Assembly: GCA_016281055.1 (NCBI GenBank)
Contig: JAEEHW010000085.1
Location: forward strand, 15,203-79,202
Reading direction: 5' to 3'
DNA: 64,000 nucleotides
DNA from: Prevotella sp.
GTDB taxonomy: Bacteria > Bacteroidota > Bacteroidia > Bacteroidales > Bacteroidaceae
Positions within the stretch are counted from its first letter, which is position 1. The number at the start of each line of letters is the position of its first letter. A program made the translations under genes and the position numbers. Below, piece after piece: positions 1 through 64,000 of this stretch. The notes under the pieces are model-generated. The model worked only from the letters and a program-made list of their open reading frames with translations. It was not told where the DNA came from and did not search any database.

Positions 1-1261
1 CTATCTCGCCCATGAGCTTGTCGTAGCTCTCCTCGCGCACAGAACCGCCCATGATCTCGCCAATCTGTGGGAACAACACGTCGGTACCCTGCATGGTAGG
101 ACCTGGTGCCACGCAACCCTTGTAGCCTTTAGAGCCTCCCTCGGCTGTTGCCTCGTTCTGCTTCATGTAGAACGACTTGATGGCTGTTGGATAGTCGGTC
201 ATGATGACAGGCTTCTTGAAGTGCTCCTCAACGAGGTAGCGCTCGTGCTCAGAAGCGAGGTCATCGCCCCAATCGCATGGGAACTCAAACTTCTTGCCGT
301 TCTTGATAGCCTCCTGCAGTATCTTGATACCCTCAGTGTAAGGCAAACGTACGAAGTTCTCCTTCAATACGCCTTCGAGACGCTCCAGCAAGCCTTTGTC
401 AATCATCTTGTTGAGGAACTCAAGGTCGTCCTTGCAGTTGGTCAGCGCCCAACGTACGCAATATTTGATGAAGTCCTCTTCAAGGTCCATCAGCTCTTCC
501 TGATCCATGAAGGCGATTTCCGGCTCAATCATCCAGAACTCAGCCAGGTGGCGTGGAGTGTTGGAGTTTTCAGCGCGGAATGTAGGGCCGAAGGTGTATA
601 TTGCACCCAGTGCCGTGGCACCGAGCTCGCCCTCCAACTGTCCGCTGACCGTCAGCGATGTCTGCTGTCCGAAAAAGTCGTCGCTGTAGTCTATCTTGCC
701 CTCATCGTCCTTCTTCAGGTTGTAGAGGTTCTTTGTGGTCACCTGGAACATGTTTCCGGCACCCTCGCAGTCGCTGGCTGTGATGAGCGGAGTATGGAAA
801 TAGAAATATCCGTGCTCGTGGAAATAGGTATGGATGGCCATCGCCATGTTGTGGCGTATGCGCATCACGGCACCGAAGGTGTTGGTGCGCAGACGCATGT
901 GGGCATGCTGGCGCATGTATTCAAACGACTGTCCCTTCTTCTGCATTGGATAGTCGGCACCGCATGTGCCATACACCTCTATTGTCTCAGCCTGTATCTC
1001 GCAGGTCTGGCCGGCACCCTGACTCTCCACCAGTATGCCCGTGGCATGTATGCACGAACCGGTGGTGATCTGCTTCAGCATTTCAGCGTCGAACTTTGTC
1101 GGGTCAACGACAATCTGTATGTTCTTTATTGTGGAGCCGTCGTTCAGCGCGATGAAGTCCACCGCCTTGCTTGAACGGTGCGTGCGCACCCAGCCCTTCA
1201 CGTCTATCGCCTCGCCAAATACGGTCTTGGCCAAGGCATCAACTATCTTTGTACGTTTCAT
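1..1261 (-). CDS. asnS: asparagine--tRNA ligase (partial; C-terminal end lies beyond the left window edge)
   Basis: Absent from the ORF track because it is open at the window edge. My minus-strand translation from ATG 1261-1259 reads [82 protein letters not shown]... In the same frame near nt 94 it reads [31 protein letters not shown], the class II aaRS motif-3 region as in AsnRS. The + ORF 221..1174 is its antisense shadow. Confidence 0.85.
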
Positions 1262-1289
1262 TATCTTTATTCTTCATTCTTCATTATAA

Positions 1290-2672
1290 TCATTCAAAAG
1301 CTCCCATGCGCAGCATATCGACTTCCTTCTCAGTGAGGAAACGCCAGTCGCCACGCTTCAGGTTCTTCTTCGTCAGTCCGGCAAACTGTACGCGGTCGAG
1401 CTTGGTTACACGGTATCCCAGACTCTCGAATATGCGGCGAACGATACGGTTGCGGCCAGAGTGAATCTCTATGCCCACCTGCTTCTTGTCAGTCTGGTGT
1501 GCATACTCGATGGCATCTGCGTGTATCTCGCCGTCATCAAGCTGTATGCCCTCTGCAATCTGGCGCATGTCGGCAGCAGTGATGTTCTTGTCGAGGAATA
1601 CGTGATAAACCTTTTTCTTAAGGAACTTAGGATGTGTGAGCTTAGAAGCGAGGTCGCCATCGTTGGTCAGGAGCAATACACCTGTGGTGTTGCGGTCAAG
1701 ACGGCCAACGGGGTAGATGCGCTCCGGACAAGCACCCTTCACAAGATCCATGACGGTCTTGCGCTGCTGTGGGTCGTCACTCGTGGTAACATAGTCCTTC
1801 GGCTTGTTGAGCAATACGTAAACCTTCTTCTCCAGTGTCACCGGCTGGTCATGGAACTTCACCTCGTCGGTACGCATAATCTTTGTGCCGAGTTCGGTAA
1901 CTACCTGTCCGTTTACGGTTACTACGCCTGCCTCTATGAAGTCGTCAGCCTCACGACGGCTGCATACACCGGCGTTGGCGAGGAACTTGTTCAGACGTAC
2001 TGGCTGTGTAGGGTCTATATGATTCTCGTTGTATTCTATACGTTTCTTCATGGAGTACTTGGCCTGCGGATCATAGCCTGGCGTACGCTGACGCTGCTGT
2101 TTGCCATAACCGCCACGCTGGTTGCCGTAGCCTCCGCCGCGCTGCTGTCCGTAGCCACCGCGCTGTCCGTAGCCACCGCGCTGACCATAGCCACCACGCT
2201 GACCATAACCGCCACCGCGCTGCTGTCCGTAACCTCCGCGTGGCAGGAATCCGCCTTCGCGCTGTTCATTACCTTCTTCTCCATCATACTGACGATAAGG
2301 GCGCTGCTGATAACCACCTTGCTGTCCGTAGCCACTGCGCTGCTGTCCATAGCCGCCACGCTGACCATAACCGCCACCGCGCTGCTGATAGCCTCCACGT
2401 GGCTGATAACCGCCCTCGCCGCCATTCAGGGCTGCTCCAAAACCTTCGGGACGGAATCCGCCTTCGTTGTTGTAGTTCTGACGAGTGCTGTAAGCAGGAC
2501 GATCGCCATACGGACGGTCTCCGTATGCCGGGCGCTGCGAAGAGATACGCATACGCTGACGCGGCTGACGTGGTTGCTGTCCGCCTGTCTCTTGATTGTT
2601 GTTCTGTCCCTCACGGGGTGCTTCGTTGTTCATTGCAGTTCCTGCCTGCATTTCTTCTTTTCCAGTTTCCAT
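1290..2672 (-). CDS. rluB: RluB-like 23S rRNA pseudouridine synthase with a ~225-aa N-terminal R/G/Q/Y low-complexity extension
   Basis: ORF track, 460 aa. The C-terminal half has an S4 domain (RLNKFLANAGVCSRREADDFIEAGVVTVNG) and an RsuA/RluB-family core (VYVLLNKPKDYVTT, RIYPVGRLDRNTTGVLLLTNDGDL, HSGRNRIVRRIFE). Only 28 nt separate its stop from the asnS start, so the two are probably co-transcribed. Confidence 0.8.
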   Translation of the reverse strand: METGKEEMQAGTAMNNEAPREGQNNNQETGGQQPRQPRQRMRISSQRPAYGDRPYGDRPAYSTRQNYNNEGGFRPEGFGAALNGGEGGYQPRGGYQQRGGGYGQRGGYGQQRSGYGQQGGYQQRPYRQYDGEEGNEQREGGFLPRGGYGQQRGGGYGQRGGYGQRGGYGQRGGYGQQRGGGYGNQRGGYGKQQRQRTPGYDPQAKYSMKKRIEYNENHIDPTQPVRLNKFLANAGVCSRREADDFIEAGVVTVNGQVVTELGTKIMRTDEVKFHDQPVTLEKKVYVLLNKPKDYVTTSDDPQQRKTVMDLVKGACPERIYPVGRLDRNTTGVLLLTNDGDLASKLTHPKFLKKKVYHVFLDKNITAADMRQIAEGIQLDDGEIHADAIEYAHQTDKKQVGIEIHSGRNRIVRRIFESLGYRVTKLDRVQFAGLTKKNLKRGDWRFLTEKEVDMLRMGAFE

Positions 2673-2740
2673 TGTTGTAGATAATGTTTTGTGTTTTTTG
2701 AGGAAAAATTGTGTTTATATAAATAATGTGTAAATTTATC

Positions 2741-2768
2741 CCGGCCTCCCGGCCGGTATTCTTTTTTT
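2741..2768. terminator. GC hairpin (CCGGCC-tccc-GGCCGG) followed by a T-run; possible bidirectional terminator between purB and rluB
   Basis: Read directly: ccggcc tccc ggccgg tattcttttttt. There is no + strand gene upstream. On the minus strand it lies downstream of purB. Confidence 0.35.
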
Positions 2769-2912
2769 GTCTTTCTTCTTCTTTAATGTCCTTTTGTCTG
2801 TTTGTCTTATGATAGGATTTTTTAGAACTTGCCTTTATGTTTTCCTGTCCGTATTATACGGTTAGTTGAATACTGTTCCAGCATCATCTGTTTCATGTAG
2901 GCTGTCTAATTA

Positions 2913-3010
2913 TGCATTATACATTGTGCATTATGAATTAAGCATTGTGCATTAAGCATTGTGCATTATGCATTGTGCATTGTGCATTGTGCATTGTGCA
3001 TTGTGCATTA
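2913..3010. repeat. heptanucleotide satellite, 14 tandem units (consensus TGCATTR)
   Basis: tgcatta tacattg tgcatta tgaatta agcattg tgcatta agcattg tgcatta, then (tgcattg)x5, then tgcatta. It abuts the purB stop codon (3012-3014). A second, longer array of the same unit is at 49361-49514. Confidence 0.9.
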
Positions 3011-3011
3011 C

Positions 3012-4379
3012 TTAAATGCCAGTATAGTTGCTTGGCGTGATGTTCATCAGTTCTGCCTTCACTGCATCGCTGACCTCAAGACCCTGTATGAACTCGTGTA
3101 TGGTCTCCTCGTCCATGTGCTTGTTGGTGCGTGTCAGAGCCTTCAGCGCCTCGTATGGGTGAGGATATGCCTCACGGCGCAGAATGGTCTGGATAGCCTC
3201 TGCCACCACTGCCCATGTGTTGTCAAGGTCTTTCTGCAGGGCATCCTGGTTGAGGATGAGCTTGCGCAGTCCCTTCAGCGTGCTCTGTATTGCAATGACA
3301 CCATGACCGAGAGGCACACCGATGTTGCGCAGTACGGTAGAGTCGGTAAGGTCGCGCTGCAGACGGCTTACCGGCAGCTTCTGTGCAAGGAACTGCAGTA
3401 TGGCGTTTGCAATGCCGAGGTTGCCCTCCGAATTCTCGAAGTCTATAGGATTTACCTTGTGTGGCATGGCACTTGAACCAACCTCGCCGGCTTTGATCTT
3501 CTGCTTGAAGTATTCCATGGAGATATACATCCAGAAGTCGCGGTCAAGGTCAATGATTATCGTGTTGATACGGCGCACGGCATCGAAGATGGCTCCGAGG
3601 TGGTCGTAGTTTGATATCTGTGTGGTGTACTGCTCACGCTGCAGACCCAGTTTCTTACTTACGAACTTGTTGCCGAACTCACGCCAGTCATATTCCGGGT
3701 ATGCCACATGGTGAGCGTTGAAGTTACCTGTGGCACCACCGAACTTAGCTGTGTATTTGCAAGCCTTCAGTGCATCGAGTTGCTCCTGCAGACGGTAAAC
3801 GAACACCATCACCTCCTTGCCCAGACGGGTAGGGGATGCTGGCTGGCCGTGTGTCTTGGCGAGCATTGGCACGTCCTTCCATTCCTCTGCATACTCTTTC
3901 AGTTGTCCGATGAGTTCCTCAACCTGTGGTACATATACCTCAGCCAAAGCCTCCTTCACTGAGAGAGGAACGCTGGTGTTGTTGATATCCTGCGATGTCA
4001 GGCCGAAATGTATGAACTCGCGGCTCTGCTCGAAATAGCCCTCGCCCAGTCCGCCTTTCTCCATTTCGTCAAGTTTCTCCTTGATGAAGTACTCCACAGC
4101 CTTCACGTCGTGGTTGGTTACCTTCTCAATGTCCTTCACGCGCTGCGCATCCTGCTCTGTAAAGTTCTCGTAGATGGCACGCAGTTTCGGGAACAGCGAC
4201 TTGTCGAAATCCTTCAACTGCGGCAGGGGCAGTTCACAGAGAGTGATGAAATACTCAATCTCAACGCGCACACGATAGCGTATCAGTGCGTATTCTGAAA
4301 AATATTCAGCCAGAGAGGCTGTTTTTCCACGGTAACGTCCATCAATGGGCGAAATGGCAGTAAGTAAGTCCAGATTCAT
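3012..4379 (-). CDS. purB: adenylosuccinate lyase
   Basis: ORF track, 455 aa. The N-terminus MNLDLLTAISPIDGRYRGKT..LAEYFSEYALIRYRVRVEIEYF and SSAMPHKVNPIDFENSEGN are the fumarate-lyase/PurB signatures. Confidence 0.9.
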   Translation of the reverse strand: MNLDLLTAISPIDGRYRGKTASLAEYFSEYALIRYRVRVEIEYFITLCELPLPQLKDFDKSLFPKLRAIYENFTEQDAQRVKDIEKVTNHDVKAVEYFIKEKLDEMEKGGLGEGYFEQSREFIHFGLTSQDINNTSVPLSVKEALAEVYVPQVEELIGQLKEYAEEWKDVPMLAKTHGQPASPTRLGKEVMVFVYRLQEQLDALKACKYTAKFGGATGNFNAHHVAYPEYDWREFGNKFVSKKLGLQREQYTTQISNYDHLGAIFDAVRRINTIIIDLDRDFWMYISMEYFKQKIKAGEVGSSAMPHKVNPIDFENSEGNLGIANAILQFLAQKLPVSRLQRDLTDSTVLRNIGVPLGHGVIAIQSTLKGLRKLILNQDALQKDLDNTWAVVAEAIQTILRREAYPHPYEALKALTRTNKHMDEETIHEFIQGLEVSDAVKAELMNITPSNYTGI

Positions 4380-4410
4380 TGTTTTTTATGGTGTTTTTTT
4401 ATTTTCGATG

Positions 4411-4418
4411 CAAAGTTA
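4411..4418 (-). promoter_or_regulatory. Bacteroidota -7 box TAACTTTG (minus strand) for purB
   Basis: The + strand reads caaagtta; the reverse complement is TAACTTTG. It lies 32 nt upstream of the purB ATG. Confidence 0.45.
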
Positions 4419-4516
4419 CTAATAATATTTTAAATAAGTAGCAAACTTTTTTGCATTTGACTGTTAAAATATTTTAATTTTTTTCAATAAAACTTGCGGT
4501 GTTAAAAAAATAATTG

Positions 4517-4524
4517 TAACTTTG
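4517..4524 (+). promoter_or_regulatory. Bacteroidota -7 box TAACTTTG for the OmpA-family gene
   Basis: The motif is read at 4517-4524, 55 nt upstream of ATG 4579. Confidence 0.45.
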
Positions 4525-4578
4525 CCGTTGAATGCAGAATCAGAGAAAAAAAGAACATTAATTAATAGCTAAACAACA

Positions 4579-5667
4579 ATGAGAATTACTACTTTTGCAA
4601 AAGGTACTCTCGCTCTTGCGCTCGCTCTTGCTGCAACCACAAAGGCTAATGCTCAGCTCGCAATCGAGAATCCTAAAATCTTGGACAATACTTACGTTAC
4701 GGTTAACGTAGGTGCTGCTACTCCTGTAAAGGATATGTTCAGCGACATGTTCCCAGTTAACCCTATTGCTGGTATCGCAGTGGGTAAGTGGTTTACTCCA
4801 ATATTGGCTTTAGAGGGTGAGGCTTCCGCATGGTTCGGCTCTCATTCTTACGGCACTCCATTCTTCGGCCGTAATAAATATACGGGCGGAACGAATGTTG
4901 TTCGTGGCCTCTTCGGTGGAGTAAACGGTATTGTGAATCTCTCTAACCTAATCGGTGGTTTCACAGGCTCTCCTCGCTTCTTCGAAGTCAACATGGTGGC
5001 TGGTATCGGTTGGTTCCACGGATTCCGTCCTGGAATGGGTGACCGTTACAACAACTACTGGGCTGGAAAGACAGGTTTCGACTTGGCTTTCAACATTGAC
5101 AAGAAGTATCGTCATACTCTCAGCCTTCGTCCACAGATGCTGTGGAACTTCACCAGCCCTGGTGCAGGTAAGGGAGCAGGTGCATTCAACTTGGGTGGTG
5201 CTCAGCTCTATCTCGGAGCGGCATACACATACCACTTCAAGTGCTCTAACGGAACTCACTACTTCAAGACATACAACATTGGTGACTTCAATAACACTAT
5301 CGACTCTCTGCGCGACGAACTCGCAAAGAAGCCAAAGGAGGTTATCAAGGAGGTTGTGAAGACTGTTGAGGTTCCTGCTAAGACTAAGACTGTAGTTGCT
5401 GGCGATTCTTATGTATTCTTCGCTCAGAACTCTGCAGAGCTCACATCTGATGCTAAGTTGCTTCTTGACAACGTAGAGGGAACTGTTGAGGTTATCGGTA
5501 TGGCTTCTCCAGAGGGAACAGCAGAGTACAACCAGTCTCTCTCTGAGCGTCGTGCTAAGGCTGTTGCCGACTATCTCACTTCTAAGGGCGTAACAGTTAG
5601 CTCTTGCAAGGGAAGCGGCGTTAAGGGCCTGACATCTGCTCGCGTAGCTATCGTTAGAGCTAAGTAA
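4579..5667 (+). CDS. OmpA-family outer-membrane protein (N-terminal barrel-like region plus C-terminal OmpA-like peptidoglycan-binding domain)
   Basis: Signal peptide MRITTFAKGTLALALALAATTKANAQ. The C-terminus reads VFFAQNSAELTSDAKLLLDNV...IGMASPEGTAEYNQSLSERRAKAVADYLTSKGV, an OmpA_C-type motif. Confidence 0.75.
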   Translation: MRITTFAKGTLALALALAATTKANAQLAIENPKILDNTYVTVNVGAATPVKDMFSDMFPVNPIAGIAVGKWFTPILALEGEASAWFGSHSYGTPFFGRNKYTGGTNVVRGLFGGVNGIVNLSNLIGGFTGSPRFFEVNMVAGIGWFHGFRPGMGDRYNNYWAGKTGFDLAFNIDKKYRHTLSLRPQMLWNFTSPGAGKGAGAFNLGGAQLYLGAAYTYHFKCSNGTHYFKTYNIGDFNNTIDSLRDELAKKPKEVIKEVVKTVEVPAKTKTVVAGDSYVFFAQNSAELTSDAKLLLDNVEGTVEVIGMASPEGTAEYNQSLSERRAKAVADYLTSKGVTVSSCKGSGVKGLTSARVAIVRAK

Positions 5668-5696
5668 GACTCGATTCACTGGAATGTAAAATACAG

Positions 5697-5746
5697 AGAG
5701 GCAGAGATACTGTGAAAATGGTATCTCTGCCTCTTCTGCTTTTTTC
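5697..5746 (+). terminator. rho-independent terminator of the OmpA-family gene
   Basis: Perfect 14-bp stem agaggcagagatac / gtatctctgcctct with a 10-nt loop, followed by tctgctttttt. Confidence 0.8.
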
Positions 5747-5815
5747 TGTTATACTGATAAATAGGGAAAAGTAAAAAAAATGGGTTATGTATTTTGTTAT
5801 TCAAAAAATTCTGAG

Positions 5816-5823
5816 TAACTTTG
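5816..5823 (+). promoter_or_regulatory. Bacteroidota -7 box TAACTTTG immediately upstream of ribD
   Basis: The motif ends 9 nt before ATG 5833. This implies a very short or nearly leaderless mRNA and leaves no room for a riboswitch. Confidence 0.45.
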
Positions 5824-5832
5824 CACTTTAAA

Positions 5833-7026
5833 ATGATTACTGACGACGACATATTTCTAATGGAACAGGCCATGCGCCTCGCACAGCAGGGCGAGGGCAA
5901 GGTTAACCCCAATCCCCTTGTCGGTGCACTTGTAGTGCGCGATGACGAGGTTATTGCACGAGGCTTCCATCATCGTTTTGGAGATTTGCATGCTGAGCGT
6001 GATGCTTTCCGCTATGCAGATGAGAATAATGTGGATTGCACCGGGGCCACGATGTATGTCACTCTGGAGCCTTGTTGCCATCATGGTCATCAGCCGCCAT
6101 GTGTGGAGGCTGTCATTGAGCGTGGCATAAAGCGCGTCGTCGTCGGATTGCTCGATCCCAATCCGTTGGTGGCAGGCAATGGCATAGATATATTGCGCAA
6201 GGCAGGCATTGAGGTAGATGTCATGGAGCAATCATCACCAGCGGGGGCTGTAAGTGGCGATACCATCGCCATCCTCGTCCGTCAGCTGAAAACCCAGAAC
6301 CGTGTGTTCCTGAAATACATCACCACCAACCTGCCGTGGCTGACTGCCAAGTGGGCGATGACCCTCGACGGCAAGATTGCCACTGCCACGGGCGACAGCA
6401 AATGGATAACAGGCGAGGATGCACGCCAGTACGTTCACCTTACGCGTCGCAACCACATGGCTATACTCTGTGGCATAGGCACGGTACTTGCCGACGACCC
6501 TATGCTCAGTGTCCGACTCACGGAGGAGACGTTGAAGAAACTTGACATACAGGAACATGAGGTGCGCCAGCCCATACGCATCATAGCCGACCGCCGCGCA
6601 CGTATCCCGCTTGAGAGCCAACTGGTGCGCACGGCACATGAATATCCTCTCGTCGTGGCATACGCCGACGGTGCCGATGAGGAAAAGCTGCAGCAGTTGC
6701 GTGAGGCAGGTGTGGCGCTGTGGAATTGTAATACCCTGCACGAGGTCGTTCAGCGTGCCGGAGCGGAGAAGATTGACTCCATACTCCTTGAGAGCGGTGG
6801 AACGCTCAGTGAGGCGTTGCTCTCAGAGGGATTGGTAGATGAGGTGATGGCATTCATAGCTCCGAAAATAATAGGAGGCAAGAGTGCCAAGACACCCGTT
6901 GAGGGTGACGGCGTAACGATGATGGCAGATGCCATACAGTTGCGCAACCGCACTGTCACCGCCTTCGGCGACGACATCCTCATTGCGGGTGAAGTCTTCA
7001 GTTCGTCTGAAGATGATAATCCGTGA
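5833..7026 (+). CDS. ribD: bifunctional diaminohydroxyphosphoribosylaminopyrimidine deaminase / 5-amino-6-(5-phosphoribosylamino)uracil reductase
   Basis: The ORF track starts at TTG 5821. I prefer the in-frame ATG 5833 (MITDDDIFLMEQAMRLAQQGEGKVNPNPLVGALVV), which aligns with canonical RibD N-termini. The deaminase zinc motifs HAERDA and PCCHHG are present, followed by a reductase half. Confidence 0.9.
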   Translation: MITDDDIFLMEQAMRLAQQGEGKVNPNPLVGALVVRDDEVIARGFHHRFGDLHAERDAFRYADENNVDCTGATMYVTLEPCCHHGHQPPCVEAVIERGIKRVVVGLLDPNPLVAGNGIDILRKAGIEVDVMEQSSPAGAVSGDTIAILVRQLKTQNRVFLKYITTNLPWLTAKWAMTLDGKIATATGDSKWITGEDARQYVHLTRRNHMAILCGIGTVLADDPMLSVRLTEETLKKLDIQEHEVRQPIRIIADRRARIPLESQLVRTAHEYPLVVAYADGADEEKLQQLREAGVALWNCNTLHEVVQRAGAEKIDSILLESGGTLSEALLSEGLVDEVMAFIAPKIIGGKSAKTPVEGDGVTMMADAIQLRNRTVTAFGDDILIAGEVFSSSEDDNP

Positions 7027-7060
7027 AATTAGTGTAATCCGTTGTAAAAAAGAGAATACA

Positions 7061-7723
7061 GTGTTCACTGGCATAATAGAGGAAATAGGAAAGGTAAAGT
7101 CCATTCGTCGCGGCACGAAGTCTGTGACGCTTGAGATAGAGGCGTCCAAGGTCTTGGACGGTACGCTGGTTGGCGACAGCATAGCCACCAACGGGGTCTG
7201 CCTTACCGTGACAAGGTTGCAGGGCAATACCGCTTCTTTCGATGTTATGCCGGAGACCGTGCGCCGCACGTCTCTCTCTGCCCTCAAGCCGGGCAGCATG
7301 GTGAACCTTGAGCGTGCGCTGACACTGCAGACACGCCTCGGCGGTCATATCGTTTCCGGACATGTTGACGGCACAGGTGTAGTCGCTCGCATGGAGAAAG
7401 ACGACAACGCCCTGTGGCTGCATATCGAGACCTCGCCGCAGATTATGCGCTATATAATAGAGAAAGGCAGTATCACGATACAGGGCGTAAGCCTTACCGT
7501 GGCAGAGGTAGCCGCCAATGGCTTTGCCGTGTCGCTTATCCCACATACGCAGAATGCCACCACGCTGCACGAGGCAAGGGTAGGTGATGTGGTAAACCTT
7601 GAAAACGACGTTATAGCAAAATACGTAGAACGGTTGATGCCGCAGGGAAGCAAAGCCCCGTCTTCGCCCCTCCCGTCGGTGGAAGAAAAGATAGACCTAT
7701 ACCGCAACTTCCTCCTGGCATAA
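7061..7723 (+). CDS. ribE: riboflavin synthase alpha subunit
   Basis: The ORF track frame is 6929..7723. The canonical N-terminus (V)FTGIIEEIGKV begins at GTG 7061, 35 nt after the ribD stop. The internal duplicated lumazine-binding halves are visible (GDSIATNGVCLTV / GSITIQGVSLTV). Confidence 0.85.
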   Translation: MFTGIIEEIGKVKSIRRGTKSVTLEIEASKVLDGTLVGDSIATNGVCLTVTRLQGNTASFDVMPETVRRTSLSALKPGSMVNLERALTLQTRLGGHIVSGHVDGTGVVARMEKDDNALWLHIETSPQIMRYIIEKGSITIQGVSLTVAEVAANGFAVSLIPHTQNATTLHEARVGDVVNLENDVIAKYVERLMPQGSKAPSSPLPSVEEKIDLYRNFLLA

Positions 7724-7741
7724 GAAGTCAGGCAAGTGCCT

Positions 7742-7821
7742 GTTAAGTATGTGGCTGTATCACAGCCACCCCTCGTTTGGCAGCAAAAATCGTTAAGTAT
7801 GTGGCTGTATCACAGCCACCC
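7742..7821. repeat. two perfect 30-bp direct repeats (period 50 bp), each with an 8-bp-stem hairpin
   Basis: gttaagtatgtggctgtatcacagccaccc occurs at 7742-7771 and again at 7792-7821. The hairpin is GTGGCTGT-atc(a)-ACAGCCAC. The pair fills the ribE-ribBA spacer. Confidence 0.9.
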
Positions 7822-7832
7822 TCACCAAGAAA

Positions 7833-9059
7833 ATGAATAAAGAACTCAATACAATCGACGAAGCCCTTGAGGCACTGCGTTCAGGACAGTGCATCCTCGT
7901 CATCGACGACCCCGACCGTGAGAACGAAGGTGACCTCATCTGTGCGGCACAGTTTGCCACTACAGAGAATGTCAACCTCATGGCATCGCTTGCGAAAGGG
8001 CTCATCTGTATGCCCATGAGCCGTGAGATATGCGAACGGCTGAACCTGCCGCAGATGGTTACGCACAACAGCGACAACCACCAGACGGCGTTCACCGTCA
8101 GCATCGACCATATCTCCACCACTACGGGCATCTCTGCCGTAGAGCGTGGCATCACCGCCCGTGCCGTGGCAGACCCGTCAGCAAAGTCCATCGACTTCCG
8201 CCGTCCCGGCCACATGTTCCCTTTGCAGGCTCGCGAGGGTGGCGTGCTGGTTCGCGCCGGTCATACCGAGGCAACCGTTGACCTCTGCCGTCTCGCCGGA
8301 CTTACCGAGGCAGGCCTCTGCTGCGAGATAATGCGTGAGGACGGTACCATGATGCGCACCACGGAGTTGTTGCAGATGGCACAGGAGCACAACCTCGTAT
8401 GCATCACCGTCAAGTCGCTGATAGAATACCGCCGTCGCACGGAGAAGCTCATTGAGCAGGTTACGTCCGCCGAACTTCCAACGAAGTACGGCACGTTCCG
8501 TTCATACGGATATATAAATAAGGTGACGGGAGAACACCATGTGGCTCTCGTCAAGGGTGATGTCACCACTCCCGAACCTGTGCTGTGCCGCGTACACTCC
8601 GAATGTCTCACCGGCGATGCCTTTGGTTCGCTGCGCTGCGACTGTGGCGAACAACTTGCCGAAGCCCTGCGCCGCATAGAGAAAGAGGGCAGGGGAGTGC
8701 TGTTGTATCTTCGTCAGGAAGGACGTGGCATCGGACTCATCAACAAGCTCCGCGCCTATAACCTGCAGGATCAGGGCATGGACACCGTAGAAGCAAACGT
8801 GGCACTCGGCTTTGCTGCCGATCTGCGCGAATACGGCACCGGCGCCAGCATCCTTGCCGACCTCGGCATCCACGAGTTGCGTCTCATGACCAACAATCCG
8901 CAAAAGATAAGCGGCATCGACGGCTTCGGCCTTAAAGTAGTAAGTCGTGAGCCGATAGAAATAGAGACAAACGAGAAGGACGAGTTCTACATGTACACCA
9001 AGTACGCCAAGATGGGACACCTCCTCCATGTCAAGAACCCGAAAGGAAAGAGTCTCTAA
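7833..9059 (+). CDS. ribBA: bifunctional 3,4-dihydroxy-2-butanone-4-phosphate synthase / GTP cyclohydrolase II
   Basis: 408 aa. [20 protein letters not shown] is the DHBP synthase motif. [21 protein letters not shown] and [21 protein letters not shown] are the GCH II motifs. Confidence 0.9.
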
Positions 9060-9095
9060 AGTCCCTAAAGTCCTTAAGGACCTTAAACTCCCTAT
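9051..9095. repeat. 9-bp tandem repeat, 5 units (consensus AGTCCYTAA), spanning the ribBA stop into the ribBA-ribH spacer
   Basis: agtctctaa agtccctaa agtccttaa ggaccttaa actccctat. Confidence 0.8.
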
Positions 9096-9112
9096 AAAAA
9101 TCCAAAGAAAAA

Positions 9113-9574
9113 ATGAAAAAGATAGAAGGTGCGCTGACCGCCCAGGGTCAGAAGATAGGCATTGTTGCCTCACGTTTTAATGATTTCATAGTCACTCACC
9201 TCGTAGCCGGTGCAGAGGACTGCTTTGTGCGTCATGGTGGCAACACTGATGACCTCACCCTCGCCCTCGTTCCCGGAGCCTTTGAGATACCCCTCACTGC
9301 GCAGAAGATGGCAGCCTCAGGCAAGTACGATGCCGTGGTATGTCTCGGTGCGGTGATTCGCGGTGCCACACCACATTTCGATATGGTGGCAAACGAGTCA
9401 GCCAAGGGCATTGCCCAGGCAGCCATGCAGTCAGGCGTGCCGGTTCTCAACGGCATCCTCACCACCGACAGCATAGAGCAGGCCGTAGAGCGTGCAGGTA
9501 CCAAGGCAGGCAACAAGGGCGCCGACGCCATGCTCTCTGCCATAGAGATGGTCAACCTCAATAAATCACTATAG
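9113..9574 (+). CDS. ribH: 6,7-dimethyl-8-ribityllumazine synthase
   Basis: 153 aa. [25 protein letters not shown]...VPGAFEIPL...[19 protein letters not shown] is the typical RibH pattern. Confidence 0.9.
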
Positions 9575-9581
9575 TTTCAGA

Positions 9582-9718
9582 AAATTCTGATAACTCAGAA
9601 TACTCAGAATACTCAGATTATTCAGATTATTCAGAATATCTCGGAATACTCGGAATGTTCTGATTACTCCGATTACTCTGATTACTCCGATTCTTCCGAT
9701 CATTCCGACAAACTCCGA
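9582..9718. repeat. 9-bp satellite, 15 tandem units (consensus wwAYTCNGA; two units are 10 bp), filling the ribH-DUF1846 spacer
   Basis: aaattctga taactcaga atactcaga atactcaga ttattcaga ttattcaga atatctcgga atactcgga atgttctga ttactccga ttactctga ttactccga ttcttccga tcattccga caaactccga. Confidence 0.9.
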
Positions 9719-9728
9719 AAATTTAGCA

Positions 9729-11192
9729 ATGAAACAAGGTTTCGACAACGATAAATACATACGCATACAGTCAGAGCACATCAAGGAACGCATACAGCAG
9801 TTTAAAGGCAAGCTGTACCTCGAACTCGGTGGCAAACTTTTCGACGATCACCACGCCAGCCGCGTACTGCCAGGCTTCCAGCCCGACAGCAAGCTGCGTA
9901 TGTTCAGCAAAATCAGTGACCAGATAGAAATCGTCATCGTCATCAGCGCTGAGGATATAGTGAAAAACAAGGTGCGTGCCGACCTCGGCATCACTTACGA
10001 CGAGGATGTGCTGCGCCTGCGTGGCGAGTTCATCTCGCGCGGCTTCATGGTAGGCAGCGTGGTCATCACCCACTACAACGGACAGCATGCCGCCGACGAC
10101 TTCCGTGTGCGACTCAAGCGCATGGGCATAAAGTCATACGTCCACTATCTCATCGATGGCTATCCGCACAACGTGACGCTCATCGCCAGCGACGAAGGTT
10201 TCGGCAAGAATGACTACGTGGAAACCTCACGTCCCCTCGTCATCGTCACGGCACCGGGCCCCGGCAGCGGCAAGATGGCAGTGTGCCTCTCGCAGTTATA
10301 TAATGAGAACAAGCGCGGAGTGGAAGCCGGATACGCCAAGTTCGAGACCTTCCCGGTTTGGTCGTTGCCTCTGAAGCATCCTGTGAACATCGCCTATGAG
10401 GCAGCCACTGCAGACCTCAATGATGTCAATATGATTGACCCATTCCATCTGGATGCTTATAATAAGATTGCAATCAATTATAACCGCGATATAGAGATTT
10501 TCCCTGTCCTCAATGCTCTCTTTGAGGGTATCTACGGAAAGAACCCGTATAAGTCGCCAACAGACATGGGCGTCAATATGGTTGGTTTCTGTATCAGCGA
10601 TGACGAGGCATGCCAAGAGGCATCCAAGCAGGAAATAATACGTCGTTACTACGATGCCACAAACAAATTCGCCGATGGAGCCAACAACGAGGACGAAGTG
10701 CAGAAAATCCAGCTTCTCTTCCAACAGGCTAAGATAACCACCGACTACCGCAGGGTTACCGTAGCCGCTAAGGAGCGCAGGCAACAGTGTGGCAAGCCAT
10801 GTGCAGCCATCGAACTTGCTGACGGCACTATCATTACCAGTGAGTCTTCAGAACTTCTCGGTCCTTCAGCTGCGCTGATTCTCAATGCCACCAAGTACCT
10901 CGCAGGTATTGATCATGACATAAAACTCATACCGCAGGCAATGATAGAACCAATACAGAAAACAAAGGTGGAATACCTCGGAGGCAATAATCCGCGCCTT
11001 CACACCGATGAGGTACTCGTTGCGCTCAGCGTACTCTCGCAGGCTGACGACAACTGCCGCCGTGCACTTGCACAACTGCCGAAGTTCCGTAATTGTCAAG
11101 TCCACTCGACAGTTATGCTTTCTGAGGTTGACCGCAAGATTTTCAAGAAGCTCGGCGTAGGTCTTACATGTGATCCTGTAAAGAAAAAATAA
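9729..11192 (+). CDS. DUF1846 / UPF0371 family protein
   Basis: 487 aa. The N-terminus MKQGFDNDKYIRIQSEHIKERIQQFKGKLYLELGGKLFDDHHASRVLPGFQPDSKL matches my recollection of the UPF0371 family. Confidence 0.75.
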   Translation: MKQGFDNDKYIRIQSEHIKERIQQFKGKLYLELGGKLFDDHHASRVLPGFQPDSKLRMFSKISDQIEIVIVISAEDIVKNKVRADLGITYDEDVLRLRGEFISRGFMVGSVVITHYNGQHAADDFRVRLKRMGIKSYVHYLIDGYPHNVTLIASDEGFGKNDYVETSRPLVIVTAPGPGSGKMAVCLSQLYNENKRGVEAGYAKFETFPVWSLPLKHPVNIAYEAATADLNDVNMIDPFHLDAYNKIAINYNRDIEIFPVLNALFEGIYGKNPYKSPTDMGVNMVGFCISDDEACQEASKQEIIRRYYDATNKFADGANNEDEVQKIQLLFQQAKITTDYRRVTVAAKERRQQCGKPCAAIELADGTIITSESSELLGPSAALILNATKYLAGIDHDIKLIPQAMIEPIQKTKVEYLGGNNPRLHTDEVLVALSVLSQADDNCRRALAQLPKFRNCQVHSTVMLSEVDRKIFKKLGVGLTCDPVKKK

Positions 11193-11207
11193 TCAAGTAG
11201 TTACACA

Positions 11208-11327
11208 GGGCGTTGTAATAGCATAGCTTTTACCTCCTAATATGTATGCTTTTACCATGTAATAGCATAGCTTTTATGCGGTAAAACCTATGCTTTTACA
11301 ATGCCTTTGTAATACCATTCCTTTTAC
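11208..11327. repeat. 95-bp mosaic hairpin element (copy A) plus one extra degenerate unit; related copy at 49248-49342
   Basis: gggcgttgtaatagcatagcttttacctcctaatatgtatgcttttaccatgtaatagcatagcttttatgcggtaaaacctatgcttttacaat. It is built from quasi-palindromic ~19-bp units GTAAwAGCATAGsTwTTAC. Its termini are shared with copy B. Confidence 0.8.
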
Positions 11328-11414
11328 ATAACGAAACTATAATCTATACTGTTAAAAAAAGCTAAAAAATGTGTTAATATTAAGAGAAACATAGTTTTCT
11401 ATACAGAATTTTAT

Positions 11415-11422
11415 TAACTTTG
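11415..11422 (+). promoter_or_regulatory. Bacteroidota -7 box TAACTTTG at the head of the accessory locus
   Basis: Read in ttattaactttgcataat, 66 nt upstream of ATG 11489. Confidence 0.45.
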
Positions 11423-11488
11423 CATAATAAATTGTTGCCTTCGATTGGTTTCGGCGGCTATAATATTTGATGTGGCAAATAACTTGAT

Positions 11489-11737
11489 ATGAATGTAAAC
11501 AGCGAAATAAGAAAGAAATCGTACGTCTCGCCCGTTATCTCGTTCGACGAGATTGAGGAGGAGCAGGCGCTGCTTGCAGGCTCACGCACGGATGGCGGTG
11601 GTAGCGAGGTTGATCCAGGTAATGGAGAAAACACTGGCAACGACCCTGATCTCGGTGGCTCCAACGGCGCCAAGGGTGCTACAGGCTCGCTTGGCGGAGG
11701 CGATGAGTATGATTTCGTGTTCGAGTACGACGAGTAA
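11489..11737 (+). CDS. 82-aa acidic Gly/Asp/Asn-rich hypothetical protein, no signal peptide
   Basis: ORF track: MNVNSEIRKKSYVSPVISFDEIEEEQALLAGSRTDGGGSEVDPGNGENTGNDPDLGGSNGAKGATGSLGGGDEYDFVFEYDE. It is the first ORF after the promoter box. Whether it is coding is not proven. Confidence 0.45.
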   Translation: MNVNSEIRKKSYVSPVISFDEIEEEQALLAGSRTDGGGSEVDPGNGENTGNDPDLGGSNGAKGATGSLGGGDEYDFVFEYDE

Positions 11738-11797
11738 TACTATGTCGTCTGCTCCTGAACATGTGATGTTGTGTGACCTATTAACACCAAAAGGAAG

Positions 11798-13030
11798 ATG
11801 ATGAGGATACTGCTTTTCCTTCTTGTATTTCTGATGCAGAGTGCTTCCTCAAAAGCCATCACCTATGAATATAGGGATGGGTTGGGGTTGATTCCATCTT
11901 GGGTGAGATGGGATATGTGCGTCGGGTATCGCGAGGATGCGAATCGTAGCAGTCGTATGATCTTGTATATGTATCAGGTTGATACGGGGAACACGGCGTT
12001 CGGCACGTTCAGCGGCGGTGGCAAGGTAATGTATGATGACCATAATTATTTTGTTTATGGTCCCATTGACAAAGCCCACGATAGGAAAGACCGCACGGCG
12101 TTGGCGGTTTCATACACGGGTCAGATGCAGATGGCTAATGCCAATCCTGACCATATATATAAGTATGACTATATGGTGGCGAAAGATACAGTGACTGCCT
12201 CGCTGGGTGACTTTACTTTGAAACACCTTGGAAGCGTGTTGAGAGTTGAGTTGCCGATGCAGAGGGATATGCGCGTCACGAGGATGGTGATGAAAACATC
12301 TGGTGACCGTTTCGCAACAAACGCCACGGTGTGCGTTGATGAAGAAACTATAACGCCAACAGCGTTTTGTGACAGCATGGAGCTGAAGATGGACAGCCTG
12401 GTGATAGGGAAGGGCGACGCACTGGTGGCATACCTGATGCTCCCTGCAACAGATTTCACGGATGATACCCTGGTAATCAAGGTTGCATCAGATGATGGGA
12501 CGATAACTTCAGCAAGAGTAAAAGGCTGCAAAGTGTCTGCAGGACTTCTATATAATATAAAGGTAGGAGAAGAAGGAGAAGAAATTGAGGGTTCGGAAAA
12601 CTCAAAAGAAACTAAAAACTCAGATCTCTCAGATAACTCAGATAACTCCGAAAATTCAGAGTCCTCCGATAATTCCGAGTATTCAGAGAACTCCGAGCAT
12701 TCTGAAAACTCCGATTACTCCCCCTTGCAGGCAAAACCCGCGGAGGCTAACCTCGACGCAGATGGTAATGAAACCTCTCCGACAGGCCTGCTGACGCCTT
12801 TGCCAATGGCAACACCGGACGATGGACAGTTCCTAACGCTGAATACCCTCATAGGAGATGTCAATGGTGACGGTGAGGTAACGATGAGTGATGCCAACAT
12901 GGTAGTAAATATCTTCCTTGGAGGAAATGTTGCAGGAGCTGACATCAACGCTGCCGATATCAATGGAGATGGAGAGATAACAATGGCTGATGCCAATGGA
13001 ATAGTAAACTTGTTCCTTAATGGACAATAG
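11798..13030 (+). CDS. secreted pilin-like (fimbrillin-family-like) protein with an NSE/NSD repeat linker and a C-terminal type I dockerin
   Basis: Signal peptide MMRILLFLLVFLMQSASS without a lipobox Cys. The body shares its layout with the two downstream lipoproteins (YDYMVAKD..FTLKHLGSVLRVEL..LVAYLMLPATDF..AGLLYNIKV). The linker is GSENSKETKNSDLSDNSDNSENSESSDNSEYSENSEHSENSDYS. The dockerin is described in the next entries. Confidence 0.7.
   Translation: MMRILLFLLVFLMQSASSKAITYEYRDGLGLIPSWVRWDMCVGYREDANRSSRMILYMYQVDTGNTAFGTFSGGGKVMYDDHNYFVYGPIDKAHDRKDRTALAVSYTGQMQMANANPDHIYKYDYMVAKDTVTASLGDFTLKHLGSVLRVELPMQRDMRVTRMVMKTSGDRFATNATVCVDEETITPTAFCDSMELKMDSLVIGKGDALVAYLMLPATDFTDDTLVIKVASDDGTITSARVKGCKVSAGLLYNIKVGEEGEEIEGSENSKETKNSDLSDNSDNSENSESSDNSEYSENSEHSENSDYSPLQAKPAEANLDADGNETSPTGLLTPLPMATPDDGQFLTLNTLIGDVNGDGEVTMSDANMVVNIFLGGNVAGADINAADINGDGEITMADANGIVNLFLNGQ
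12590..12724 (+). repeat. coding 9-bp repeat (x-Ser-Glu/Asp tripeptide units), the same unit as the intergenic satellite at 9582-9718
   Basis: aac tca gat | aac tcc gaa | aat tca gag | tcc tcc gat | aat tcc gag | tat tca gag | aac tcc gag | cat tct gaa | aac tcc gat | tac tcc. Confidence 0.85.
12854..13027 (+). other. dockerin type I module (two EF-hand-like Ca-binding segments)
   Basis: GDVNGDGEVTMSDANMVVNIFLG - gnvagadina - ADINGDGEITMADANGIVNLFLN. Both segments match the D-x-N-x-D-G-x-[IV]-x-x-x-D dockerin loop plus helix. Confidence 0.8.
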
Positions 13031-13121
13031 AGATATAGAATAGTAAAACAATATAGAAAATAATACTGTAAGCAATACAGAAATTAATTCGAACTATAAA
13101 CCTGACGCGAAATATTAAGTT

Positions 13122-14378
13122 ATGAAGAATATACTGACATTTTCAATCATTGCATTTCTTGCGGCGCTGACATCTTGTTCATCAGAGGATATCCTCGGTG
13201 ACGTACAGGTGACAGAGCCGAAGGAGGGTACTGAGGCTGCCATCCCCGATGTTGTATCTGGCGATGCCTCACGAAGCGAATTGTACTATGACAATGGTAG
13301 CATGAGCTTCATGTGGAATGCTGGTGACGGTATTGCTATCTATCCTAAGTTCGTTGATGCTGATAAGCAGGGATTCTTTGGTGCAGAGTTAAGTCCGCGA
13401 ACAGACTATCTGTATGTGTTGGAAACGGCTCATGCAGAAACTAACCCTGCACTTAAGGGTTATGTGACAGGTAAGTTCGGTGAGACAGATGATGAGTCTT
13501 CAAGGTTGACGATAGCGGGAACGACTGAGTTCTATGCTTGGAGTCCGAATACCAGTACCCGTCAGTCTATAGCAACACCTGAATATGGATACTTGGAAAT
13601 GCCGGTTGATTTTACAGGTCAGAGGCAGGCAAGCAATGTTGCCATATCTTATTATCAAGAGGACAATGCTGCTTATACTGCATCGGAGAAGGCGGCATCG
13701 GGTCACCTTGGTGACTATGATTTCATGTACTCTTTGGCAGAGCAGGATCCTACCAACTTATATACCTATTTTGAGTTTAAGCATGTGCAGGGATTCGTGC
13801 GCTTCTATATGAAAGTGCCAGATCCGGATGTAGAGCAGGTGTTCGACTCTCTGTTGCTTTTCCGTAAGAACGAGGGTTTGGAACAATATAAGTTCACTAC
13901 AAAGGGAACATTTGATATGGAGGCAGAGGTCCTGACTCCTACCGAGCAGCCCTCAATGCTTAAGTTGCTCCTTGGCACCAACGGCTTCGACCTCATCGAC
14001 CATGACAGCGAAAGCCCACGCTATGGCAAGACATCCAATCTGTATCTGCGCAAGGGCAACTATATTATGATATGCTATATGGCAGTAGCACCGGTAGATC
14101 TTATGCTTGATGCCCATCCAAAACCGATTCTTTATCTCTGTAGCCATACAGGCACAGGAGATAATATGATAAAGAAATACTATAAGGCCACACTTGCAAA
14201 GAAGAAGATTGAGGCTGGAAAACTTTATCAGTGGTCTTCTGCCCTCGATGAGGAAGAACCTATCACATTCGAGGAAATTGAAGTAGAGGAATGGAAAGAA
14301 GAGGTTGGTTACACCAACACTGTTACCGACAGCACCTCTGGTGAGGATAAAGAAGGTCACGGTACGGAAAACTGGTAA
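13122..14378 (+). CDS. fimbrillin-family-like lipoprotein (type V pilin-like)
   Basis: Lipobox FLAALTSC|SSED. The body pattern DYDFMYSLAEQ..FEFKHVQGFVRFYMKV...MICYMAVAPVDL...IEAGKLYQW is typical of Bacteroidota fimbrillin/Mfa-like proteins as I recall them. Confidence 0.55.
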   Translation: MKNILTFSIIAFLAALTSCSSEDILGDVQVTEPKEGTEAAIPDVVSGDASRSELYYDNGSMSFMWNAGDGIAIYPKFVDADKQGFFGAELSPRTDYLYVLETAHAETNPALKGYVTGKFGETDDESSRLTIAGTTEFYAWSPNTSTRQSIATPEYGYLEMPVDFTGQRQASNVAISYYQEDNAAYTASEKAASGHLGDYDFMYSLAEQDPTNLYTYFEFKHVQGFVRFYMKVPDPDVEQVFDSLLLFRKNEGLEQYKFTTKGTFDMEAEVLTPTEQPSMLKLLLGTNGFDLIDHDSESPRYGKTSNLYLRKGNYIMICYMAVAPVDLMLDAHPKPILYLCSHTGTGDNMIKKYYKATLAKKKIEAGKLYQWSSALDEEEPITFEEIEVEEWKEEVGYTNTVTDSTSGEDKEGHGTENW

Positions 14379-14432
14379 TGATTTAATTCATAATGCATAA
14401 TTCATAGTTTCGGAATTTAACTGACTATTTTC

Positions 14433-15641
14433 ATGATAAAGACTAAACACATACTTATGGTGAGTGTCGCCGCCCTCATGACGGCATGTTCCAGCGACGA
14501 ACTGGCGCTGACACTTCCCGACGGTTACGATGAGATAAATTTCACCGTAGGCAATGGTACCGCTAACCTTACTCGTACAGAGGGTTACCTGCCGTATGAC
14601 TATGACCGTGACCCGCACAGCATGAGTGTATTCGGATGGTACAACCTGAGTGCGGAAAATATGGTGAAGCCAGCCAACACGATGTTCAACAATGTTGAGG
14701 TTACGGCAGGACGTGATGATGAGAGTGGTCTTGTGTCTTGGACATACGTCAACAAGAAATATTGGTTTGACTATGCTGCTTATTCGTCATTCGATTTCTT
14801 TGGTTGCATGCCTTACGATGCATCTGCATCTCTTGTATCAGGAGCAGCGGTTGGTAATGCCCAGAGCTATGAACTCTCCATGGATGTTGAGTTTGCAGAA
14901 GGTGCAGCGTTCTCACCTGTTGAAACTGCGCTTATGTGTGCTCTGCCAGAGCATAAGAGGTCTGCAGAGGGTGTCATTCCGTTCAAGATGGATCAGACGC
15001 TCACAGGTTACACTCTCGTGTTCCAGCTTGGTGAGCAGATGGATGCCTTGCGTGATTTCATTGTCAAGGAGGTAAAGGTATATGGTAACTCTTTGGCACA
15101 TAGTGGCCATGTGTCTCGCACCTATACCTATGATGGTGACGAAGGAGTATGGAGTGCCGGAAATATCACATGGACTGTAACTCAAGATGACTATACCGAT
15201 ATCCCAAGCACCACCGATGTGGTTATACCATATAAGAATAATTCAAATGATGTGGCAGACCTCGTGCCGTATTATACCGATCCTGTAGCGGAAGTTGGTA
15301 ATACACCGGCAAAGCCAGGCACCATGCGTGTTACCAACGTGCCTGTACAGTGGGGCAATGCCATATATGTGATACCTGTGGCAGGATTCAATCCTACATT
15401 CCAGGTGAAGTATGACGTTGTAGTGCAGGATGAGGAAGGTCATGACATCATTACACGTCATGATGTTGTCAGCACCATACAGTTCAACCCTGACTTCTTC
15501 AAGCGTCTTACCAAGAATGCAGAGGAGAGTCCTGTAAAGATGGGTTACACAAGACCAATCAACATAAAGATTGTGCCTGATCACCTCTACGTCCTCGCCG
15601 ATGCCGACCAGACATTCGGTTACATGCCAGTGTCAGACTGA
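14433..15641 (+). CDS. fimbrillin-family-like lipoprotein (type V pilin-like)
   Basis: Lipobox AALMTAC|SSDE followed by EINFTVGNGTANLTRTEG, a typical fimbrillin start. Later comes IPFKMDQTLTGYTLVFQLG...VKEVKVYGN. Confidence 0.55.
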   Translation: MIKTKHILMVSVAALMTACSSDELALTLPDGYDEINFTVGNGTANLTRTEGYLPYDYDRDPHSMSVFGWYNLSAENMVKPANTMFNNVEVTAGRDDESGLVSWTYVNKKYWFDYAAYSSFDFFGCMPYDASASLVSGAAVGNAQSYELSMDVEFAEGAAFSPVETALMCALPEHKRSAEGVIPFKMDQTLTGYTLVFQLGEQMDALRDFIVKEVKVYGNSLAHSGHVSRTYTYDGDEGVWSAGNITWTVTQDDYTDIPSTTDVVIPYKNNSNDVADLVPYYTDPVAEVGNTPAKPGTMRVTNVPVQWGNAIYVIPVAGFNPTFQVKYDVVVQDEEGHDIITRHDVVSTIQFNPDFFKRLTKNAEESPVKMGYTRPINIKIVPDHLYVLADADQTFGYMPVSD

Positions 15642-15711
15642 TGTGAATGGGTGTACGGTATGGGACCGTAAGGAACTCATGGATGAATCAGTATAAAGAA
15701 AGGAGGAGAAT

Positions 15712-16002
15712 ATGGAAAGGCTAAGAACAATTAGTCCAGAGGCTCTGCCTTATTGGAATATGATTAAGGATGCCAGTCCAGAGGTGAAAAATGAGTTGGG
15801 ATATTACCTCATAAATATTCCCGTTAGTATGGGAAAAGATAATGAGACAATATCATCATCTCATAAAGTGGATGAAACAGATCCACAGACTGAGGCTTTT
15901 TTGGCTAAGTTTGCTGGCAAATGGCCCTTCGAGGGCGTGACGGCGGCGGAGCTTACAAGCATCTGTGAAAGTAATCGAAAATATCCGGGGCATACGCCTT
16001 GA
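15712..16002 (+). CDS. 96-aa hypothetical cytoplasmic protein
   Basis: ORF track. It is preceded by an unusually good SD-like AAAGGAGGAG 5 nt upstream. The C-terminal FLAKFAGKW...VTAAELTSICESNRK resembles a small uncharacterised Bacteroidota family from memory only. Confidence 0.45.
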   Translation: MERLRTISPEALPYWNMIKDASPEVKNELGYYLINIPVSMGKDNETISSSHKVDETDPQTEAFLAKFAGKWPFEGVTAAELTSICESNRKYPGHTP

Positions 16003-16234
16003 GAACTGAGTTACGAGAGAATGAGAGAAATTAAAGAGAAGGAGATAGAGATACTTTGTTACCTATACTAAACTAACGTGAGATTCACTGACTAACTAAA
16101 AAGACAAATAAACAAGTCAAACAAACAGAACTAATAAACAAAACTGACAAACAAGACTTAAACAAGCAAGACTTAAAAACCCTGTTTTGATTAAGTACGA
16201 GTAATAATTAGAGAAACTAAAAAAATAAAATATC

Positions 16235-19200
16235 ATGAAGAAGAACCTTTACTTTACCAATTTTAAGACGGCTGTTGCAGCCTGTAAGGAGAGAGGGCAT
16301 GATGGTTTGAATGGTTTTCCGGGGAGTTCCGCGGAAACGATTCGTCGTTTGTGGACATCCGTGGTCCTCATGATCCTTATGATGGTTGTGAGTGGCAGTG
16401 CGTTCGCAGGAGTTCATTTTTCGCAGAATTATGAAGCTGCAGGTGCTGTTCCTGATTGGACTACTAGTGTTAGTGGTCGTTTCACTCCTATCATAGTTGA
16501 GGAAGATGGTAATCATTATCTCACTGTGGATCAAGATCAGCGTGTCAATAATGGATGCATATTGTCATCTAGTAGTCTGATAGGAAAGGTTCCTGCAGAT
16601 GTAAACGAACTCACTATGACGTTCGATTTGCGTTTGGCACCATCAAATGATCAGACACCTAATGAGTTTACGATTGCTGATGGTGGCACAGGTTTCGTCC
16701 TTAAATTGGTAAACAAAGGGGTGAATTCTACCATATGGCAAATCAATGATAGTACTACACAGACTGTCACTATGGATGTAGATAAATGGTACTCTTACAA
16801 TATTGAAATATTGGAAGGGTGCGTTTTCGTTACTGTGACAGATAAATCCTCTGGTAATGTTGTCTTGGCTCGTCAAAAGGTTAAAAACATAATTGAAAAA
16901 TTTGGCCTTGGTAATATGTCATTTGTCACTAAGCGTAACAATGCTAATATTGCTATAGACAATGTGAAGGTTAGCAGTAAAGCAGTTGTGAAACAGTGGG
17001 ATTTTACTAAGTTTTCTGAAAAAAATCTTACTTTAGATACCGATAATAAAATACAATCAGGAAATGTAGCCCGTTGGAATGGAACTAATTTTAATAGGGA
17101 TTTATATCTATGTACGGATACAGAAGCGGAGGGATTGTATTTAGATGGAGATGGACCTTGGCAAATTTTATCAAATTCGACAGGATTATATCTTTCTAAA
17201 AAAGGAGATAGACCTTTTGCTATTACCGGTCTGTCAAAAGATGATGTAATCTTGATAAAGCTATATGACCAAGCGATAACAAGTGGTGTTATTCCTAAAA
17301 TTTGGGGTGTAAATAATTCTGAATTATTATTATTAAACTCTGGGTCTATATATGCATTAATAGTGGCATCTGACGGCAATGTAGCAGTCAATCTTGAAAA
17401 ATATTCCGCAGTAAAATCAATCTCTGTCCTCCGTGAGGATAAGCCTGTATTCGTTGATTTCTCCAATGGAGAAAACACAGGGGTGGCTGGCACACTTCCT
17501 GAGGGGATGGAAGTGCAAAAGGGTTTGTCATTCCTTGTACCGGTAAATACATCTATGTATAAGAGTGGTTATACACTTGCAGGATGGGATAATGGAACAG
17601 ATACCATAGCTTGTGGAGGAGAGTCTTCTGCATTGGTTGCAACAACCTATGTTTCTGTGTTTAAACAAAACGAGGTAGTTCGTACAGATTCCAAAAATCC
17701 TGTCAGCGCAAGTTTCACTGATGTTAAGTGGACAGAACCTGGTACGCAGGATTATTATGTAACACAAACAGCATTCAACGGAGAAACGCAGGATGTCGGT
17801 GCAATGGTGGATGGTAAGACTATTACACTGTTAGACATAATTCCAGGTACCAAGATTACGTTCCCAGCTGGAACGGTGGGTGATTATTCTGCCACAGATG
17901 TTACAGTAGCGGAAAATACCTGGACCTACAATGGTTCTGCCACTTCGCTTGAAATTACATATAGTGGTTCGGCGGCATCAACATCTTTAATAGTCACTTT
18001 CCCGCTTACGCAAAAGCCGGTTATCAGAACGGATATTCGTGATGTGTATGCAGCAAACCTGAATGCGGAATTACCAATCACTGTTGGTGCTATTCAGGCA
18101 GAAACCTATCAGTGGTATACTAATAGTGTATGCAGTACTGAGGGTGGAACGATTATTTCCGGAGCAAACTCCAGTACATATAATGCACCGACTACTACAA
18201 AGGGTAATGCATATTATTATTGTATGGTAGGTAATTCGGCTGGTAATGTAATTTCAAATGTTGCCCGTGTTCGTGTCGATGATTATGTGTCGTTTGACTT
18301 TACAGCGATGTCTGAAGATGATATGAACTACACCACAGATAGTATCAAGGGTTACTCTGGTGTAGTACAGACGATGAAAGATAGTATTGAGTGGGATTGT
18401 ATGCCTATCATTTCGCCATATCACATGACAGGTTATTTTGGCGTCATGACCACTGAAGTCAGCCTTCAGACGGGTAAAGGTTTCAGTAATAACAATGTTC
18501 GTGGTGACCGCACGTTGATAATGTATGGTCTCAAACAGGGTGATGTTGTTGTAATCAAGGGTAAGAGCCTGACTGGCGGACAGATTGTACAGAATGAGAA
18601 GAATGCAGACTATGGTCGTGCCAGTGTTGATAGTTTGGTAAACGCCAATGGTACGGATGTGGAGATACTCGTTACCATGAAAACAGATGGTGACTTGGCA
18701 TACCTGCTGAGACGTCAGAATATCCAGGAGATACATTCTGTGATGATGCCGAACAAGTATCGTCCTACGGTGACGACTGACCTTGATGGCGAAACACATA
18801 CCCTTGCACGTGGTGAAACACAGACTTTGACGGTAGCAGCCACTGCTGGCGACAGCAATGCGCTGACCTATCAGTGGTATCGTAGTGATGCCAATACAAT
18901 TAAGGGTGGATTGGATGTCAACTCGTTTGGCAGTCAGGCTATTGAAGGAGCGACTTCTGCTTCATATACTACAGAAGCAAACCAGTCGTACTACTATTTC
19001 TGTGTAGTATATAACAGTGTGACAGGTGCTGCAGCAGTGACACCGCACAACACTCGTATACAATGCAAGCCACAGGTTACATACGAATGTACTGACCCAG
19101 ACGTAACAGGCGTCTTGCCTCCAACAGAAATTGTTGAGATTGGTGGCCAGCATACTGTGGAACAACATAACCAGTTGTTGCATAAGGAAGGTTACACTCT

Positions 19201-22200
19201 TACAGAGTGGACTGCAGAGAAATTGACAGATGACAGTGTTTGGACATATAATTTTGGTGAGTCATATTATATCGTCAACGACACGAAGATAACACCTGTA
19301 TTCACAAAGAATGAACAGACTCTTAAAAATATAATCAAGAATGTCGAACAACAATGGCAGTTTGGCACCACAAATGGTGCTCCTGCTGTTGCATGGACGG
19401 ATAGTGAGGAGCATCCTTTCGTTGAGCAATGCGTTGTTTCTGGTGAAACTCAGGATGGTGCTATATTTGTGACTTCTACAGGTTTTGATAATTCTACTGC
19501 TGCAGGTGAATATGTTGCAGTGGCAGCAGGAACCACGATTAAAATTCCGGTTAAGTATGGTACTACTGTGACGCTCTATGCAAAGGAGGGCGAGACACCT
19601 TCTGCAACATTCATGGCCAGAGACCTTAACAGAGCGGTTGCTTTGACAGGTGATGCCAACGTTTTGACATATCAATACTATGGTGGCGACAGTATAGCTA
19701 CGCTGACACTTTCTGCTGGTAATTATGAGAAACTGCATTTGAAGCATATACCGTCAGGTATGCCTGTAATTCAGGCTAATTTGCTTGATGACTATTATGC
19801 AGAAACTGGCAAGGAGTATACCCTTACAGTGGATGCTTCTGATTTGTGTCGTTATCAGTGGTATAAGAATACAACGAAGTCAAACACTGGCGGTACTCCT
19901 ATTACTGGAGCTACAACAAAGTCGTTGACAGTCAGCAGGAATACCGATGGCTCGGAGTATTATTATATGACAGTGACCAATGACCATGGTACGGTTGCTA
20001 CGAACTGTGCTCAGGTGAACTTCCAAACTTATGTTACCTATGATTTCACCGCATGGGATTGGACCGATGTAGAGACTTCTTATTTTGCAAAAGAAGATTA
20101 TACGATGATTCGTCTGCCAGGTGGTGCTATAATTCAGGCATTTAACTATCCATACGGTCTTCGTGGTATGATAGGTTGTTATGCTGCTACTTTGGTACCG
20201 AACGAAGGTAAAGGTGGTCTCTATAATGGTGGCGGTGGTGGCCGTGAGCTTGCCATTCCACACATGAAGAAAGGTCAGCATCTTACGATAACAGGTGATG
20301 TTGACTGCTTCAAGGAGTGTGCCTTCCTTTATAAGGGTTTGCATAACAAGAATAATCATATGGCAGAGGAAGCTGGTGATACAATTCCTGGTGCTGCAAC
20401 CTATACTTATGAGAAGAAAGACGATAATACTCGTGTAGAAATAGATGTATTGACAGATGGTGCAGTAGTATTCTATTTCAACCCACGTTATCATACCATA
20501 TACACAATTAGACGTCCGAGTATCAACACTCCTGTCATTAAGAAAAATCTTGACAAGGAATATGTAGTTGAGAAGAACGAGGAGGTGACACTTACTGTTC
20601 AGGCAGAGCTTTCTGCTCCAATTGTAGGTGATAGTCTGACGTATCAGTGGTTTGAAAATACGACGAACAGCAATAAGGGCGGTACAAAGATAGAAGGCGC
20701 TACGGATCCTTCTTACACTATTGCTAAAGTAAATGCTAATAAATTCTATTATTGTCTCATATCTAATTCTGCAACGGATGCTACAGTTGCTACCATACCA
20801 GCAGCTGTGGGATTCTATGTGACAGTAAAATATGTAAATAATGATGTAGTAGCAACGGGTGAATGTCCAAAGGATCAAAGAGTACAAGGTGGTCTCTCTA
20901 TTGTAATGCCTGTCAACCAGACATTGTACAAGGAAGGTTACACTCTTACTGGATGGACAGATGGTACAACGGCTACTAATATTGGAGAAGAATACACTCC
21001 AGCAAATGATGTGACACTGTATCCTGTATTTGTAGAAAACAATGCAGATGCAGCCTTGACTGCACGTCCTGAGGCTATGACAACGCGTTGGGTGTTCAGT
21101 ACTGTCAACGGTTCTGCTGAATATAATAATAATGTATCAGCAAATGTCAATCAGGAGACTATTAACAACTATACCATTGACCTTGGTGTTACAATGACAA
21201 AGGGTGACAACCAGCAGCATGCAGAGTACAATGCAAGTGGTTGGATGGCAGCAAATGGTGCCGACTTCACCATTCCTGTTGTCAGGAATACTAAGATATA
21301 TGTAGATGTATATAGTACTGCCACGGGAATCACCATTAATGGTAATGCACTGGCATACAGTGCGGCTAACGGCCAGACTGGTAATGTGGAGTATGTATAT
21401 ACCTACACTGGTGCTGCCGGCACTATAACGCTCAATGTGGGTAACAACTACATTAAGCAGATAATTGCAGAGTATCCTGCACCAGAGATACTCAAGGCAG
21501 ACCATGCAGAGTATGACGTAACTATTACTTCTGACAAGGTAAGCCGCAAGTCTGCCGTCATCACTCTGACGGGTCGCAACCTCGTGGCAGGCCAGGAGGT
21601 TAGTGTAGAAAAAGTAAGCAACGGTTCCGACATTACTGTCAGTCCAGAAACATTCACTGTGGCTTCTGACGGTACTGTGAACCAGCAGATTCTTGTGACA
21701 TACAGCCAGACAACTGTTCAGGCTGACGGCGTCGCAACATTGAGGTTCTTCTACAGCAATGACGTTAAGCCGGAAGTTAAGGTGAACTATGGACGTACTG
21801 TAGCATTTGCAGGTAACACAACAGTTACTGCGGTTACAGACAAGACCGTATGGGATTGGAGTCTTGCTGACAACGACATCGTTCCAGTGCAGGATTCTTA
21901 TATGTCCTTCAGCGACGTTACGCTTGGAGAGAACGTAGAATGGCCGGCTGGCGTAAATGCTGCGAACCTCGCAGGTTCTGGACGTTACTTCTCGCATAAC
22001 ACTGTGAAGAGTTTCGAAGGTACAGAATTGTATTTCGAAACCACTCGCAAGGGTACTGTAGAGGTAGAATTCTCAGCTGCTGGTAATGGTAATGTATCAC
22101 TTGCCGTCAACGGAGAGAACACTACATACAGCAGCAGTGGAACTACTAAGGTGGTAACCGGTAAGATACAGGTACCTGCTGGTGGCGTGTTGTTGCAGGG

Positions 22201-25200
22201 ACGTGAGCAGGGCATCAACTCTGGTGAGAAGATGATGCGTGTATATAAGATTACATTCATACCTGATGCAGAAACCCCGATAATAACGCTTGACAAGTCA
22301 ACATCATCGTTCACACTCTCTACTACAGATATGAGTCTTCCTGACGATGACCCAGACAAGGAAACTATATACTACACTACGGATGGTACAAAACCAACGA
22401 GAGAAAGTTATGTATATAATGGCACACCTGTGTCTTTGGCAACTAATGTGACTATTCACGCTATTGCCATGGCAAAAGCCAAGAACAACTCTGATATGGC
22501 AGAACTCGTGACTGACATGACGACCTACAAGCTCAATGTGAACTTGTATCCGAGTGATGAGGAAGGACGTATAGAGATTTCTCCAGTATCAGAGGACGGC
22601 ACATACACCGAGAATGCCACAGTAACCGTGCGCGGCTATGCCAAGAGTGGATATGGTCTGCTTGGTTGGACAACGTCACGTGCGAATATCGGTACGCAGA
22701 CATATTGCGGCACCGGTTCCTCAATGGAAGTGACAATCAACAGTACGGCAAATGACTATTGGGCTGTATTCTCTACTGGTCCGCAGGGAACTGTAAACTA
22801 TGATTTCACTGGTGCTGTATTCTATACAGTATCAGGTGAGAACATGATAGACTATCAGGCAAGACTTGATTACGAGGATGATCCAAGTAAAACATTGGAA
22901 GAGTATAGAGCAGAATGGGCTGAGACCCTTGCTGATGCATATGAGCAAATAGAGGGTTATGACACATTTAAGTCACCTATAACCTCTACATCAATCTCTG
23001 TTCCTTCAAACTATCCATTGCATACAATGGATGGTCTTGATGGTGGTACGTTCACATTGCAGTATTGGCAGGATGCAGAGGAGAACAGGTATGACCTTGG
23101 TACGAATACGCTCTTCAAGCCAAACCAGACATCTGTTACGCTTTATCCTGTATTCAAACAGAATGAGGATACGAACTTCATGGAAGCTCGTAACTCTGGC
23201 TTCAATGTGACATGGGATTTCCGTAAGGCATACGGTGCACATCCAATGACATTGCCTTCAGGAGTGAGTGGAAGATACTACTCTACCCACGCAACGATGG
23301 ATTATTACGCTCGTGGTTCATTGCAGAAGGACAAGACAGTGGACTTGGCAATAAAGATCAATACAGAAGGTGTGGAGCAAACAGATGATGCATTCACCAA
23401 CGAGGATCTTGACGAGTGGGCAACACTCAAGCAGGGAACCAAGGTAACCATACCGTCAAGCTATGGTGCTAAGATTATCGTGGCTACATACGCCAAGATG
23501 AATGCTGATGACGGTGGTACTATGATTAACGGTAAGCACCCTGACAATATCCATGACGAGAATGTGCCTAAGACTTCTGACGGTGCATACCTCTATACAT
23601 GGACGATGGGATCCGATGATCAGGAGGTTGACCTCGTGATTGGCAATGACTATTCGTACTATAAGTATATCAATGCTGTGTTCAAGGATGCTGAGAAGGT
23701 ATATCTCAAGTATTATACAAATAATGATGAGGATGGTACAGTTACAGCTAAACTTGATGAGAACGAAGACTATGTTGCTGAGTTGACGAATTTGGGTTAC
23801 GCTTATCCAAAGGGTAGTAATGTGACACTTACTGCAACTCGAAACATTTACCATAGGTTGCTCTACTGGCTTGATGACAAGGGAGCCAAGATTTATCCTG
23901 ATGGTACGTATGAGTTGGCAAATGGCAATACAGGTACTATTAGTTCCGGAAAGGTTATCAATGGCATAACTTATAAGGGAGTCACAAATGAGACTGACAT
24001 GAAATATACTGTTAGTTTCGAGATGAATAAATTCTACGAGTTACAGGCTGTGTTTGGTGACATGACCACATACTATGTTAACTTTAGTGTTGGCGACGGT
24101 GATGGATTGGCATTGCCTCTGCAGCACATAGAGCATGGTCGTCAGTTGATTATGCCTGCATGCAACTACAACCTCTATCGTGATGGCTATACATTGAAGT
24201 ATTATGTAGAGTCTGGTCATGAGGATGGTCAGCATTATGAGTTCGGACGTTCATACAATATAGATCGTGATATGCGACTCAAGCCTGTGTTTGAGAAGAA
24301 TACAAAGTCTATTGATGATATTTCCGACGTGAATGGTGTGACTGCAACATGGGACATGAGTAAGATGGACTTTGACTTTAGCAATGCACGTGGTCACATC
24401 GTTGCTCAGTTGCCGATAGATGAAAACAACACCATCGACATGAGATGTTATGTTGAAGCTAAGAATGCAAGTTATTTTGCATACACCAATGAGGGTATTG
24501 GAGAGTTCTCTCAGGGTGCATTCCTTAAGGTGACAACAACTAAGAATAGTACAGTATCTGTTGTTGCTGCTACTGGTATGCCTTTCGAAGCCAAGCAAAT
24601 TAAAATTGGTGGTAATGAGACTGCTGCAGGTGCGACGGTAAGCTATGGTGACAATGAGAATGAAGTAAATGTGACAAGAGATTCTACCAAGATTGAGTTT
24701 GCGAAGGATTCAAGAATCAGTAGTTTCAGTGTTACATTCAGAAAAGTATCGAGTGACCTTGCATTAAAGTCTGTTACTATTGGTGGCGTTGCTCTCTCTG
24801 CCGAGGAACTGCTGGCATTGAAGAATACTCTGAACCATTCATACAGTTGTGAAGCAAGCACGGTTTATGCTGCTGATGGTGTGATGCCAGAAGTAACGGC
24901 TACAGCTAATGAAGAAGGTGGTGAGACAGCTGTGACGCAGGCAACTGTTGAAAATAATACAGCTGTTGTGCTTCTCAAGAAGGGTGGAGTGACAATCCAG
25001 ACCTATAACATTAACTTCACGCTGACAGGCAAGACCGCTCCAGTGGTTGACACCTTGAAGGTGAACGGCATTGTAGCAGAAAATGGTTCTGTAAGTACAG
25101 CACAGGGTGTCAATGGCGTGATTACATTGGTATTTGACCACGCTATGAAGACAAAAGACGTAGAGTCAGGTGCAGACGCTTTGAACCAAACACTTGACTG

Positions 25201-27544
25201 TGTGGTATCAGGACGTTACATGAATCTGACATACTGGAATCTCAATCCGAATGAATCATACACGCTGACTATTCCTGCTAATACGCTTGAAGATATATAT
25301 GGTGAGAAGAACGCAAGTGAAATCAGTGTATCTTTCACCACCGGTTCTTCTTCAAGTTCCGTTGACAAGCAGATGTTCAACTTTGTGGTAACTCACAAGC
25401 AGAATTGGGATTCAAGAACTCAGGTTACACGTGATTCCATACAGGTTGTAAGTGATGAGGTGATTTCTAACCTTGAGAATCTCAACATCAAATATGGTAC
25501 ACTCGAGTATGGTATTAAGTTGGCGAACTCAACAGAAGGTTCTGATCGTTTCTACATCTTCGTACCTAATGGAGAGTACAATATGAAGGGCTCGTCAAGA
25601 TTGACCGCCGGTGAGTTGGGTAAGACTGCATACGGTAAGGATGAAGACGGTAATTACAGCAGCTCTGTGATGATTGATATTTCACAATACGAGAATGGTG
25701 AGTATTACGCCGGACGTTCTGTGATTACTCGTAGCAATGTATCTATCATCGGACAGAGTCAGGATGGCACTGTGATTTACAATGATCCACAGGTATGTGG
25801 TTCTACAAACTCTACAGATAAACCAGTGTTCTTGTCTTCTACAGTAAGAATAGACTCTGATGTAGAGAATACCTACTTCCAGGATCTGACTATTGAGAAC
25901 CGTTTCTGTGACTCTCAGAGTGGCAGTCCGACAGCGAATATTGTAAATGGTGGTGGTGCACCTGCATTCTACGACAATGGTATGCATACAATCTGTAAGA
26001 ACGTGACGATGAAGGCCCATGAAGGAACTTACAGTTCACGTGCTTGGGAAGGTAACGGCATCGCACATGCAAAGGTTGTCCACAAGACTGACAACTACTA
26101 TGAGGACTGTGCAGTATGGGGCACACACTGGTTCATACATGATCAGGGTCAGGCATGGTTCGAGCGTCCTACTATTGTGCTGCGCTATCGTACCAATTCT
26201 GCAACAATTGCAGCGACAGAACATTTTGCAGACTCTCATCCATGGGGCTACGTGCTTCATAACGGTAAGGTGAAAGCTGAGAACTCAGCAGCAAAGAACC
26301 AGCAGGAAAACAAGTTCTGTCTTGCTTCACCGATGCGTCAGGCTCCTACGGTCAACTTCATTAACATGAAATTTGACGTAACACCTAACGCAGTGGGCTA
26401 TTCAGCTTACAATACTGGTGCAACAATCCGATTCCATGAGTATGGTTCGAAGAACAGCACAGGCAATGACCTTGACCTCACACGTCGTTCATTGAGTGCT
26501 CTGTCACCAGCACCTGGTTCAGAGGATTGCATCCTCTCTTCAGAAGAGGCAGCGGAATACACTCTGCGCAATGCTCTCGGAGGTGACAATGCTTATGATC
26601 CTACCATCTACACCAAGCCGATATCTATGGCAGGCTGTAACTTGAGAAACACCACTACAGACCTTGGTGACTGCGTGATGAGATGGAACTCTGTAGAAGG
26701 TGCTCTCTGCTACTTCGTATTCCGTGTTGACAAGGCAACAGGTGATACTCTGTTCTATACCATAGCTTCGGATGCATCGTTCAAGCCATCAGAGAGACAG
26801 AATGGAAGCTACTTCATCATTCGCGCTGCCAATGAGCGTGGTGGTCTTGGTGAGCCTTCAAATGCGGTAATGTATAAGTTGCTCGACAGCTATCAGGTGA
26901 CCGTCAAGGAGGTAGGTCCTGTTACAGGTAAAGGCTGGAGCACGGTATGTCTGCCAGTGAATGCAACATTTAGTGAGTCTGACGATATCACGGTATATGC
27001 AGCTATCACAGCCAATAACACTACGTTGGGTCTGAAGAAGATTACACCTGCTGATGGTTTGGCGAAGGGTTATGGTTATGTGATATACGCAAAGGCTCCT
27101 GCTACCTATACCTTCAAGGGTACTCACAACGATCCTCGTCCAGTACAGGATGGAGTATTCTCAATCCTTGGTGGTAATCCGGAAGATCACGCTGTCAGCG
27201 TAGGCACGCTCAATCTCTATACCTTGGCATACAAGTCAGAGATAAGCAGCCAGATAGGCTTCTATAAGTTCGTTGGCAGCCAGATACCGGCACGTAAGGC
27301 ATACCTCTCTGTTGATGACCTTAAGGCTAAGGGCTTCTCTGTTCAGGATCTTGGTTCAAAGGGCATGGGCATGATATTCATTGACGATGAAGAATTTGAT
27401 GAGGATGTCACCGACGTACAGGGCGTGAAGGAAGACAACGATGACAGTGATGCCATCTTCGATCTGTCCGGTAAGCAGGTTGACGGTTCACAGATGCGTG
27501 AAGGCCAAATCTACATCATCAATGGTGAAAAGAGAATGAAGTAA
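16235..27544 (+). CDS. giant modular secreted surface protein, paralog 1 (3769 aa), with a degenerate CE8-like module and a T9SS-CTD-like tail
   Basis: ORF track. The hydrophobic signal RRLWTSVVLMILMMVVSGSAFAG follows a ~37-aa extension. There are four Ig-like modules (ETYQWY..AYYYCMVGNSAGN, LTYQWY..SYYYFCVVYNS, RYQWY..EYYYMTVTNDHG, LTYQWF..KFYYCLISNS). InlB-B-repeat-like modules are present (LYKEGYTLTGWTDGTTA..VTLYPVF). A CHB_HEX_C-like module (ETIYYTTDGTKPT) and an SbsA/Big_5-like module (ITLVFDHAM..YTLTIPANTLEDIYG) follow. Confidence 0.9.
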   Translation: MKKNLYFTNFKTAVAACKERGHDGLNGFPGSSAETIRRLWTSVVLMILMMVVSGSAFAGVHFSQNYEAAGAVPDWTTSVSGRFTPIIVEEDGNHYLTVDQDQRVNNGCILSSSSLIGKVPADVNELTMTFDLRLAPSNDQTPNEFTIADGGTGFVLKLVNKGVNSTIWQINDSTTQTVTMDVDKWYSYNIEILEGCVFVTVTDKSSGNVVLARQKVKNIIEKFGLGNMSFVTKRNNANIAIDNVKVSSKAVVKQWDFTKFSEKNLTLDTDNKIQSGNVARWNGTNFNRDLYLCTDTEAEGLYLDGDGPWQILSNSTGLYLSKKGDRPFAITGLSKDDVILIKLYDQAITSGVIPKIWGVNNSELLLLNSGSIYALIVASDGNVAVNLEKYSAVKSISVLREDKPVFVDFSNGENTGVAGTLPEGMEVQKGLSFLVPVNTSMYKSGYTLAGWDNGTDTIACGGESSALVATTYVSVFKQNEVVRTDSKNPVSASFTDVKWTEPGTQDYYVTQTAFNGETQDVGAMVDGKTITLLDIIPGTKITFPAGTVGDYSATDVTVAENTWTYNGSATSLEITYSGSAASTSLIVTFPLTQKPVIRTDIRDVYAANLNAELPITVGAIQAETYQWYTNSVCSTEGGTIISGANSSTYNAPTTTKGNAYYYCMVGNSAGNVISNVARVRVDDYVSFDFTAMSEDDMNYTTDSIKGYSGVVQTMKDSIEWDCMPIISPYHMTGYFGVMTTEVSLQTGKGFSNNNVRGDRTLIMYGLKQGDVVVIKGKSLTGGQIVQNEKNADYGRASVDSLVNANGTDVEILVTMKTDGDLAYLLRRQNIQEIHSVMMPNKYRPTVTTDLDGETHTLARGETQTLTVAATAGDSNALTYQWYRSDANTIKGGLDVNSFGSQAIEGATSASYTTEANQSYYYFCVVYNSVTGAAAVTPHNTRIQCKPQVTYECTDPDVTGVLPPTEIVEIGGQHTVEQHNQLLHKEGYTLTEWTAEKLTDDSVWTYNFGESYYIVNDTKITPVFTKNEQTLKNIIKNVEQQWQFGTTNGAPAVAWTDSEEHPFVEQCVVSGETQDGAIFVTSTGFDNSTAAGEYVAVAAGTTIKIPVKYGTTVTLYAKEGETPSATFMARDLNRAVALTGDANVLTYQYYGGDSIATLTLSAGNYEKLHLKHIPSGMPVIQANLLDDYYAETGKEYTLTVDASDLCRYQWYKNTTKSNTGGTPITGATTKSLTVSRNTDGSEYYYMTVTNDHGTVATNCAQVNFQTYVTYDFTAWDWTDVETSYFAKEDYTMIRLPGGAIIQAFNYPYGLRGMIGCYAATLVPNEGKGGLYNGGGGGRELAIPHMKKGQHLTITGDVDCFKECAFLYKGLHNKNNHMAEEAGDTIPGAATYTYEKKDDNTRVEIDVLTDGAVVFYFNPRYHTIYTIRRPSINTPVIKKNLDKEYVVEKNEEVTLTVQAELSAPIVGDSLTYQWFENTTNSNKGGTKIEGATDPSYTIAKVNANKFYYCLISNSATDATVATIPAAVGFYVTVKYVNNDVVATGECPKDQRVQGGLSIVMPVNQTLYKEGYTLTGWTDGTTATNIGEEYTPANDVTLYPVFVENNADAALTARPEAMTTRWVFSTVNGSAEYNNNVSANVNQETINNYTIDLGVTMTKGDNQQHAEYNASGWMAANGADFTIPVVRNTKIYVDVYSTATGITINGNALAYSAANGQTGNVEYVYTYTGAAGTITLNVGNNYIKQIIAEYPAPEILKADHAEYDVTITSDKVSRKSAVITLTGRNLVAGQEVSVEKVSNGSDITVSPETFTVASDGTVNQQILVTYSQTTVQADGVATLRFFYSNDVKPEVKVNYGRTVAFAGNTTVTAVTDKTVWDWSLADNDIVPVQDSYMSFSDVTLGENVEWPAGVNAANLAGSGRYFSHNTVKSFEGTELYFETTRKGTVEVEFSAAGNGNVSLAVNGENTTYSSSGTTKVVTGKIQVPAGGVLLQGREQGINSGEKMMRVYKITFIPDAETPIITLDKSTSSFTLSTTDMSLPDDDPDKETIYYTTDGTKPTRESYVYNGTPVSLATNVTIHAIAMAKAKNNSDMAELVTDMTTYKLNVNLYPSDEEGRIEISPVSEDGTYTENATVTVRGYAKSGYGLLGWTTSRANIGTQTYCGTGSSMEVTINSTANDYWAVFSTGPQGTVNYDFTGAVFYTVSGENMIDYQARLDYEDDPSKTLEEYRAEWAETLADAYEQIEGYDTFKSPITSTSISVPSNYPLHTMDGLDGGTFTLQYWQDAEENRYDLGTNTLFKPNQTSVTLYPVFKQNEDTNFMEARNSGFNVTWDFRKAYGAHPMTLPSGVSGRYYSTHATMDYYARGSLQKDKTVDLAIKINTEGVEQTDDAFTNEDLDEWATLKQGTKVTIPSSYGAKIIVATYAKMNADDGGTMINGKHPDNIHDENVPKTSDGAYLYTWTMGSDDQEVDLVIGNDYSYYKYINAVFKDAEKVYLKYYTNNDEDGTVTAKLDENEDYVAELTNLGYAYPKGSNVTLTATRNIYHRLLYWLDDKGAKIYPDGTYELANGNTGTISSGKVINGITYKGVTNETDMKYTVSFEMNKFYELQAVFGDMTTYYVNFSVGDGDGLALPLQHIEHGRQLIMPACNYNLYRDGYTLKYYVESGHEDGQHYEFGRSYNIDRDMRLKPVFEKNTKSIDDISDVNGVTATWDMSKMDFDFSNARGHIVAQLPIDENNTIDMRCYVEAKNASYFAYTNEGIGEFSQGAFLKVTTTKNSTVSVVAATGMPFEAKQIKIGGNETAAGATVSYGDNENEVNVTRDSTKIEFAKDSRISSFSVTFRKVSSDLALKSVTIGGVALSAEELLALKNTLNHSYSCEASTVYAADGVMPEVTATANEEGGETAVTQATVENNTAVVLLKKGGVTIQTYNINFTLTGKTAPVVDTLKVNGIVAENGSVSTAQGVNGVITLVFDHAMKTKDVESGADALNQTLDCVVSGRYMNLTYWNLNPNESYTLTIPANTLEDIYGEKNASEISVSFTTGSSSSSVDKQMFNFVVTHKQNWDSRTQVTRDSIQVVSDEVISNLENLNIKYGTLEYGIKLANSTEGSDRFYIFVPNGEYNMKGSSRLTAGELGKTAYGKDEDGNYSSSVMIDISQYENGEYYAGRSVITRSNVSIIGQSQDGTVIYNDPQVCGSTNSTDKPVFLSSTVRIDSDVENTYFQDLTIENRFCDSQSGSPTANIVNGGGAPAFYDNGMHTICKNVTMKAHEGTYSSRAWEGNGIAHAKVVHKTDNYYEDCAVWGTHWFIHDQGQAWFERPTIVLRYRTNSATIAATEHFADSHPWGYVLHNGKVKAENSAAKNQQENKFCLASPMRQAPTVNFINMKFDVTPNAVGYSAYNTGATIRFHEYGSKNSTGNDLDLTRRSLSALSPAPGSEDCILSSEEAAEYTLRNALGGDNAYDPTIYTKPISMAGCNLRNTTTDLGDCVMRWNSVEGALCYFVFRVDKATGDTLFYTIASDASFKPSERQNGSYFIIRAANERGGLGEPSNAVMYKLLDSYQVTVKEVGPVTGKGWSTVCLPVNATFSESDDITVYAAITANNTTLGLKKITPADGLAKGYGYVIYAKAPATYTFKGTHNDPRPVQDGVFSILGGNPEDHAVSVGTLNLYTLAYKSEISSQIGFYKFVGSQIPARKAYLSVDDLKAKGFSVQDLGSKGMGMIFIDDEEFDEDVTDVQGVKEDNDDSDAIFDLSGKQVDGSQMREGQIYIINGEKRMK
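25370..26600 (+). other. CE8 pectinesterase-like beta-helix module of paralog 1 with all catalytic motifs substituted (predicted inactive)
   Basis: Colinear with paralogs 2 and 3. Where those have QAVAV, YQDTY, GTVDF and LGRPW, this module has GGAPAF, AHEGTY (26018-26029), GTHWF (26120-26134) and LASPM. Confidence 0.6.
27404..27541 (+). other. T9SS C-terminal sorting domain-like tail (paralog 1)
   Basis: DVTDVQGVKEDNDDSDAIFDLSGKQVDGSQMREGQIYIINGEKRMK. It matches the terminal pattern iYDLsGr.V......G.YI.NGkK of type A Por secretion tails, but it is short. Confidence 0.5.
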
Positions 27545-27591
27545 GAAAGTGGTTATATAAGGCTATGTAATAGCAGCCACGTTACTGTATA

Positions 27592-27637
27592 AAAAGCATT
27601 CATATTACGGTGTAAAATCTGTAATATGAATGCTTTT
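27592..27637 (+). terminator. hairpin terminator after paralog 1
   Basis: Perfect 17-bp stem aaaagcattcatattac / gtaatatgaatgctttt with a 12-nt loop, followed by gttatagcccttttt. The stem sequence is related to the GTAAAAGCATAG..TATTAC units of the 95-bp element. Confidence 0.7.
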
Positions 27638-27655
27638 GTTATAGCCCTTTTTGGG

Positions 27656-27694
27656 GGGAGTGATAGTGGAGTAGAAAGGGAGTGATAGTGGAGT
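27656..27694 (+). promoter_or_regulatory. 17-bp direct repeat x2 (GGGAGTGATAGTGGAGT, period 22 bp) upstream of the paralog 2 promoter
   Basis: Copies at 27656-27672 and 27678-27694, about 105-150 bp upstream of the -7 box at 27799. This is only a candidate regulator binding site. Confidence 0.3.
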
Positions 27695-27798
27695 GATGGG
27701 GACATTTGTTAAACTTACCTGTATTATGCTTTCTGTTAAAAAAACTGAAATATCATGTCCAAAATAAGAATATTTTTCTCTTATTTAAGAATAATTAT

Positions 27799-27806
27799 TA
27801 CCTTTG
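27799..27806 (+). promoter_or_regulatory. Bacteroidota -7 box TACCTTTG for paralog 2
   Basis: Read in attattacctttgcaga, 35 nt upstream of ATG 27842. Confidence 0.45.
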
Positions 27807-27841
27807 CAGATTGGAAACTAATACTATCGATTCAATAGGTT

Positions 27842-30800
27842 ATGTATTCAATAGGCAAATTGTTAAGAGTAAAAGGATTAGAAGAGAAGTATTTTTGTGT
27901 TTCAACGAAAGGGCGTGCGTATAGTATGCTCTTGTTGTCGTTGTATCTTGTTTTTGACTGTTTGGTAGCCTCAGCACAGGTTGTTCAGCCTGTTTCTCCT
28001 ATGTATGATTTCAGGAGCTGGAGCGCAACCACAATCAGTAATCTTCAGGCTGTGGCGTTGGCAAACGATGATGCGAACATTACGTCAGACACTCCGTGGT
28101 CAACATCGGAAAGTGCTACGCCAGGTGTGACATCAGAAACAAACGACGGGCATGGTTTTTATAATCATGCTGTAGTGACAGATGCGGCTCTTGCGGCTAA
28201 TGGCACGGCAGTAACTGAGGTGGCAGGACTGACGGTGAATGCTCCTTCACATGGTATTGGCATTATTAATGACATTGCTTCCACATCTCTTGGTGATTAT
28301 GCTAATAGTAGTTATTTGTGGTTGATGAATAAAACTACTTATGTTGTAATTCCAAATGTGCTATGTGGTGCAACAATAACTGTGGGCGTGGAGAGCCATA
28401 ATCCCAGTAAGGGACGTGGTGTAGAAGCATTTTACAAGGATGCCAATGGTGAATGGCAGTCAATAGGGAAATACACGAGTAAAGTATTTGCGAATAAAAC
28501 GTTTGACATACCTGTCGTACCTGGACTTACTTCAACGGAGGTGAAGTTGCAGGCCACGGACGGTATGCACCTTTATTATATTGATGCCCAGATAAACGGC
28601 ATGAAAGTGCTGACAAATTCTCTGAACCTGACAACAGGTGACACCCGTACCCTTGTTGACGGTACAGACTATGAGAACCGCAGTGGAGCAGCCATAACAT
28701 TCAGTACTGGTAACGTGGATGTTGCGACTGTTGATGCCAACGGTGTCATCACTGCTGTCGGAGTGGGAGAGACAACGATAACCCTCAGTCAGCCTGCCTC
28801 AGGTGACTACGCAGCCTCTACCCAGACCATAGCAGTATCGGTAATCAGTACCAATGTGAACCCTACGTTCACTACAAACCTGAATGCAACATATAGTGTG
28901 CTGCAGGGACGTACCGTCTGCATGAAGGTGGATATGATAGACGGTGACACCTATCAGTGGTACACCTGTACTGACATAGATGGTGAGACGGGTAAGACAG
29001 CCATCGAAAACGCAACATCCAATACATACAATATACCAGATGAGTGGCCAAACGGCGTGTACTATGTATATTGTCTTGCCACCAACAGCGAGAACGGCAA
29101 CTATACAAGGTCGAATGTCGCTACGGTTACGGTGTCGCCAATGACACATACCTTTGACTTTACGTCATTATCGGCGCAGACGCTGGCTAATATGGCAGCA
29201 GATAATGTGAACTGGACACCGTATGAGAAAGGAACCCAGACAGCAGGCGCCAATGATGACATGGGTTATTATACTGCAAATGCCATGACAGACTTCAGCC
29301 TGTTGTCGGCAAATGGGGAGAACCTGAGTGAGACATATCCTCTGTTGTTTGCCGCCAAGGGTAAGAGCCTTGCATTCGGTTTTATGTATGACATGCCGAC
29401 TGCTGCTATCAGTGGCGCAACACAGTATTACAACGGTTCAGGCATGTTATGGCTGACGTCTGGAGGAAATTCTTCCATTGTCATTCCAAACGTAAAGTGT
29501 GGTTCCATATTGAAGATTGGTCTGGAGAGTCATAAGAACTCAGACGGCCGTGGTGTGACGTTGTATTATGGTTCTAACAACAACAATACCTGGACCAAGG
29601 GAGATGCATACAAGCCGATGCTGTTTACAGAATATGAAATCACCGTTCCGGGAACTGATGAAGTTACGGATCTGAAACTGGAAGCCACCAGTGGTACCCA
29701 CATCTATTACCTTGATGTGGATATGCAGGGATTCAGGCTCCTCAGCGATACCAAGTTGATGGAACAGGGTGAGGAATATACGCTTGTGGAAAATACAGAC
29801 TATGCCAAGTTAGGCAGTGATGCAGTTGTGAAGGCTATCTCCTCAAGTGACGAAACCGTTGCCACTGTTGACGAAAACGGTAAGATTACAGCCGTTGGCA
29901 TTGGTACGGCAGTCATTAGCGTAAAGCAGGAGAAGGAAGGTGTGTATAGCGAGACTATACTCGAGCTTACGCTCAACGTAAAGAAACTTTATACAGTAAC
30001 ATACGACAAGGGAAGCGACAGTGCAGTGAAAGGCCAGGCACTTGGCGCAGTACGTTATGAAGAGAATGCCGAGATAAAACTGCCATCGCCAAACCGTCTT
30101 ATGTATAAGGACGGCTTCACCATGACAGGCTGGAGCGATGGACAGAATACATACGTCTTTGCTGATGACTATACAGTGACGCACAATGTAAATATGGTGC
30201 CGGTATTCACTGCCAACACCACAGGCAAGACATTGTCGGCACTCGCTAATGCTGAGACAGTGACATGGCAGTTCGGCCGTACCAACGGTGCACCATCAAT
30301 GGATTGGAATGCAGCTTCGGCACAGCCAGGTTACCTTGTTGCACAATGCAATGTGAATGGAGAGACACAGGATGTAACGCTGAAAATCAATACCCAGGCA
30401 GAAGGCGCAGGATTTACAAATGCAGAACGCGCAGACAAGGCCGATGCACAGGTAGGCGATCACACGGTGTTCACCATCCCTGCTGCAGAGCACATGCAGA
30501 TAACAATCAACAACGTCAGCGGTGCTGCACCGGCAGCGACCATCTCTGCAACAGGCTTGGAAGCAACAGAGATGACGTGGAATTCATCTGCCAAGACTCT
30601 TACATATACATACGACGGCAATGCTTCGGAAGTAATCATTGACGTTGCTGCTGTTGAATTCCTCGATGGCATTACGGTGAAGTATCCCCGTCCGTCAGAC
30701 TTCGCTATTGTGGAGAATGCCGGAACGCTTGACATGACAGAGAGTGAGAAGCATACACTGACAATAGATGCAGACTATGTCACATCGTCTGACGGTGCTA

Positions 30801-33800
30801 TGACCTATACGTCGAGCAATGATGAAGTGGCAACGGTTACTGCTTCTGGTGAGATAGTTGCCAGAGGTGCAGGTACGGCAGTCATCACTGTCAAGCAGGC
30901 CGCTACCAGCGACTGCTGCAAGGGTGAGATAAACTTTACCGTGAACGTGACCGCAACAACGCAGAATGTAGTGATTACAAATAACCTTCCTGCAACAGCA
31001 GAGGGATATATCAAGAGTACCAACATATTCAGCATTGCGGCAGACAATGCCTCACACTATCAGTGGTATGTATGCACCAATGCCAACAAGAGCGGTTCAA
31101 CAGCCATAGCAGGTGCTACCGAACCAGAATACAACTTCCGTCCGGCAACCGTTGGCGTACATTACATATATTGTGTTGCCAGCAACTCTAAGAACAGTGT
31201 AGCATCTGTTGTCTGCAAGGTTACGGCAAACCGTAAGTTGCAGTGGACCTTTGCACAGACTGCAGAAGAGGTTGCGGCTATTCAGACAGCTATAGATGGT
31301 GGCAGCGACTATTGGGGAACATCCTCAAATGGCCGTTATGTGACGAATCACATATACACAGGTGAAGAGGTGATGATTGATGAAAGTACACCACTCCCAA
31401 TCATGGAAGGACTGCTTGTCACTGGATCATCTTCAAACCAGTTGCTCGTTGGTTCGCCGACCAATACGAACTACAACCGTCTGCAGTTGAATGCAGAATA
31501 CACGATAACCATTCCAGGCTGTAAGGGTGGTGATGAAATCAATATCGTCTGTGAGCAGGCATCCAACAAGACCTCTGTTACCAGAGAGCTCCATGTTTCT
31601 AATGCATACTGCGCTGACGGACTCGGCGACAATCACGACTACATACAGAATACCGAGCATCAGTCAACGTTCAAGTTCGTCATGCAGCGTGACGGTGACT
31701 GTAATATCACTGCTGAGAACTATGCAATACACTCCATCAGTATCATAGACGAGAACTACGTCAAGAAACGTTATGTGTATAGTGTGGTAGCAGTGGATTC
31801 GCTCAGTGGCGACACACTTGACTATGTGCTGCCTGTCACCACGGCATGGGAGGGTGACGTGGTCAGCGGTGTGGCTTACAGCTACTGGAAGCGCACAGCC
31901 GACAACCGTCTTGTTCAGCGTTCATCACAGAACAAGAACTTCCACATGAACTATGAGGTGAACCAGGACACCACATTCGTGATACGCTACAAAAACCTTG
32001 GCATAGACAAGGTGGTATATCTCTCCGAGGCAGAGAATATCAGTGGCGCCAAGCCTTGTGCCGGTTCTACAGTCGAGGCTCGTGCCTCTAATGCCGGTGC
32101 AGCATACTGCGATGCAGCCAGAGGCATAAAACTCACTACACTGTCACCCGGTCGCTATGCCATCAGGGTGGGAATACTCGATGCTAAGAAAGGCGGTGAG
32201 AATAAGCTGGCACTGTTGGCCGACAAGGACAGTATCAAGTTTGTCACCCCGGCAACCTCATCCACCAATCAGTTCTGCGAACTTGCAGACACCATTACTG
32301 TTGATGGCTTCACAGACATCATCTGGCCTAAGGGCGGTGACGATGACCTTGGATTCGATATCATAGCCATCTATGACGTCTCTCTGCCAAAGGCAGACAA
32401 GCCTGTTATCGAACTTGACAATGAAACAGCTACCATGACCATCACCACCGGTGACGACGAGGACGATGTGTACTATACCATCGACGGTACCACGCCAAGC
32501 AGCACCAATGGTACATATTATGATGGAACGCCAGTGCATCTGCCAACCAACTGTACCATCCGTGCGGTGGCTCTGCACAGTCAGAAGAAGCCATCAGACA
32601 TTGCTGACAAGATAACAGAGTTCGTTACATATAAGGTAAATGTTACGCCGTGGCCACGCACATTTGGTTTTGTTCAGGTTACTCCACAGTCAAGCAACAA
32701 TACCTACACCGTTGGCACAGAGGTTACTGCGCGTGCCGTTGCCAAGGCGGGCTATGGATTCAAGGGATGGTGTGCAACTACTGACGGTTCTATTGAGGAT
32801 GGTATGGAAGACCAGAAGCATACCTTTACCATGACTGCAGAGGATGTTGTGCTATATGCACAGTTTGCCGAGGGCGTGAAAGGAACCGTGCACTACGACC
32901 TGTCTGCTGCCAAGTGGTACACGTCGGAAGGCGAAGAAGCAGCACCACAGACAATAAATGGCGCATCCACATTCCCGACAGAGATAGTATCAACGTCAGT
33001 GATAGTTCCTTCAAACTATTCACTGTATGTTCCAGACTATACCCTGGCGTATTGGGAGGATTCCGAGAATAGGAAATATGAGTGTGGAGTAAACAAACTC
33101 TTCACAAATGACTTCAAAGAAGTGACATTGCACCCGGTATATCAGAATAATGCTGAAGCGGACATTCTTAGCGTCCGTACTACCCCAGTCGAGATAACAT
33201 GGGATTTCCGTACAGCTTATGGTGCACAGCCCGTCACTATGGAGAAGGGCACAGGCGAGGAGCGTTACTATACCACTCACGCCACGGTGTCAGGTCAGAC
33301 TGCTGCCGAGCAGATTGTCGATGTTCCTGTTGTGATAGCCGTAGGCACAGAAGAGGGTAGCTTCACCAACGAAGACATGGACACATGGTCATATATGACA
33401 CCAGGTACAAAGGTGATTGTACCGTCGGGTGCAGGTGCTAGGTTCACTCTCGCAACCTATGCACGCATCAGTGATACAGAATCAGGTACGAGAATCAACG
33501 GCAAACTGCCAGACAATATATATTCAGAGGAACTTGTGAAGAATGCTGATGGACATTATCTCTATACATGGCTTGTTGATGAGGAGACCCCGACAGCACA
33601 GCTCATTATCGGAGCAGACGACTATGCTTACTATGCATACCTCAAGGCAGAACTGAAGGCTGCAGCCTTAAAGACGTTGAACGTCACTTCAGAGAACAGT
33701 GCCAAGGGTACGGTGAAGATTGTCACTACCGGCGACGTAAAGGTGAGCGGCGGTCATGCTTTCACTAACGGAACGTATGTTACCGTTGCTGCCGCACGCA

Positions 33801-36800
33801 ACAGGTTCTATGAACTGGATTACTGGCTCGATGGAAATGGCAACAAGATATATCCAGACAATCACTGGGTAGATGCTGATAATCAGAGTCACAACACAGA
33901 GTTGAGTTCTCCATTCTCTATTGATAACATTACATACACTCGTGTAGATCAGGATACCATTAAGTTCCAGTTAGGCCAGAACCTCGATCTTCAGGCTGTA
34001 TTCAAGGATAAGAAGTCTTATTACATTGACTTCTCTGCAGGTGGACAGGCAGAGGGACTGCCGCCACTCCAGCAGCACGTAGAGGAGGGCGAGGCATTCA
34101 CTATGCCGCTCCACAACAACCGCCTCTATCTTGAGGGATACACTCTTGTTGACTATACAGATGCTTCAGGCAACCATTATAAGTTTGCCAACAGCTATGT
34201 GCCGACGAGCGACCTGCATCTCACACCAAACTTCAAGCGTAACAATCGCTCATTGGGTGATGTGACGGAAGCAACCACGTTGACGTGGCCGCTCACTACT
34301 GCGGGTAATGCGCCAGACCTGTATTACAACAAGTCGCAAGGCTTGACCGTCAATCAGCTGAAGTTTGTTGGCGACAGCATTGATGTGCCACTCTATATTG
34401 ACGGCAGTGCAGGTGCACTCAGTAACCAGGACAACTCTGCTTACTGCGTAATCAGTGCCGGTTGTGTGCTCACCATGCCGACATCAAAGAACTGTGTAAT
34501 CAATATCAATTCAATAAATGGAGTATTCCAGAATACAGTGATAGCTGGTGCAACGAGCCTGCGCAATACAGCATACAGTTTGGCATACGGTGCTACTGCA
34601 TCGCCGATGGTGACATACACCGGCGAGGCTGCATCACAGGATATCTTGATGAAGGAGTCACGTCGTTGCACAGATGTCAGTGTTACCTATATGCCTATCG
34701 ACAGACCAGAGTTGTCGAAGGTTACATACGGAAGCACAGATCTGACAGCAGTACAGTTGGCTACACTGAAGTCTGTCGGCGAGATAGGCGGCATCAGTTG
34801 TGCAGCATCATACGATGCAGAGACACTGACCACTGTTAGTGCCACTGTAACCAATGGCAGTGTAGAGATTGCGCAGCCAACAGCCGCTAACCCTGTGGCA
34901 CAGATTACGCTGAAGACCGCAGGCGGTGTTGTGGCAGATGTATATACCATCTCATTCGTTGTAACCGACAAGACGGCTCCTACTGCACAGTCGGCAACAG
35001 TGTCAGGCAACGCTGCGTCGCTCAATGGTTCTACAACCGTCAGCGGGGTAGGGGAGAACGGTGTCATTGCTATCACCTTCGACCATTACATGAACGATGT
35101 CACCCTTGCAAGCACGACAGGCTTGGGGCAGGCACTTGTGGGTAAGGCCGATGGTAAGACATTGAAATTTACATACTGGAACCTCATAGCAGGCCAGACA
35201 TATACGCTTACCATTCCTGCACAGACATTGAGCGATACATACGGCACATCGGTAGCTGGCAGTATCGTGGTGAAATTCACACCGGAGGAAAAGAGTAATC
35301 CGCAGCCAAAACTGTTTGACTTCGTTGTCACTCACAAGCGTAGTTGGGATTGTGAGACACAGACAGAAGGAGAACTTGTGCAGACTGTCAGCAATGATGT
35401 CATTGCCAACCTTGATAAACTGAACATAAGGTATGGCACCATCGACGAGGCTACGGAGGCTGCCAATGCCGCTTCTGGCTCAGAGCGTTTCTATATCTTC
35501 GTACCTGACGGAGAATATTGCATGAAGGGTAACAGCAAGGGCGTGCTCACAGGAACATACAACGATACCAAACTCGGAAACAACCAGGGTCTGGTGGTCG
35601 AGAACTACTATAACGGCCGTACGTTCATCAACCGTGACAATGTCTCTATTATCGGACAGAGCCAGAATCGTACGGTGTTGTACAATGAGCCATACATATA
35701 CGGTATAAGCTATACGTCAACCCTTGAGGTACGCAGTAAGAAGAAAGACTGCTACTTCCAGGACTTTACTGTGGACAACCGTTTCTCAAAGTACCAAGTT
35801 GACCGTGGCGATGCAAACCCGACAGGCCAGGCTGTTGCCGTATATGACCGAGGCATACACTCCGTATGGAAGAACGTCAGCATGAAGGGTTATCAGGATA
35901 CCTACGCTTCTGCAGCCAACTCCAGTGGCTTCAATGTGGACAAGGGACAGGTAACACCAAACTGTTTCCATACCTACCGTTACTATGAGGATTGTCAGGT
36001 ATGGGGTACAGTTGACTTCCTCTGCGGTGGTGGCGACGACTGGTGGGAGCGTCCTACCTTCGTACTCCGCAAGCGTGCTACGGCAAACAATATTGTGGCT
36101 CCACGCCATTTCCATCCAAGCGTTACACAGTATTGCACAGGTGCAGACTATCTCTTCACAGAGAAATGGGGCTATGTGTTCAATAATGCCAAGGTGAAGG
36201 CAGAGAGCGAGGCCGCTTACAATGTGCAGAACGGTAAGTTCACACTTGGACGTCCGTGGGCATACTCTCCAACATGCACATTCCTCAACACCGACTTCAG
36301 TGTCAAGCCTGCCGATGTAGGATGGAGTAACATGTCTGGTACGCTTGTGATACGTATGCATGAATACAGCTCAACGCTCAATGGTCTGCAGATGGATCTC
36401 ACCAAGCGTACGCTGCGTGCATCAACACCAGCCGCTGGTTCTGATGACTGCATACTCACGGCAGAACAGGCAGCACAGTACACTATGCACAACGTGCTCG
36501 GTGGCGACGATGCTTACGATCCTACCATATACACCAAGCAGATATCTATGGAGGATGCTATCGTCAAGAACAGCACCAACGACAACGGTGACTGTACCAT
36601 AACATGGAATCCGGTTGATGATGCACTCTGTTATTTCATCTTCCGTATTGACGAGGCAACGGGTGATACATTGTTATACACTCTCTCCACAGGCGCTTCG
36701 TTCAAACCTGCAGATAATCAGGCAGGCAAACGCTTTGTGATACGTGCTGCCAATGAGCGTGGAGGACTGGGTGCACCGTCGCGTGCAATCGTGTATATGC

Positions 36801-37468
36801 CGCTTGAGTCCTTCTCTGTAACAGTCAAGGAGGTCGGTGCAGTTTCAGGTAAGGGCTGGAGTACAGTTTGTCTGCCTGTTGACGCTACATTCACACAGAG
36901 TAGCGACATTACCGTATATGCGGCCGTTTCTGTTGACAACACCACCCTGACGCTCAAGAAGGTGACAACTCAGGGATTAAAGGCAGGACGTGGATACATC
37001 ATATACGCCACTGCGCCTGATACATACATCTTCAAGGGTACTTACAATGCGGTTACACCAATATATGGCAACATATATTCTGTACTCGATGGTAACCCTG
37101 AAAATCATGCTGTCAGCGTGGGTATGCTTAACATCTATACGCTTGCATACAAGTCGGAGATAAGCAGTCAGGTGGGCTTCTACAAGTTCGTGGGTAGTCA
37201 GATACCGGCTCGCAAGGCATACCTCACCAGCGACTACCTTGCAAGTCAGGGCTTCTCTCTCAATGATGCCGGAGCAAAGGGACTCAATGTGGTATTCCTT
37301 GACGATGATGAAGACATAGATGGGGATGCTACCGATGTGCAGGGTGTGAATGAGGATGCAGACAGCGATGCTGAAACGGTATATGACCTCTCTGGTAAGG
37401 CTGTGGAACGCTCACAGATGCATAAGGGACAGATATATATCGTCAATGGCGAGAAGAAAATGTGGTAA
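27842..37468 (+). CDS. giant modular secreted surface protein, paralog 2 (3208 aa), with an intact CE8 pectinesterase-like module and a T9SS-CTD-like tail
   Basis: ORF track. The signal MLLLSLYLVFDCLVASAQ follows a 28-aa extension. There are three Big_2-like modules (e.g. LTTGDTRTLVDGTDY..VATVDANGVITAVGVGETTITLSQ). Ig-like modules are present (DTYQWY..VYYVYCLATNSENG; SHYQWY..HYIYCVASNS). Also present are InlB-B-repeat-like modules, a CHB_HEX_C-like module (DVYYTIDGTTPS) and a divergent B-repeat (VTARAVAKAGYGFKGW). Confidence 0.9.
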   Translation: MYSIGKLLRVKGLEEKYFCVSTKGRAYSMLLLSLYLVFDCLVASAQVVQPVSPMYDFRSWSATTISNLQAVALANDDANITSDTPWSTSESATPGVTSETNDGHGFYNHAVVTDAALAANGTAVTEVAGLTVNAPSHGIGIINDIASTSLGDYANSSYLWLMNKTTYVVIPNVLCGATITVGVESHNPSKGRGVEAFYKDANGEWQSIGKYTSKVFANKTFDIPVVPGLTSTEVKLQATDGMHLYYIDAQINGMKVLTNSLNLTTGDTRTLVDGTDYENRSGAAITFSTGNVDVATVDANGVITAVGVGETTITLSQPASGDYAASTQTIAVSVISTNVNPTFTTNLNATYSVLQGRTVCMKVDMIDGDTYQWYTCTDIDGETGKTAIENATSNTYNIPDEWPNGVYYVYCLATNSENGNYTRSNVATVTVSPMTHTFDFTSLSAQTLANMAADNVNWTPYEKGTQTAGANDDMGYYTANAMTDFSLLSANGENLSETYPLLFAAKGKSLAFGFMYDMPTAAISGATQYYNGSGMLWLTSGGNSSIVIPNVKCGSILKIGLESHKNSDGRGVTLYYGSNNNNTWTKGDAYKPMLFTEYEITVPGTDEVTDLKLEATSGTHIYYLDVDMQGFRLLSDTKLMEQGEEYTLVENTDYAKLGSDAVVKAISSSDETVATVDENGKITAVGIGTAVISVKQEKEGVYSETILELTLNVKKLYTVTYDKGSDSAVKGQALGAVRYEENAEIKLPSPNRLMYKDGFTMTGWSDGQNTYVFADDYTVTHNVNMVPVFTANTTGKTLSALANAETVTWQFGRTNGAPSMDWNAASAQPGYLVAQCNVNGETQDVTLKINTQAEGAGFTNAERADKADAQVGDHTVFTIPAAEHMQITINNVSGAAPAATISATGLEATEMTWNSSAKTLTYTYDGNASEVIIDVAAVEFLDGITVKYPRPSDFAIVENAGTLDMTESEKHTLTIDADYVTSSDGAMTYTSSNDEVATVTASGEIVARGAGTAVITVKQAATSDCCKGEINFTVNVTATTQNVVITNNLPATAEGYIKSTNIFSIAADNASHYQWYVCTNANKSGSTAIAGATEPEYNFRPATVGVHYIYCVASNSKNSVASVVCKVTANRKLQWTFAQTAEEVAAIQTAIDGGSDYWGTSSNGRYVTNHIYTGEEVMIDESTPLPIMEGLLVTGSSSNQLLVGSPTNTNYNRLQLNAEYTITIPGCKGGDEINIVCEQASNKTSVTRELHVSNAYCADGLGDNHDYIQNTEHQSTFKFVMQRDGDCNITAENYAIHSISIIDENYVKKRYVYSVVAVDSLSGDTLDYVLPVTTAWEGDVVSGVAYSYWKRTADNRLVQRSSQNKNFHMNYEVNQDTTFVIRYKNLGIDKVVYLSEAENISGAKPCAGSTVEARASNAGAAYCDAARGIKLTTLSPGRYAIRVGILDAKKGGENKLALLADKDSIKFVTPATSSTNQFCELADTITVDGFTDIIWPKGGDDDLGFDIIAIYDVSLPKADKPVIELDNETATMTITTGDDEDDVYYTIDGTTPSSTNGTYYDGTPVHLPTNCTIRAVALHSQKKPSDIADKITEFVTYKVNVTPWPRTFGFVQVTPQSSNNTYTVGTEVTARAVAKAGYGFKGWCATTDGSIEDGMEDQKHTFTMTAEDVVLYAQFAEGVKGTVHYDLSAAKWYTSEGEEAAPQTINGASTFPTEIVSTSVIVPSNYSLYVPDYTLAYWEDSENRKYECGVNKLFTNDFKEVTLHPVYQNNAEADILSVRTTPVEITWDFRTAYGAQPVTMEKGTGEERYYTTHATVSGQTAAEQIVDVPVVIAVGTEEGSFTNEDMDTWSYMTPGTKVIVPSGAGARFTLATYARISDTESGTRINGKLPDNIYSEELVKNADGHYLYTWLVDEETPTAQLIIGADDYAYYAYLKAELKAAALKTLNVTSENSAKGTVKIVTTGDVKVSGGHAFTNGTYVTVAAARNRFYELDYWLDGNGNKIYPDNHWVDADNQSHNTELSSPFSIDNITYTRVDQDTIKFQLGQNLDLQAVFKDKKSYYIDFSAGGQAEGLPPLQQHVEEGEAFTMPLHNNRLYLEGYTLVDYTDASGNHYKFANSYVPTSDLHLTPNFKRNNRSLGDVTEATTLTWPLTTAGNAPDLYYNKSQGLTVNQLKFVGDSIDVPLYIDGSAGALSNQDNSAYCVISAGCVLTMPTSKNCVININSINGVFQNTVIAGATSLRNTAYSLAYGATASPMVTYTGEAASQDILMKESRRCTDVSVTYMPIDRPELSKVTYGSTDLTAVQLATLKSVGEIGGISCAASYDAETLTTVSATVTNGSVEIAQPTAANPVAQITLKTAGGVVADVYTISFVVTDKTAPTAQSATVSGNAASLNGSTTVSGVGENGVIAITFDHYMNDVTLASTTGLGQALVGKADGKTLKFTYWNLIAGQTYTLTIPAQTLSDTYGTSVAGSIVVKFTPEEKSNPQPKLFDFVVTHKRSWDCETQTEGELVQTVSNDVIANLDKLNIRYGTIDEATEAANAASGSERFYIFVPDGEYCMKGNSKGVLTGTYNDTKLGNNQGLVVENYYNGRTFINRDNVSIIGQSQNRTVLYNEPYIYGISYTSTLEVRSKKKDCYFQDFTVDNRFSKYQVDRGDANPTGQAVAVYDRGIHSVWKNVSMKGYQDTYASAANSSGFNVDKGQVTPNCFHTYRYYEDCQVWGTVDFLCGGGDDWWERPTFVLRKRATANNIVAPRHFHPSVTQYCTGADYLFTEKWGYVFNNAKVKAESEAAYNVQNGKFTLGRPWAYSPTCTFLNTDFSVKPADVGWSNMSGTLVIRMHEYSSTLNGLQMDLTKRTLRASTPAAGSDDCILTAEQAAQYTMHNVLGGDDAYDPTIYTKQISMEDAIVKNSTNDNGDCTITWNPVDDALCYFIFRIDEATGDTLLYTLSTGASFKPADNQAGKRFVIRAANERGGLGAPSRAIVYMPLESFSVTVKEVGAVSGKGWSTVCLPVDATFTQSSDITVYAAVSVDNTTLTLKKVTTQGLKAGRGYIIYATAPDTYIFKGTYNAVTPIYGNIYSVLDGNPENHAVSVGMLNIYTLAYKSEISSQVGFYKFVGSQIPARKAYLTSDYLASQGFSLNDAGAKGLNVVFLDDDEDIDGDATDVQGVNEDADSDAETVYDLSGKAVERSQMHKGQIYIVNGEKKMW
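35310..36560 (+). other. CE8 pectinesterase-like module with the full catalytic motif set
   Basis: GQAVAVYDRG; MKGYQDTY (QD at 35894-35899); WGTVDFLCGG (D at 36014-36016); FTLGRPWAY (R at 36251-36253, W at 36257-36259). Order and spacing match the CE8 family pattern QAVAL / GxQDTL / GxVDFIFG / LGRPW. Confidence 0.7.
37325..37465 (+). other. T9SS C-terminal sorting domain-like tail (paralog 2)
   Basis: DATDVQGVNEDADSDAETVYDLSGKAVERSQMHKGQIYIVNGEKKMW. Confidence 0.5.
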
Positions 37469-37484
37469 ATACCTTTGCTTGCTT

Positions 37485-37590
37485 GGTAGTTAATGGTAGT
37501 TAAGAGGAGTTAAAGGACAAATGTATTAGACTAATTAATAGGGAAAAGAAATGTCCCTTAACTCCCCTTAATTCCCTTTAACTTCTAAAG
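37485..37590. repeat. two opposed arrays of 9-10-bp units (AGTTAARGG / CCYTTAACT) forming a long imperfect palindrome after paralog 2
   Basis: The left array is ggtagttaat ggtagttaag aggagttaaa ggac. The right array is gtcccttaac tccccttaat tccctttaac ttctaaag. The best stem is gagttaaaggaca (37507-37519) against tgtcccttaactc (37552-37564), 12 of 13 matches. Confidence 0.7.
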
Positions 37591-37619
37591 AATAGTACGT
37601 TGTGAATTTTCGAGATTTA

Positions 37620-37663
37620 ATCCTATTAGAAGTAATGTGACAAAGTGTTATTTCTAATGGGAT
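37620..37663 (+). terminator. hairpin plus T-run, a likely terminator downstream of paralog 2
   Basis: atcctattagaagtaa - tgtgacaaagtg - ttatttctaatgggat (14 of 16 pairs), followed by tttattgcttttt. Confidence 0.5.
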
Positions 37664-37743
37664 TTTATTGCTTTTTATAGTTAAATATTTTTAAAATATC
37701 CAAATATTCTTGTGCTTTCTTCTTCTTTTTAGCATATTTTATC

Positions 37744-37751
37744 TAATTTTG
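37744..37751 (+). promoter_or_regulatory. Bacteroidota -7 box TAATTTTG for paralog 3
   Basis: Read in atctaattttgctat, 44 nt upstream of ATG 37796. Confidence 0.45.
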
Positions 37752-37795
37752 CTATTTGGTGGAAATCATATTGCATTGCAAAAATTATTAGGTAA

Positions 37796-40700
37796 ATGGA
37801 TAAACACAGGAATATTTTGCACCTTGACGTGCGCACATCAAGATTTGTCACTACTCTGTGGCTGGTACTACTCATGTTTGTAATGGGTGGTGTGAAGTCG
37901 TGGGCAACGACGATTTTCTCATTAAGTACAAGTCAGGCAACAGATCAAACAATCACTTATGGAGCTACGATAGACCCTATTGATGCGTCCAATGCCACTG
38001 TTTCGGGTGGTAGTGTTGCGGTGGTGAGCCTTCGTTCTCCTGCGGAAAATACAGATAAGTACACGTACAATGGCAATTTTTACTTTGGAACCAACAGTGT
38101 GGGTTTCAAAGTGACGCTGAATACGACCTTGTCTGCTGGTGACGTTATCGAATACACGGCAACCAATCAGTTACGTTTCACTATTGCTGGCGCAAACAGC
38201 GGTGGTGTCGTTACGACAGCGTCTTCAACATCGTACACAGTCAAATCTACGGATGAGATATGTGGACAGTCTGTCATATATATATGGAGAGCGAATGGTG
38301 CTGGCACGTCGTTCAATAATATGAGCATCACTCATGTAGAGGTGGACCATAGCAATGATTTCGAGGCTGTTGTAAATAACCAGACAGGTACGTTGCTTAC
38401 ATCAGGTGAGCAGGTACAGGGCACTGTGCTGACTTTCGGCGTTGCCAATGACGGCACGCGTGTGGCATCAAATTCCCCTTCGGCAGTTGGCGTCATATCG
38501 GGTACATATCATAGCGAACACGGAATGACAGGAATGACTGTCACCACGGACGTATTGGGACCTGTTAGGATCACTGTTGGAGCTTGTACATATAGCACTA
38601 ATGCGATAACAGTCACAAACAGTGCCAATGATGTTGTGGCTACAAAGAATCCTTTGATAAATTGTTGGAAGAATAATCGCAGTAACGTGACGGTGCTCTA
38701 TTATAATGGAGCCCCAACTACGCTTACTATCAGTGGCATGCAATTTTGCCCATATATAAAGGTAGAGGCAATAGCTGCTTCCGAGATACCTTCTACTGTC
38801 AATGTGTCCTTTGCGAAAGGAGATGCGGTAGGTAATGCCCCTGCGGCAAAAGAGGTGGGCATAGGTTCGGAATACACTCTGCCGGAGAATCGTTCTCTCT
38901 ACAAAGAGGGATATACACTCACGGGGTGGAGCGATGGGACCAACACTTATGCACCTGGTGATACATATACCCTTGGTGATGTCGATGTGGAATTCACTCC
39001 AGTGTTCACCGCCAATACAAAATCTCTTGGTGACCGTACAGCCTCTGTGTCCCTGACGTGGACGTTTGGAGAAAACAGCGGTGCACCAACTGTCTCGTGG
39101 CAGAACAAGAGTGACCAGCCGTTGGTGACTCAGGTTACAGTGTCAGGTGAAACCATAGATGTTCCATTGTGGATAAATACTGAGACAAGTGGAAGTAAGT
39201 TTGCCAATGCCAGCCGAGGTGACAAGTGGGCCCAAGTTACGAGCGGTGCCGTGCTTACCGCACCTTCGTGCAAGGGGGCAACGATAAAGATGGAAGCCTA
39301 TAGTGCGATAAGTACCACGACCATCAACGGCGGTGTTGATTATGAGTCAGGCACCGTTATTACCTCAACAGTAACTGGCGATGGCGAAACAGCCGCTGTC
39401 GTTATCGGTGACGGACAGTATTATTCATATATTAAGGTGACGTTGCCGGCATTGCTGCCAGAGTTTACTTCCAACCTCGCCAGCACATACCGTGTGCAGA
39501 CATCTGTTGACAGAATACTCAGCGTGTCAGCCGACTACGCTACGTCATACCAGTGGTACACTGCCACTGCCGCAGACAAGACGGGCGAGACTGCCATTGC
39601 TGGTGCCAATAGTGCATCATACACCTTCAACCGTGCAACTGCCGGTACATATTATATCTATTGTAAGGCCACCAATGTTGTAGGTACTGTTGCATCAAGG
39701 GTGGCTACGATTACCGTGTCTGACGTGTTGCCAACCTTCGACTTCACAGATTGGAGCAATGCGACAGTGACGAAGCTTAAGGCTGACGAAGCATGGAATA
39801 CAGCGCGTGATGCCACGGCAAGCGTGGATGCCTCACATTATAATACTGATTCCAACAACGATAGTGTCAATGACAAATACATCATGGGTGGTGCATGGAC
39901 AGACAATGTGGCTGGCGGTACGCTCATGGCGAACAATGCCGTAATACCTGAAACATTCGGCCTCGACTTTGGCGGTCCGCTGACAAATAATGCCTCTGCC
40001 ATAGTATATGACCAACAGGTGGATTACACACTTCCGCTCACTTTCAATTACCAGGGTGCGAAGTATCTGCAGCCGGGTGCCAATAAGGGATTCCTTATTC
40101 CGAATGTAAGGGTGGGCTCGACATTGCGTTTCAACATTGAGGCGCACGACTTCTCGTCTGCCAGCGGCATAAACCTGTTCTTGGGTGGAGCCGATGGCAC
40201 CAACCTCACAAACGCTACAACGGCAAATGGATGGCTGACCACCACACAAAGCACTCCGTCAATAGAACTCACAAGTGCACTCGTGGGCAACAACGATTAT
40301 GTTGACATCTATGTGCAGCCTACAGCTGTCATGCACATCTATACCATAGAGGCAGAGATGGCACTTGGTGTAACCACCAAGACCAAGACTGCCAACGTGG
40401 GAGATACCTACACCCTCACAGAGGGACGTGACTACTTCTCTGGTACAGGCGGTGGTGCCATCTCCTTTGCCAGCATGAATACAGAGATAGCCACCGTCGA
40501 TGCCACAGGCAAGATTACCGCAGTGGCTCCTGGTACGGTGAAGATTGCTGTCATCCGTGCAGCATCGGGCAACTATGCTGAGCACGCCGATACATTGGCG
40601 TTTACTGTTGATGCCCCAGTCAGCGTGACTTACGACAAAGGTGATGCAGAAGGTGCTCTGCCTCCTACAGCAATGAACATGAGTTATAACAAGGGTACGG

Positions 40701-43700
40701 TGATAACCTTGCCTGCCGGTCCGAACCTCTACCTTTATAAAGAAGGTTATACCATGCAGGGATGGACTGACGGTACAGCCGATTATGACTTCGGTGCAGA
40801 ATACACCGTGACAAGTGATGTCACTATCTATCCTAAGTTTGCTGCCAATACCAAGACTCTTGCCACACGCAGTGGCACTGCCGAGGTGCTTCTTGATTTG
40901 CAGCGCAAGAATGGTACTCCTACCTTGGCGATAGAGAACAAAGCTGGTATTCTTGTAGTGCAGTCTGATGTGGATGGTGAAACCATCGACGTAAAGATAG
41001 CTTACGACACCAGACCTGGTAAGATAGCCAACGGCAACTGGGATGATTGGTGTCAGGTCAATAACGGTACTACTTTCCAACTGCCATCGTGTGCCGGTGC
41101 AGTGCTCTCTTTTGAAACTTATAATGCGACAAAGACCACGACTATCGATGGTGAAGCAATGAGTACCAATGAGTCACAGACACCGTCTGTAAATATCACT
41201 TCCACTGCCAATCCTATTACAGTCGTCATGGGTGGCGATCTGGAATATATGCGTTGGATAAAGATCCTGCTTCCTGCAAAGCCTAAGTTTACGGTCAACC
41301 TCAGTGGTACATATCGTCTCATTCAGGGACGTTCAAAGACTCTTTCTATCGAAACAGACCAGGTAGTCAACTACCAGTGGTATCGCAATACCACAGCCTC
41401 CAACACCGGAGGTACTGTCATTGTGGGGGCAACGTCTCATGAATACGGCTTTGCCACAGATGCAGAGACAGAACCAGGTTCTTATTATTTCTATTGTGTA
41501 GCCTCAAATGCAGTAGGCGAAATAGTGTCTGGCGTGGCAACAGTCATCGTGGAGTCTGTGACAAAGAACCACACATTCGATTTCACCAACTGGTCTGAGA
41601 CATCTTTCGAGGCTCTTGCTGCCGATAATGTCAACTGGTCTGAGAAGGAGAAAGTATCAGGCAGTGGCAATGATGGCGTGGGTTACTACAATCATGTTGC
41701 AATTACGAATGCAATCCTTGCGGCTGACGGTCATGAGATTGGTGAAACATTCCCGTTGCGCTTTACTGGAGGTGCACATACATTGGGAATGATAAATGCA
41801 CTTCCAAGCACCGATATTGGTACATACGCAGGCGAACAATATCTGTGGATGTTCAAGGGAAACAGTATGGTTATCCCTAATGTTAAGATGGGTACAGACA
41901 TTACTCTTGGAATGGAGAGCCACAAAACATCTGATTTGCGTGGCTTCACCATATATTATGGTAATGCAGCCACAGACGAATGGACATCACTGGGCGACTA
42001 CAAGACAAGAACGTATATTGATACGCTTGTATCAATCCCTGATGGCGCTGGATACTGCGACGTTAAATTGTCTTGCGTGGCTCACACTCACCTATATTAT
42101 ATAGATTGTACATACAATGATTTCGCACTTCTTAAAGACGATCAGCGAATAAGTCTCGGTGATGAATACACCATTACGCGTGGTGTTGACTATGAAACCT
42201 CATCCAATGCGGCACTGACATTCGCCATAAGCGATCCTACCGTTGCTACCGTTGATGCAAGTGGCGTAATCACTACTATCAAATCAGGTTCTACAAATCT
42301 GACGATTACGCAGGCTGCCCACGACGGCATGCCAGCATTGGCACACACCATGACAATCCGTGTGGTTGCACCATCAGACCTCAATGCACTGAAGAGTGAG
42401 ATAACGATTCACGAGGGCGATACATATACCCTCACACGTCGTACAGATTATAATACATCTTCTGATGCACCTGTGACATACACCTCAAGTGACGAGGATG
42501 TCATATCTGTTTCTGCCGATGGTCTTATCACGGTCAACAGTGACGGTGATGCCACCATCGTGATACGTCAGGAAGCTAACGAACTGTATAATGCAGGCGT
42601 TACACGCATCATTGTACATGGCGTACTTGCCACAGACTATCCTACTGTAGTGTCAAACATCGGTACTGAGAAGACAATCTTCACCTACACATCTGCTAAA
42701 CTCGACTTTGTAACCACAGGTGCCACATCTTATCAGTGGTACACTTGCGATGATGAGTTTATGACCAATCCCGTCAAGATTGATGGTGAGACTTCCAGCT
42801 ATATGTTTGCGCGTCATACATCTCCAGACGACAAATACTACTATTGTATAGCAGAGAACTCAAAGGGGCGCGTCGTTTCTGACGTGTGCCACATAACGTC
42901 TGTCCGCAAGGTGCAGTGGGATTTCGTAAGCACCAGTGGTGTTAAGGAACGTGCGGAGGCTGGTTATATGTCCTCAACATCAAAGGGTAGATTGCAGTGT
43001 GATCAGGCACTTGAAGATCAGGAGATGAAACTGAACTCCAAGGAGTATGTGCCTGTAACGGAGGGCTTGTTCATCACAAGACAGGGCAATGTACTTATCG
43101 GTGACTCTACTAACGCTTCTAACAACCGTCTGCAGATGGCAAAGGGCAGCATCAGAATCCCAGGATGTCTGAAAGACGAGATTATCGTGGTGAATGCTGA
43201 ATGGGCTACGAAGAAAAAAGGATTCATCATCCCAGATACCATTGGCACGAATGTGAGATGCAGTGAAGAGGGAATGACGAAGGATTCACTGATAGGCCAG
43301 GCAATGGATTATAAGTTCGTTGTAACGGCAGACGGTTCTGTGACGCTTAACTTCATGGAGGCTGCTCTACACTCCATCACCATTCAGTCTGCTCATGCCA
43401 CTATGATGCAGACATACGATGTGAAGGCAGTGCCAAAGAATGATGAGTCTAACGTACTTAAAACCTACGTTTCTGGCGGCAAGGGCTGGACAGACTCCTT
43501 CGTCAGGGTTCCTTACAGTTACTGGCTAAAGGATGCGGATGGCAAACTATATACTTTGCGTGGCGCTAGTGATGCTCCGCTTGAGGAAACATTCTCGCTT
43601 GAGAGCGACACCACGTTCCTTATAAAGTATAACACCACTGATGTGGAGAATGTGGTATTCCTTTCTGAGGCGGAGGATATAGACGGTGCGAAAGCCTGCA

Positions 43701-46700
43701 CCAACGGTAACTCGTTCATACGTTCTTCTATGAACAAAGCTGCATACTGCGACGTGAACGGCGGACTGAAGGTTACCACGCTGCCTCCGGGTTCATACCG
43801 CATCAAGGCAGTCATCTTCGACCCTGCCAAGACACCGGCGTCTATCCATACCTTCACCATCGGTGAACAGTCAGTGAGCCTCGCAGCCACCAAGACAAAC
43901 TTCACGGAGGTGGAAAGTGAGATTGTCAACATTAACCAGCCTACAGACCTTCTCTGGATGCCTACGGATGATCAGGAGGCAGGTATCGACATCCTCTGTG
44001 TCTATGACACTCAGATGCCTACGGCAGAGACACCGACAATCACTGTTGATGACGAGAACCACACCTTCACCCTTACCACTACGGAGGAAACGGGTAAGAT
44101 GTACTATACGCTCGACGGTACTGTGCCTACACGTAACAACGGCATCCTTTATGAGGGTACGCCAGTGTTGCTGACAAGCAACTGTGTCATCAGGGCTATC
44201 ACCATTGCATCTGAGAAATTGCCGTCACAGGTGGCCATGCGTCCAACTGACTTCACCACCTACCGTCTGACGGTTCTTGCACAGCCAAAGACATACGGTT
44301 CGGTGAGCGTCAGCCCGAAGAGTCTTGACGGTTCATACATTGCAGGTTCAGAGTTGAAACTGACGGCTCGCGCCAAGGCTGGCTACGCTTTTGTTGGCTG
44401 GTCAACCACTAAGGATGGTGAGATAATCTCTACCGACCACATCAAGACCGTGACGGTGGCTGAGGCAGGTAATACCTACTATGCACACTTCGACAAGGGC
44501 GTGGCAGGATATGTTAAGTTCGACATCTTTAACGGCCGTATGCTCGATGTAGAAGGAGATTTGGTGGCAGAGTTCTCTGATGTAGCGGACGATCTCGCAG
44601 AACTTGAGGAATACGTGCACAGCTGCAGAATATTCCCAACAGACTTTGTTCAGACACACGCCATCAATATCCCGACGGCATACACCATGTTCATGGACTT
44701 AGGTGTTTCTGATCAGTATTCATTCGCTCTGCAGTACTGGCTCGACAAGGATTCGCTCGATGCAGGCAAGACCGTGCGTTATGAGCTCGGTGAGAGCCGT
44801 ATGTTTAAGGAAGAGGGTCAGCATGTAACGCTCGTTCCTGTATTCAAGGACAATGGCAACTACAACCTGCTTAGCAACCGTAAGTCCGGATGTGAAATCA
44901 TGTGGGACTTCCGCACAGGTTTTGGTGCACAATCGCTTACGCTGAAGCGCAGTGCTACGAATGTTTATTACTCCACCCATGCCGATATCATTGGCACGGG
45001 CAGCTACGGTCAGACCACCATCGATGTGCCAGTGCTGTTCCGCACCGCTGACGCTGCTGTCAACAACGATGACGAGCCAGTGATAACCAATGAGAACATC
45101 GATACATGGATGACCATGGTAGAGGGTACGGAGATTATCATACCGTCAGGCAAGGGTGCAGAGTTCACACTCGCCACCTACGCTCCTATTAATAAGGTGG
45201 GTGGTACCACGGTCAATGGTCAGGCACCTGACAACATCGACGATGAGTACATCCCACGCACAGAGGAAGGCGGCTACATATATAAGTGGACTGTGGATGA
45301 TACAGACCTGCAGGATACGCTGCGCATAGGCAACGACTATTCTTACTACCAGTATCTTACTGCCGTATTGCCTAACGCTGAGCATCAGTATCTCTCCGTA
45401 TCGTCAGCCAACACTGGTATGGGTACTGTTGTGGTGGAACCAGAGACTATTCTCACAGAGAACGGCTACGAATACACCAATGGCAGCGTAGTGACAGTAA
45501 AGGCACGCCGCAACCGTTTCTATGACCTCAGCTATTGGGAGGATGAGGACGGCTGTCGCTTCTATACCGACGGGCATTACGAAGACAAGACTGGCGCGAA
45601 CCTCGGACAGTATGATGGTCGTCGTATAGACGATGTCGTATATTCTGATCCTACTGACAGTACCATTACCGTGACACTGGGCAAGAGTCTTGCGCTGAAG
45701 GCATACTTCGTGGAGAAGCAGTCATACTATGTTGACTTCTCAGCCGGCGGTGAGGCGGAGGGCCTCCCACCATACCAACAGCATGTGGAATGGGATGAGA
45801 AGTTCGTAATGCCGTCGCGCAACCAGCAGTTGTATCTCGAGGGATACACTCTCGACTACTATACAGATGCAGATGGCAACCGCTATGACTTCGGACAGAA
45901 GTACCTCGTGACGAAGAATATCCTTCTCACTCCGCACTTCAGACTCAATGCCGTGTCTGTCTCAGACCTCGCAGAGCCAGCCACCGTCACATGGCCGCTG
46001 GCGGTAAGCGAGGGAGCAACAGAGATAGCATTCAGCAAGTCGGCTGGTATCATTGTTGACCAGCTCCACATTGGCAACGACTTCATCGATATGCCTTGCC
46101 GCATCGACGGCAACAAGGGAGCCGCTGTTAATACTACTCCGGAAGAGGGCTGCCAGGTGACCAGCGGATGTCTCATGACGATACCTGTCACCCACGGCTG
46201 TACCATTGCGTTGAGTTCAGCAAGTGGCAACCTCGTCAACACTTCCATTGCCGGTACTTCGTCGCAGAATCTCGGACGTACCACTGGACTGTATAATGTC
46301 GGCACAACGGCAAGTGTTGTATATGACGGTACCGCTACCACTGAGACAGTACAGTTCCGTGAGTCGCGCGAGTGTCTGTGGCTTAAGGTTACATATCCTG
46401 TCATTGGCACAAAGCCACAGCTCAGCACTGTTACCGTGGGCGGACTGTCACTCTCTGAGGAACAGGTGGCAGAACTCAATGCCAACGGAACACTGACCGT
46501 CACATCTACTCCTGACTATGAGGAGAATAGCGTGAGCACCGTTGCTGCTACTGCCACTAATGGCGGTACGGTGACCGTTACTCAGGCTACACCGTCAGTA
46601 CACACTGCATCGCTCATCCTCAAGGATGCCGGCGGCACGCTGGTGGCATCATACAACATCGACTTCAACTTCGTTGGAGTCACTGCTCCTGCAATCACCA

Positions 46701-49216
46701 GTGTCAAGGTGTCTGGCAAGAACGCCACTGCCGATGGCTCGACAACCGTCAGTGGGGCAGGGGTGAACGGTGTTGTCACCTTCACCTTCAACCACGCTAT
46801 GAGCGGTGTTGTGCTGCCAAGTGATAAGCACGGACTTGCTGTAACAGAAGACGGCGGCAATATCACGGGCGTGGCAACATCCAAGGAGGTATATGGCAGC
46901 AATGTCTATACGCTCAGGTTCACATACTGGGGACTGACTGCCGGCACTCATATCATGACAATTCCGGCAAATACCCTCACCGATGCCTTCGGTACTCCAT
47001 ATCCGACGGATATAACGGTGAAGTTCACCGTAGTGGAAAACAGTGTGTCGGTTAAGCGTAACTTCAACTTCATTGTGACGCACAAACAGTCATGGGATGC
47101 CAAGACGCAGACTGCCGGTGAACGTGTGCAGACCGTTCCTAATGACGTCCTTGCAAACCTCGATGCGTTGGACATCAAGTATGGCACCATCGAGGAGGCC
47201 ATCAATGCCGCCAATGCAGCAACAGGTACCGACCGCTATTACATCTTCGTTCCTGACGGAGAGTATCAGACGAAGGGTACCGACAATGATGCCCTCACAA
47301 CCAATTACGGTCCTGGTCAGAAATACTATGACACCAAGGACGGTGAGGGATTCGAGGCTTACGGCTACTACAACGGTCGCACGTTCCTTACCCGCGACAA
47401 TGTCTCCATCATCGGACAGAGCCGCGACGGTACGGTGATATTCAATGACCCGTATCTGTATGGCATATCATACTCTTCTACTATGGAGGTGCGCAATAAG
47501 GTCAAGGACAGTTACTTCCAGGATCTGACCTTCGACAACCGCTACTCTAACTTCCAAGTGGAACGTGGTGATCCTAACCCAACGGGAGCAGCTGTCGCTG
47601 TATATGACCGAGGCATACACTCCGTATGGAAGAATGTGGCAATGAAGGGTTATCAGGATACATACGTGGCAGGTTCCAGCACAAGCGGAAGCACCACGCA
47701 GCCTGGTACGTTCCACACTTATCGCTATTATGAGGACTGCCAGATCTGGGGTACTGTCGATTTCATCTGCGGTTCAGGTGACTCATGGTGGGAGCGTCCG
47801 GAAATAATGCTCCGCAAGCGCGTTACGAGCAACAACATCGTGGCGGCACGCAACTTCTACACCAATATGTCACGCAACTATGAGGGTGATGACTATATGT
47901 TCAGTGAGGACTGGGGCTTCGTATTCAACGAAGGCGTAGTGAAGGCTGAGAGCAGTACAGCGTACAGTGCACAGAATGGTAAGTACACCATTGCACGTAC
48001 ATGGGATAACTCTCCTGCCAACACATTCCTCAAGACACGTTATTACGTTATGCCGACAGCAACGGGATACAGCACGATGAACCAGAACCTGCTCTGCCGC
48101 ATGCATGAGTATGGCTCGCTCAATGCCGACGGAACACCGGCCGACCTCACCAAGCGTACGCTTCGTGCGGCTACACCGGCGGCTGGCTCTGATGACTGCA
48201 TACTTACTGCAGGGCAGGCTGCGCAATATACGTTGCATAACGTGCTTGGTGGCGACGACGCGTTCGATCCGACCATACACACTAAGCAGATATCCATGGA
48301 AAATGCCCTCATCAGAAACAATACCAGCGACAATGGTGACTGTATCATTACATGGAATCAGGTTGAGGATGCCCTCTGCTATTTCATCTTCCGTATTGAT
48401 GAGGCTACCGGCGATACGTTGTTCTTTAGCGTTTCATCGGATGCTTCGTTCAAGCCGGGTGATGCTCAGGCAGGAAGACGCTTCCTTGTTCGTGCCGCCA
48501 ATGAGCGCGGGGGACTGGGTGCTCCGTCTAATATCTTGAAATATGAGTTGCTTGATACCTACACTGTTACTGTCAAGGAGGTTGGTCCAGTATCTGGCAA
48601 GGGTTGGAGTACCGTCTGCCTGCCTGTTGATGCTACGTTCACGGAAAGCAGCGATCTTACGGTATATGCCGCTATTGCTGCAGAGAAGACCACTCTGAAG
48701 TTGAAGAAGGTGACTCCGAATGAAGGATTGAAGGCTGGACGTGGATATATCATCTATGCTACGGCACCTGCCACCTATACCTTTAAGGGTACCCACAGAA
48801 ATGCTATACCAGTATATGGTGGTCAGTATTCAGTACTCGAAGGTAATCCGGAGGATCATGCCGTCAGCGTTGGCACGCTCAATATCTATACGCTTGCATA
48901 CAAGTCAGAGATAAGTAGTGAGGTTGGCTTCTACAAGTTCGTGGGCAGTCAGATTCCGGCATACAAGGCATATCTCTCTACCGACTACCTCGCAAGTCAG
49001 GGCATTCATCTTGATGCCGGCTCCAAGGGCATAAACTTCATCTTCGACGATGAAGACTGGGATGAGGAAACCACTGATGTGCAGGGTGTCAGCGAAGACA
49101 CTGATGAAATGAAAGCAGTATATGACCTCTCAGGCAAACCTGTTGAGCGCTCACAGATGCGCAAGGGCCAGATATACATCATAAATGGTGAGAAGAAACT
49201 CTGGGAAGGTGAGTAA
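37796..49216 (+). CDS. giant modular secreted surface protein, paralog 3 (3806 aa), with a largely intact CE8 pectinesterase-like module and a T9SS-CTD-like tail
   Basis: ORF track. Signal RFVTTLWLVLLMFVMGGVKSWA. Ig-like modules are present (TSYQWY..TYYIYCKATNVVG; VNYQWY..SYYFYCVASNAVG; TSYQWY..KYYYCIAENSKG). There are three Big_2-like modules, InlB-B-repeat-like modules (LYKEGYTLTGWSDGTNTY..VEFTPVF) and a CHB_HEX_C-like module (KMYYTLDGTVPT). Confidence 0.9.
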   Translation: MDKHRNILHLDVRTSRFVTTLWLVLLMFVMGGVKSWATTIFSLSTSQATDQTITYGATIDPIDASNATVSGGSVAVVSLRSPAENTDKYTYNGNFYFGTNSVGFKVTLNTTLSAGDVIEYTATNQLRFTIAGANSGGVVTTASSTSYTVKSTDEICGQSVIYIWRANGAGTSFNNMSITHVEVDHSNDFEAVVNNQTGTLLTSGEQVQGTVLTFGVANDGTRVASNSPSAVGVISGTYHSEHGMTGMTVTTDVLGPVRITVGACTYSTNAITVTNSANDVVATKNPLINCWKNNRSNVTVLYYNGAPTTLTISGMQFCPYIKVEAIAASEIPSTVNVSFAKGDAVGNAPAAKEVGIGSEYTLPENRSLYKEGYTLTGWSDGTNTYAPGDTYTLGDVDVEFTPVFTANTKSLGDRTASVSLTWTFGENSGAPTVSWQNKSDQPLVTQVTVSGETIDVPLWINTETSGSKFANASRGDKWAQVTSGAVLTAPSCKGATIKMEAYSAISTTTINGGVDYESGTVITSTVTGDGETAAVVIGDGQYYSYIKVTLPALLPEFTSNLASTYRVQTSVDRILSVSADYATSYQWYTATAADKTGETAIAGANSASYTFNRATAGTYYIYCKATNVVGTVASRVATITVSDVLPTFDFTDWSNATVTKLKADEAWNTARDATASVDASHYNTDSNNDSVNDKYIMGGAWTDNVAGGTLMANNAVIPETFGLDFGGPLTNNASAIVYDQQVDYTLPLTFNYQGAKYLQPGANKGFLIPNVRVGSTLRFNIEAHDFSSASGINLFLGGADGTNLTNATTANGWLTTTQSTPSIELTSALVGNNDYVDIYVQPTAVMHIYTIEAEMALGVTTKTKTANVGDTYTLTEGRDYFSGTGGGAISFASMNTEIATVDATGKITAVAPGTVKIAVIRAASGNYAEHADTLAFTVDAPVSVTYDKGDAEGALPPTAMNMSYNKGTVITLPAGPNLYLYKEGYTMQGWTDGTADYDFGAEYTVTSDVTIYPKFAANTKTLATRSGTAEVLLDLQRKNGTPTLAIENKAGILVVQSDVDGETIDVKIAYDTRPGKIANGNWDDWCQVNNGTTFQLPSCAGAVLSFETYNATKTTTIDGEAMSTNESQTPSVNITSTANPITVVMGGDLEYMRWIKILLPAKPKFTVNLSGTYRLIQGRSKTLSIETDQVVNYQWYRNTTASNTGGTVIVGATSHEYGFATDAETEPGSYYFYCVASNAVGEIVSGVATVIVESVTKNHTFDFTNWSETSFEALAADNVNWSEKEKVSGSGNDGVGYYNHVAITNAILAADGHEIGETFPLRFTGGAHTLGMINALPSTDIGTYAGEQYLWMFKGNSMVIPNVKMGTDITLGMESHKTSDLRGFTIYYGNAATDEWTSLGDYKTRTYIDTLVSIPDGAGYCDVKLSCVAHTHLYYIDCTYNDFALLKDDQRISLGDEYTITRGVDYETSSNAALTFAISDPTVATVDASGVITTIKSGSTNLTITQAAHDGMPALAHTMTIRVVAPSDLNALKSEITIHEGDTYTLTRRTDYNTSSDAPVTYTSSDEDVISVSADGLITVNSDGDATIVIRQEANELYNAGVTRIIVHGVLATDYPTVVSNIGTEKTIFTYTSAKLDFVTTGATSYQWYTCDDEFMTNPVKIDGETSSYMFARHTSPDDKYYYCIAENSKGRVVSDVCHITSVRKVQWDFVSTSGVKERAEAGYMSSTSKGRLQCDQALEDQEMKLNSKEYVPVTEGLFITRQGNVLIGDSTNASNNRLQMAKGSIRIPGCLKDEIIVVNAEWATKKKGFIIPDTIGTNVRCSEEGMTKDSLIGQAMDYKFVVTADGSVTLNFMEAALHSITIQSAHATMMQTYDVKAVPKNDESNVLKTYVSGGKGWTDSFVRVPYSYWLKDADGKLYTLRGASDAPLEETFSLESDTTFLIKYNTTDVENVVFLSEAEDIDGAKACTNGNSFIRSSMNKAAYCDVNGGLKVTTLPPGSYRIKAVIFDPAKTPASIHTFTIGEQSVSLAATKTNFTEVESEIVNINQPTDLLWMPTDDQEAGIDILCVYDTQMPTAETPTITVDDENHTFTLTTTEETGKMYYTLDGTVPTRNNGILYEGTPVLLTSNCVIRAITIASEKLPSQVAMRPTDFTTYRLTVLAQPKTYGSVSVSPKSLDGSYIAGSELKLTARAKAGYAFVGWSTTKDGEIISTDHIKTVTVAEAGNTYYAHFDKGVAGYVKFDIFNGRMLDVEGDLVAEFSDVADDLAELEEYVHSCRIFPTDFVQTHAINIPTAYTMFMDLGVSDQYSFALQYWLDKDSLDAGKTVRYELGESRMFKEEGQHVTLVPVFKDNGNYNLLSNRKSGCEIMWDFRTGFGAQSLTLKRSATNVYYSTHADIIGTGSYGQTTIDVPVLFRTADAAVNNDDEPVITNENIDTWMTMVEGTEIIIPSGKGAEFTLATYAPINKVGGTTVNGQAPDNIDDEYIPRTEEGGYIYKWTVDDTDLQDTLRIGNDYSYYQYLTAVLPNAEHQYLSVSSANTGMGTVVVEPETILTENGYEYTNGSVVTVKARRNRFYDLSYWEDEDGCRFYTDGHYEDKTGANLGQYDGRRIDDVVYSDPTDSTITVTLGKSLALKAYFVEKQSYYVDFSAGGEAEGLPPYQQHVEWDEKFVMPSRNQQLYLEGYTLDYYTDADGNRYDFGQKYLVTKNILLTPHFRLNAVSVSDLAEPATVTWPLAVSEGATEIAFSKSAGIIVDQLHIGNDFIDMPCRIDGNKGAAVNTTPEEGCQVTSGCLMTIPVTHGCTIALSSASGNLVNTSIAGTSSQNLGRTTGLYNVGTTASVVYDGTATTETVQFRESRECLWLKVTYPVIGTKPQLSTVTVGGLSLSEEQVAELNANGTLTVTSTPDYEENSVSTVAATATNGGTVTVTQATPSVHTASLILKDAGGTLVASYNIDFNFVGVTAPAITSVKVSGKNATADGSTTVSGAGVNGVVTFTFNHAMSGVVLPSDKHGLAVTEDGGNITGVATSKEVYGSNVYTLRFTYWGLTAGTHIMTIPANTLTDAFGTPYPTDITVKFTVVENSVSVKRNFNFIVTHKQSWDAKTQTAGERVQTVPNDVLANLDALDIKYGTIEEAINAANAATGTDRYYIFVPDGEYQTKGTDNDALTTNYGPGQKYYDTKDGEGFEAYGYYNGRTFLTRDNVSIIGQSRDGTVIFNDPYLYGISYSSTMEVRNKVKDSYFQDLTFDNRYSNFQVERGDPNPTGAAVAVYDRGIHSVWKNVAMKGYQDTYVAGSSTSGSTTQPGTFHTYRYYEDCQIWGTVDFICGSGDSWWERPEIMLRKRVTSNNIVAARNFYTNMSRNYEGDDYMFSEDWGFVFNEGVVKAESSTAYSAQNGKYTIARTWDNSPANTFLKTRYYVMPTATGYSTMNQNLLCRMHEYGSLNADGTPADLTKRTLRAATPAAGSDDCILTAGQAAQYTLHNVLGGDDAFDPTIHTKQISMENALIRNNTSDNGDCIITWNQVEDALCYFIFRIDEATGDTLFFSVSSDASFKPGDAQAGRRFLVRAANERGGLGAPSNILKYELLDTYTVTVKEVGPVSGKGWSTVCLPVDATFTESSDLTVYAAIAAEKTTLKLKKVTPNEGLKAGRGYIIYATAPATYTFKGTHRNAIPVYGGQYSVLEGNPEDHAVSVGTLNIYTLAYKSEISSEVGFYKFVGSQIPAYKAYLSTDYLASQGIHLDAGSKGINFIFDDEDWDEETTDVQGVSEDTDEMKAVYDLSGKPVERSQMRKGQIYIINGEKKLWEGE
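47060..48300 (+). other. CE8 pectinesterase-like module, catalytic Asp pair retained, two other motifs altered
   Basis: GAAVAVYDRG (the first Gln is replaced by Ala); MKGYQDTY (about 47651-47662); WGTVDFICGS; YTIARTWDN (GRPW changed to ARTW, with Arg and Trp kept). Confidence 0.65.
49067..49213 (+). other. T9SS C-terminal sorting domain-like tail (paralog 3)
   Basis: ETTDVQGVSEDTDEMKAVYDLSGKPVERSQMRKGQIYIINGEKKLWEGE. Confidence 0.5.
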
Positions 49217-49247
49217 CTGAAATGCCTGATTTACAGCCTGATTCAGA

Positions 49248-49342
49248 GGGCGTTGTAAAAGCATAGGTATTACACTGTAAAAGCATAGATATTAGGAGGT
49301 AAAAGCATAGGTATTACACCCTAATACCTATGCTTTTACAAT
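49248..49342. repeat. 95-bp mosaic hairpin element (copy B)
   Basis: gggcgttgtaaaagcataggtattacactgtaaaagcatagatattaggaggtaaaagcataggtattacaccctaatacctatgcttttacaat. It contains a perfect 18-bp stem, 49299-49316 against 49322-49339. It has the same length and the same termini (GGGCGTTGTAA ... ACCTATGCTTTTACAAT) as copy A at 11208-11302. Confidence 0.85.
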
Positions 49343-49360
49343 ACAGTATGAATGATGGTG

Positions 49361-49514
49361 TATTAAGAATTAAGATTTAAGAATTGTGCATTGTGCATTA
49401 TGAATTATGCATTATGAATTATGCATTGTGAATTATGCATTATGCATTATGAATTATAAATTGTGCATTGTGCATTGTGCATTATGCATTGTGAATTATG
49501 CATTATGAATTGCA
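49361..49514. repeat. heptanucleotide satellite, ~22 tandem units (TGCATTR / TGAATTA variants)
   Basis: tattaag aattaag atttaag aattgtg cattgtg cattatg aattatg cattatg aattatg cattgtg aattatg cattatg cattatg aattata aattgtg cattgtg cattgtg cattatg cattgtg aattatg cattatg aattgca. Like the 2913-3010 array, it is followed by aaatgcc. Confidence 0.9.
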
Positions 49515-49587
49515 AATGCCACCTTTAATAAAAGTTAAAATAATAGCGAAAATTGTTAATTTCTTTCATTGTTTCATTCAAAAACAT

Positions 49588-49595
49588 TAATTTTG
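49588..49595 (+). promoter_or_regulatory. Bacteroidota -7 box TAATTTTG for the fourth giant gene
   Basis: Read in acattaattttgtagt, 139 nt upstream of ATG 49735. Confidence 0.4.
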
Positions 49596-49734
49596 TAGTT
49601 TGTTAAGGTATAACTATAACCGTGTCTATGGAAGAGAAATTGCGCCTTGACGCGTAACATATTGAAATATAACTGACTACTATTATATACATAGTATATA
49701 TAAAGGAGAAGATAACAAAAAAAAATTTAAGAAT

Positions 49735-52700
49735 ATGAAGAGAACTGACAGAATTCTTACAACCTTTAAGAGATTCTTTGTGCTGACAGTCATTGCGACA
49801 GTGGGCACTCTCTCTGCGTTTTCTCAATGGGATGGTAATACGCCTGGCTCTATTGCTGAGGCGGGTATTACTGGTACCGGAACAAACGGCGACCCTTACA
49901 TCATACGTGATGCAAAGGCCTTCGCTTATTTCGGTTCGGTAATGGCTGGCAACACCAACTATTGGGAAATTCCACAGGAAGTAGGGGAAATTGACCTCGG
50001 CAACAACGTATGGAAATACGGTGTGGCTGCTAGGATTAATGCTTCCTATTTTGCTGGACATTTCAATGGTAATGGAACGACCATCAAGAACTTCAAGTTG
50101 ACAAGCGCTGATAACTGTTGTAATACAGGCTTGTTCCTTGGTGTCAGCGGTACTGTGGAACGTCTTACCATAAGCAATGCTACCATGACCGATGGGAACA
50201 AGTATAACAATTGTAATTTTGGTATATTGTGTGCCTCGGTCAATAATGGTACAATATCGAAGTGTCAGGTTCTGAATAGTTCTATGACTTTCGACCACTC
50301 TGTTAGCGCATGGGGGTCTACTGTTTCTATAGGTGCCTTGGCTGGTAGCGTTACAGGTTCTGGTGTGATTACCGACAGTAAGGTGACGGGTACTACCATA
50401 ACTGTAGCAGGCGGTGCAAATGGTGCAGATGACTGTACGGGAACATTCCTCTTTGTGGGCGGTGTTGCTGGTAATGTTGCTTCCACCAGTAACCTCAATC
50501 GTTGCGGTGCAAGTGGCGTGAAAATCAATATGCCTATCAAGCGTGGTACCGGATGGAATAACGGTAGCTATGGTCAGGGCCATATTGCTGCCGGCGGTGT
50601 CGTAGGTAATGTAAAGCAGCCTTGTACGGGTATGCCGGAGAATCTTTGTGCATACAATTGTAAGATATACTGCCCAATGGGTTCTGTCGGTCCAGTAGCC
50701 GGTATGTTCCTGAAGGCTGGCGCTTGGACTGAATATGGTACTTCTGACCAGACTGTCAGTGATGACTATTCTGCTGAGAATGGCAATGTCAGTGCTGCCA
50801 ACAGAGAAAAGACATCGTCATGGATGTATAATGGATATATGCTGGGTCTCAACAGTGAGATACAGAGTCAGAATACTTTCTCAAGAAACTATTCTGCTTC
50901 ACCGACGACAGTTGACGGTATCGACTACCTTAATGTGGGTGATGCTGCTACCTCTTTGCCAAGGAAAAACAGAGTGGATAACAGCCAGCGTCAGTCACGT
51001 ACTGTGTTGTGGTACACACAAAACAATGGTAGCCAGGCTAACAATGCCGATAACCAGGGTATTATTCCAAGTTATAGTAATAGTAGCTGGAGTACTTTTA
51101 ATGCACCAGTCTATAGCTATTTCATGCAGGGCTACAACGTCGGTACATACGTTGAGAGTTCACAGGCAGAGGAATTCATCAATGGTTTGGCAAAGGTGGA
51201 CAAGCTTGCCATCATCAAACTCGTCGATTTGAACCGTGGTCAGCGTGGTAAAGGTGCACATAGTATCCAGGCTACTGTCACAGAGGGTACCAACCCTGTG
51301 ACACTTAAGTGGTATGTTGATGCTGCCGAGCAGACTGGAGTCACTGGCACAACATGTGAGGCGTCGCCGAAATATTCATCTACGGTAACGGTTACTTGTA
51401 TGGCATCAGACGGTGCTTCTGCAGTGCTCACCCTGCCAAGGGCTTATCTGCCGACATTAAACTCACCGCACATGACCGACGACAAGGGTTCTGCTGCTTC
51501 TCCTTACATGACTACGCAGAAGGGTACAGTCGTTGAAGACAACAATACGCGCGGTAAGGCAATAAACCCGTATGTCATCACAGATGAGGAAGAACTCAGG
51601 TTGTGGTCAGAGTTGTCACGCCTCTCTGGTACCATTGAGAATGGTATCGATGAGAATGGTAATCCGATAATGGATGACGCAGACCACTTCAATACATCAA
51701 ACTTCCTCCTTGAGACAAACGTGAAGTTTGATACGGAGAAGGCCGATGACTTGACTGGGTTGACGGAAAAAATGACGTTCAAGGATAAAAATGGCAAAAC
51801 CCTTAATGCTATTACATATGATAATACTCAGTACAGGGTACGCCATAAGTTCAATCCTGCATATCATTTCGAGCCTATATGCGGCTTCACCTCAGAGGAC
51901 ATCTATGATGCGAAGCATACATTCCGCGGAACCTTCGACGGACAGGCCCACACCATCAGTGGTATCCGTCAGGTATGGCGTGGCGGTACGCTCAATATGG
52001 CGTATTCTGAACGTGCAACGCAGAACTGGGGTCTCTTCGGCTGTATCGGTGGCGACAAGAGCCATCCGGCTGTAGTCAAGAACTTCATCATTGAGGATGC
52101 CAAGTTTGAGCATGATGTATATAATGGCTCGTTCATGTATGCAAGTGCAATGAACTGTAAGGCACGTTATGATGATACACGTGGTACCAGCGTTGCAGTA
52201 GGTGTAGTTGCCGGTATGGTGACCAACAACTCTACTGTGACCAACATTGATGTCAGAAAGAGCTCTATTTACGCATCATGTGTGGACTGGTATGTTTCTG
52301 TTAATGATTATTGCTTGATAGACCTCTCAGCTTCTAGGGGCGCATATCACCTTTGGGTGGGTGGTGCCATTGGTAGGACACAGGCTGCTTTCGATACGCA
52401 GCGTGGTGACATCGGCGGTAGCATCAGCATCAACAAGATTTCTGTTGATGTTGACCTTGACGTGTTCCCGGTTCGTGTTAAGGGAACAGGCTTTAACTAT
52501 GGCTTCGATAATCCTGACAATAGCTATTCCGCAAGATCAAAACGCTTCTTGGCAAACATCGGTGGTATCGTAGGTTCTATGTACAGCAGTGGTAACTGGT
52601 CATCACTGCCTTGGCCACAGCAGGCGTTCTTCACAGGTCAGATGCGTGGTATGTGTACCATTTCTGGTCCTATCTTCGGTTTCGTGAACTATGGTTCTAT

Positions 52701-55700
52701 GACTGAAGACATAACAACTGGACAGTCTGCACACCAGCACTGGATTGGTTATCCTGGTGCAATCAAGTCTGGCTACTATAACAATTACTTCCTGCGTCAC
52801 ACTCGTTCGGACGAGAATGTAGATGAGAATGGTAATGAAGCGGGTGGATTCTATACAAAATCTGATGATGTAACTGTTGAAGGAAAAGGACAGATGCGTA
52901 GCCATGCCACTGCAGGCATGATATGGGAGAATAAAGCCTCCAAGAATTCTAATAACGGTACAAGTACAAGTGCTTCCAACCAGTTACTGGTGGATGGTGG
53001 TCAGCATGGTGGCAATGATGGTAAGCTGTTCTATCTCGGTCCTATCACACCGACATCACCAAGCAGCCCGCTTGTTGATTGTGGTTACAATGGCTATGAC
53101 GGTGCTCGCTCCATCCTTAAGCATGAAGAGAATACCATATCTGGTAACGATGACCTCTCTGGACATTATCAGGGTATAAACCAGGGTATATGGAAAGATT
53201 GGACAAAGGAAGCTATTCAGGAAGGCGTAATTGACGAGTTCGACAATTTGCCTTATGAGGCAGAATATACATGGGCATGGGATGATGTGACTGGTCGTCC
53301 TATACTTACCTCGAAGAGTGCTGAGCATCTTGATGCCGACACCCTGCCTGGTACACATGCTCTGGAACTTCAGGCTACTCTTAAGGTTGAGAGTGCTGCG
53401 GAGGCATATACCTACGCATGGTATGACCTCTGCAACGAGACACTGGTTCAGGGTTTTAAGACTGCTGCTGCAGGTGGTGACAAACTCGTGCTTTCTGAAC
53501 AGAAAACGTATGACCGATTCTACTATGTAGTTGCAAAGAAGGGAACAGAAGGTGGTGATGACTATAAGTATTTCAGGTCTAAAATTGTTAAGGTTCCTGG
53601 CACACTTCAGCCGAATGACGTGACTGCTACGATAGAAGATAATAAAACAACTATTTCTGGTACTACTTATACAAGTCATCAGGAATATCTTGGTGTTAGA
53701 ATCTCAGAGAAGAACTATTATGCTTTGCCTGAGAGTATAAGAGTGAAGACACCGGCTGATTACTATCCGTGTAAGAATGCTGATGACTGTATGAACAAGT
53801 GGGTTCCTGACTATGAGGGATCACTTGCCCATATCACTTACAGCGAGAATGGATATGAATATGATGATGGTTTGAATGACTGGAATACAGACTATACTCC
53901 AAAACCTATATATGGTGATGTCCCATTGACCATGTTTTTTGAAAATGGTGTGGCAAGAACAACTAAGATTACCAACTGGGAAGCTATATGGAATGCATAC
54001 CAGGCTCATTTTAATAATCCTGGTACCGATAATGCAACTCCGAAGGATGCTCTGGCAGAAGAAATGCTTCTGAGAATTCCTGCCATATACTATAGTTATG
54101 CAGAGTTCATTGGCCTTGATGTACAGGGTGGTACTTATGATGCAACAAGTACTCCTAACTCTGGCTTCACATATTCATTCAATGGCGATGCTACCAATCC
54201 AAGAGCTGGTATGTCATACATACATCGTAATGTGACGAAGGCAGATTATGATGCTATGCCGGCAGGAGAGAAGACAGTGCCTGCAATAGCAAAGCACACC
54301 TTGCAAGTTACCTTGGATCCTACTGAGTCTTCTTTGCTGGCTCAGGGATATCAGGTTTCATATCAGTGGTATGTATTGGATGGCGATCCTATTGAGGGTG
54401 AGACACGTTCTTCTCTTGAAATAGAGAATGCTCCAGATATGGATCGTGGTGCATATACATGTAGGGTTGTTGTACTTGACAGACATAACTGTAATAATTT
54501 AGTTCTTCTTAACAAGGAATTGAGTGAGATGTGGGGTGTAGATTATGTCTATATCAACCCGTCGGATCTGATAATTCCATACAGTGACTCTAATGGTAGT
54601 GGTACTACTGGACCAGGTCTTGATACCAACGATGGTAAGTCTCCAGAAAAACCGGTGAAGACATGGCCTGCTGCTTATGCTCTGTTGACAGAAAATGGTA
54701 CATGGAATGAGAACCAGATTATCCTCATTGGTAAGAGTCCGGCTTCTGTAACAAAGGAGGGCTTTGGCCTCGGTACTCAGAATGGTAATGGTAACAGCAC
54801 CACAGGTATCTATGACGTATGGTATCAGCGTGCACAGAGCAAGTTCATGAACCGCAACGCTACGATTAGTAGTAAGCGTCAGACTGGTGCCAAGTTCCAG
54901 GGTGAGATAGAAATGGAGAACAGTGCTGGTAATGGTACTCAGCTCGCTCTCTTCGGTGATACTCGTTTTGAGAATATAACATTCAGTCATGAGTCTCGTG
55001 ATGGTGGTTACGGCATCATCGCATGTCAGTACTATAACCTCGAGATGGGTGACAGCATCAAGATGGTTAACTTCCCGTCTGCTTCTTCTGCTTCTGCAGA
55101 GGTAGGACCTCTGCCGGGAACGAAGATTGCCGACTTGCAGATCTTCGGTGGATGTAACAATGATGACCGCTTCCTCCAGATGCCGGGTTCTGTATCAAAC
55201 TTTGAGGCTAAGCAGTACATCCCTCATCCGGAAGGTTTCACCATTACTGTGAAGTCTGGCTTCTACAGTAACATCTGTGCTTCTGGTCGTCAGTCAACAG
55301 ATACTGACCTTAATGGTATCGTGGGTACTCCTAACCGTCCGGTTAAGTGTACGATTATTGTTGACATCAACCGTGGCTGCAATAATGCAAACATGAACTA
55401 TGGTAACAGCACCGCAAGTTACGATGTTGGTGCCGTGATGGCTGGTAACCACGAGGGTGCTCAGTATGGTGACGTCAATATCATCATCCGAAGCGGTATT
55501 ATCGGTCGTGTAACATCTGGTTCTCTTGGTAACAAGCGTAAATCAAAGACATTCGGTACTGATATGAATGCCGGATTTAAGGCTTACAAGAGTTACTATG
55601 GTACAAGGAATAATGGTGATAATCAGGATGTATATCAGCCATTTGATACATATTTTGGCAGATGTAACATCCTCGTTGACCCAGCGTCTTCTAAGATGAA

Positions 55701-58700
55701 TAAAGTGGCAGCTGATGTTAATGATCGTGTTGTCATCAGTGAGATCTATGGTGGCGCTCTCGGACGTCACATGGGTTCATATACGAACGCGGGTGTGTGT
55801 ATGTCAACATTCTATGGTAAGTCAAACATTACCATCAATGGTGGTACATTCGACCTTAACAGTCCGGAAGGCGATACAGAATGGACGGGAACTGCTGGCA
55901 CTGGTGACGGTAAGTATGGCTTGGCTGCATACTCTAATACGGTATATAATGTTAGCATAAATGGACAAAACAAGCCGTATTATAGAGCTCAGCCTGGTAT
56001 TTATGCTGCTGGTGCAGGTGGTTTCAACGGTATCGGTGGTGACGAACTGCATACCAACGACCTCCGTCTGCCTTATTGGGCTAATGCTGCAGAATATACA
56101 GAAAAAGGTGTCAAGTTATATAACTTTGCAGATCTTTCGGCAAAGGGTATAAAGGATCCACATCGTATCGTGAAGTATGGTGATTACAATGAGTACAAAC
56201 AGCATACTGGTGCTGACAAGGTTTATATTACTTGTCTTGACTCTATTGTCTATGATCCATCTCAGGGTAAGGATATAGAATATACTACACAAATTGACCC
56301 TGCAGAGACTTCAACGACGATAACTATCAACGGTGGTAAATTCTTCCCACGTTCATTGCCACAGGGCGCTGGTATTTTCGGTGCAGGTAATGGTTATGTA
56401 AACAACCAGTTGATTAATTTCGCAAATCAGGCTCCTAACCCGCTTGGTGGCTCATTGCTCGGTAAGCCAGGTACTACAGCCGTAGAGATGAATATCAATG
56501 GCGGTGAGTTCAACTGTGATATCTTCGGTGGTGGTCGTGGTAACGACATATACTATGCCGCAGGTCTTCGCTATTGGGGTAATGAAGGTAGTATTGGTGG
56601 AAGCGACTGGGCGCAGGGCGTTTATGCCAATCCTGGCACAGATTACGATTCATACGGTGTAACGAGAGACAACTACTCACGCAATGCCCGCGTGCTTGGT
56701 AACGTTGTGATGAACATCAACGGTGGTGTCTTCAAGCAGAACATCTATGGTTCTGGTTCTGGATCAAACATGGCTGGTTGTGAGGGCATGGCTGAGGTCA
56801 TTGGTTCTACAACTATCAACGTTGATTCTACTGCAGCTAAGATATATGGTAATATCTATGGTGGTGGTAACTATGCCAAGACACGTGTAAGCACTGAGGT
56901 CAACGTCAACAGTGGCTATGTATATGGTTCTGTATTCGGTGGCGGTAATCAGGCTACCGTTGGTACCTTGGGTACAAAGACTATATATTCGGCAGATGAA
57001 TATTACAGCTTGGCTGATAATGTATATACAGGTGAGGGAGCTTACACAAGAGATGAGGCCGAGGAGAAGGGTGTCATCAAGGATGCTTCTGGTGTTGAGC
57101 ACAATATAGGTGAACTTAAGCCAGGTGCAACCGGCACGCAGGTTCCTGCAGGTACTGGTCATTCATCAGTATATACTAAGACTGAGAAGGCATATATCTA
57201 TGGTGACATCTTCGGCGGTGGTAACAAGGCCGATGTCTGGGGTGACACTTATGTAGGTATGTCTGCCGGTCATATCGCTGGTAACATCTACGGTGGTGGT
57301 AACGGTGTATATGTCGATGCAAGCAACAATGCTCAGGCTAACGTTCATGGCTTCACAGAGGTGTTCCTCAATGGTTATACCGTGATGTGGGACTACATGT
57401 TCGACACAGAATCATGGGCTGCTAAGACTTATGATCAGCGTGTTGAGATGACAGAGGAAGATATACTGGATTCTTATCTTAAGTCATGGAGTAAAAACAA
57501 GGATCTCTTCGTAACGACAGAAACAGTCAACGGTAAGAGCGTTTCTAAGTGGTTCGACAGGTTCAGCATTGGTAAAACTGGTGACGCTAGGACCTATAAT
57601 GCACACAATATCTTCGGCGGCGGTAACATCTATTGTGATGTTGACAGCACGGCACGTGTTACTGTGACACGAGGCATGACACCGAAGGATCTGCTTGAGA
57701 CAGATGAGTGGAAGTGGTCATACTATGACAATAACACTCCTCACTTCTATGTATTCGGTGGTGGTAACGGTCCGCAAACAAATGTTAAGAATACCTACGT
57801 CAACGTCGGTATGGAGGGTGTGCTGACACAGGATGCTACTACTGACGAGGCTCTCGCTAAGCCTGCTAGCTACTTCATCGATGAGGATGGCAATCAGGTT
57901 ACTGCGGCAGGTGATGACAACCACTCTATCGGTATCTTCTCTAATGGTTACGGTATTGCAGGTTATACTGTGCTCGGTGTACTCGGTGGTGGTATGGAAG
58001 GACAGGTTAACAACGACACTGAAGTAACCATCGGTGGTAACACCTTCATACACCGTGTATATGGTGGTGGCTATGGTGATCGCTATCGTACCGTAAGCAA
58101 CAAGATGCCAGCGGCTACTACGCTCGGTTATGTGGGTAACAATACACACGTGACTGCAAATGGTGGTCTTATCTATGGTGATATCTTCGGTGGTGGTGCA
58201 CGCGGTGACGTAGGTAACGCTACTTGCGTAGAGGTGCTGCGCGACTGTAAGGTATATGGTTCTGTATACGGTGGCGGTGACGTGGCTAAGGTCAATGCTG
58301 TCAAGGCTAATACAGAGGAATATGCCACAGACACTGTTACTACTGTCGTAATCGGTGGTGGTAATGTGTTCCGCAACGTATTTGCTGGTGGTAGCCAGGG
58401 ACCTGTATATGGTTCTACACTTGTCAACATCGTTGACTCAACAATGTTTGGTAAGAAAGTTACTCCTTATATATATCACGACATCTATGGTGGTGGTGAG
58501 AAGGCCGACATCTATGGTAACACCAACGTCCTCGTCGAGGGCGGTAACATGGCCGGTGATATTTTCGGCGGTGGCCTCGGTATATATGTTGCAGGCAAGA
58601 ACGACTCTATCATCAGTGCTGACGTGCTGCAGCAGACTTATGTGACTGTCAACGGCGGTTCAATGCTCTGGAGTCAGAAGTGTGATGACTGGCAGCAAGG

Positions 58701-61700
58701 TACAGTATATTACTTCGACAACTCTAACATGATTCCTATGTCGCGCTATAAGGCCGGCGAACTTACTGCTGACGACCTGAAGGGCACTAAGGGATTCTAT
58801 GACTGGACTGCGAACCACTTCACCACTAACCACAACGTATATGGTGGCGGTAATGTAAACAGTCAGATTACTGGCAATGCTAATGTAACGATGAACCACG
58901 GCCTCATTACGGAGGGTCTGCAGTATTACGACCGTGAGGAACTCACTCCGTTTGCAATCTGCTGGTTCAATACTATACTGAACAAGTCTTATCCTCAGTT
59001 CTCTGTCCTTGGCGGTGGCTATGGTGAGCACACAACTATCGGTGGCAATACCAACGTGGTGATGAATGTATCAAACTTCAACGCACCAGGTGATGATGCT
59101 ACACCGGAAGAACAGAAAGCATACGCTGAGTACAAGAATTATAAGGCTTATGCTGAAGACTTAGGTCAGTACAAGGCGTTTGAGACTGAGATGAGAGCTC
59201 GCTGGAGTGCTCTTGGCGATGAAACTAAGAAACAGCTCTATGGCGGTGTCAACTCTAACGTCTTCCGTCGTTACCGTAGCTCACGCTACGCATGGTCTGG
59301 TGGTGTGCATGGTCACGTGATGGCAAATGTATATGGTGGATCATGGGCTGGTAAGGTCGTAGGTAATGCCAATGTCATGCTTGACGGTACATCTGGTTGC
59401 CGCAACGTCTTCGGTGGCGGTGTAGGTCTGGCTAGTGACGACAAGCTCGGTGAGGTTGCTGGTGATGCCTTCGTTACTATCAATGGCGCTATCGTCAGTG
59501 GTTCTGTATTCGGTGGTGGTGCAGGTGTTGAGTCTGCTGACACCAATGATGACGGTATAATTGATAAGGACTACAATAACGTTGCTCGCGTGGTTAAAAC
59601 CACAAGGGTTTCTGTGAACAGCTATCTTGATACAGAGGATGCAGACTTCCCGGCAGATGGTACTATGGTATTCGGTTCTGTCGTTGGTGGTGGTGACGTA
59701 GCAAGTGTAGGTGCTTATCAGGCTAACTACAATAATATCACACCTGCTGCTGAGACTGCAGATCCTGTTTACACTACTGATGTGGAAATCAACGGTGGTT
59801 TGATATTCTCTCCTGTCTATGCAGGTGGTAGCGGACGTGTTAAGAATCTTGCAAACGATTACACAAGACTGGGTGCAGTATATGGTCACTCTCGTGTATC
59901 TGTAAATACTCCGTCTTCCGACACCAATTCTCCATGGCTCTGGAACCGCGTATATGGCGGTGGCATGTCAGGTACGGTATTCGGTAGCACGTATGTGAAT
60001 GTTGCTGGTGGTAACTTCGGTTATGACATCTTCGGTGGCGGCTTTGGTGAAGCCAACGGCGATGAATCTACTGACGCTGCTGTCAAGGGTAACACACACA
60101 TCGACGTAAGCGGTGGTGAGTGGTGTATCTCACAGAAATGGATTTCGAAGGATGAGGAAGGCAATGACATTCGTGCATGGGCTCCAGCCAACACTTACCT
60201 CACTGCTACATACTCTCCACAGTATGACCCAGAGAACAAGAGATTCAATATAGACCATAACATCTATGGTGGCGGTCATGCTTGCAGCACAGTGTCTGGT
60301 GACACTTATGTTACAATGACCAAGGGTATGTTGCGTAAGAATACTCCGCTTGGACGTGAATATACTTCTGGTAATATCTTCATCGAAGGTGAGTGGAAGG
60401 AATCTTACGACAAGGTGGGTTCTGCACATTTCTCTGTATTCGGTGCTGGTTATGGTGAACTCACAACTGTTGAGAACACTCATATCAACATCAATATAGA
60501 TGGTGAGGTAACTCCAGATGCATCTTATGAGCATCCAGCACAGGGTGATCCTGTACCATACTACCAGCGTTTTGAGTCGCTGCAGTCTCTGCTCGACGTC
60601 ATTGGTGGTGGTTACAACGGTATGACCAACGGTGCTACTAACGTACACATTGGTAATAAAACATTCATGCGCCGTGTGTTCGCAGGTGGTTACTATGCTC
60701 CGGTTAATGAAACCAACGTACTGGTAACTTCTGGCTCTGTTGACGAAGTGTTCGGTGGTGGTCTGATTGGTGACGTTTACACGAACACCAACGTACAGAT
60801 TGGTCTCCGTACGACAAGCCAGACATTCGACAGCAATACATACAATGAGTCAAACGGCACGCTGTTCATCAACAAGAATATATACGGTGGTAACGACGTA
60901 TCTGGTACCATCGGATATAAGAATGAGGAGCATACTGCAGGTTATGGTACTCACGTGAACCTCCACGGTGGTACGCTCTACGGAGACGTTTACGGTGGTG
61001 GTAACGGTAACTACCTCTATGCACTCGGTGTGAATGGTGAGAAGAAGGTTACACCTAACGAGCATTATCTCAAGACTAATGTCTTCGAGGGTTATGACCT
61101 TGTATATACAGTGCCGATGCGTGACGGTATGATTTCATCTTCTGTTGCCAGTGATGCACAGAAGATTGTGAACATCGCATCTTATCGTCCATCTACCATC
61201 GAGGCAAACATCCAGCTCCATGGTATGAACGCAGATAACAAACTCGTCATCGAGGGTGATGTCTTTGGTGGTGGTAACGCTGCTACTGTGGATGGTGTCG
61301 TAAGTGCCGGTGGTGTGAACAGCGCTAAGGTTAACTTCAACATCAAGGATTACATCAAGGTAGGTGGTATCTACCTCGGTTCCGACGGTGATGCGCTCTT
61401 CAAGGACTCAGAGGATAACCCATTCCTCTCGAACTTCCAGACCATCAACAACATCAACCTTGAGGATACAGTGATTTGGGATACAGACCCTGCCAACCAT
61501 GGTATCAAGGAGAAGTATCTTGCTGTGAAGAATGAAGACCGTCCTCTCGTCTATCCACACTTGCTGGACCTTTACTTCCAGCCTGTGGAGATGTCTGTTC
61601 AGCCAACAGTGCTGTGGAACGGTTCGGAAACAGGTAACGTGACGGATGCTACTATCGGTATCTTCTGCTGTGGTGGTAACCGTGGTAACATGAACGTTTA

Positions 61701-64000
61701 TCCTGCTTCTTCAGGTACGAACAATGGTAATGTCGTGGACATCAAGTTCCCTGACGACCTCGTAATCACTGGACATATCATAGGTGGATGTAACAATGCC
61801 AACTATGTATGGCACAACTCGGCAACTGGTAACGTGACAACTCACGTCGGTGGTTATCTGCTTGGTGAGCGCAAGTCTGAGAATCCTATGATTCGCCTGC
61901 TTGTTAAGAACAAGTTCAATCCATCGGTTGTTGAGATTACATCTGACAATGTATCTCATAACGAGTATAGGGGCGGCAACGTCTATGGCGGTTGCTACAG
62001 ATCAGGTAACATCATTGGTGACGTTATCGTTGACCTCCGAAGCAACATGCTGAAGGGATTGCGTACTGAATACTTCGATAATATCACTGATATAGGTGCT
62101 TCTGCATGTAACGTATATGGTGCCGGTTATGGTACTAACAGCTACGTCTATGGTGACACTAAGGTCATCGTTGGTGCAGAGACCGTATGTAAGACAAATG
62201 ATCCTCTCACTATTAACGACGGTAATGGTGCCAAGGGTTCTACACCTTTAGTCGCTAATGCTACGTATGAGGTATTCAATGACCAGGGTACTTCCGCTAA
62301 CTATATCTTCGGTGGTGGTCTGCAGGGTAACGTAGTAGGTAATGCTACTGTACGTTATCTCAACGGACGCACACTCCACTCTGTAACAGGTGGTTCATAC
62401 GCCGGTTACCTCTGGGGTAGCACTCAGGTGCTCGTAGGTTATCCTGACTATTACACTGTCAAGGAAGGCAAGCAGGGCGTCTATGCTGTTAAACGTAAGG
62501 ATGAGAGCACAGACAACCTTAGCCAGACTACGGTGAATATTAAGGGTGCCACTGAGCAGGCCATCAAGCAGGAGATTAAGCTCATGGCTGGTGACATCAT
62601 CGCACCTACGCTTTATGAGTCAATCATCGATGCTAATCCGACATTTGCTGTTGGCGAAAGCAAGGAGGCATTCACTAAGACATCTACAACTCCATCATAC
62701 GCAAATGGTTGGGAAGATGTTGACATCAATGTCGGTGAGGCTATCTATGGTGGCGGTTACTCATTGGCTTCTGGTTCTTCAGTGATGGCAAACAACACCA
62801 TCGTGCTGAAGTATGACGATCAGTACAACACCGATGAGGCAACTACAACAATGACATCTGTTGGCTATGGTGGTAACACCACTATGATAGTATGGGATAA
62901 TGTTCCAGATACTAACAACGATGGATATGCTGATGTACCAGGAAATGACGACAGGGATCACTTGACCATTTCTCAGCAGGAGATGACAGAGGTTGACCTG
63001 CCTCATGGCACAGACCTCTTCGGATACTACTATAAGGATAGGTATAATCACTATCATTACATCTATGAGGAGAACAAGTACTTCCAGGGTCTGGAATATC
63101 CAAAACCACCTCTCTATACTGGTACCTATGTATCAGCATATGATTTCGAGGCAGAGGGTGGTATGTATGGTGACGGTCACTTGTCATTCTCTGAGGGCTT
63201 CCGTACTGGTGAGATCAAGGGTTATGGCTACAATGGTGGTAGAACCATCGAGGGAGCCCGCCTGATGAACTCATTCCAGCGAATGGATATCCTGCGTGTA
63301 GAGGATTGTAACGTCATCATGCTTGGTGCGCGTGACTACGCTACCAACGTGACCAACACGACCCCATACTCTATGTCACGTATCGGTGAGCTTCAGATGG
63401 TAAGTCGTATTGATGACCGTGCAGATTTGCAGTCAGTTTCCTATATCACAATGGAAGATTCTATTCAGGGTGATAAGGGTGCACGTAACTTCCTCGGATT
63501 GTCTAACAACATCCTCTATGTAGGTTGTATCTATACCAATACTCCGTTCTCAGCTAAATGGCATGACTATGAGAACAAACTTGGTACAGGTGACGATGCA
63601 GTGTCATACCAGCAGAAGAAGCAGAGTTATATCAATGCTTTCTATCCTGATAAGACTGACAATGTTAACTTCCAGAAACGTAACGATGCTACAGCCAAGA
63701 ATATGATTGGTGTATCATCTGGTTATGCTCTGAAAGTACAGAATGTGACAACGCGTGTTGTTGGTTCTAAGGATCTTGAGGGTCAGGACAAGACCACACA
63801 GGTTGACTCTGTATTCTATGGTCCTATCGTAGGTGTTGCTGAGGTGAACCTAATGAGTTCTCGTCTTGACGAGGGTGGTGGTTACATCTATGCTGACAAT
63901 ATTCACAAACGTCCAGCTGATGATGCAACGAGCAGCAATGGCCCTGGACAGCCTGACTTCCTTATGACAACGGGTAACTTCGTGTTCCCACATAACGCAC
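49735..64000 (+). CDS. giant secreted protein 4 (more than 4755 codons, 3' end beyond the window): GLUG-motif-like N-terminal region, then a very long [FY]GGG-type beta-helix-like repeat region
   Basis: Not in the ORF track because there is no stop in the window. All listed + ORFs in 49.7-64 kb are in one other frame. My translation from ATG 49735 reads MKRTDRILTTFKRFFVLTVIATVGTLSAFSQWDGNTPGSIAEAGITGTGTNGDPYIIRD... and stays open to 64000. GLUG-like units include NTGLFLGVSGTVERLTISN, SIGALAGSVTGSGVI, FVGGVAGNVAS and AVGVVAGMVTNNSTV. There is one Ig-like module (VSYQWYVLDG..GAYTCRVVV, from 54361). Confidence 0.85.
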   Translation, partial: MKRTDRILTTFKRFFVLTVIATVGTLSAFSQWDGNTPGSIAEAGITGTGTNGDPYIIRDAKAFAYFGSVMAGNTNYWEIPQEVGEIDLGNNVWKYGVAARINASYFAGHFNGNGTTIKNFKLTSADNCCNTGLFLGVSGTVERLTISNATMTDGNKYNNCNFGILCASVNNGTISKCQVLNSSMTFDHSVSAWGSTVSIGALAGSVTGSGVITDSKVTGTTITVAGGANGADDCTGTFLFVGGVAGNVASTSNLNRCGASGVKINMPIKRGTGWNNGSYGQGHIAAGGVVGNVKQPCTGMPENLCAYNCKIYCPMGSVGPVAGMFLKAGAWTEYGTSDQTVSDDYSAENGNVSAANREKTSSWMYNGYMLGLNSEIQSQNTFSRNYSASPTTVDGIDYLNVGDAATSLPRKNRVDNSQRQSRTVLWYTQNNGSQANNADNQGIIPSYSNSSWSTFNAPVYSYFMQGYNVGTYVESSQAEEFINGLAKVDKLAIIKLVDLNRGQRGKGAHSIQATVTEGTNPVTLKWYVDAAEQTGVTGTTCEASPKYSSTVTVTCMASDGASAVLTLPRAYLPTLNSPHMTDDKGSAASPYMTTQKGTVVEDNNTRGKAINPYVITDEEELRLWSELSRLSGTIENGIDENGNPIMDDADHFNTSNFLLETNVKFDTEKADDLTGLTEKMTFKDKNGKTLNAITYDNTQYRVRHKFNPAYHFEPICGFTSEDIYDAKHTFRGTFDGQAHTISGIRQVWRGGTLNMAYSERATQNWGLFGCIGGDKSHPAVVKNFIIEDAKFEHDVYNGSFMYASAMNCKARYDDTRGTSVAVGVVAGMVTNNSTVTNIDVRKSSIYASCVDWYVSVNDYCLIDLSASRGAYHLWVGGAIGRTQAAFDTQRGDIGGSISINKISVDVDLDVFPVRVKGTGFNYGFDNPDNSYSARSKRFLANIGGIVGSMYSSGNWSSLPWPQQAFFTGQMRGMCTISGPIFGFVNYGSMTEDITTGQSAHQHWIGYPGAIKSGYYNNYFLRHTRSDENVDENGNEAGGFYTKSDDVTVEGKGQMRSHATAGMIWENKASKNSNNGTSTSASNQLLVDGGQHGGNDGKLFYLGPITPTSPSSPLVDCGYNGYDGARSILKHEENTISGNDDLSGHYQGINQGIWKDWTKEAIQEGVIDEFDNLPYEAEYTWAWDDVTGRPILTSKSAEHLDADTLPGTHALELQATLKVESAAEAYTYAWYDLCNETLVQGFKTAAAGGDKLVLSEQKTYDRFYYVVAKKGTEGGDDYKYFRSKIVKVPGTLQPNDVTATIEDNKTTISGTTYTSHQEYLGVRISEKNYYALPESIRVKTPADYYPCKNADDCMNKWVPDYEGSLAHITYSENGYEYDDGLNDWNTDYTPKPIYGDVPLTMFFENGVARTTKITNWEAIWNAYQAHFNNPGTDNATPKDALAEEMLLRIPAIYYSYAEFIGLDVQGGTYDATSTPNSGFTYSFNGDATNPRAGMSYIHRNVTKADYDAMPAGEKTVPAIAKHTLQVTLDPTESSLLAQGYQVSYQWYVLDGDPIEGETRSSLEIENAPDMDRGAYTCRVVVLDRHNCNNLVLLNKELSEMWGVDYVYINPSDLIIPYSDSNGSGTTGPGLDTNDGKSPEKPVKTWPAAYALLTENGTWNENQIILIGKSPASVTKEGFGLGTQNGNGNSTTGIYDVWYQRAQSKFMNRNATISSKRQTGAKFQGEIEMENSAGNGTQLALFGDTRFENITFSHESRDGGYGIIACQYYNLEMGDSIKMVNFPSASSASAEVGPLPGTKIADLQIFGGCNNDDRFLQMPGSVSNFEAKQYIPHPEGFTITVKSGFYSNICASGRQSTDTDLNGIVGTPNRPVKCTIIVDINRGCNNANMNYGNSTASYDVGAVMAGNHEGAQYGDVNIIIRSGIIGRVTSGSLGNKRKSKTFGTDMNAGFKAYKSYYGTRNNGDNQDVYQPFDTYFGRCNILVDPASSKMNKVAADVNDRVVISEIYGGALGRHMGSYTNAGVCMSTFYGKSNITINGGTFDLNSPEGDTEWTGTAGTGDGKYGLAAYSNTVYNVSINGQNKPYYRAQPGIYAAGAGGFNGIGGDELHTNDLRLPYWANAAEYTEKGVKLYNFADLSAKGIKDPHRIVKYGDYNEYKQHTGADKVYITCLDSIVYDPSQGKDIEYTTQIDPAETSTTITINGGKFFPRSLPQGAGIFGAGNGYVNNQLINFANQAPNPLGGSLLGKPGTTAVEMNINGGEFNCDIFGGGRGNDIYYAAGLRYWGNEGSIGGSDWAQGVYANPGTDYDSYGVTRDNYSRNARVLGNVVMNINGGVFKQNIYGSGSGSNMAGCEGMAEVIGSTTINVDSTAAKIYGNIYGGGNYAKTRVSTEVNVNSGYVYGSVFGGGNQATVGTLGTKTIYSADEYYSLADNVYTGEGAYTRDEAEEKGVIKDASGVEHNIGELKPGATGTQVPAGTGHSSVYTKTEKAYIYGDIFGGGNKADVWGDTYVGMSAGHIAGNIYGGGNGVYVDASNNAQANVHGFTEVFLNGYTVMWDYMFDTESWAAKTYDQRVEMTEEDILDSYLKSWSKNKDLFVTTETVNGKSVSKWFDRFSIGKTGDARTYNAHNIFGGGNIYCDVDSTARVTVTRGMTPKDLLETDEWKWSYYDNNTPHFYVFGGGNGPQTNVKNTYVNVGMEGVLTQDATTDEALAKPASYFIDEDGNQVTAAGDDNHSIGIFSNGYGIAGYTVLGVLGGGMEGQVNNDTEVTIGGNTFIHRVYGGGYGDRYRTVSNKMPAATTLGYVGNNTHVTANGGLIYGDIFGGGARGDVGNATCVEVLRDCKVYGSVYGGGDVAKVNAVKANTEEYATDTVTTVVIGGGNVFRNVFAGGSQGPVYGSTLVNIVDSTMFGKKVTPYIYHDIYGGGEKADIYGNTNVLVEGGNMAGDIFGGGLGIYVAGKNDSIISADVLQQTYVTVNGGSMLWSQKCDDWQQGTVYYFDNSNMIPMSRYKAGELTADDLKGTKGFYDWTANHFTTNHNVYGGGNVNSQITGNANVTMNHGLITEGLQYYDREELTPFAICWFNTILNKSYPQFSVLGGGYGEHTTIGGNTNVVMNVSNFNAPGDDATPEEQKAYAEYKNYKAYAEDLGQYKAFETEMRARWSALGDETKKQLYGGVNSNVFRRYRSSRYAWSGGVHGHVMANVYGGSWAGKVVGNANVMLDGTSGCRNVFGGGVGLASDDKLGEVAGDAFVTINGAIVSGSVFGGGAGVESADTNDDGIIDKDYNNVARVVKTTRVSVNSYLDTEDADFPADGTMVFGSVVGGGDVASVGAYQANYNNITPAAETADPVYTTDVEINGGLIFSPVYAGGSGRVKNLANDYTRLGAVYGHSRVSVNTPSSDTNSPWLWNRVYGGGMSGTVFGSTYVNVAGGNFGYDIFGGGFGEANGDESTDAAVKGNTHIDVSGGEWCISQKWISKDEEGNDIRAWAPANTYLTATYSPQYDPENKRFNIDHNIYGGGHACSTVSGDTYVTMTKGMLRKNTPLGREYTSGNIFIEGEWKESYDKVGSAHFSVFGAGYGELTTVENTHININIDGEVTPDASYEHPAQGDPVPYYQRFESLQSLLDVIGGGYNGMTNGATNVHIGNKTFMRRVFAGGYYAPVNETNVLVTSGSVDEVFGGGLIGDVYTNTNVQIGLRTTSQTFDSNTYNESNGTLFINKNIYGGNDVSGTIGYKNEEHTAGYGTHVNLHGGTLYGDVYGGGNGNYLYALGVNGEKKVTPNEHYLKTNVFEGYDLVYTVPMRDGMISSSVASDAQKIVNIASYRPSTIEANIQLHGMNADNKLVIEGDVFGGGNAATVDGVVSAGGVNSAKVNFNIKDYIKVGGIYLGSDGDALFKDSEDNPFLSNFQTINNINLEDTVIWDTDPANHGIKEKYLAVKNEDRPLVYPHLLDLYFQPVEMSVQPTVLWNGSETGNVTDATIGIFCCGGNRGNMNVYPASSGTNNGNVVDIKFPDDLVITGHIIGGCNNANYVWHNSATGNVTTHVGGYLLGERKSENPMIRLLVKNKFNPSVVEITSDNVSHNEYRGGNVYGGCYRSGNIIGDVIVDLRSNMLKGLRTEYFDNITDIGASACNVYGAGYGTNSYVYGDTKVIVGAETVCKTNDPLTINDGNGAKGSTPLVANATYEVFNDQGTSANYIFGGGLQGNVVGNATVRYLNGRTLHSVTGGSYAGYLWGSTQVLVGYPDYYTVKEGKQGVYAVKRKDESTDNLSQTTVNIKGATEQAIKQEIKLMAGDIIAPTLYESIIDANPTFAVGESKEAFTKTSTTPSYANGWEDVDINVGEAIYGGGYSLASGSSVMANNTIVLKYDDQYNTDEATTTMTSVGYGGNTTMIVWDNVPDTNNDGYADVPGNDDRDHLTISQQEMTEVDLPHGTDLFGYYYKDRYNHYHYIYEENKYFQGLEYPKPPLYTGTYVSAYDFEAEGGMYGDGHLSFSEGFRTGEIKGYGYNGGRTIEGARLMNSFQRMDILRVEDCNVIMLGARDYATNVTNTTPYSMSRIGELQMVSRIDDRADLQSVSYITMEDSIQGDKGARNFLGLSNNILYVGCIYTNTPFSAKWHDYENKLGTGDDAVSYQQKKQSYINAFYPDKTDNVNFQKRNDATAKNMIGVSSGYALKVQNVTTRVVGSKDLEGQDKTTQVDSVFYGPIVGVAEVNLMSSRLDEGGGYIYADNIHKRPADDATSSNGPGQPDFLMTTGNFVFPHNA
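55141..62775 (+). repeat. coding repeat region: more than 30 degenerate units carrying [IV][FY]GGG[Nx] motifs
   Basis: Examples read from the DNA: IFGGGRGND (56521), NIYGGGNYAK, SVFGGGNQAT, DIFGGGNKAD, NIYGGGNGVY, DIFGGGARGD, SVYGGGDVAK, NVYGGGNVNS, DVYGGGNGNY, DVFGGGNAAT, AIYGGGYSLA. Confidence 0.8.

Follow-up and report, generated by a model that had tools for sequence, protein, structure and literature searches.

A pectin methylesterase-like module without the CE8 catalytic residues, conserved in giant proteins of Prevotella

What keeps an esterase domain in a giant bacterial protein after all of its catalytic motifs have been replaced? This question is raised by a 64,000-nucleotide stretch of DNA (hereinafter, the window) from an uncultured rumen Prevotella in which three neighbouring giant surface-protein genes, found by open reading frame listing and translation and denoted here P1, P2 and P3, lie in tandem on the forward strand (Table 1). 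An earlier note on this DNA had singled out the interval 25370-26600 (residues 3046-3456 of P1) as a candidate pseudoenzyme or binding module; the module as delineated here spans residues 3048-3461 of the 3769.

Table 1. Coordinates of the genes, modules and motif blocks (positions in the window; PemA numbering of residues)
Feature	Position	Strand	Description and evidence
P1	16235..27544	+	Giant 3769-aa secreted or surface protein bearing the dead CE8-like module; ORF list and translation
Big_5 (bacterial Ig-like) domain of P1	25055..25342	+	Directly ahead of the CE8-like module; Pfam PF13205, E 1.4e-8
P1 CE8-type (pectin methylesterase) module	25376..26617	+	Right-handed beta-helix, catalytically dead; PF01095, PemA match, AF2, Foldseek, canonical-family HMM
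P1 first Gln block	25952..25969	+	GGAPAF, originally QAVAL; Gly for the first Gln (Gln153); alignments
P1 Gln-Asp block	26012..26032	+	KAHEGTY, originally YQDT; Gln177 to Glu, general acid/base Asp178 to Gly; alignments
P1 nucleophile block	26120..26134	+	GTHWF, originally GTVDF; nucleophile Asp199 to Trp; alignments
P1 Arg/Trp block	26321..26338	+	LASPMR, originally LGRPW; LASPM at 26321-26335; Arg267 to Ser, Trp269 to Met, then Arg at the His270 position
P1 post-module tail	26618..27406	+	One confident FN3-like beta-sandwich, a lower-confidence second beta-rich region, acidic linker; AF2
P1 C-terminal 45 residues	27407..27541	+	Resembles a short type IX secretion signal (…IFDLSGKQV…GQIYIINGEKRMK); motif resemblance
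P1-P2 intergenic region	27594..27806	+	AT-rich hairpin then T run (27594-27640), then TAnnTTTG motif; sequence read
P2	27842..37468	+	Giant paralog, 3208 aa, fully canonical CE8 module; PF01095 E 8.5e-11
P2 CE8 module	35315..36538	+	GQAVAV, GYQDTY, GTVDF and LGRPW all intact; 8tne E 2.7e-13, 1qjv E 1.6e-11
P3	37796..49216	+	Giant paralog, 3806 aa, CE8 module with the catalytic triad kept; PF01095 E 2.9e-10
P3 CE8 module	47063..48286	+	GAAVAV (first Gln to Ala), GYQDTY, GTVDF, IARTW (Arg and Trp kept)

Architecture and fold

P1 starts with a hydrophobic, signal peptide-like stretch (approximately residues 40-58, by eye), and its Pfam matches include CHB_HEX_C_1, Fn3_assoc and Ig_3. The exact protein is encoded on 5 public contigs, and a colinear full-length ortholog with about 50% identity is present in Prevotella sp. 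RGIG1502; P2 is colinear with P1 across the C-terminal ~1770 aa (42% identity). The intergenic hairpin with its T run, along with a Bacteroidota-type -7 motif that a motif search places at 27799-27806, 36 nt ahead of the P2 ATG, suggests that P1 and P2 are separate transcription units; TAnnTTTG is no more frequent in the window than expected by chance, and its placement is the sole argument for a promoter motif here.

The CE8-like scaffold of P1 and its colinearity with the paralogs, both recognized in the earlier note, are borne out by homology and structure. The P2 and P3 modules are 47-50% identical to that of P1 over ~410 residues, far beyond chance. Scanned alone, the P1 module matches PF01095 with 43 bits (E 3e-11; cut-off 27), PemA (PDB 2nsp/1qjv) with an E value of 1e-6 (phmmer) and a profile HMM of canonical relatives with 296 bits. 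The 15 best PDB matches of its AlphaFold2 (AF2) model (pLDDT 76, pTM 0.82) in a Foldseek search are all CE8 enzymes, the closest being PemA, Pme8A and carrot pectin methylesterase (PME), with TM scores of 0.66-0.73 to solved PMEs; Pfam, NCBIfam and PDB contain no match of the module to an enzyme family other than CE8. The pairing of Big_5 with PF01095 recurs in a group of relatives (P0004-P0020), as in ordinary 500-670-aa Prevotella pectinesterases.

The tail behind the module is 64-68% identical among P1, P2 and P3; its AF2 model has a pLDDT of about 90 over the first 95 residues and, in the PDB, retrieves generic tandem-FN3 matches only. By motif comparison, the last 45 residues of P1 resemble the short C-terminal domains (CTDs) of Prevotella intermedia, which are 43-55 aa long, with Gly in motif B and G-x-Y-I in motif D (PMC11969387). 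No NCBIfam model for a T9SS (type IX secretion system) sorting domain matches P1 at E<=0.1; the resemblance suggests that P1 may be delivered to the cell surface through T9SS.

Loss of the catalytic residues

The Asp-Asp-Arg triad is strictly conserved in PMEs according to structural papers (PMC10530356), and among ~138 cluster representatives outside the dead clade described below, the catalytic columns contain Gln177 in 97%, Asp178 in 97%, Asp199 in 99%, Arg267 in 99% and Trp269 in 97%. P1 carries Gly, Glu, Gly, Trp, Ser and Met in place of the Gln, Gln, Asp, Asp, Arg and Trp of CE8 enzymes. The earlier comparison of the motif blocks of the three paralogs proved exact, and every peptide that it quoted as a conserved flank (YFQDLTIENRF, YYEDCAVWGT, WGYVLHNGKVKAE, RFHEYGS, DCILSSEEAAEYT) is present. 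Residue placement in P1 was checked in four ways: MAFFT family alignments, a phmmer alignment with PemA, a canonical-only profile HMM (built from ~130 canonical relatives, with both the dead clade and the clade sister to it left out) and a fold search with the AF2 model. The phmmer alignment pairs GTHWF with GTVDF and LASPM with LGRPW, the HMM pairs q/E, D/G, D/W, R/S and W/M, and all routes, including the fold search, agree on the absence of both Asp, the Gln residues, Arg and Trp; alignment with reference CE8 sequences places no catalytic residues elsewhere in P1. Loss of the catalytic apparatus in a maintained scaffold supports the view of the P1 module as a pseudoenzyme devoid of Asp-Asp-Arg, both Gln and Trp, which would be unable to de-esterify pectin by the CE8 mechanism.

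The P2 module is presumed to be an active PME. P3, which also matches the YbhC-type NCBIfam model 'putative acyl-CoA thioester hydrolase', had been interpreted as an intermediate in a graded series from active through altered to dead; this interpretation does not hold. P3 differs at the first Gln only, a position where most subfamily members that are otherwise intact have Arg, Val or Ala, and its ARTW, which still has Arg and Trp, is shared with intact relatives (P0037-P0039). Because the triad, second Gln and Trp are all kept, P3 is, on its residues, not an intermediate.

Age of the loss and selection on the module

In the phylogenetic tree, modules with the dead state form a monophyletic clade on a long stem branch (window P1, L003, L005, L006, L007 and L031), sister to the live clade. 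The dead clade is represented in at least 5 other Prevotellaceae genomes besides the window and, in a library of 1.84 billion proteins, in six 50%-identity clusters (P0030-P0035). At all 5 loci with a readable downstream module (four loci, L003/L004, L006, L007 and L031, and the window), a live module lies ~10-12 kb downstream of the dead one, in the next giant ORF. Judging by the tree and this gene order, the loss of catalytic residues in the P1 lineage is old and maintained.

Despite saturated dS, the module frame of ~410 codons is open in each of the six genomic copies and in every cluster representative. The dN/dS ratio is 0.17 between the dead modules of L006 and L007, and 0.17-0.28 for the module among three 97-98% identical P1 variants, equal to or lower than that of the N-terminal 3047 aa of the same variants (0.27-0.29). 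The module is also 53-59% identical to that of the RGIG1502 ortholog, no less than the protein average. These values support purifying selection on the P1 module as opposed to decaying DNA; the candidate pseudoenzyme of the earlier note becomes a clade conserved across species. Near-invariant columns number 121 across 11 dead sequences, and 92 of these are scaffold residues shared with the wider family.

A few residues in or close to the former active centre are specific to the dead clade and invariant or nearly so (Gly153, Glu/Asp177, the Arg after 269 and, mostly, Tyr/Trp199). The Gln153 position is Gly in 8 of 11 sequences by the motif alignments; Glu or Asp occupies the Gln177 position in 11/11, His stands ahead of this acid in 9/11, and Arg right after the Trp269 position in 11/11. 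At the Asp199 position, most members have Tyr or Trp, and two have Leu or Cys.

Possible roles and known systems

We favour, with moderate confidence, a scenario in which a fused PME cassette was duplicated and the upstream copy died catalytically, to be kept as a non-catalytic beta-helix. The C-terminal region of P1 would represent the cassette of a secreted Prevotella PME (Big_5, CE8 beta-helix, FN3-like sandwiches and a short T9SS-type C-terminal signal) fused behind Ig-like and repeat domains that together run to ~3000 residues. Duplication of the giant gene would predate the divergence of several Prevotellaceae species; the upstream copy, that is, the P1 lineage, would then have lost the entire catalytic apparatus and ceased to be constrained at the former substrate-contact positions, with purifying selection continuing to act on the beta-helix core and flanks. 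Most likely, the module is kept as a rigid structural beta-helix, rather than a binding one, in the anchor-proximal part of the surface protein, possibly with a remodelled site; the intact P2 and P3 would provide the esterase activity and might cooperate with P1.

Chi-lectins are analogous tethers for chitin. By the same logic, the dead helix could grip homogalacturonan in the ancestral cleft and tether the cell, or the adjacent active enzymes, to pectin, the lectin-like role that had been suggested earlier alongside a purely structural one. The cleft-bearing fold is retained under purifying selection, the nucleophile position is aromatic in most dead-clade members, and the invariant Arg occupies the PemA His270 position, where the Arg of Butyrivibrio PMEs touches the substrate (PMC10530356). 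We nevertheless regard this possibility as unlikely because the contact positions are conserved below average in the dead clade and above average in the live clade. In the 13 PemA substrate-contact columns, mapped through a ~20%-identity alignment in which four of the 17 listed positions were unusable, the mean sum-of-pairs score of the dead clade is 1.05, against 2.74 over all columns and below the score of 99.8% of random column sets; the corresponding values in the live clade are 5.41 and 3.60 (p about 0.001). Binding residues are replaced along with the catalytic ones: Trp269 by an aliphatic residue, Met306 by Tyr, Ile, Arg or Phe, Val198 by His, Arg, Met or Asn, and Arg267 by Ser, Thr or Ala. 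A purely structural module fits these data better.

Somewhat less probable still is a cleft refashioned as a novel centre for ligand binding or catalysis (the acid at 177, the Arg after 269 and the aromatic residue at 199) with a non-PME specificity or chemistry. The clade-specific residues could be the signature of such a remodelled site for a ligand, as opposed to a role that is structural only, and the long stem branch is compatible with it, but neither the His nor the aromatic residue is invariant, constraint on the contact positions around the site is relaxed, and other enzyme families yielded no matches. A functionless relic, persisting as a passenger of a giant protein whose other parts are required, is very improbable and already largely refuted: the rate of evolution is indeed somewhat higher in dead modules than in live ones (dN ratio of dead to live orthologs ~1.1-1.9 in matched genome pairs, with dS saturated; pairwise identity 47-57% vs 55-69%), but the open frames, the dN/dS ratios and the near-invariant columns contradict decay. 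That alignment artefacts displaced the catalytic residues of an active esterase is scarcely credible: phmmer does shift the Gln-Asp block because of a subfamily insertion of ~18 residues, but the shifted pairing likewise lacks Gln-Asp. All blocks are placed with high posterior probability by the family alignments and by the canonical-only HMM, which reveal no Asp, Arg or Trp, and the neighbouring Asp in 'FIHD' is not conserved within the dead clade.

The closest known systems are the CE8 PMEs (Dickeya PemA, 1QJV/2NSP/2NTB; Butyrivibrio Pme8A, 8TNE, and PmeC2, 8TMS; carrot PME, 1GQ8), with which P1 shares the right-handed parallel beta-helix, detectable homology and conserved blocks in the same order, as well as, in the case of ordinary Prevotella pectinesterases, the accessory Big_5 and FN3-type domains. 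Unlike these enzymes, P1 is without the triad, the two Gln, and the Trp and Met of the cleft, its contact positions are relaxed, and the module is located near the C-terminus of a giant protein. Escherichia coli YbhC (3GRH), which ranks 13 among the structural matches of the P1 model, is an atypical bacterial surface-associated protein with the CE8 fold and no PME activity; YbhC has an altered cleft and still has both catalytic Asp and the Arg, whereas in P1 the catalytic residues are gone altogether. Candida glabrata wall adhesins (PMC8746771) employ a parallel beta-helix as a non-catalytic structural or adhesive surface element, like the role proposed here for P1; such adhesin and stalk domains have no sequence relationship to P1 and are an analogy only. 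The inactive polygalacturonase-like proteins of herbivorous beetles (as cited in PMC7500146) belong to GH28, not CE8, and are small secreted eukaryotic proteins, not part of a giant bacterial one; the decoy role proposed for them finds no support for P1. Like P1, a dead beta-helix pectinase paralog retained next to catalytically intact ones, the beetle proteins are pectinase paralogs with a beta-helix that have lost their catalytic function and are kept beside active paralogs, with non-enzymatic roles proposed.

Three tandem giant genes and their surroundings

The C-terminal ~1770 residues of P1, the first of the three giant proteins encoded in tandem (P1, P2 and P3), are colinear with both downstream proteins at 42% identity, and between P2 and P3 the colinear stretch measures ~2300 residues; each protein carries a CE8-type beta-helix module near its C-terminus. 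The N-terminal two-thirds (roughly residues 360-1900 of P1, 250-1250 of P2 and 320-1900 of P3) contain internally repeated blocks of ~300 residues that cross-match among the three proteins at 23-38% identity in shuffled order, and the arrays have apparently been expanded and rearranged separately in each protein.

At the N-termini of the giant proteins, a signal-peptide-like hydrophobic stretch is recognizable by eye. FN3-like sandwiches lie between the module and the C-terminal ~45 residues, and a fold search of the tail that follows the module returned generic tandem FN3 matches only, and no CBM. The last ~45 residues, common to P1, P2 and P3, resemble the short CTDs, the T9SS C-terminal signals of Prevotella intermedia (PMC11969387), in length and in the pattern of motifs B and D; an NCBIfam search of the C-terminal 840 residues matched none of the T9SS sorting-domain models (E<=0.1). 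If the giant proteins are T9SS cargo anchored by the C-terminus, the CE8 cassette would lie near the cell surface, with the ~3000 N-terminal residues, made up of Ig-like and repeat domains, extending outward.

Long hairpins followed by T runs after the stop codons of P1 and P2, together with TAnnTTTG motifs of the Bacteroidota -7 type placed 36-45 nt before the start codons of P2 and P3, suggest a separate transcription unit for each giant gene. Across the whole window, the TAnnTTTG count is at chance level, the placement alone being suggestive, and a Sigma-70 promoter scan also came out at chance level.

Directly after P3, a fourth giant ORF with many Gly-rich 'YGGG/FGGG' repeats runs off the window end. 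It has no Pfam match at E<=1e-3 and, from its sequence, seems to be a giant surface protein of another type; the absence of BLASTP similarity to P1 rules it out as a further paralog. Upstream of the giant ORFs are riboflavin genes, a DUF1846 gene, a 410-aa dockerin-containing protein and two lipoprotein-like ORFs. The three ~400-aa ORFs just upstream of P1 are not mutual paralogs, and their order is repeated on an independent contig (locus L002); the first has a C-terminal Dockerin_1 domain (E 1.4e-11), an apparently uncommon feature for a Prevotellaceae genome, and the second and third have lipoprotein-like N-termini (…LTSCSS and …MTACSS) and no Pfam match. The exact P1 protein is found on 5 public contigs, including JAEEGF011916404.1, apparently part of a metagenome assembly, and all relatives come from Prevotellaceae, mostly from ruminant gut metagenome-assembled genomes (MAGs).

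Features of the giant-gene region (window coordinates)
Feature	Position	Strand	Remarks
Three ~400-aa ORFs	11798-15638	+	just upstream of P1
P1	16235-27544	+	3769 aa giant ORF
P1 module	25376-26617	+	residues 3048-3461
Hairpin, then T run	27594-27640		after P1 stop codon
TAnnTTTG motif	27799-27806		before P2 start codon
P2	27842-37468	+	3208 aa giant ORF
P2 module	35315-36538	+	
First 'QAVAL' block, P2	35825-35842		
Hairpin, then T run	37619-37664		after P2 stop codon
TAnnTTTG motif	37744-37751		before P3 start codon
P3	37796-49216	+	3806 aa giant ORF
P3 module	47063-48286	+	
First 'QAVAL' block, P3	47585-47602		
326-aa ORF	49603-50583	-	probably spurious; no Pfam match; overlaps start of fourth giant ORF
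Fourth giant ORF	49735-64000	+	>4755 aa

Homology, fold and active-site positions of the P1 module

The P1 module, which an earlier note had placed at 25370-26600 (corresponding to residues 3046-3456), qualifies as the pseudoenzyme candidate proposed there: its sequence is clearly homologous to active enzymes, it lacks the essential catalytic residues, and it is conserved among orthologs under purifying selection. The isolated module matches the Pfam family PF01095 with 43 bits, compared to a curated cut-off of 27 (E 3.2e-11, profile positions 132-296). In an hmmscan of the full 3769-aa P1, no PF01095 match was detected at E<=0.01; the loss of family signal that this full-length scan might imply is contradicted by the score of the isolated module, and giant repetitive proteins can yield false-negative domain calls. 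Precomputed Pfam annotation lists PF01095 for P0030, a protein near-identical to P1. With the AlphaFold2 prediction for the module (pLDDT 76, pTM 0.82) as query, all 15 best Foldseek matches in the PDB are CE8 structures (Dickeya pectin methylesterase PemA, 2nsp, E 9e-13; target-normalised TM 0.55-0.73), and the module is predicted to adopt the right-handed parallel beta-helix of solved CE8 enzymes. A Big_5 domain directly precedes it, as in ordinary Prevotella pectinesterases of 500-670 aa.

The flanking peptides quoted in the earlier note and its table of four motif blocks proved exact, and reference alignments confirm the placement of these blocks. In a phmmer search of solved structures, P1 aligned to PemA (E 1e-6), with GTHWF opposite GTVDF and LASPM opposite LGRPW. 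A canonical profile HMM, built from ~130 canonical relatives with the P1-type modules and their intact sister clade left out, aligned to P1 over nearly the whole length with 296 bits and high posterior probability, pairing q, D, D, R and W with E, G, W, S and M. Neither alignment placed catalytic residues elsewhere in P1. The Asp-Asp-Arg triad is described as strictly conserved in pectin methylesterases (PMC10530356); PemA Asp178, Asp199 and Arg267 correspond to Gly, Trp and Ser in P1, and Gln153, Gln177, Trp269 and Met306, which bind the substrate or stabilise the intermediate, to Gly, Glu, Met and Tyr. The loss of Gln153 alone is uninformative, this position being variable in intact relatives too; MAFFT mapping shifted it by 1-2 columns, and the HMMER pairing and motif tables were used for it.

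Motif blocks of the three CE8 modules
Block	P2	P3	P1
First Gln	GQAVAV	GAAVAV	GGAPAF
Gln-Asp	GYQDTY	GYQDTY	KAHEGTY
Nucleophile Asp	GTVDF	GTVDF	GTHWF
Arg/Trp	LGRPW	IARTW	LASPM

The earlier reading of the array as a graded series from active through partly altered (P3) to dead is not supported, because P3 keeps the Gln-Asp pair, the nucleophile Asp, the Arg and the Trp, with only the first Gln changed (to Ala). Its last block, ARTW, recurs in the intact relatives P0037-P0039, and most subfamily members that are otherwise intact have Arg, Val or Ala in place of the first Gln. Either this Gln (PemA Gln153) is dispensable in the Bacteroidota giant-protein CE8 subfamily or the oxyanion/substrate environment is altered.

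Judged by its sequence, the P1 module is a CE8 homolog that fails the defining functional features of the family and, therefore, does not belong among the annotated pectin methylesterases.

Spread and selective constraint of modules lacking the catalytic residues

A word-indexed protein search with the P1 module gave 29 matches and missed P1, P2, P3 and all giant relatives; the relatives were found by exhaustive HMMER search of cluster representatives and a genome scan. The scan of species-representative genomes yielded 33 loci, from which every module was extracted and the four blocks tabulated. Modules without any catalytic residue are present, among these loci and the window, in window P1, L003, L005, L006, L007 and L031, that is, in five MAGs besides the window. 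In the phylogenetic tree, these modules are monophyletic (hereinafter the dead clade), and their sister group (the live clade) includes P2, P3 and intact modules from the genomes that carry the dead ones. In every case with readable sequence downstream, a giant gene with an intact module directly follows the dead-module gene (L003 then L004 on one contig, L006, L007, L031 and the window).

The HMMER search of 1.84 billion cluster representatives identified 353 relatives. Among the best 150 of these 353, the dead state occurs in 6 clusters at 50% identity (P0030-P0035, proteins of 1321-3769 aa), and the ~138 others largely retain Gln177 (97%), Asp178 (97%), Asp199 (99%), Arg267 (99%) and Trp269 (97%; PemA numbering). 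The tree and this distribution indicate that the modules in the dead state belong to a lineage of long standing that has been conserved.

Outside the dead clade, other giant family members have independently lost some of the CE8 catalytic residues: P0098 (GERTTL, GSVNF, LGRPL), P0108 and P0133 (Gln-Asp replaced by Glu-Glu; Asp, Arg and Trp kept), P0091 (QN and LARPL) and locus L030, 865-1806 (SWEDTY and LARPL). The family may thus have lost catalysis repeatedly.

The dN/dS and ortholog comparisons proposed in the earlier note point to purifying selection. For L006 and L007, the closest dead orthologs (86% identical), dN is 0.09 and dS 0.53, giving a dN/dS of 0.17. Among window P1, L040 and L042, which are 97-98% identical variants, the module dN/dS of 0.17-0.28 comes from small counts (4-8 replacements per pair), and the ratio for the N-terminal 3047 residues is 0.27-0.29. 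For deeper genome pairs, dS is saturated (1.6-2.6), and the dead-module dN (0.37-0.50) exceeds the dN of live modules in the same genomes by a factor of only 1.1-1.9. The P1 module is 53-59% identical to that of a full-length ortholog from Prevotella sp. RGIG1502, at or above the protein average, and the frame is open in all dead-module copies. Given the low dN/dS, the limited excess of dN, the open frames and this level of identity, a functionless relic is very unlikely.

The metagenome scan for close P1 relatives gave distant copies only (32-34%), and the close variants were obtained via cluster members and their encoding contigs. L040 and L042, population variants found in other samples, differ from window P1 by 117-178 amino acids, mostly within the N-terminal 3047 residues, where dS is 0.07-0.12, compared to 0.02-0.05 in the C-terminal cassette; the lower synonymous rate in the cassette might result from recombination or gene conversion among paralogs.

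Possible roles and comparison with known systems

To compare the candidate roles, we used the PemA substrate-contact residues tabulated in PMC10530356, of which 13 positions were mapped onto the family alignment, with Gln153, Asn226, Val227 and Thr272 left out (the last three fell in alignment gaps). In the live clade, the mean sum-of-pairs score of the 13 columns is 5.41 vs an average of 3.60, a value reached by 0.1% of random 13-column sets; in the dead clade, it is 1.05 vs 2.74, with 99.8% of random sets scoring higher. The non-catalytic contacts have diverged in the dead clade as well: Trp269 is replaced by aliphatic residues, Met306 by Tyr, Ile, Arg or Phe, and Val198 by His, Arg, Met or Asn. 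Of the 121 near-invariant columns in the 11 dead-clade sequences, 92 are scaffold residues common to the whole family. This pattern of contact columns, conserved above average in the live clade and below average in the dead one, is the opposite of that expected for an enzyme-derived lectin, where contact residues would be kept and catalytic ones lost, and favours a structural role for the beta-helix of the dead module; the lectin-like pectin binder offered as an example in the earlier note is disfavoured.

Several replacements in the old catalytic centre are, nevertheless, conserved within the dead clade, as would be expected if the site had been remodelled. Gly occupies the position of Gln153 and Glu or Asp that of Gln177 (11/11), Asp199 is mostly replaced by Tyr or Trp and Arg267 by Ser, Thr or Ala, and the Arg directly after the former Trp269 is invariant; the same position holds a substrate-contacting Arg in Butyrivibrio pectin methylesterases (PMC10530356). 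On this alternative reading, the cleft was rebuilt into a new conserved site made up of the acidic residue at Gln177, the Arg after Trp269 and the Tyr or Trp at the nucleophile position (Glu3263, Arg3368 and Trp3299 in P1). The module could then be a CE8-derived lectin or adhesin, or even have a novel enzyme activity, as part of the giant T9SS surface proteins of rumen Prevotellaceae, and would work with the adjacent active methylesterases in plant cell wall attachment; we consider this unlikely, the structural role being the favoured one.

CE8 domains are counted from profiles in PF01095 surveys to estimate rumen pectin de-esterification and the supply of methanol to methanogens (PMC7807696). 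In such counts, a conserved, profile-matching clade that is predicted to be non-catalytic would be mis-scored as pectin methylesterase, and so would the scattered members with partial losses. The dead and live copies side by side in several species represent a natural experiment that could reveal how a beta-helix esterase scaffold is used once catalysis is gone. The main value of the finding lies in this caveat for the annotation of rumen methylesterases and in the natural pair of dead and live paralogs.

In the literature searched, the coverage of which is incomplete, neither a CE8 pseudoenzyme nor the present giant Prevotella proteins were found to be described; pseudoenzyme paralogs in general are well known. 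One of the nearest concepts is the atypical CE8 member, exemplified by E. coli YbhC, which, unlike the P1 module, keeps its catalytic residues. Another is the beetle GH28 paralogs that are inactive (cited in PMC7500146).

Follow-up and report, generated by a model that had tools for sequence, protein, structure and literature searches.

The p2 gene product, a 3208-aa protein of an uncultured rumen Prevotella, contains what alignment and structure prediction identify as a bona fide CE8 (pectin methylesterase) domain with a complete catalytic site, at residues ~2490-2905. The enzyme call itself is ordinary and the architecture is unusual: p2 belongs to a widespread, undescribed family of giant Prevotella proteins. 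The gene lies within the 64,000 nucleotides analysed here, referred to as the window.

The CE8 module of p2

The gene, the module and its four signature motifs are:

27842-37468, + strand: p2 gene, predicted secreted giant of 3208 aa with a CE8 module near the C-terminus (ORF list and translation)
35309-36556, + strand: CE8 pectin-methylesterase module, residues ~2490-2905 (PF01095, phmmer against the PDB, AF2, Foldseek)
35825-35848, + strand: GQAVAVYD, residue 2662; first Gln, Q2664, of subsite -1, corresponds to PemA Gln153
35885-35905, + strand: KGYQDTY, residue 2682; Q2685 and first catalytic Asp, D2686, correspond to PemA Gln177/Asp178
36002-36031, + strand: WGTVDFLCGG, residue 2721; second catalytic Asp, D2725, corresponds to PemA Asp199; Cys replaces Phe202
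36245-36259, + strand: LGRPW, residue 2802; catalytic Arg, R2804, and substrate-binding Trp, W2806, correspond to PemA Arg267/Trp269

The roles of the PemA residues are taken from PMC10530356. The protein is not an assembly artefact. An identical protein has been called on 5 public contigs and members of its 90% cluster come from NCBI, ENA and JGI assemblies, so the gene is real; identical or >90% identical proteins in several independent assemblies rule out an artefactual origin.

The CE8 assignment had been proposed in an earlier note for the span 35310-36560, which corresponds to p2 residues ~2490-2906 and thus to the entire module. All four motifs were found in canonical order in the ORF, as were the two segments expected upstream at the start of the beta-helix, RFYIFVPDGEY at residue 2549 (nt 35486) and VSIIGQS at residue 2601 (nt 35642). 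PF01095, the Pfam family suggested as a check, matched residues 2598-2888 with 41.6 bits (gathering score 27; E 8.5e-11), and phmmer against the PDB retrieved six pectinesterases, the best being 8TNE (E 4e-13). In the alignments with 8TNE and 1QJV, the four motifs fall on residues for catalysis and binding; the Asp-Asp-Arg triad (D2686 in YQDT, D2725 in VDF, R2804 in GRPW) coincides with the triads of both structures, and the Gln pair of subsites -1/+1 (Q2664, Q2685) and the Trp (W2806) are retained. A profile score above the gathering score, together with the six PDB pectinesterases and the alignment of the motifs, places the assignment far beyond chance.

Structure prediction led to the same result. 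The AF2 model of the module (pLDDT 87.6, pTM 0.90) retrieved CE8 PMEs at Foldseek ranks 1-15 in the PDB, with E values down to 2.7e-15 and target-normalised TM scores of 0.50-0.79. The right-handed beta-helix carrying both catalytic Asp, both Gln, the Arg and the Trp, as claimed in the earlier note, is therefore backed by PDB alignments, PF01095, AF2 and Foldseek alike. YbhC of E. coli (3GRH), a lipoprotein with a CE8 fold and without PME activity, was also among the structural matches.

The module is a distant CE8 relative and not a PemA orthologue. It reached 39.4 bits with the NCBIfam PemA equivalog model NF041896 (cut-off 700), its CE8 scores are modest throughout (~40 bits) and its identity to solved PMEs is 16-22%. 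Among the subsite residues of PemA, Phe202 is replaced by Cys family-wide and Tyr181 is not conserved; since several of these residues differ, the substrate preference of the p2 enzyme is uncertain. Going by its residues and its modelled fold, the module is apparently active.

Architecture, and predicted export and surface placement

The remainder of p2 and the region in front of it comprise:

27585-27644, + strand: terminator-like hairpin with 24-nt arms, after the p1 stop codon
27799-27806, + strand: putative Bacteroidetes-type -7 promoter box TACCTTTG, 43 nt 5' of the p2 ATG (pattern search)
27842-27979, + strand: predicted Sec-type signal peptide, residues ~1-46, hydrophobic core MLLLSLYLVFDCLVASA followed by Q (read from translation)
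27980-34966, + strand: N-terminal array of repeated modules, about 2,330 aa (Pfam and internal repeats)
34967-35278, + strand: Big_5 (PF13205) Ig-like domain directly upstream of CE8 (Pfam E 8.3e-08)
36542-36805, + strand: Fn3-like domain after CE8 (AF2 model; Foldseek matches are Fn3 domains)
36806-37300, + strand: domain Z, a beta-sandwich, GKGWSTVCLP...GFYKFVG...KAYL (AF2 pLDDT mostly 80-93)
37301-37333, + strand: acidic, predicted-disordered linker (AF2 pLDDT <50 at model residues 257-277)
37334-37465, + strand: candidate short T9SS C-terminal signal, 44 aa, DVQGV...VYDLSGKAV...GQIYIVNGEKKMW (motif conservation)

The hairpin after the p1 stop codon suggests that p2 forms its own transcription unit. 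Its predicted signal peptide, in which no lipobox Cys was seen in the translation, points to export by Sec. The N-terminal array is built from two repeated units, one consisting of a ~200-aa module X without known family, Big_2 and an Ig-like domain, the other of a Listeria-Bacteroides repeat and a module Y, likewise without known family; CHB_HEX_C/Fn3_assoc and Flg_new_2 domains were also detected by Pfam. The Pfam candidates for modules X and Y, a weak legume-lectin match (E 0.003) and pullulanase N2 (E 0.056), were not credible, and the idea that these modules are carbohydrate-binding stays a guess because they lack a credible Pfam family. Searches of Pfam and of PDB sequences revealed no recognised CBM in the repeats, the N-terminal part (2,479 aa) had no sequence relative in the PDB, and Pfam showed no second catalytic domain in p2 or p3 of the kind known from the lyase or hydrolase fusions of Butyrivibrio. 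The pairing of Big_5 with CE8 recurs in the relatives P0008 and P0016 and is also known from rumen PMEs (PMC7807696). Domain Z matched no Pfam or NCBIfam model, and Foldseek with the C-terminal model of p2 was dominated by generic Fn3 matches, none of them informative for domain Z or the tail. Flanking Ig-like and B-repeat modules had been anticipated, and Ig-like, Big_2, Big_5, Listeria-Bacteroides-repeat and Fn3 domains were indeed found.

In the AF2 model of the C-terminus, a small three-strand tail comes after the disordered acidic linker. The motifs of this tail, T/DV ... VYDLSGK ... GQIYI ... EKKMW, are conserved in 30 family tails from sequences that are otherwise 32-60% identical. Prevotella intermedia possesses a short type IX C-terminal domain (CTD) of 40-55 aa that follows a flexible linker and folds into three strands; it carries a T/(G,x)(I,V) cleavage motif and the motifs B (Y..G plus basic), D (G.YI) and E (terminal basic residues), and cleavage of such CTDs has been demonstrated experimentally (PMC11969387). 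In a comparison by motif with that study, not with its authors' HMM, the p2 tail fits motif by motif. Canonical T9SS CTDs of type A/B were tested four ways with NCBIfam and Pfam models and not found in p1-p3: TIGR04183, NF033707, TIGR04131 and PF18962 gave no match at E<=10 to the last 100 or 308 aa, and none at E<=1 to 12 family tails. Neither por nor sov genes occur in the window. We infer from the motifs that p2 is secreted by a short T9SS signal, which makes the surface anchoring proposed earlier plausible. The picture of an enzyme held out on a long stalk is, however, reversed if p2 is T9SS-anchored: attachment would be at the C-terminus, and CE8 would then come to lie at the base, close to the cell, with the ~2,480-aa N-terminal part extending outward.

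A conserved locus of giant proteins

The family was recovered by an exhaustive phmmer search combined with a genome scan; a word-indexed homologue search, with only 16 proteins for the CE8 module and 3 for the C-terminal 308 aa, overlooked the giants. No account of giant pectinesterases in Prevotella turned up in a search of the literature. The family is represented in MAGs of Prevotella and Prevotellaceae that derive from the rumen of goat, sheep and buffalo and from the human gut. Among the 150 best representative clusters, 57 comprise proteins of at least 2,000 aa (maximum 7,098 aa), and in all 57 of these listed giants the module is located at the extreme C-terminus. The Asp-Asp-Arg triad is kept in 132 of the 150 best representatives and at 26 of 27 genome loci. 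Cys occupies the position of PemA Phe202 in 120 of the 150, Arg (67) or Val (36) is commoner than Gln (29) at the first Gln position, and clade-specific insertions are present. No part of the active lineage is better conserved between species than the CE8 module, whose identity is 59-68%, compared with 35-64% in the flanks.

Three tandem CE8 paralogues and a further giant ORF are located in the window; besides p2 these are:

25367-26620, + strand: CE8-like module of p1 (gene 16235-27544), GGAPAFYD / AHEGTY / GTHWFIHD / LASPM (alignment)
47069-48289, + strand: CE8 module of p3 (gene 37796-49216), Asp-Asp-Arg-Trp intact, GAAVAVYD (Gln to Ala), IARTW for LGRPW
49735-64000, + strand: p4, giant ORF of >4755 aa without CE8, running off the window

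Of the paralogues, only p2 is fully canonical; the first motif is altered in p3, and p1 is without any catalytic residue. PF01095 gave 39.8 bits with p3 (gathering score 27). In the alignment with p2, p1 has lost all catalytic residues including the triad; it did not match PF01095 in Pfam at E<=0.01 and scored only 35 bits with the NCBIfam PemA model. The catalytic loss in p1 and the alteration in p3 had escaped the earlier note. Orthologues of p1 in three other species are also catalytically dead by their residues, so the pair of dead and active CE8 genes is conserved. The p1 module and its orthologues keep 47-54% identity and are as conserved as the flanking domains. The downstream gene p4 is a conserved partner of the CE8 genes and unrelated to the CE8 giants; neither p4 nor the N-terminal part of p1 had sequence relatives in the PDB. 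Judged by residues, the conserved locus combines p1, a CE8 giant that is dead, with one or two that are active (p2, p3) and with the unrelated giant p4.

As noted before, SusC/SusD were not found among the window ORFs scanned, and no pectate lyase, polygalacturonase or uronate-utilisation genes occur in the window. That the absence of SusC/D would make for an unusual deployment is not borne out, because PME genes of rumen Prevotella are mostly located outside PULs (Kelly et al. 2019, PMC7807696); rumen Bacteroidetes are also known to have multimodular CAZymes that are linked to T9SS and lie outside PULs (PMC5831590). A distant relative of 1470 aa (L026) is located behind SusD and DUF4957 genes. 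The dockerin of a protein encoded nearby is real; an assembly of the giants with it via cohesin was dismissed, as p1-p4 gave no cohesin match in Pfam.

Proposed role and relation to known systems

We favour, at a probability of about 0.65, the view that p2 is a modular giant of the cell surface with a complete CE8 domain, exported by Sec and T9SS, anchored C-terminally and de-esterifying pectin. Sec would export it, and the type IX system, recognising the 44-residue short C-terminal signal, would carry it across the outer membrane. Cleavage would probably take place in the acidic linker, with the new C-terminus becoming attached to a surface glycan. The Big_5-CE8-Fn3-domain Z block would then adjoin the cell, and the Ig-like and unassigned beta-sandwich repeats, ~2,300 residues that may bind glycans or mediate adhesion, would project outward as far as plant cell-wall material. 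CE8 would use the usual Asp/Asp/Arg mechanism to hydrolyse C6 methyl esters of homogalacturonan, releasing methanol and exposing pectate to lyases and hydrolases encoded elsewhere.

Three rival readings compete with this view. p2 could primarily be a giant adhesin whose CE8 module is an accessory for pectin recognition or wall loosening, or a pure binding module, and not a nutritional enzyme, with p1 as the lectin-like extreme. More than 75% of p2 consists of Ig-like, Big_2, Listeria-Bacteroides-repeat and unassigned beta-sandwich modules typical of adhesins, the dead modules of p1 and its orthologues in three species have stayed as similar as described above, no other pectinolytic gene is present in the window, and the genes nearby code for lipoproteins and a dockerin protein rather than CAZymes. 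Nevertheless the near-universal catalytic residues and the conservation of CE8, the highest within the active lineage, argue for selection on catalysis, and we consider a primarily adhesive role unlikely; adhesin and enzyme are not mutually exclusive. A similar doubt concerns anchoring. p2 might be released freely or on vesicles, or its tail might not be a T9SS signal at all, as the failure of the curated CTD models could indicate; in the relative P0002 a dockerin replaces domain Z and the tail, so other targeting modes exist. Against this, the tail agrees with experimentally cleaved signals in how its motifs are ordered and spaced and in its length of 44 aa, and it persists in 30 otherwise divergent sequences; this option, too, is rather doubtful.

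Least probable of the three is a CE8-fold esterase that lacks PME activity, as YbhC does, or acts on a non-pectin substrate such as another methyl-esterified or acylated uronic-acid polymer. The low scores of a divergent subfamily, the family-wide Cys for Phe202, the variable first Gln, the clade-specific insertions and the structural match to YbhC would fit such an enzyme. p2, however, possesses every PME catalytic and -1/+1 subsite core residue, unlike proteins of the YbhC type, its best structural matches are true PMEs, and the rumen is rich in pectin, with Prevotella as its dominant PME-encoding genus (PMC7807696).

A more speculative reading, which we consider unlikely, is a conserved Prevotellaceae "giant-protein locus": an ancient dead/active CE8 pair and an unrelated >4,700-aa partner, displayed by short type IX CTDs, might together serve PUL-independent plant-wall attachment and de-esterification, with the dead CE8 binding pectin like a lectin while its active counterpart remodels the bound surface. 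Rumen methanol, on which methylotrophic methanogens feed, is considered to come mainly from the de-esterification of pectin by rumen Prevotella (PMC7807696). The Prevotella enzymes emphasised in published surveys have 324-330 aa, and the Butyrivibrio proteins up to ~2,100-2,200 aa. A family of Prevotella proteins of 2,000-7,000 aa with intact CE8, present in ruminants and in Prevotella/Segatella of the human gut, would constitute a separate route at the cell surface, combining pectin attack with attachment to plant particles. The active/dead pair offers a natural system for pseudoenzyme function, and the tails suggest a wider use of the short T9SS signal, for which P. intermedia is so far the only species on record. 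The understanding of CE8 enzyme action is left unchanged.

With Dickeya dadantii PemA (1QJV/2NTP) and Butyrivibrio Pme8A (8TNE) p2 shares the right-handed parallel beta-helix and the same Gln / Gln-Asp / Asp / Arg-x-Trp residues in the same motifs and order. These are single-domain enzymes of 320-370 aa, whereas the p2 module occupies residues 2490-2905 of 3208, is 16-22% identical to them, has Cys for Phe202 and carries extra N-terminal and loop insertions. The PmeC5-type PMEs of Butyrivibrio fibrisolvens (2000-2200 aa, 9MM2; PMC12109409, PMC7807696) are likewise rumen proteins with a signal peptide, and their CE8 domain, too, is one of many in a very large chain that presumably includes binding modules. 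They are, however, Gram-positive and megaplasmid-borne, with a PL9 lyase and repeats for cell-wall binding in the fusion; the Prevotella giants have no second catalytic domain, another repeat set, a T9SS-like tail and lengths that reach 3,000-7,000 aa. The T9SS CAZymes of "Ca. Paraporphyromonas polyenzymogenes" (PMC5831590) are also large, modular, non-PUL proteins of a rumen member of the Bacteroidales with a C-terminal signal, but they are GH5 and other glycosidases of up to about 1900 aa with canonical CTDs, while p2 is a single esterase with a short non-canonical tail in a much larger protein. The short-CTD cargo of P. intermedia (PMC11969387) shows the same tail motif order, spacing and length as p2; it has been described only in the oral species, on proteases, LRR proteins and similar cargo. 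The short-CTD-like tail reported here belongs to giant CE8 proteins of Prevotella from rumen and gut. YbhC, finally, is a precedent for CE8 folds that are not PMEs and is relevant to p1 and its dead orthologues: p2 differs from it in keeping the full PME catalytic set, while the loss in p1 is more complete than in YbhC and has occurred within a giant protein.

The giant genes and the CE8 module of p2

The window contained four very long open reading frames in tandem, all on the plus strand:

16235-27544, +, p1, 3769 aa
27842-37468, +, p2, 3208 aa, the protein whose CE8 (pectin methylesterase) module the earlier note proposed
37796-49216, +, p3, 3806 aa
49735 to beyond 64000, +, p4, more than 4755 aa

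The p2 gene is real, because the same sequence was called on five public contigs of up to 255 kb and members of its cluster came from NCBI, ENA and JGI assemblies. Its host is an uncultured rumen Prevotella, and the housekeeping neighbours of the giant genes included purB, ribD/E/BA and DUF1846. Terminator-like hairpins followed p1 and p3, TAnnTTTG boxes preceded the start codons of p2 (by 43 nt) and p3 (by 52 nt), and each giant gene appears to form its own transcription unit. The spacer between p3 and p4 (49254-49512) held a 22-nt sequence repeated three times, a perfect hairpin with 18-nt arms (49299-49339) and an AT-rich tandem array (49358-49512) with periods of 7, 21 and 35 nt.

The motifs from which the earlier note had proposed a CE8 enzyme were all present in canonical order, downstream of the segments RFYIFVPDGEY and VSIIGQS:

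nt 35825, +, GQAVAVYD motif of p2
nt 35885, +, KGYQDTY motif of p2
nt 36002, +, WGTVDFLCGG motif of p2
nt 36245, +, LGRPW motif of p2

Pfam Pectinesterase matched p2 with 41.6 bits, above its gathering score of 27, and a phmmer search of PDB sequences returned six pectinesterases (best 8TNE, E 4e-13). Chance is ruled out as the source of this match. An AlphaFold2 model of residues 2480-2900 was confident (pLDDT 87.6, pTM 0.90). In a Foldseek search of the PDB with this model, ranks 1-15 were all CE8 pectin methylesterases (TM 0.50-0.79, normalised to the target), and other beta-helix families appeared only at E>1e-3. The expected fold was thus borne out. In pectin methylesterases Asp, Asp and Arg are catalytic, while two Gln and a Trp bind the substrate (PMC10530356); the four p2 motifs align onto these residues of the PDB pectinesterases, and this alignment points to an equivalent active site. 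None of the three outcomes named in the earlier note as refuting (no significant CE8 HMM hit, a fold other than a parallel beta-helix, motifs away from the CE8 active site) thus arose, the last as judged by sequence alignment. Membership of CE8 is therefore well supported by HMM, fold and catalytic residues, while catalytic activity is a prediction. Orthology of the module to PemA was rejected (39 vs 700 bits).

p2 begins with a putative Sec-type signal peptide lacking a lipobox, after which repeats make up roughly 2,300 residues. One unit combines an unassigned module of about 200 aa with Big_2 and Ig-like domains, the other a Listeria-Bacteroides repeat with an unassigned module; CHB_HEX_C/Fn3_assoc and Flg_new_2 domains are also present. 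These repeats had no relative among solved structures and no credible CBM assignment, and no second catalytic domain was found in p2. A Big_5 domain directly precedes CE8; PF13205 is among the cell-surface-binding domains most often tied to large multi-domain rumen PMEs (PMC7807696). CE8 is followed by Fn3, a second, family-less beta-sandwich (domain Z), a linker that is acidic and disordered, and finally a small tail of three strands.

The C-terminal tail and probable anchoring of p2

Curated T9SS CTD models did not match the p2 tail. Ye et al. 2025 (PMC11969387) described "short CTDs" in Prevotella intermedia: 40-55 aa forming three strands after a flexible linker, with a T/G-I cleavage motif, then motif B (Y..G plus a basic residue), motif D (G.Y-I) 1-6 residues further on and motif E, which is basic. 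Experiments in that species demonstrated both cleavage and the attachment of glycan (PMC11969387). The last 44 residues of p2 (DVQGV...VYDLSGKAV...GQIYIVNGEKKMW), preceded by T and the acidic linker, agree with this description motif by motif, and the pattern was kept in 30 of 30 aligned family tails. Because of this agreement, export by T9SS with C-terminal attachment is the most likely route for p2. Similar 44-aa tails occur in three of the giants:

27410-27541, +, p1 tail, short-CTD fit
37334-37465, +, p2 tail, short-CTD fit
49070-49213, +, p3 tail, short-CTD fit

These tails and those of the related loci L002-L028 fit the short-CTD signal, known up to now from P. intermedia alone, and the CTD models of NCBIfam and Pfam did not pick them up. 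The fit suggests that short CTDs may be widespread in rumen and gut Prevotella.

In the metagenomic relative P0002 a type I dockerin replaces domain Z and the tail, a swap that supports the idea that the C-terminal end of p2-type proteins may be a targeting module. p2 had been pictured as a surface-anchored enzyme on a long stalk. The anchoring is likely, as a C-terminal attachment of T9SS type, but the geometry is probably inverted: if p2 is so anchored, its enzyme would be cell-proximal, with the long array facing away from the cell.

Directly upstream of the giants (11798-13030, 13122-14378 and 14433-15641) are genes for a dockerin protein and two lipoproteins. The former is a secreted 410-aa protein with a Ser/Asn/Glu-rich low-complexity linker and a C-terminal type I dockerin; for the lipoproteins neither a family nor a PDB relative was identified. 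A search of p1-p4 for cohesin modules gave none.

The CE8 giant family and its paralogues

Scanning a single genome for each species gave 27 loci of the family. The MAGs concerned belong to Prevotella, Prevotellaceae or Bacteroidales, and their sources were the fore-stomach of goat, sheep and buffalo and the human gut (Hadza, UMGS, HGM, Ca. Segatella violae). Lengths of the matching frames ranged from 1,434 aa to over 4,053 aa, and all of them terminated in the block CE8, Fn3, domain Z and tail. Among 1.84 billion representatives, an exhaustive search with phmmer detected 801 relatives at E<=1e-3, of which 144 reached E<=1e-30. Among the best 150 of these 801, on which lengths and residues were counted, 57 had at least 2,000 aa, 43 at least 3,000 and 10 at least 5,000 (maximum 7,098), and the module formed the extreme C-terminus in every listed case. 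Asp-Asp-Arg was kept in 132 of the 150, and a family-specific Cys (DF[IL]CG) occupied the PemA Phe202 position in 120. At the position of the first Gln these relatives more often have Arg (67) or Val (36) than Gln (29). If anything, these counts make p2 a more canonical CE8 protein than the rest of its family.

p1, p2 and p3 were compared by aligning their C-terminal regions. The p2 motifs are intact; p3 has Ala for the first-motif Gln and IARTW in place of LGRPW but keeps both Asp, Arg and Trp. The CE8-like module of p1 (approximately 25367-26620) has lost both catalytic Asp, Gln, Arg and Trp, its equivalents reading GGAPAFYD, AHEGTY, GTHWFIHD and LASPM. Related species share the gene order p1-like, p2/p3-like, p4-like. 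In three other Prevotellaceae species the p1-like genes (L004, 3-1589; L005, 3-2018; L006, 3-2642) also lack the catalytic residues while their downstream partners are intact, so that a predicted pseudoenzyme/enzyme gene pair is conserved. Between species the dead module is 47-54% identical, a level comparable to that of the domains beside it, whereas CE8 of the active lineage is the best-conserved part (59-68%). On this basis we read p2-type genes as probably under purifying selection on catalysis, and p1-type genes as probably retaining a folded non-catalytic module.

Within the window genome, Fn3, domain Z and tail of p1-p3 (the C-terminal 300 aa or so; 59-81%; e.g. 36542-37465) are more alike than CE8 (51-65%), and comparisons between species show the opposite. 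Judging by this pattern, gene conversion or concerted evolution may have shaped the targeting end.

Genomic context and known systems

No SusC/D was encoded among the window's reading frames that were scanned, which the earlier note considered an unusual setting for a CE8 enzyme. This argument is weak, since most rumen Prevotella PME genes lie outside PULs (Kelly et al. 2019, PMC7807696). Non-PUL, T9SS-linked multimodular CAZymes are established in rumen Bacteroidetes (PMC5831590). Unlike the window, two buffalo Bacteroidales MAGs (L026, 394-11278; L028, 424-11287) have a PUL-type context: SusD-like, unknown and DUF4957 genes come first, and the final gene encodes a shorter relative (1434-1470 aa, PF01095 77 bits), of which the 1,470-aa form is a distant one. 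p4, which has a Sec signal peptide and runs off the window, gave neither a credible Pfam match (only Ig_3, below threshold at 17 vs 30 bits) nor a match to a PDB sequence; in L002, L003, L005 and L006 a p4-like gene (43-53% identity) is nevertheless conserved as the next gene downstream of the CE8 giants. In human-gut Prevotella relatives the frame that directly precedes the giant CE8 gene (480-570 aa; L008, 2030-3751; L009, 3199-4635; L024, 2684-4189) weakly matched an IS200-like Y1 transposase (E 2e-4 to 3e-5).

Fragments of the family are already annotated automatically as "pectinesterase family protein"; a literature search found no paper on Prevotella CE8 proteins of 3,000-7,000 aa or on the dead/active pair. 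The present analysis adds three points: Prevotellaceae have a large family of giant CE8 proteins, the pseudoenzyme/enzyme gene pair is conserved, and a short T9SS signal probably occurs outside P. intermedia. The closest precedents are secreted PMEs of the Butyrivibrio PmeC5 type, the short-CTD cargo of P. intermedia, the multimodular T9SS cellulases of Ca. P. polyenzymogenes and, for the dead CE8 copies, YbhC. The PmeC5-type PMEs differ in being Gram-positive proteins of 2,000-2,200 aa with a PL9 fusion and different anchoring (PMC12109409).
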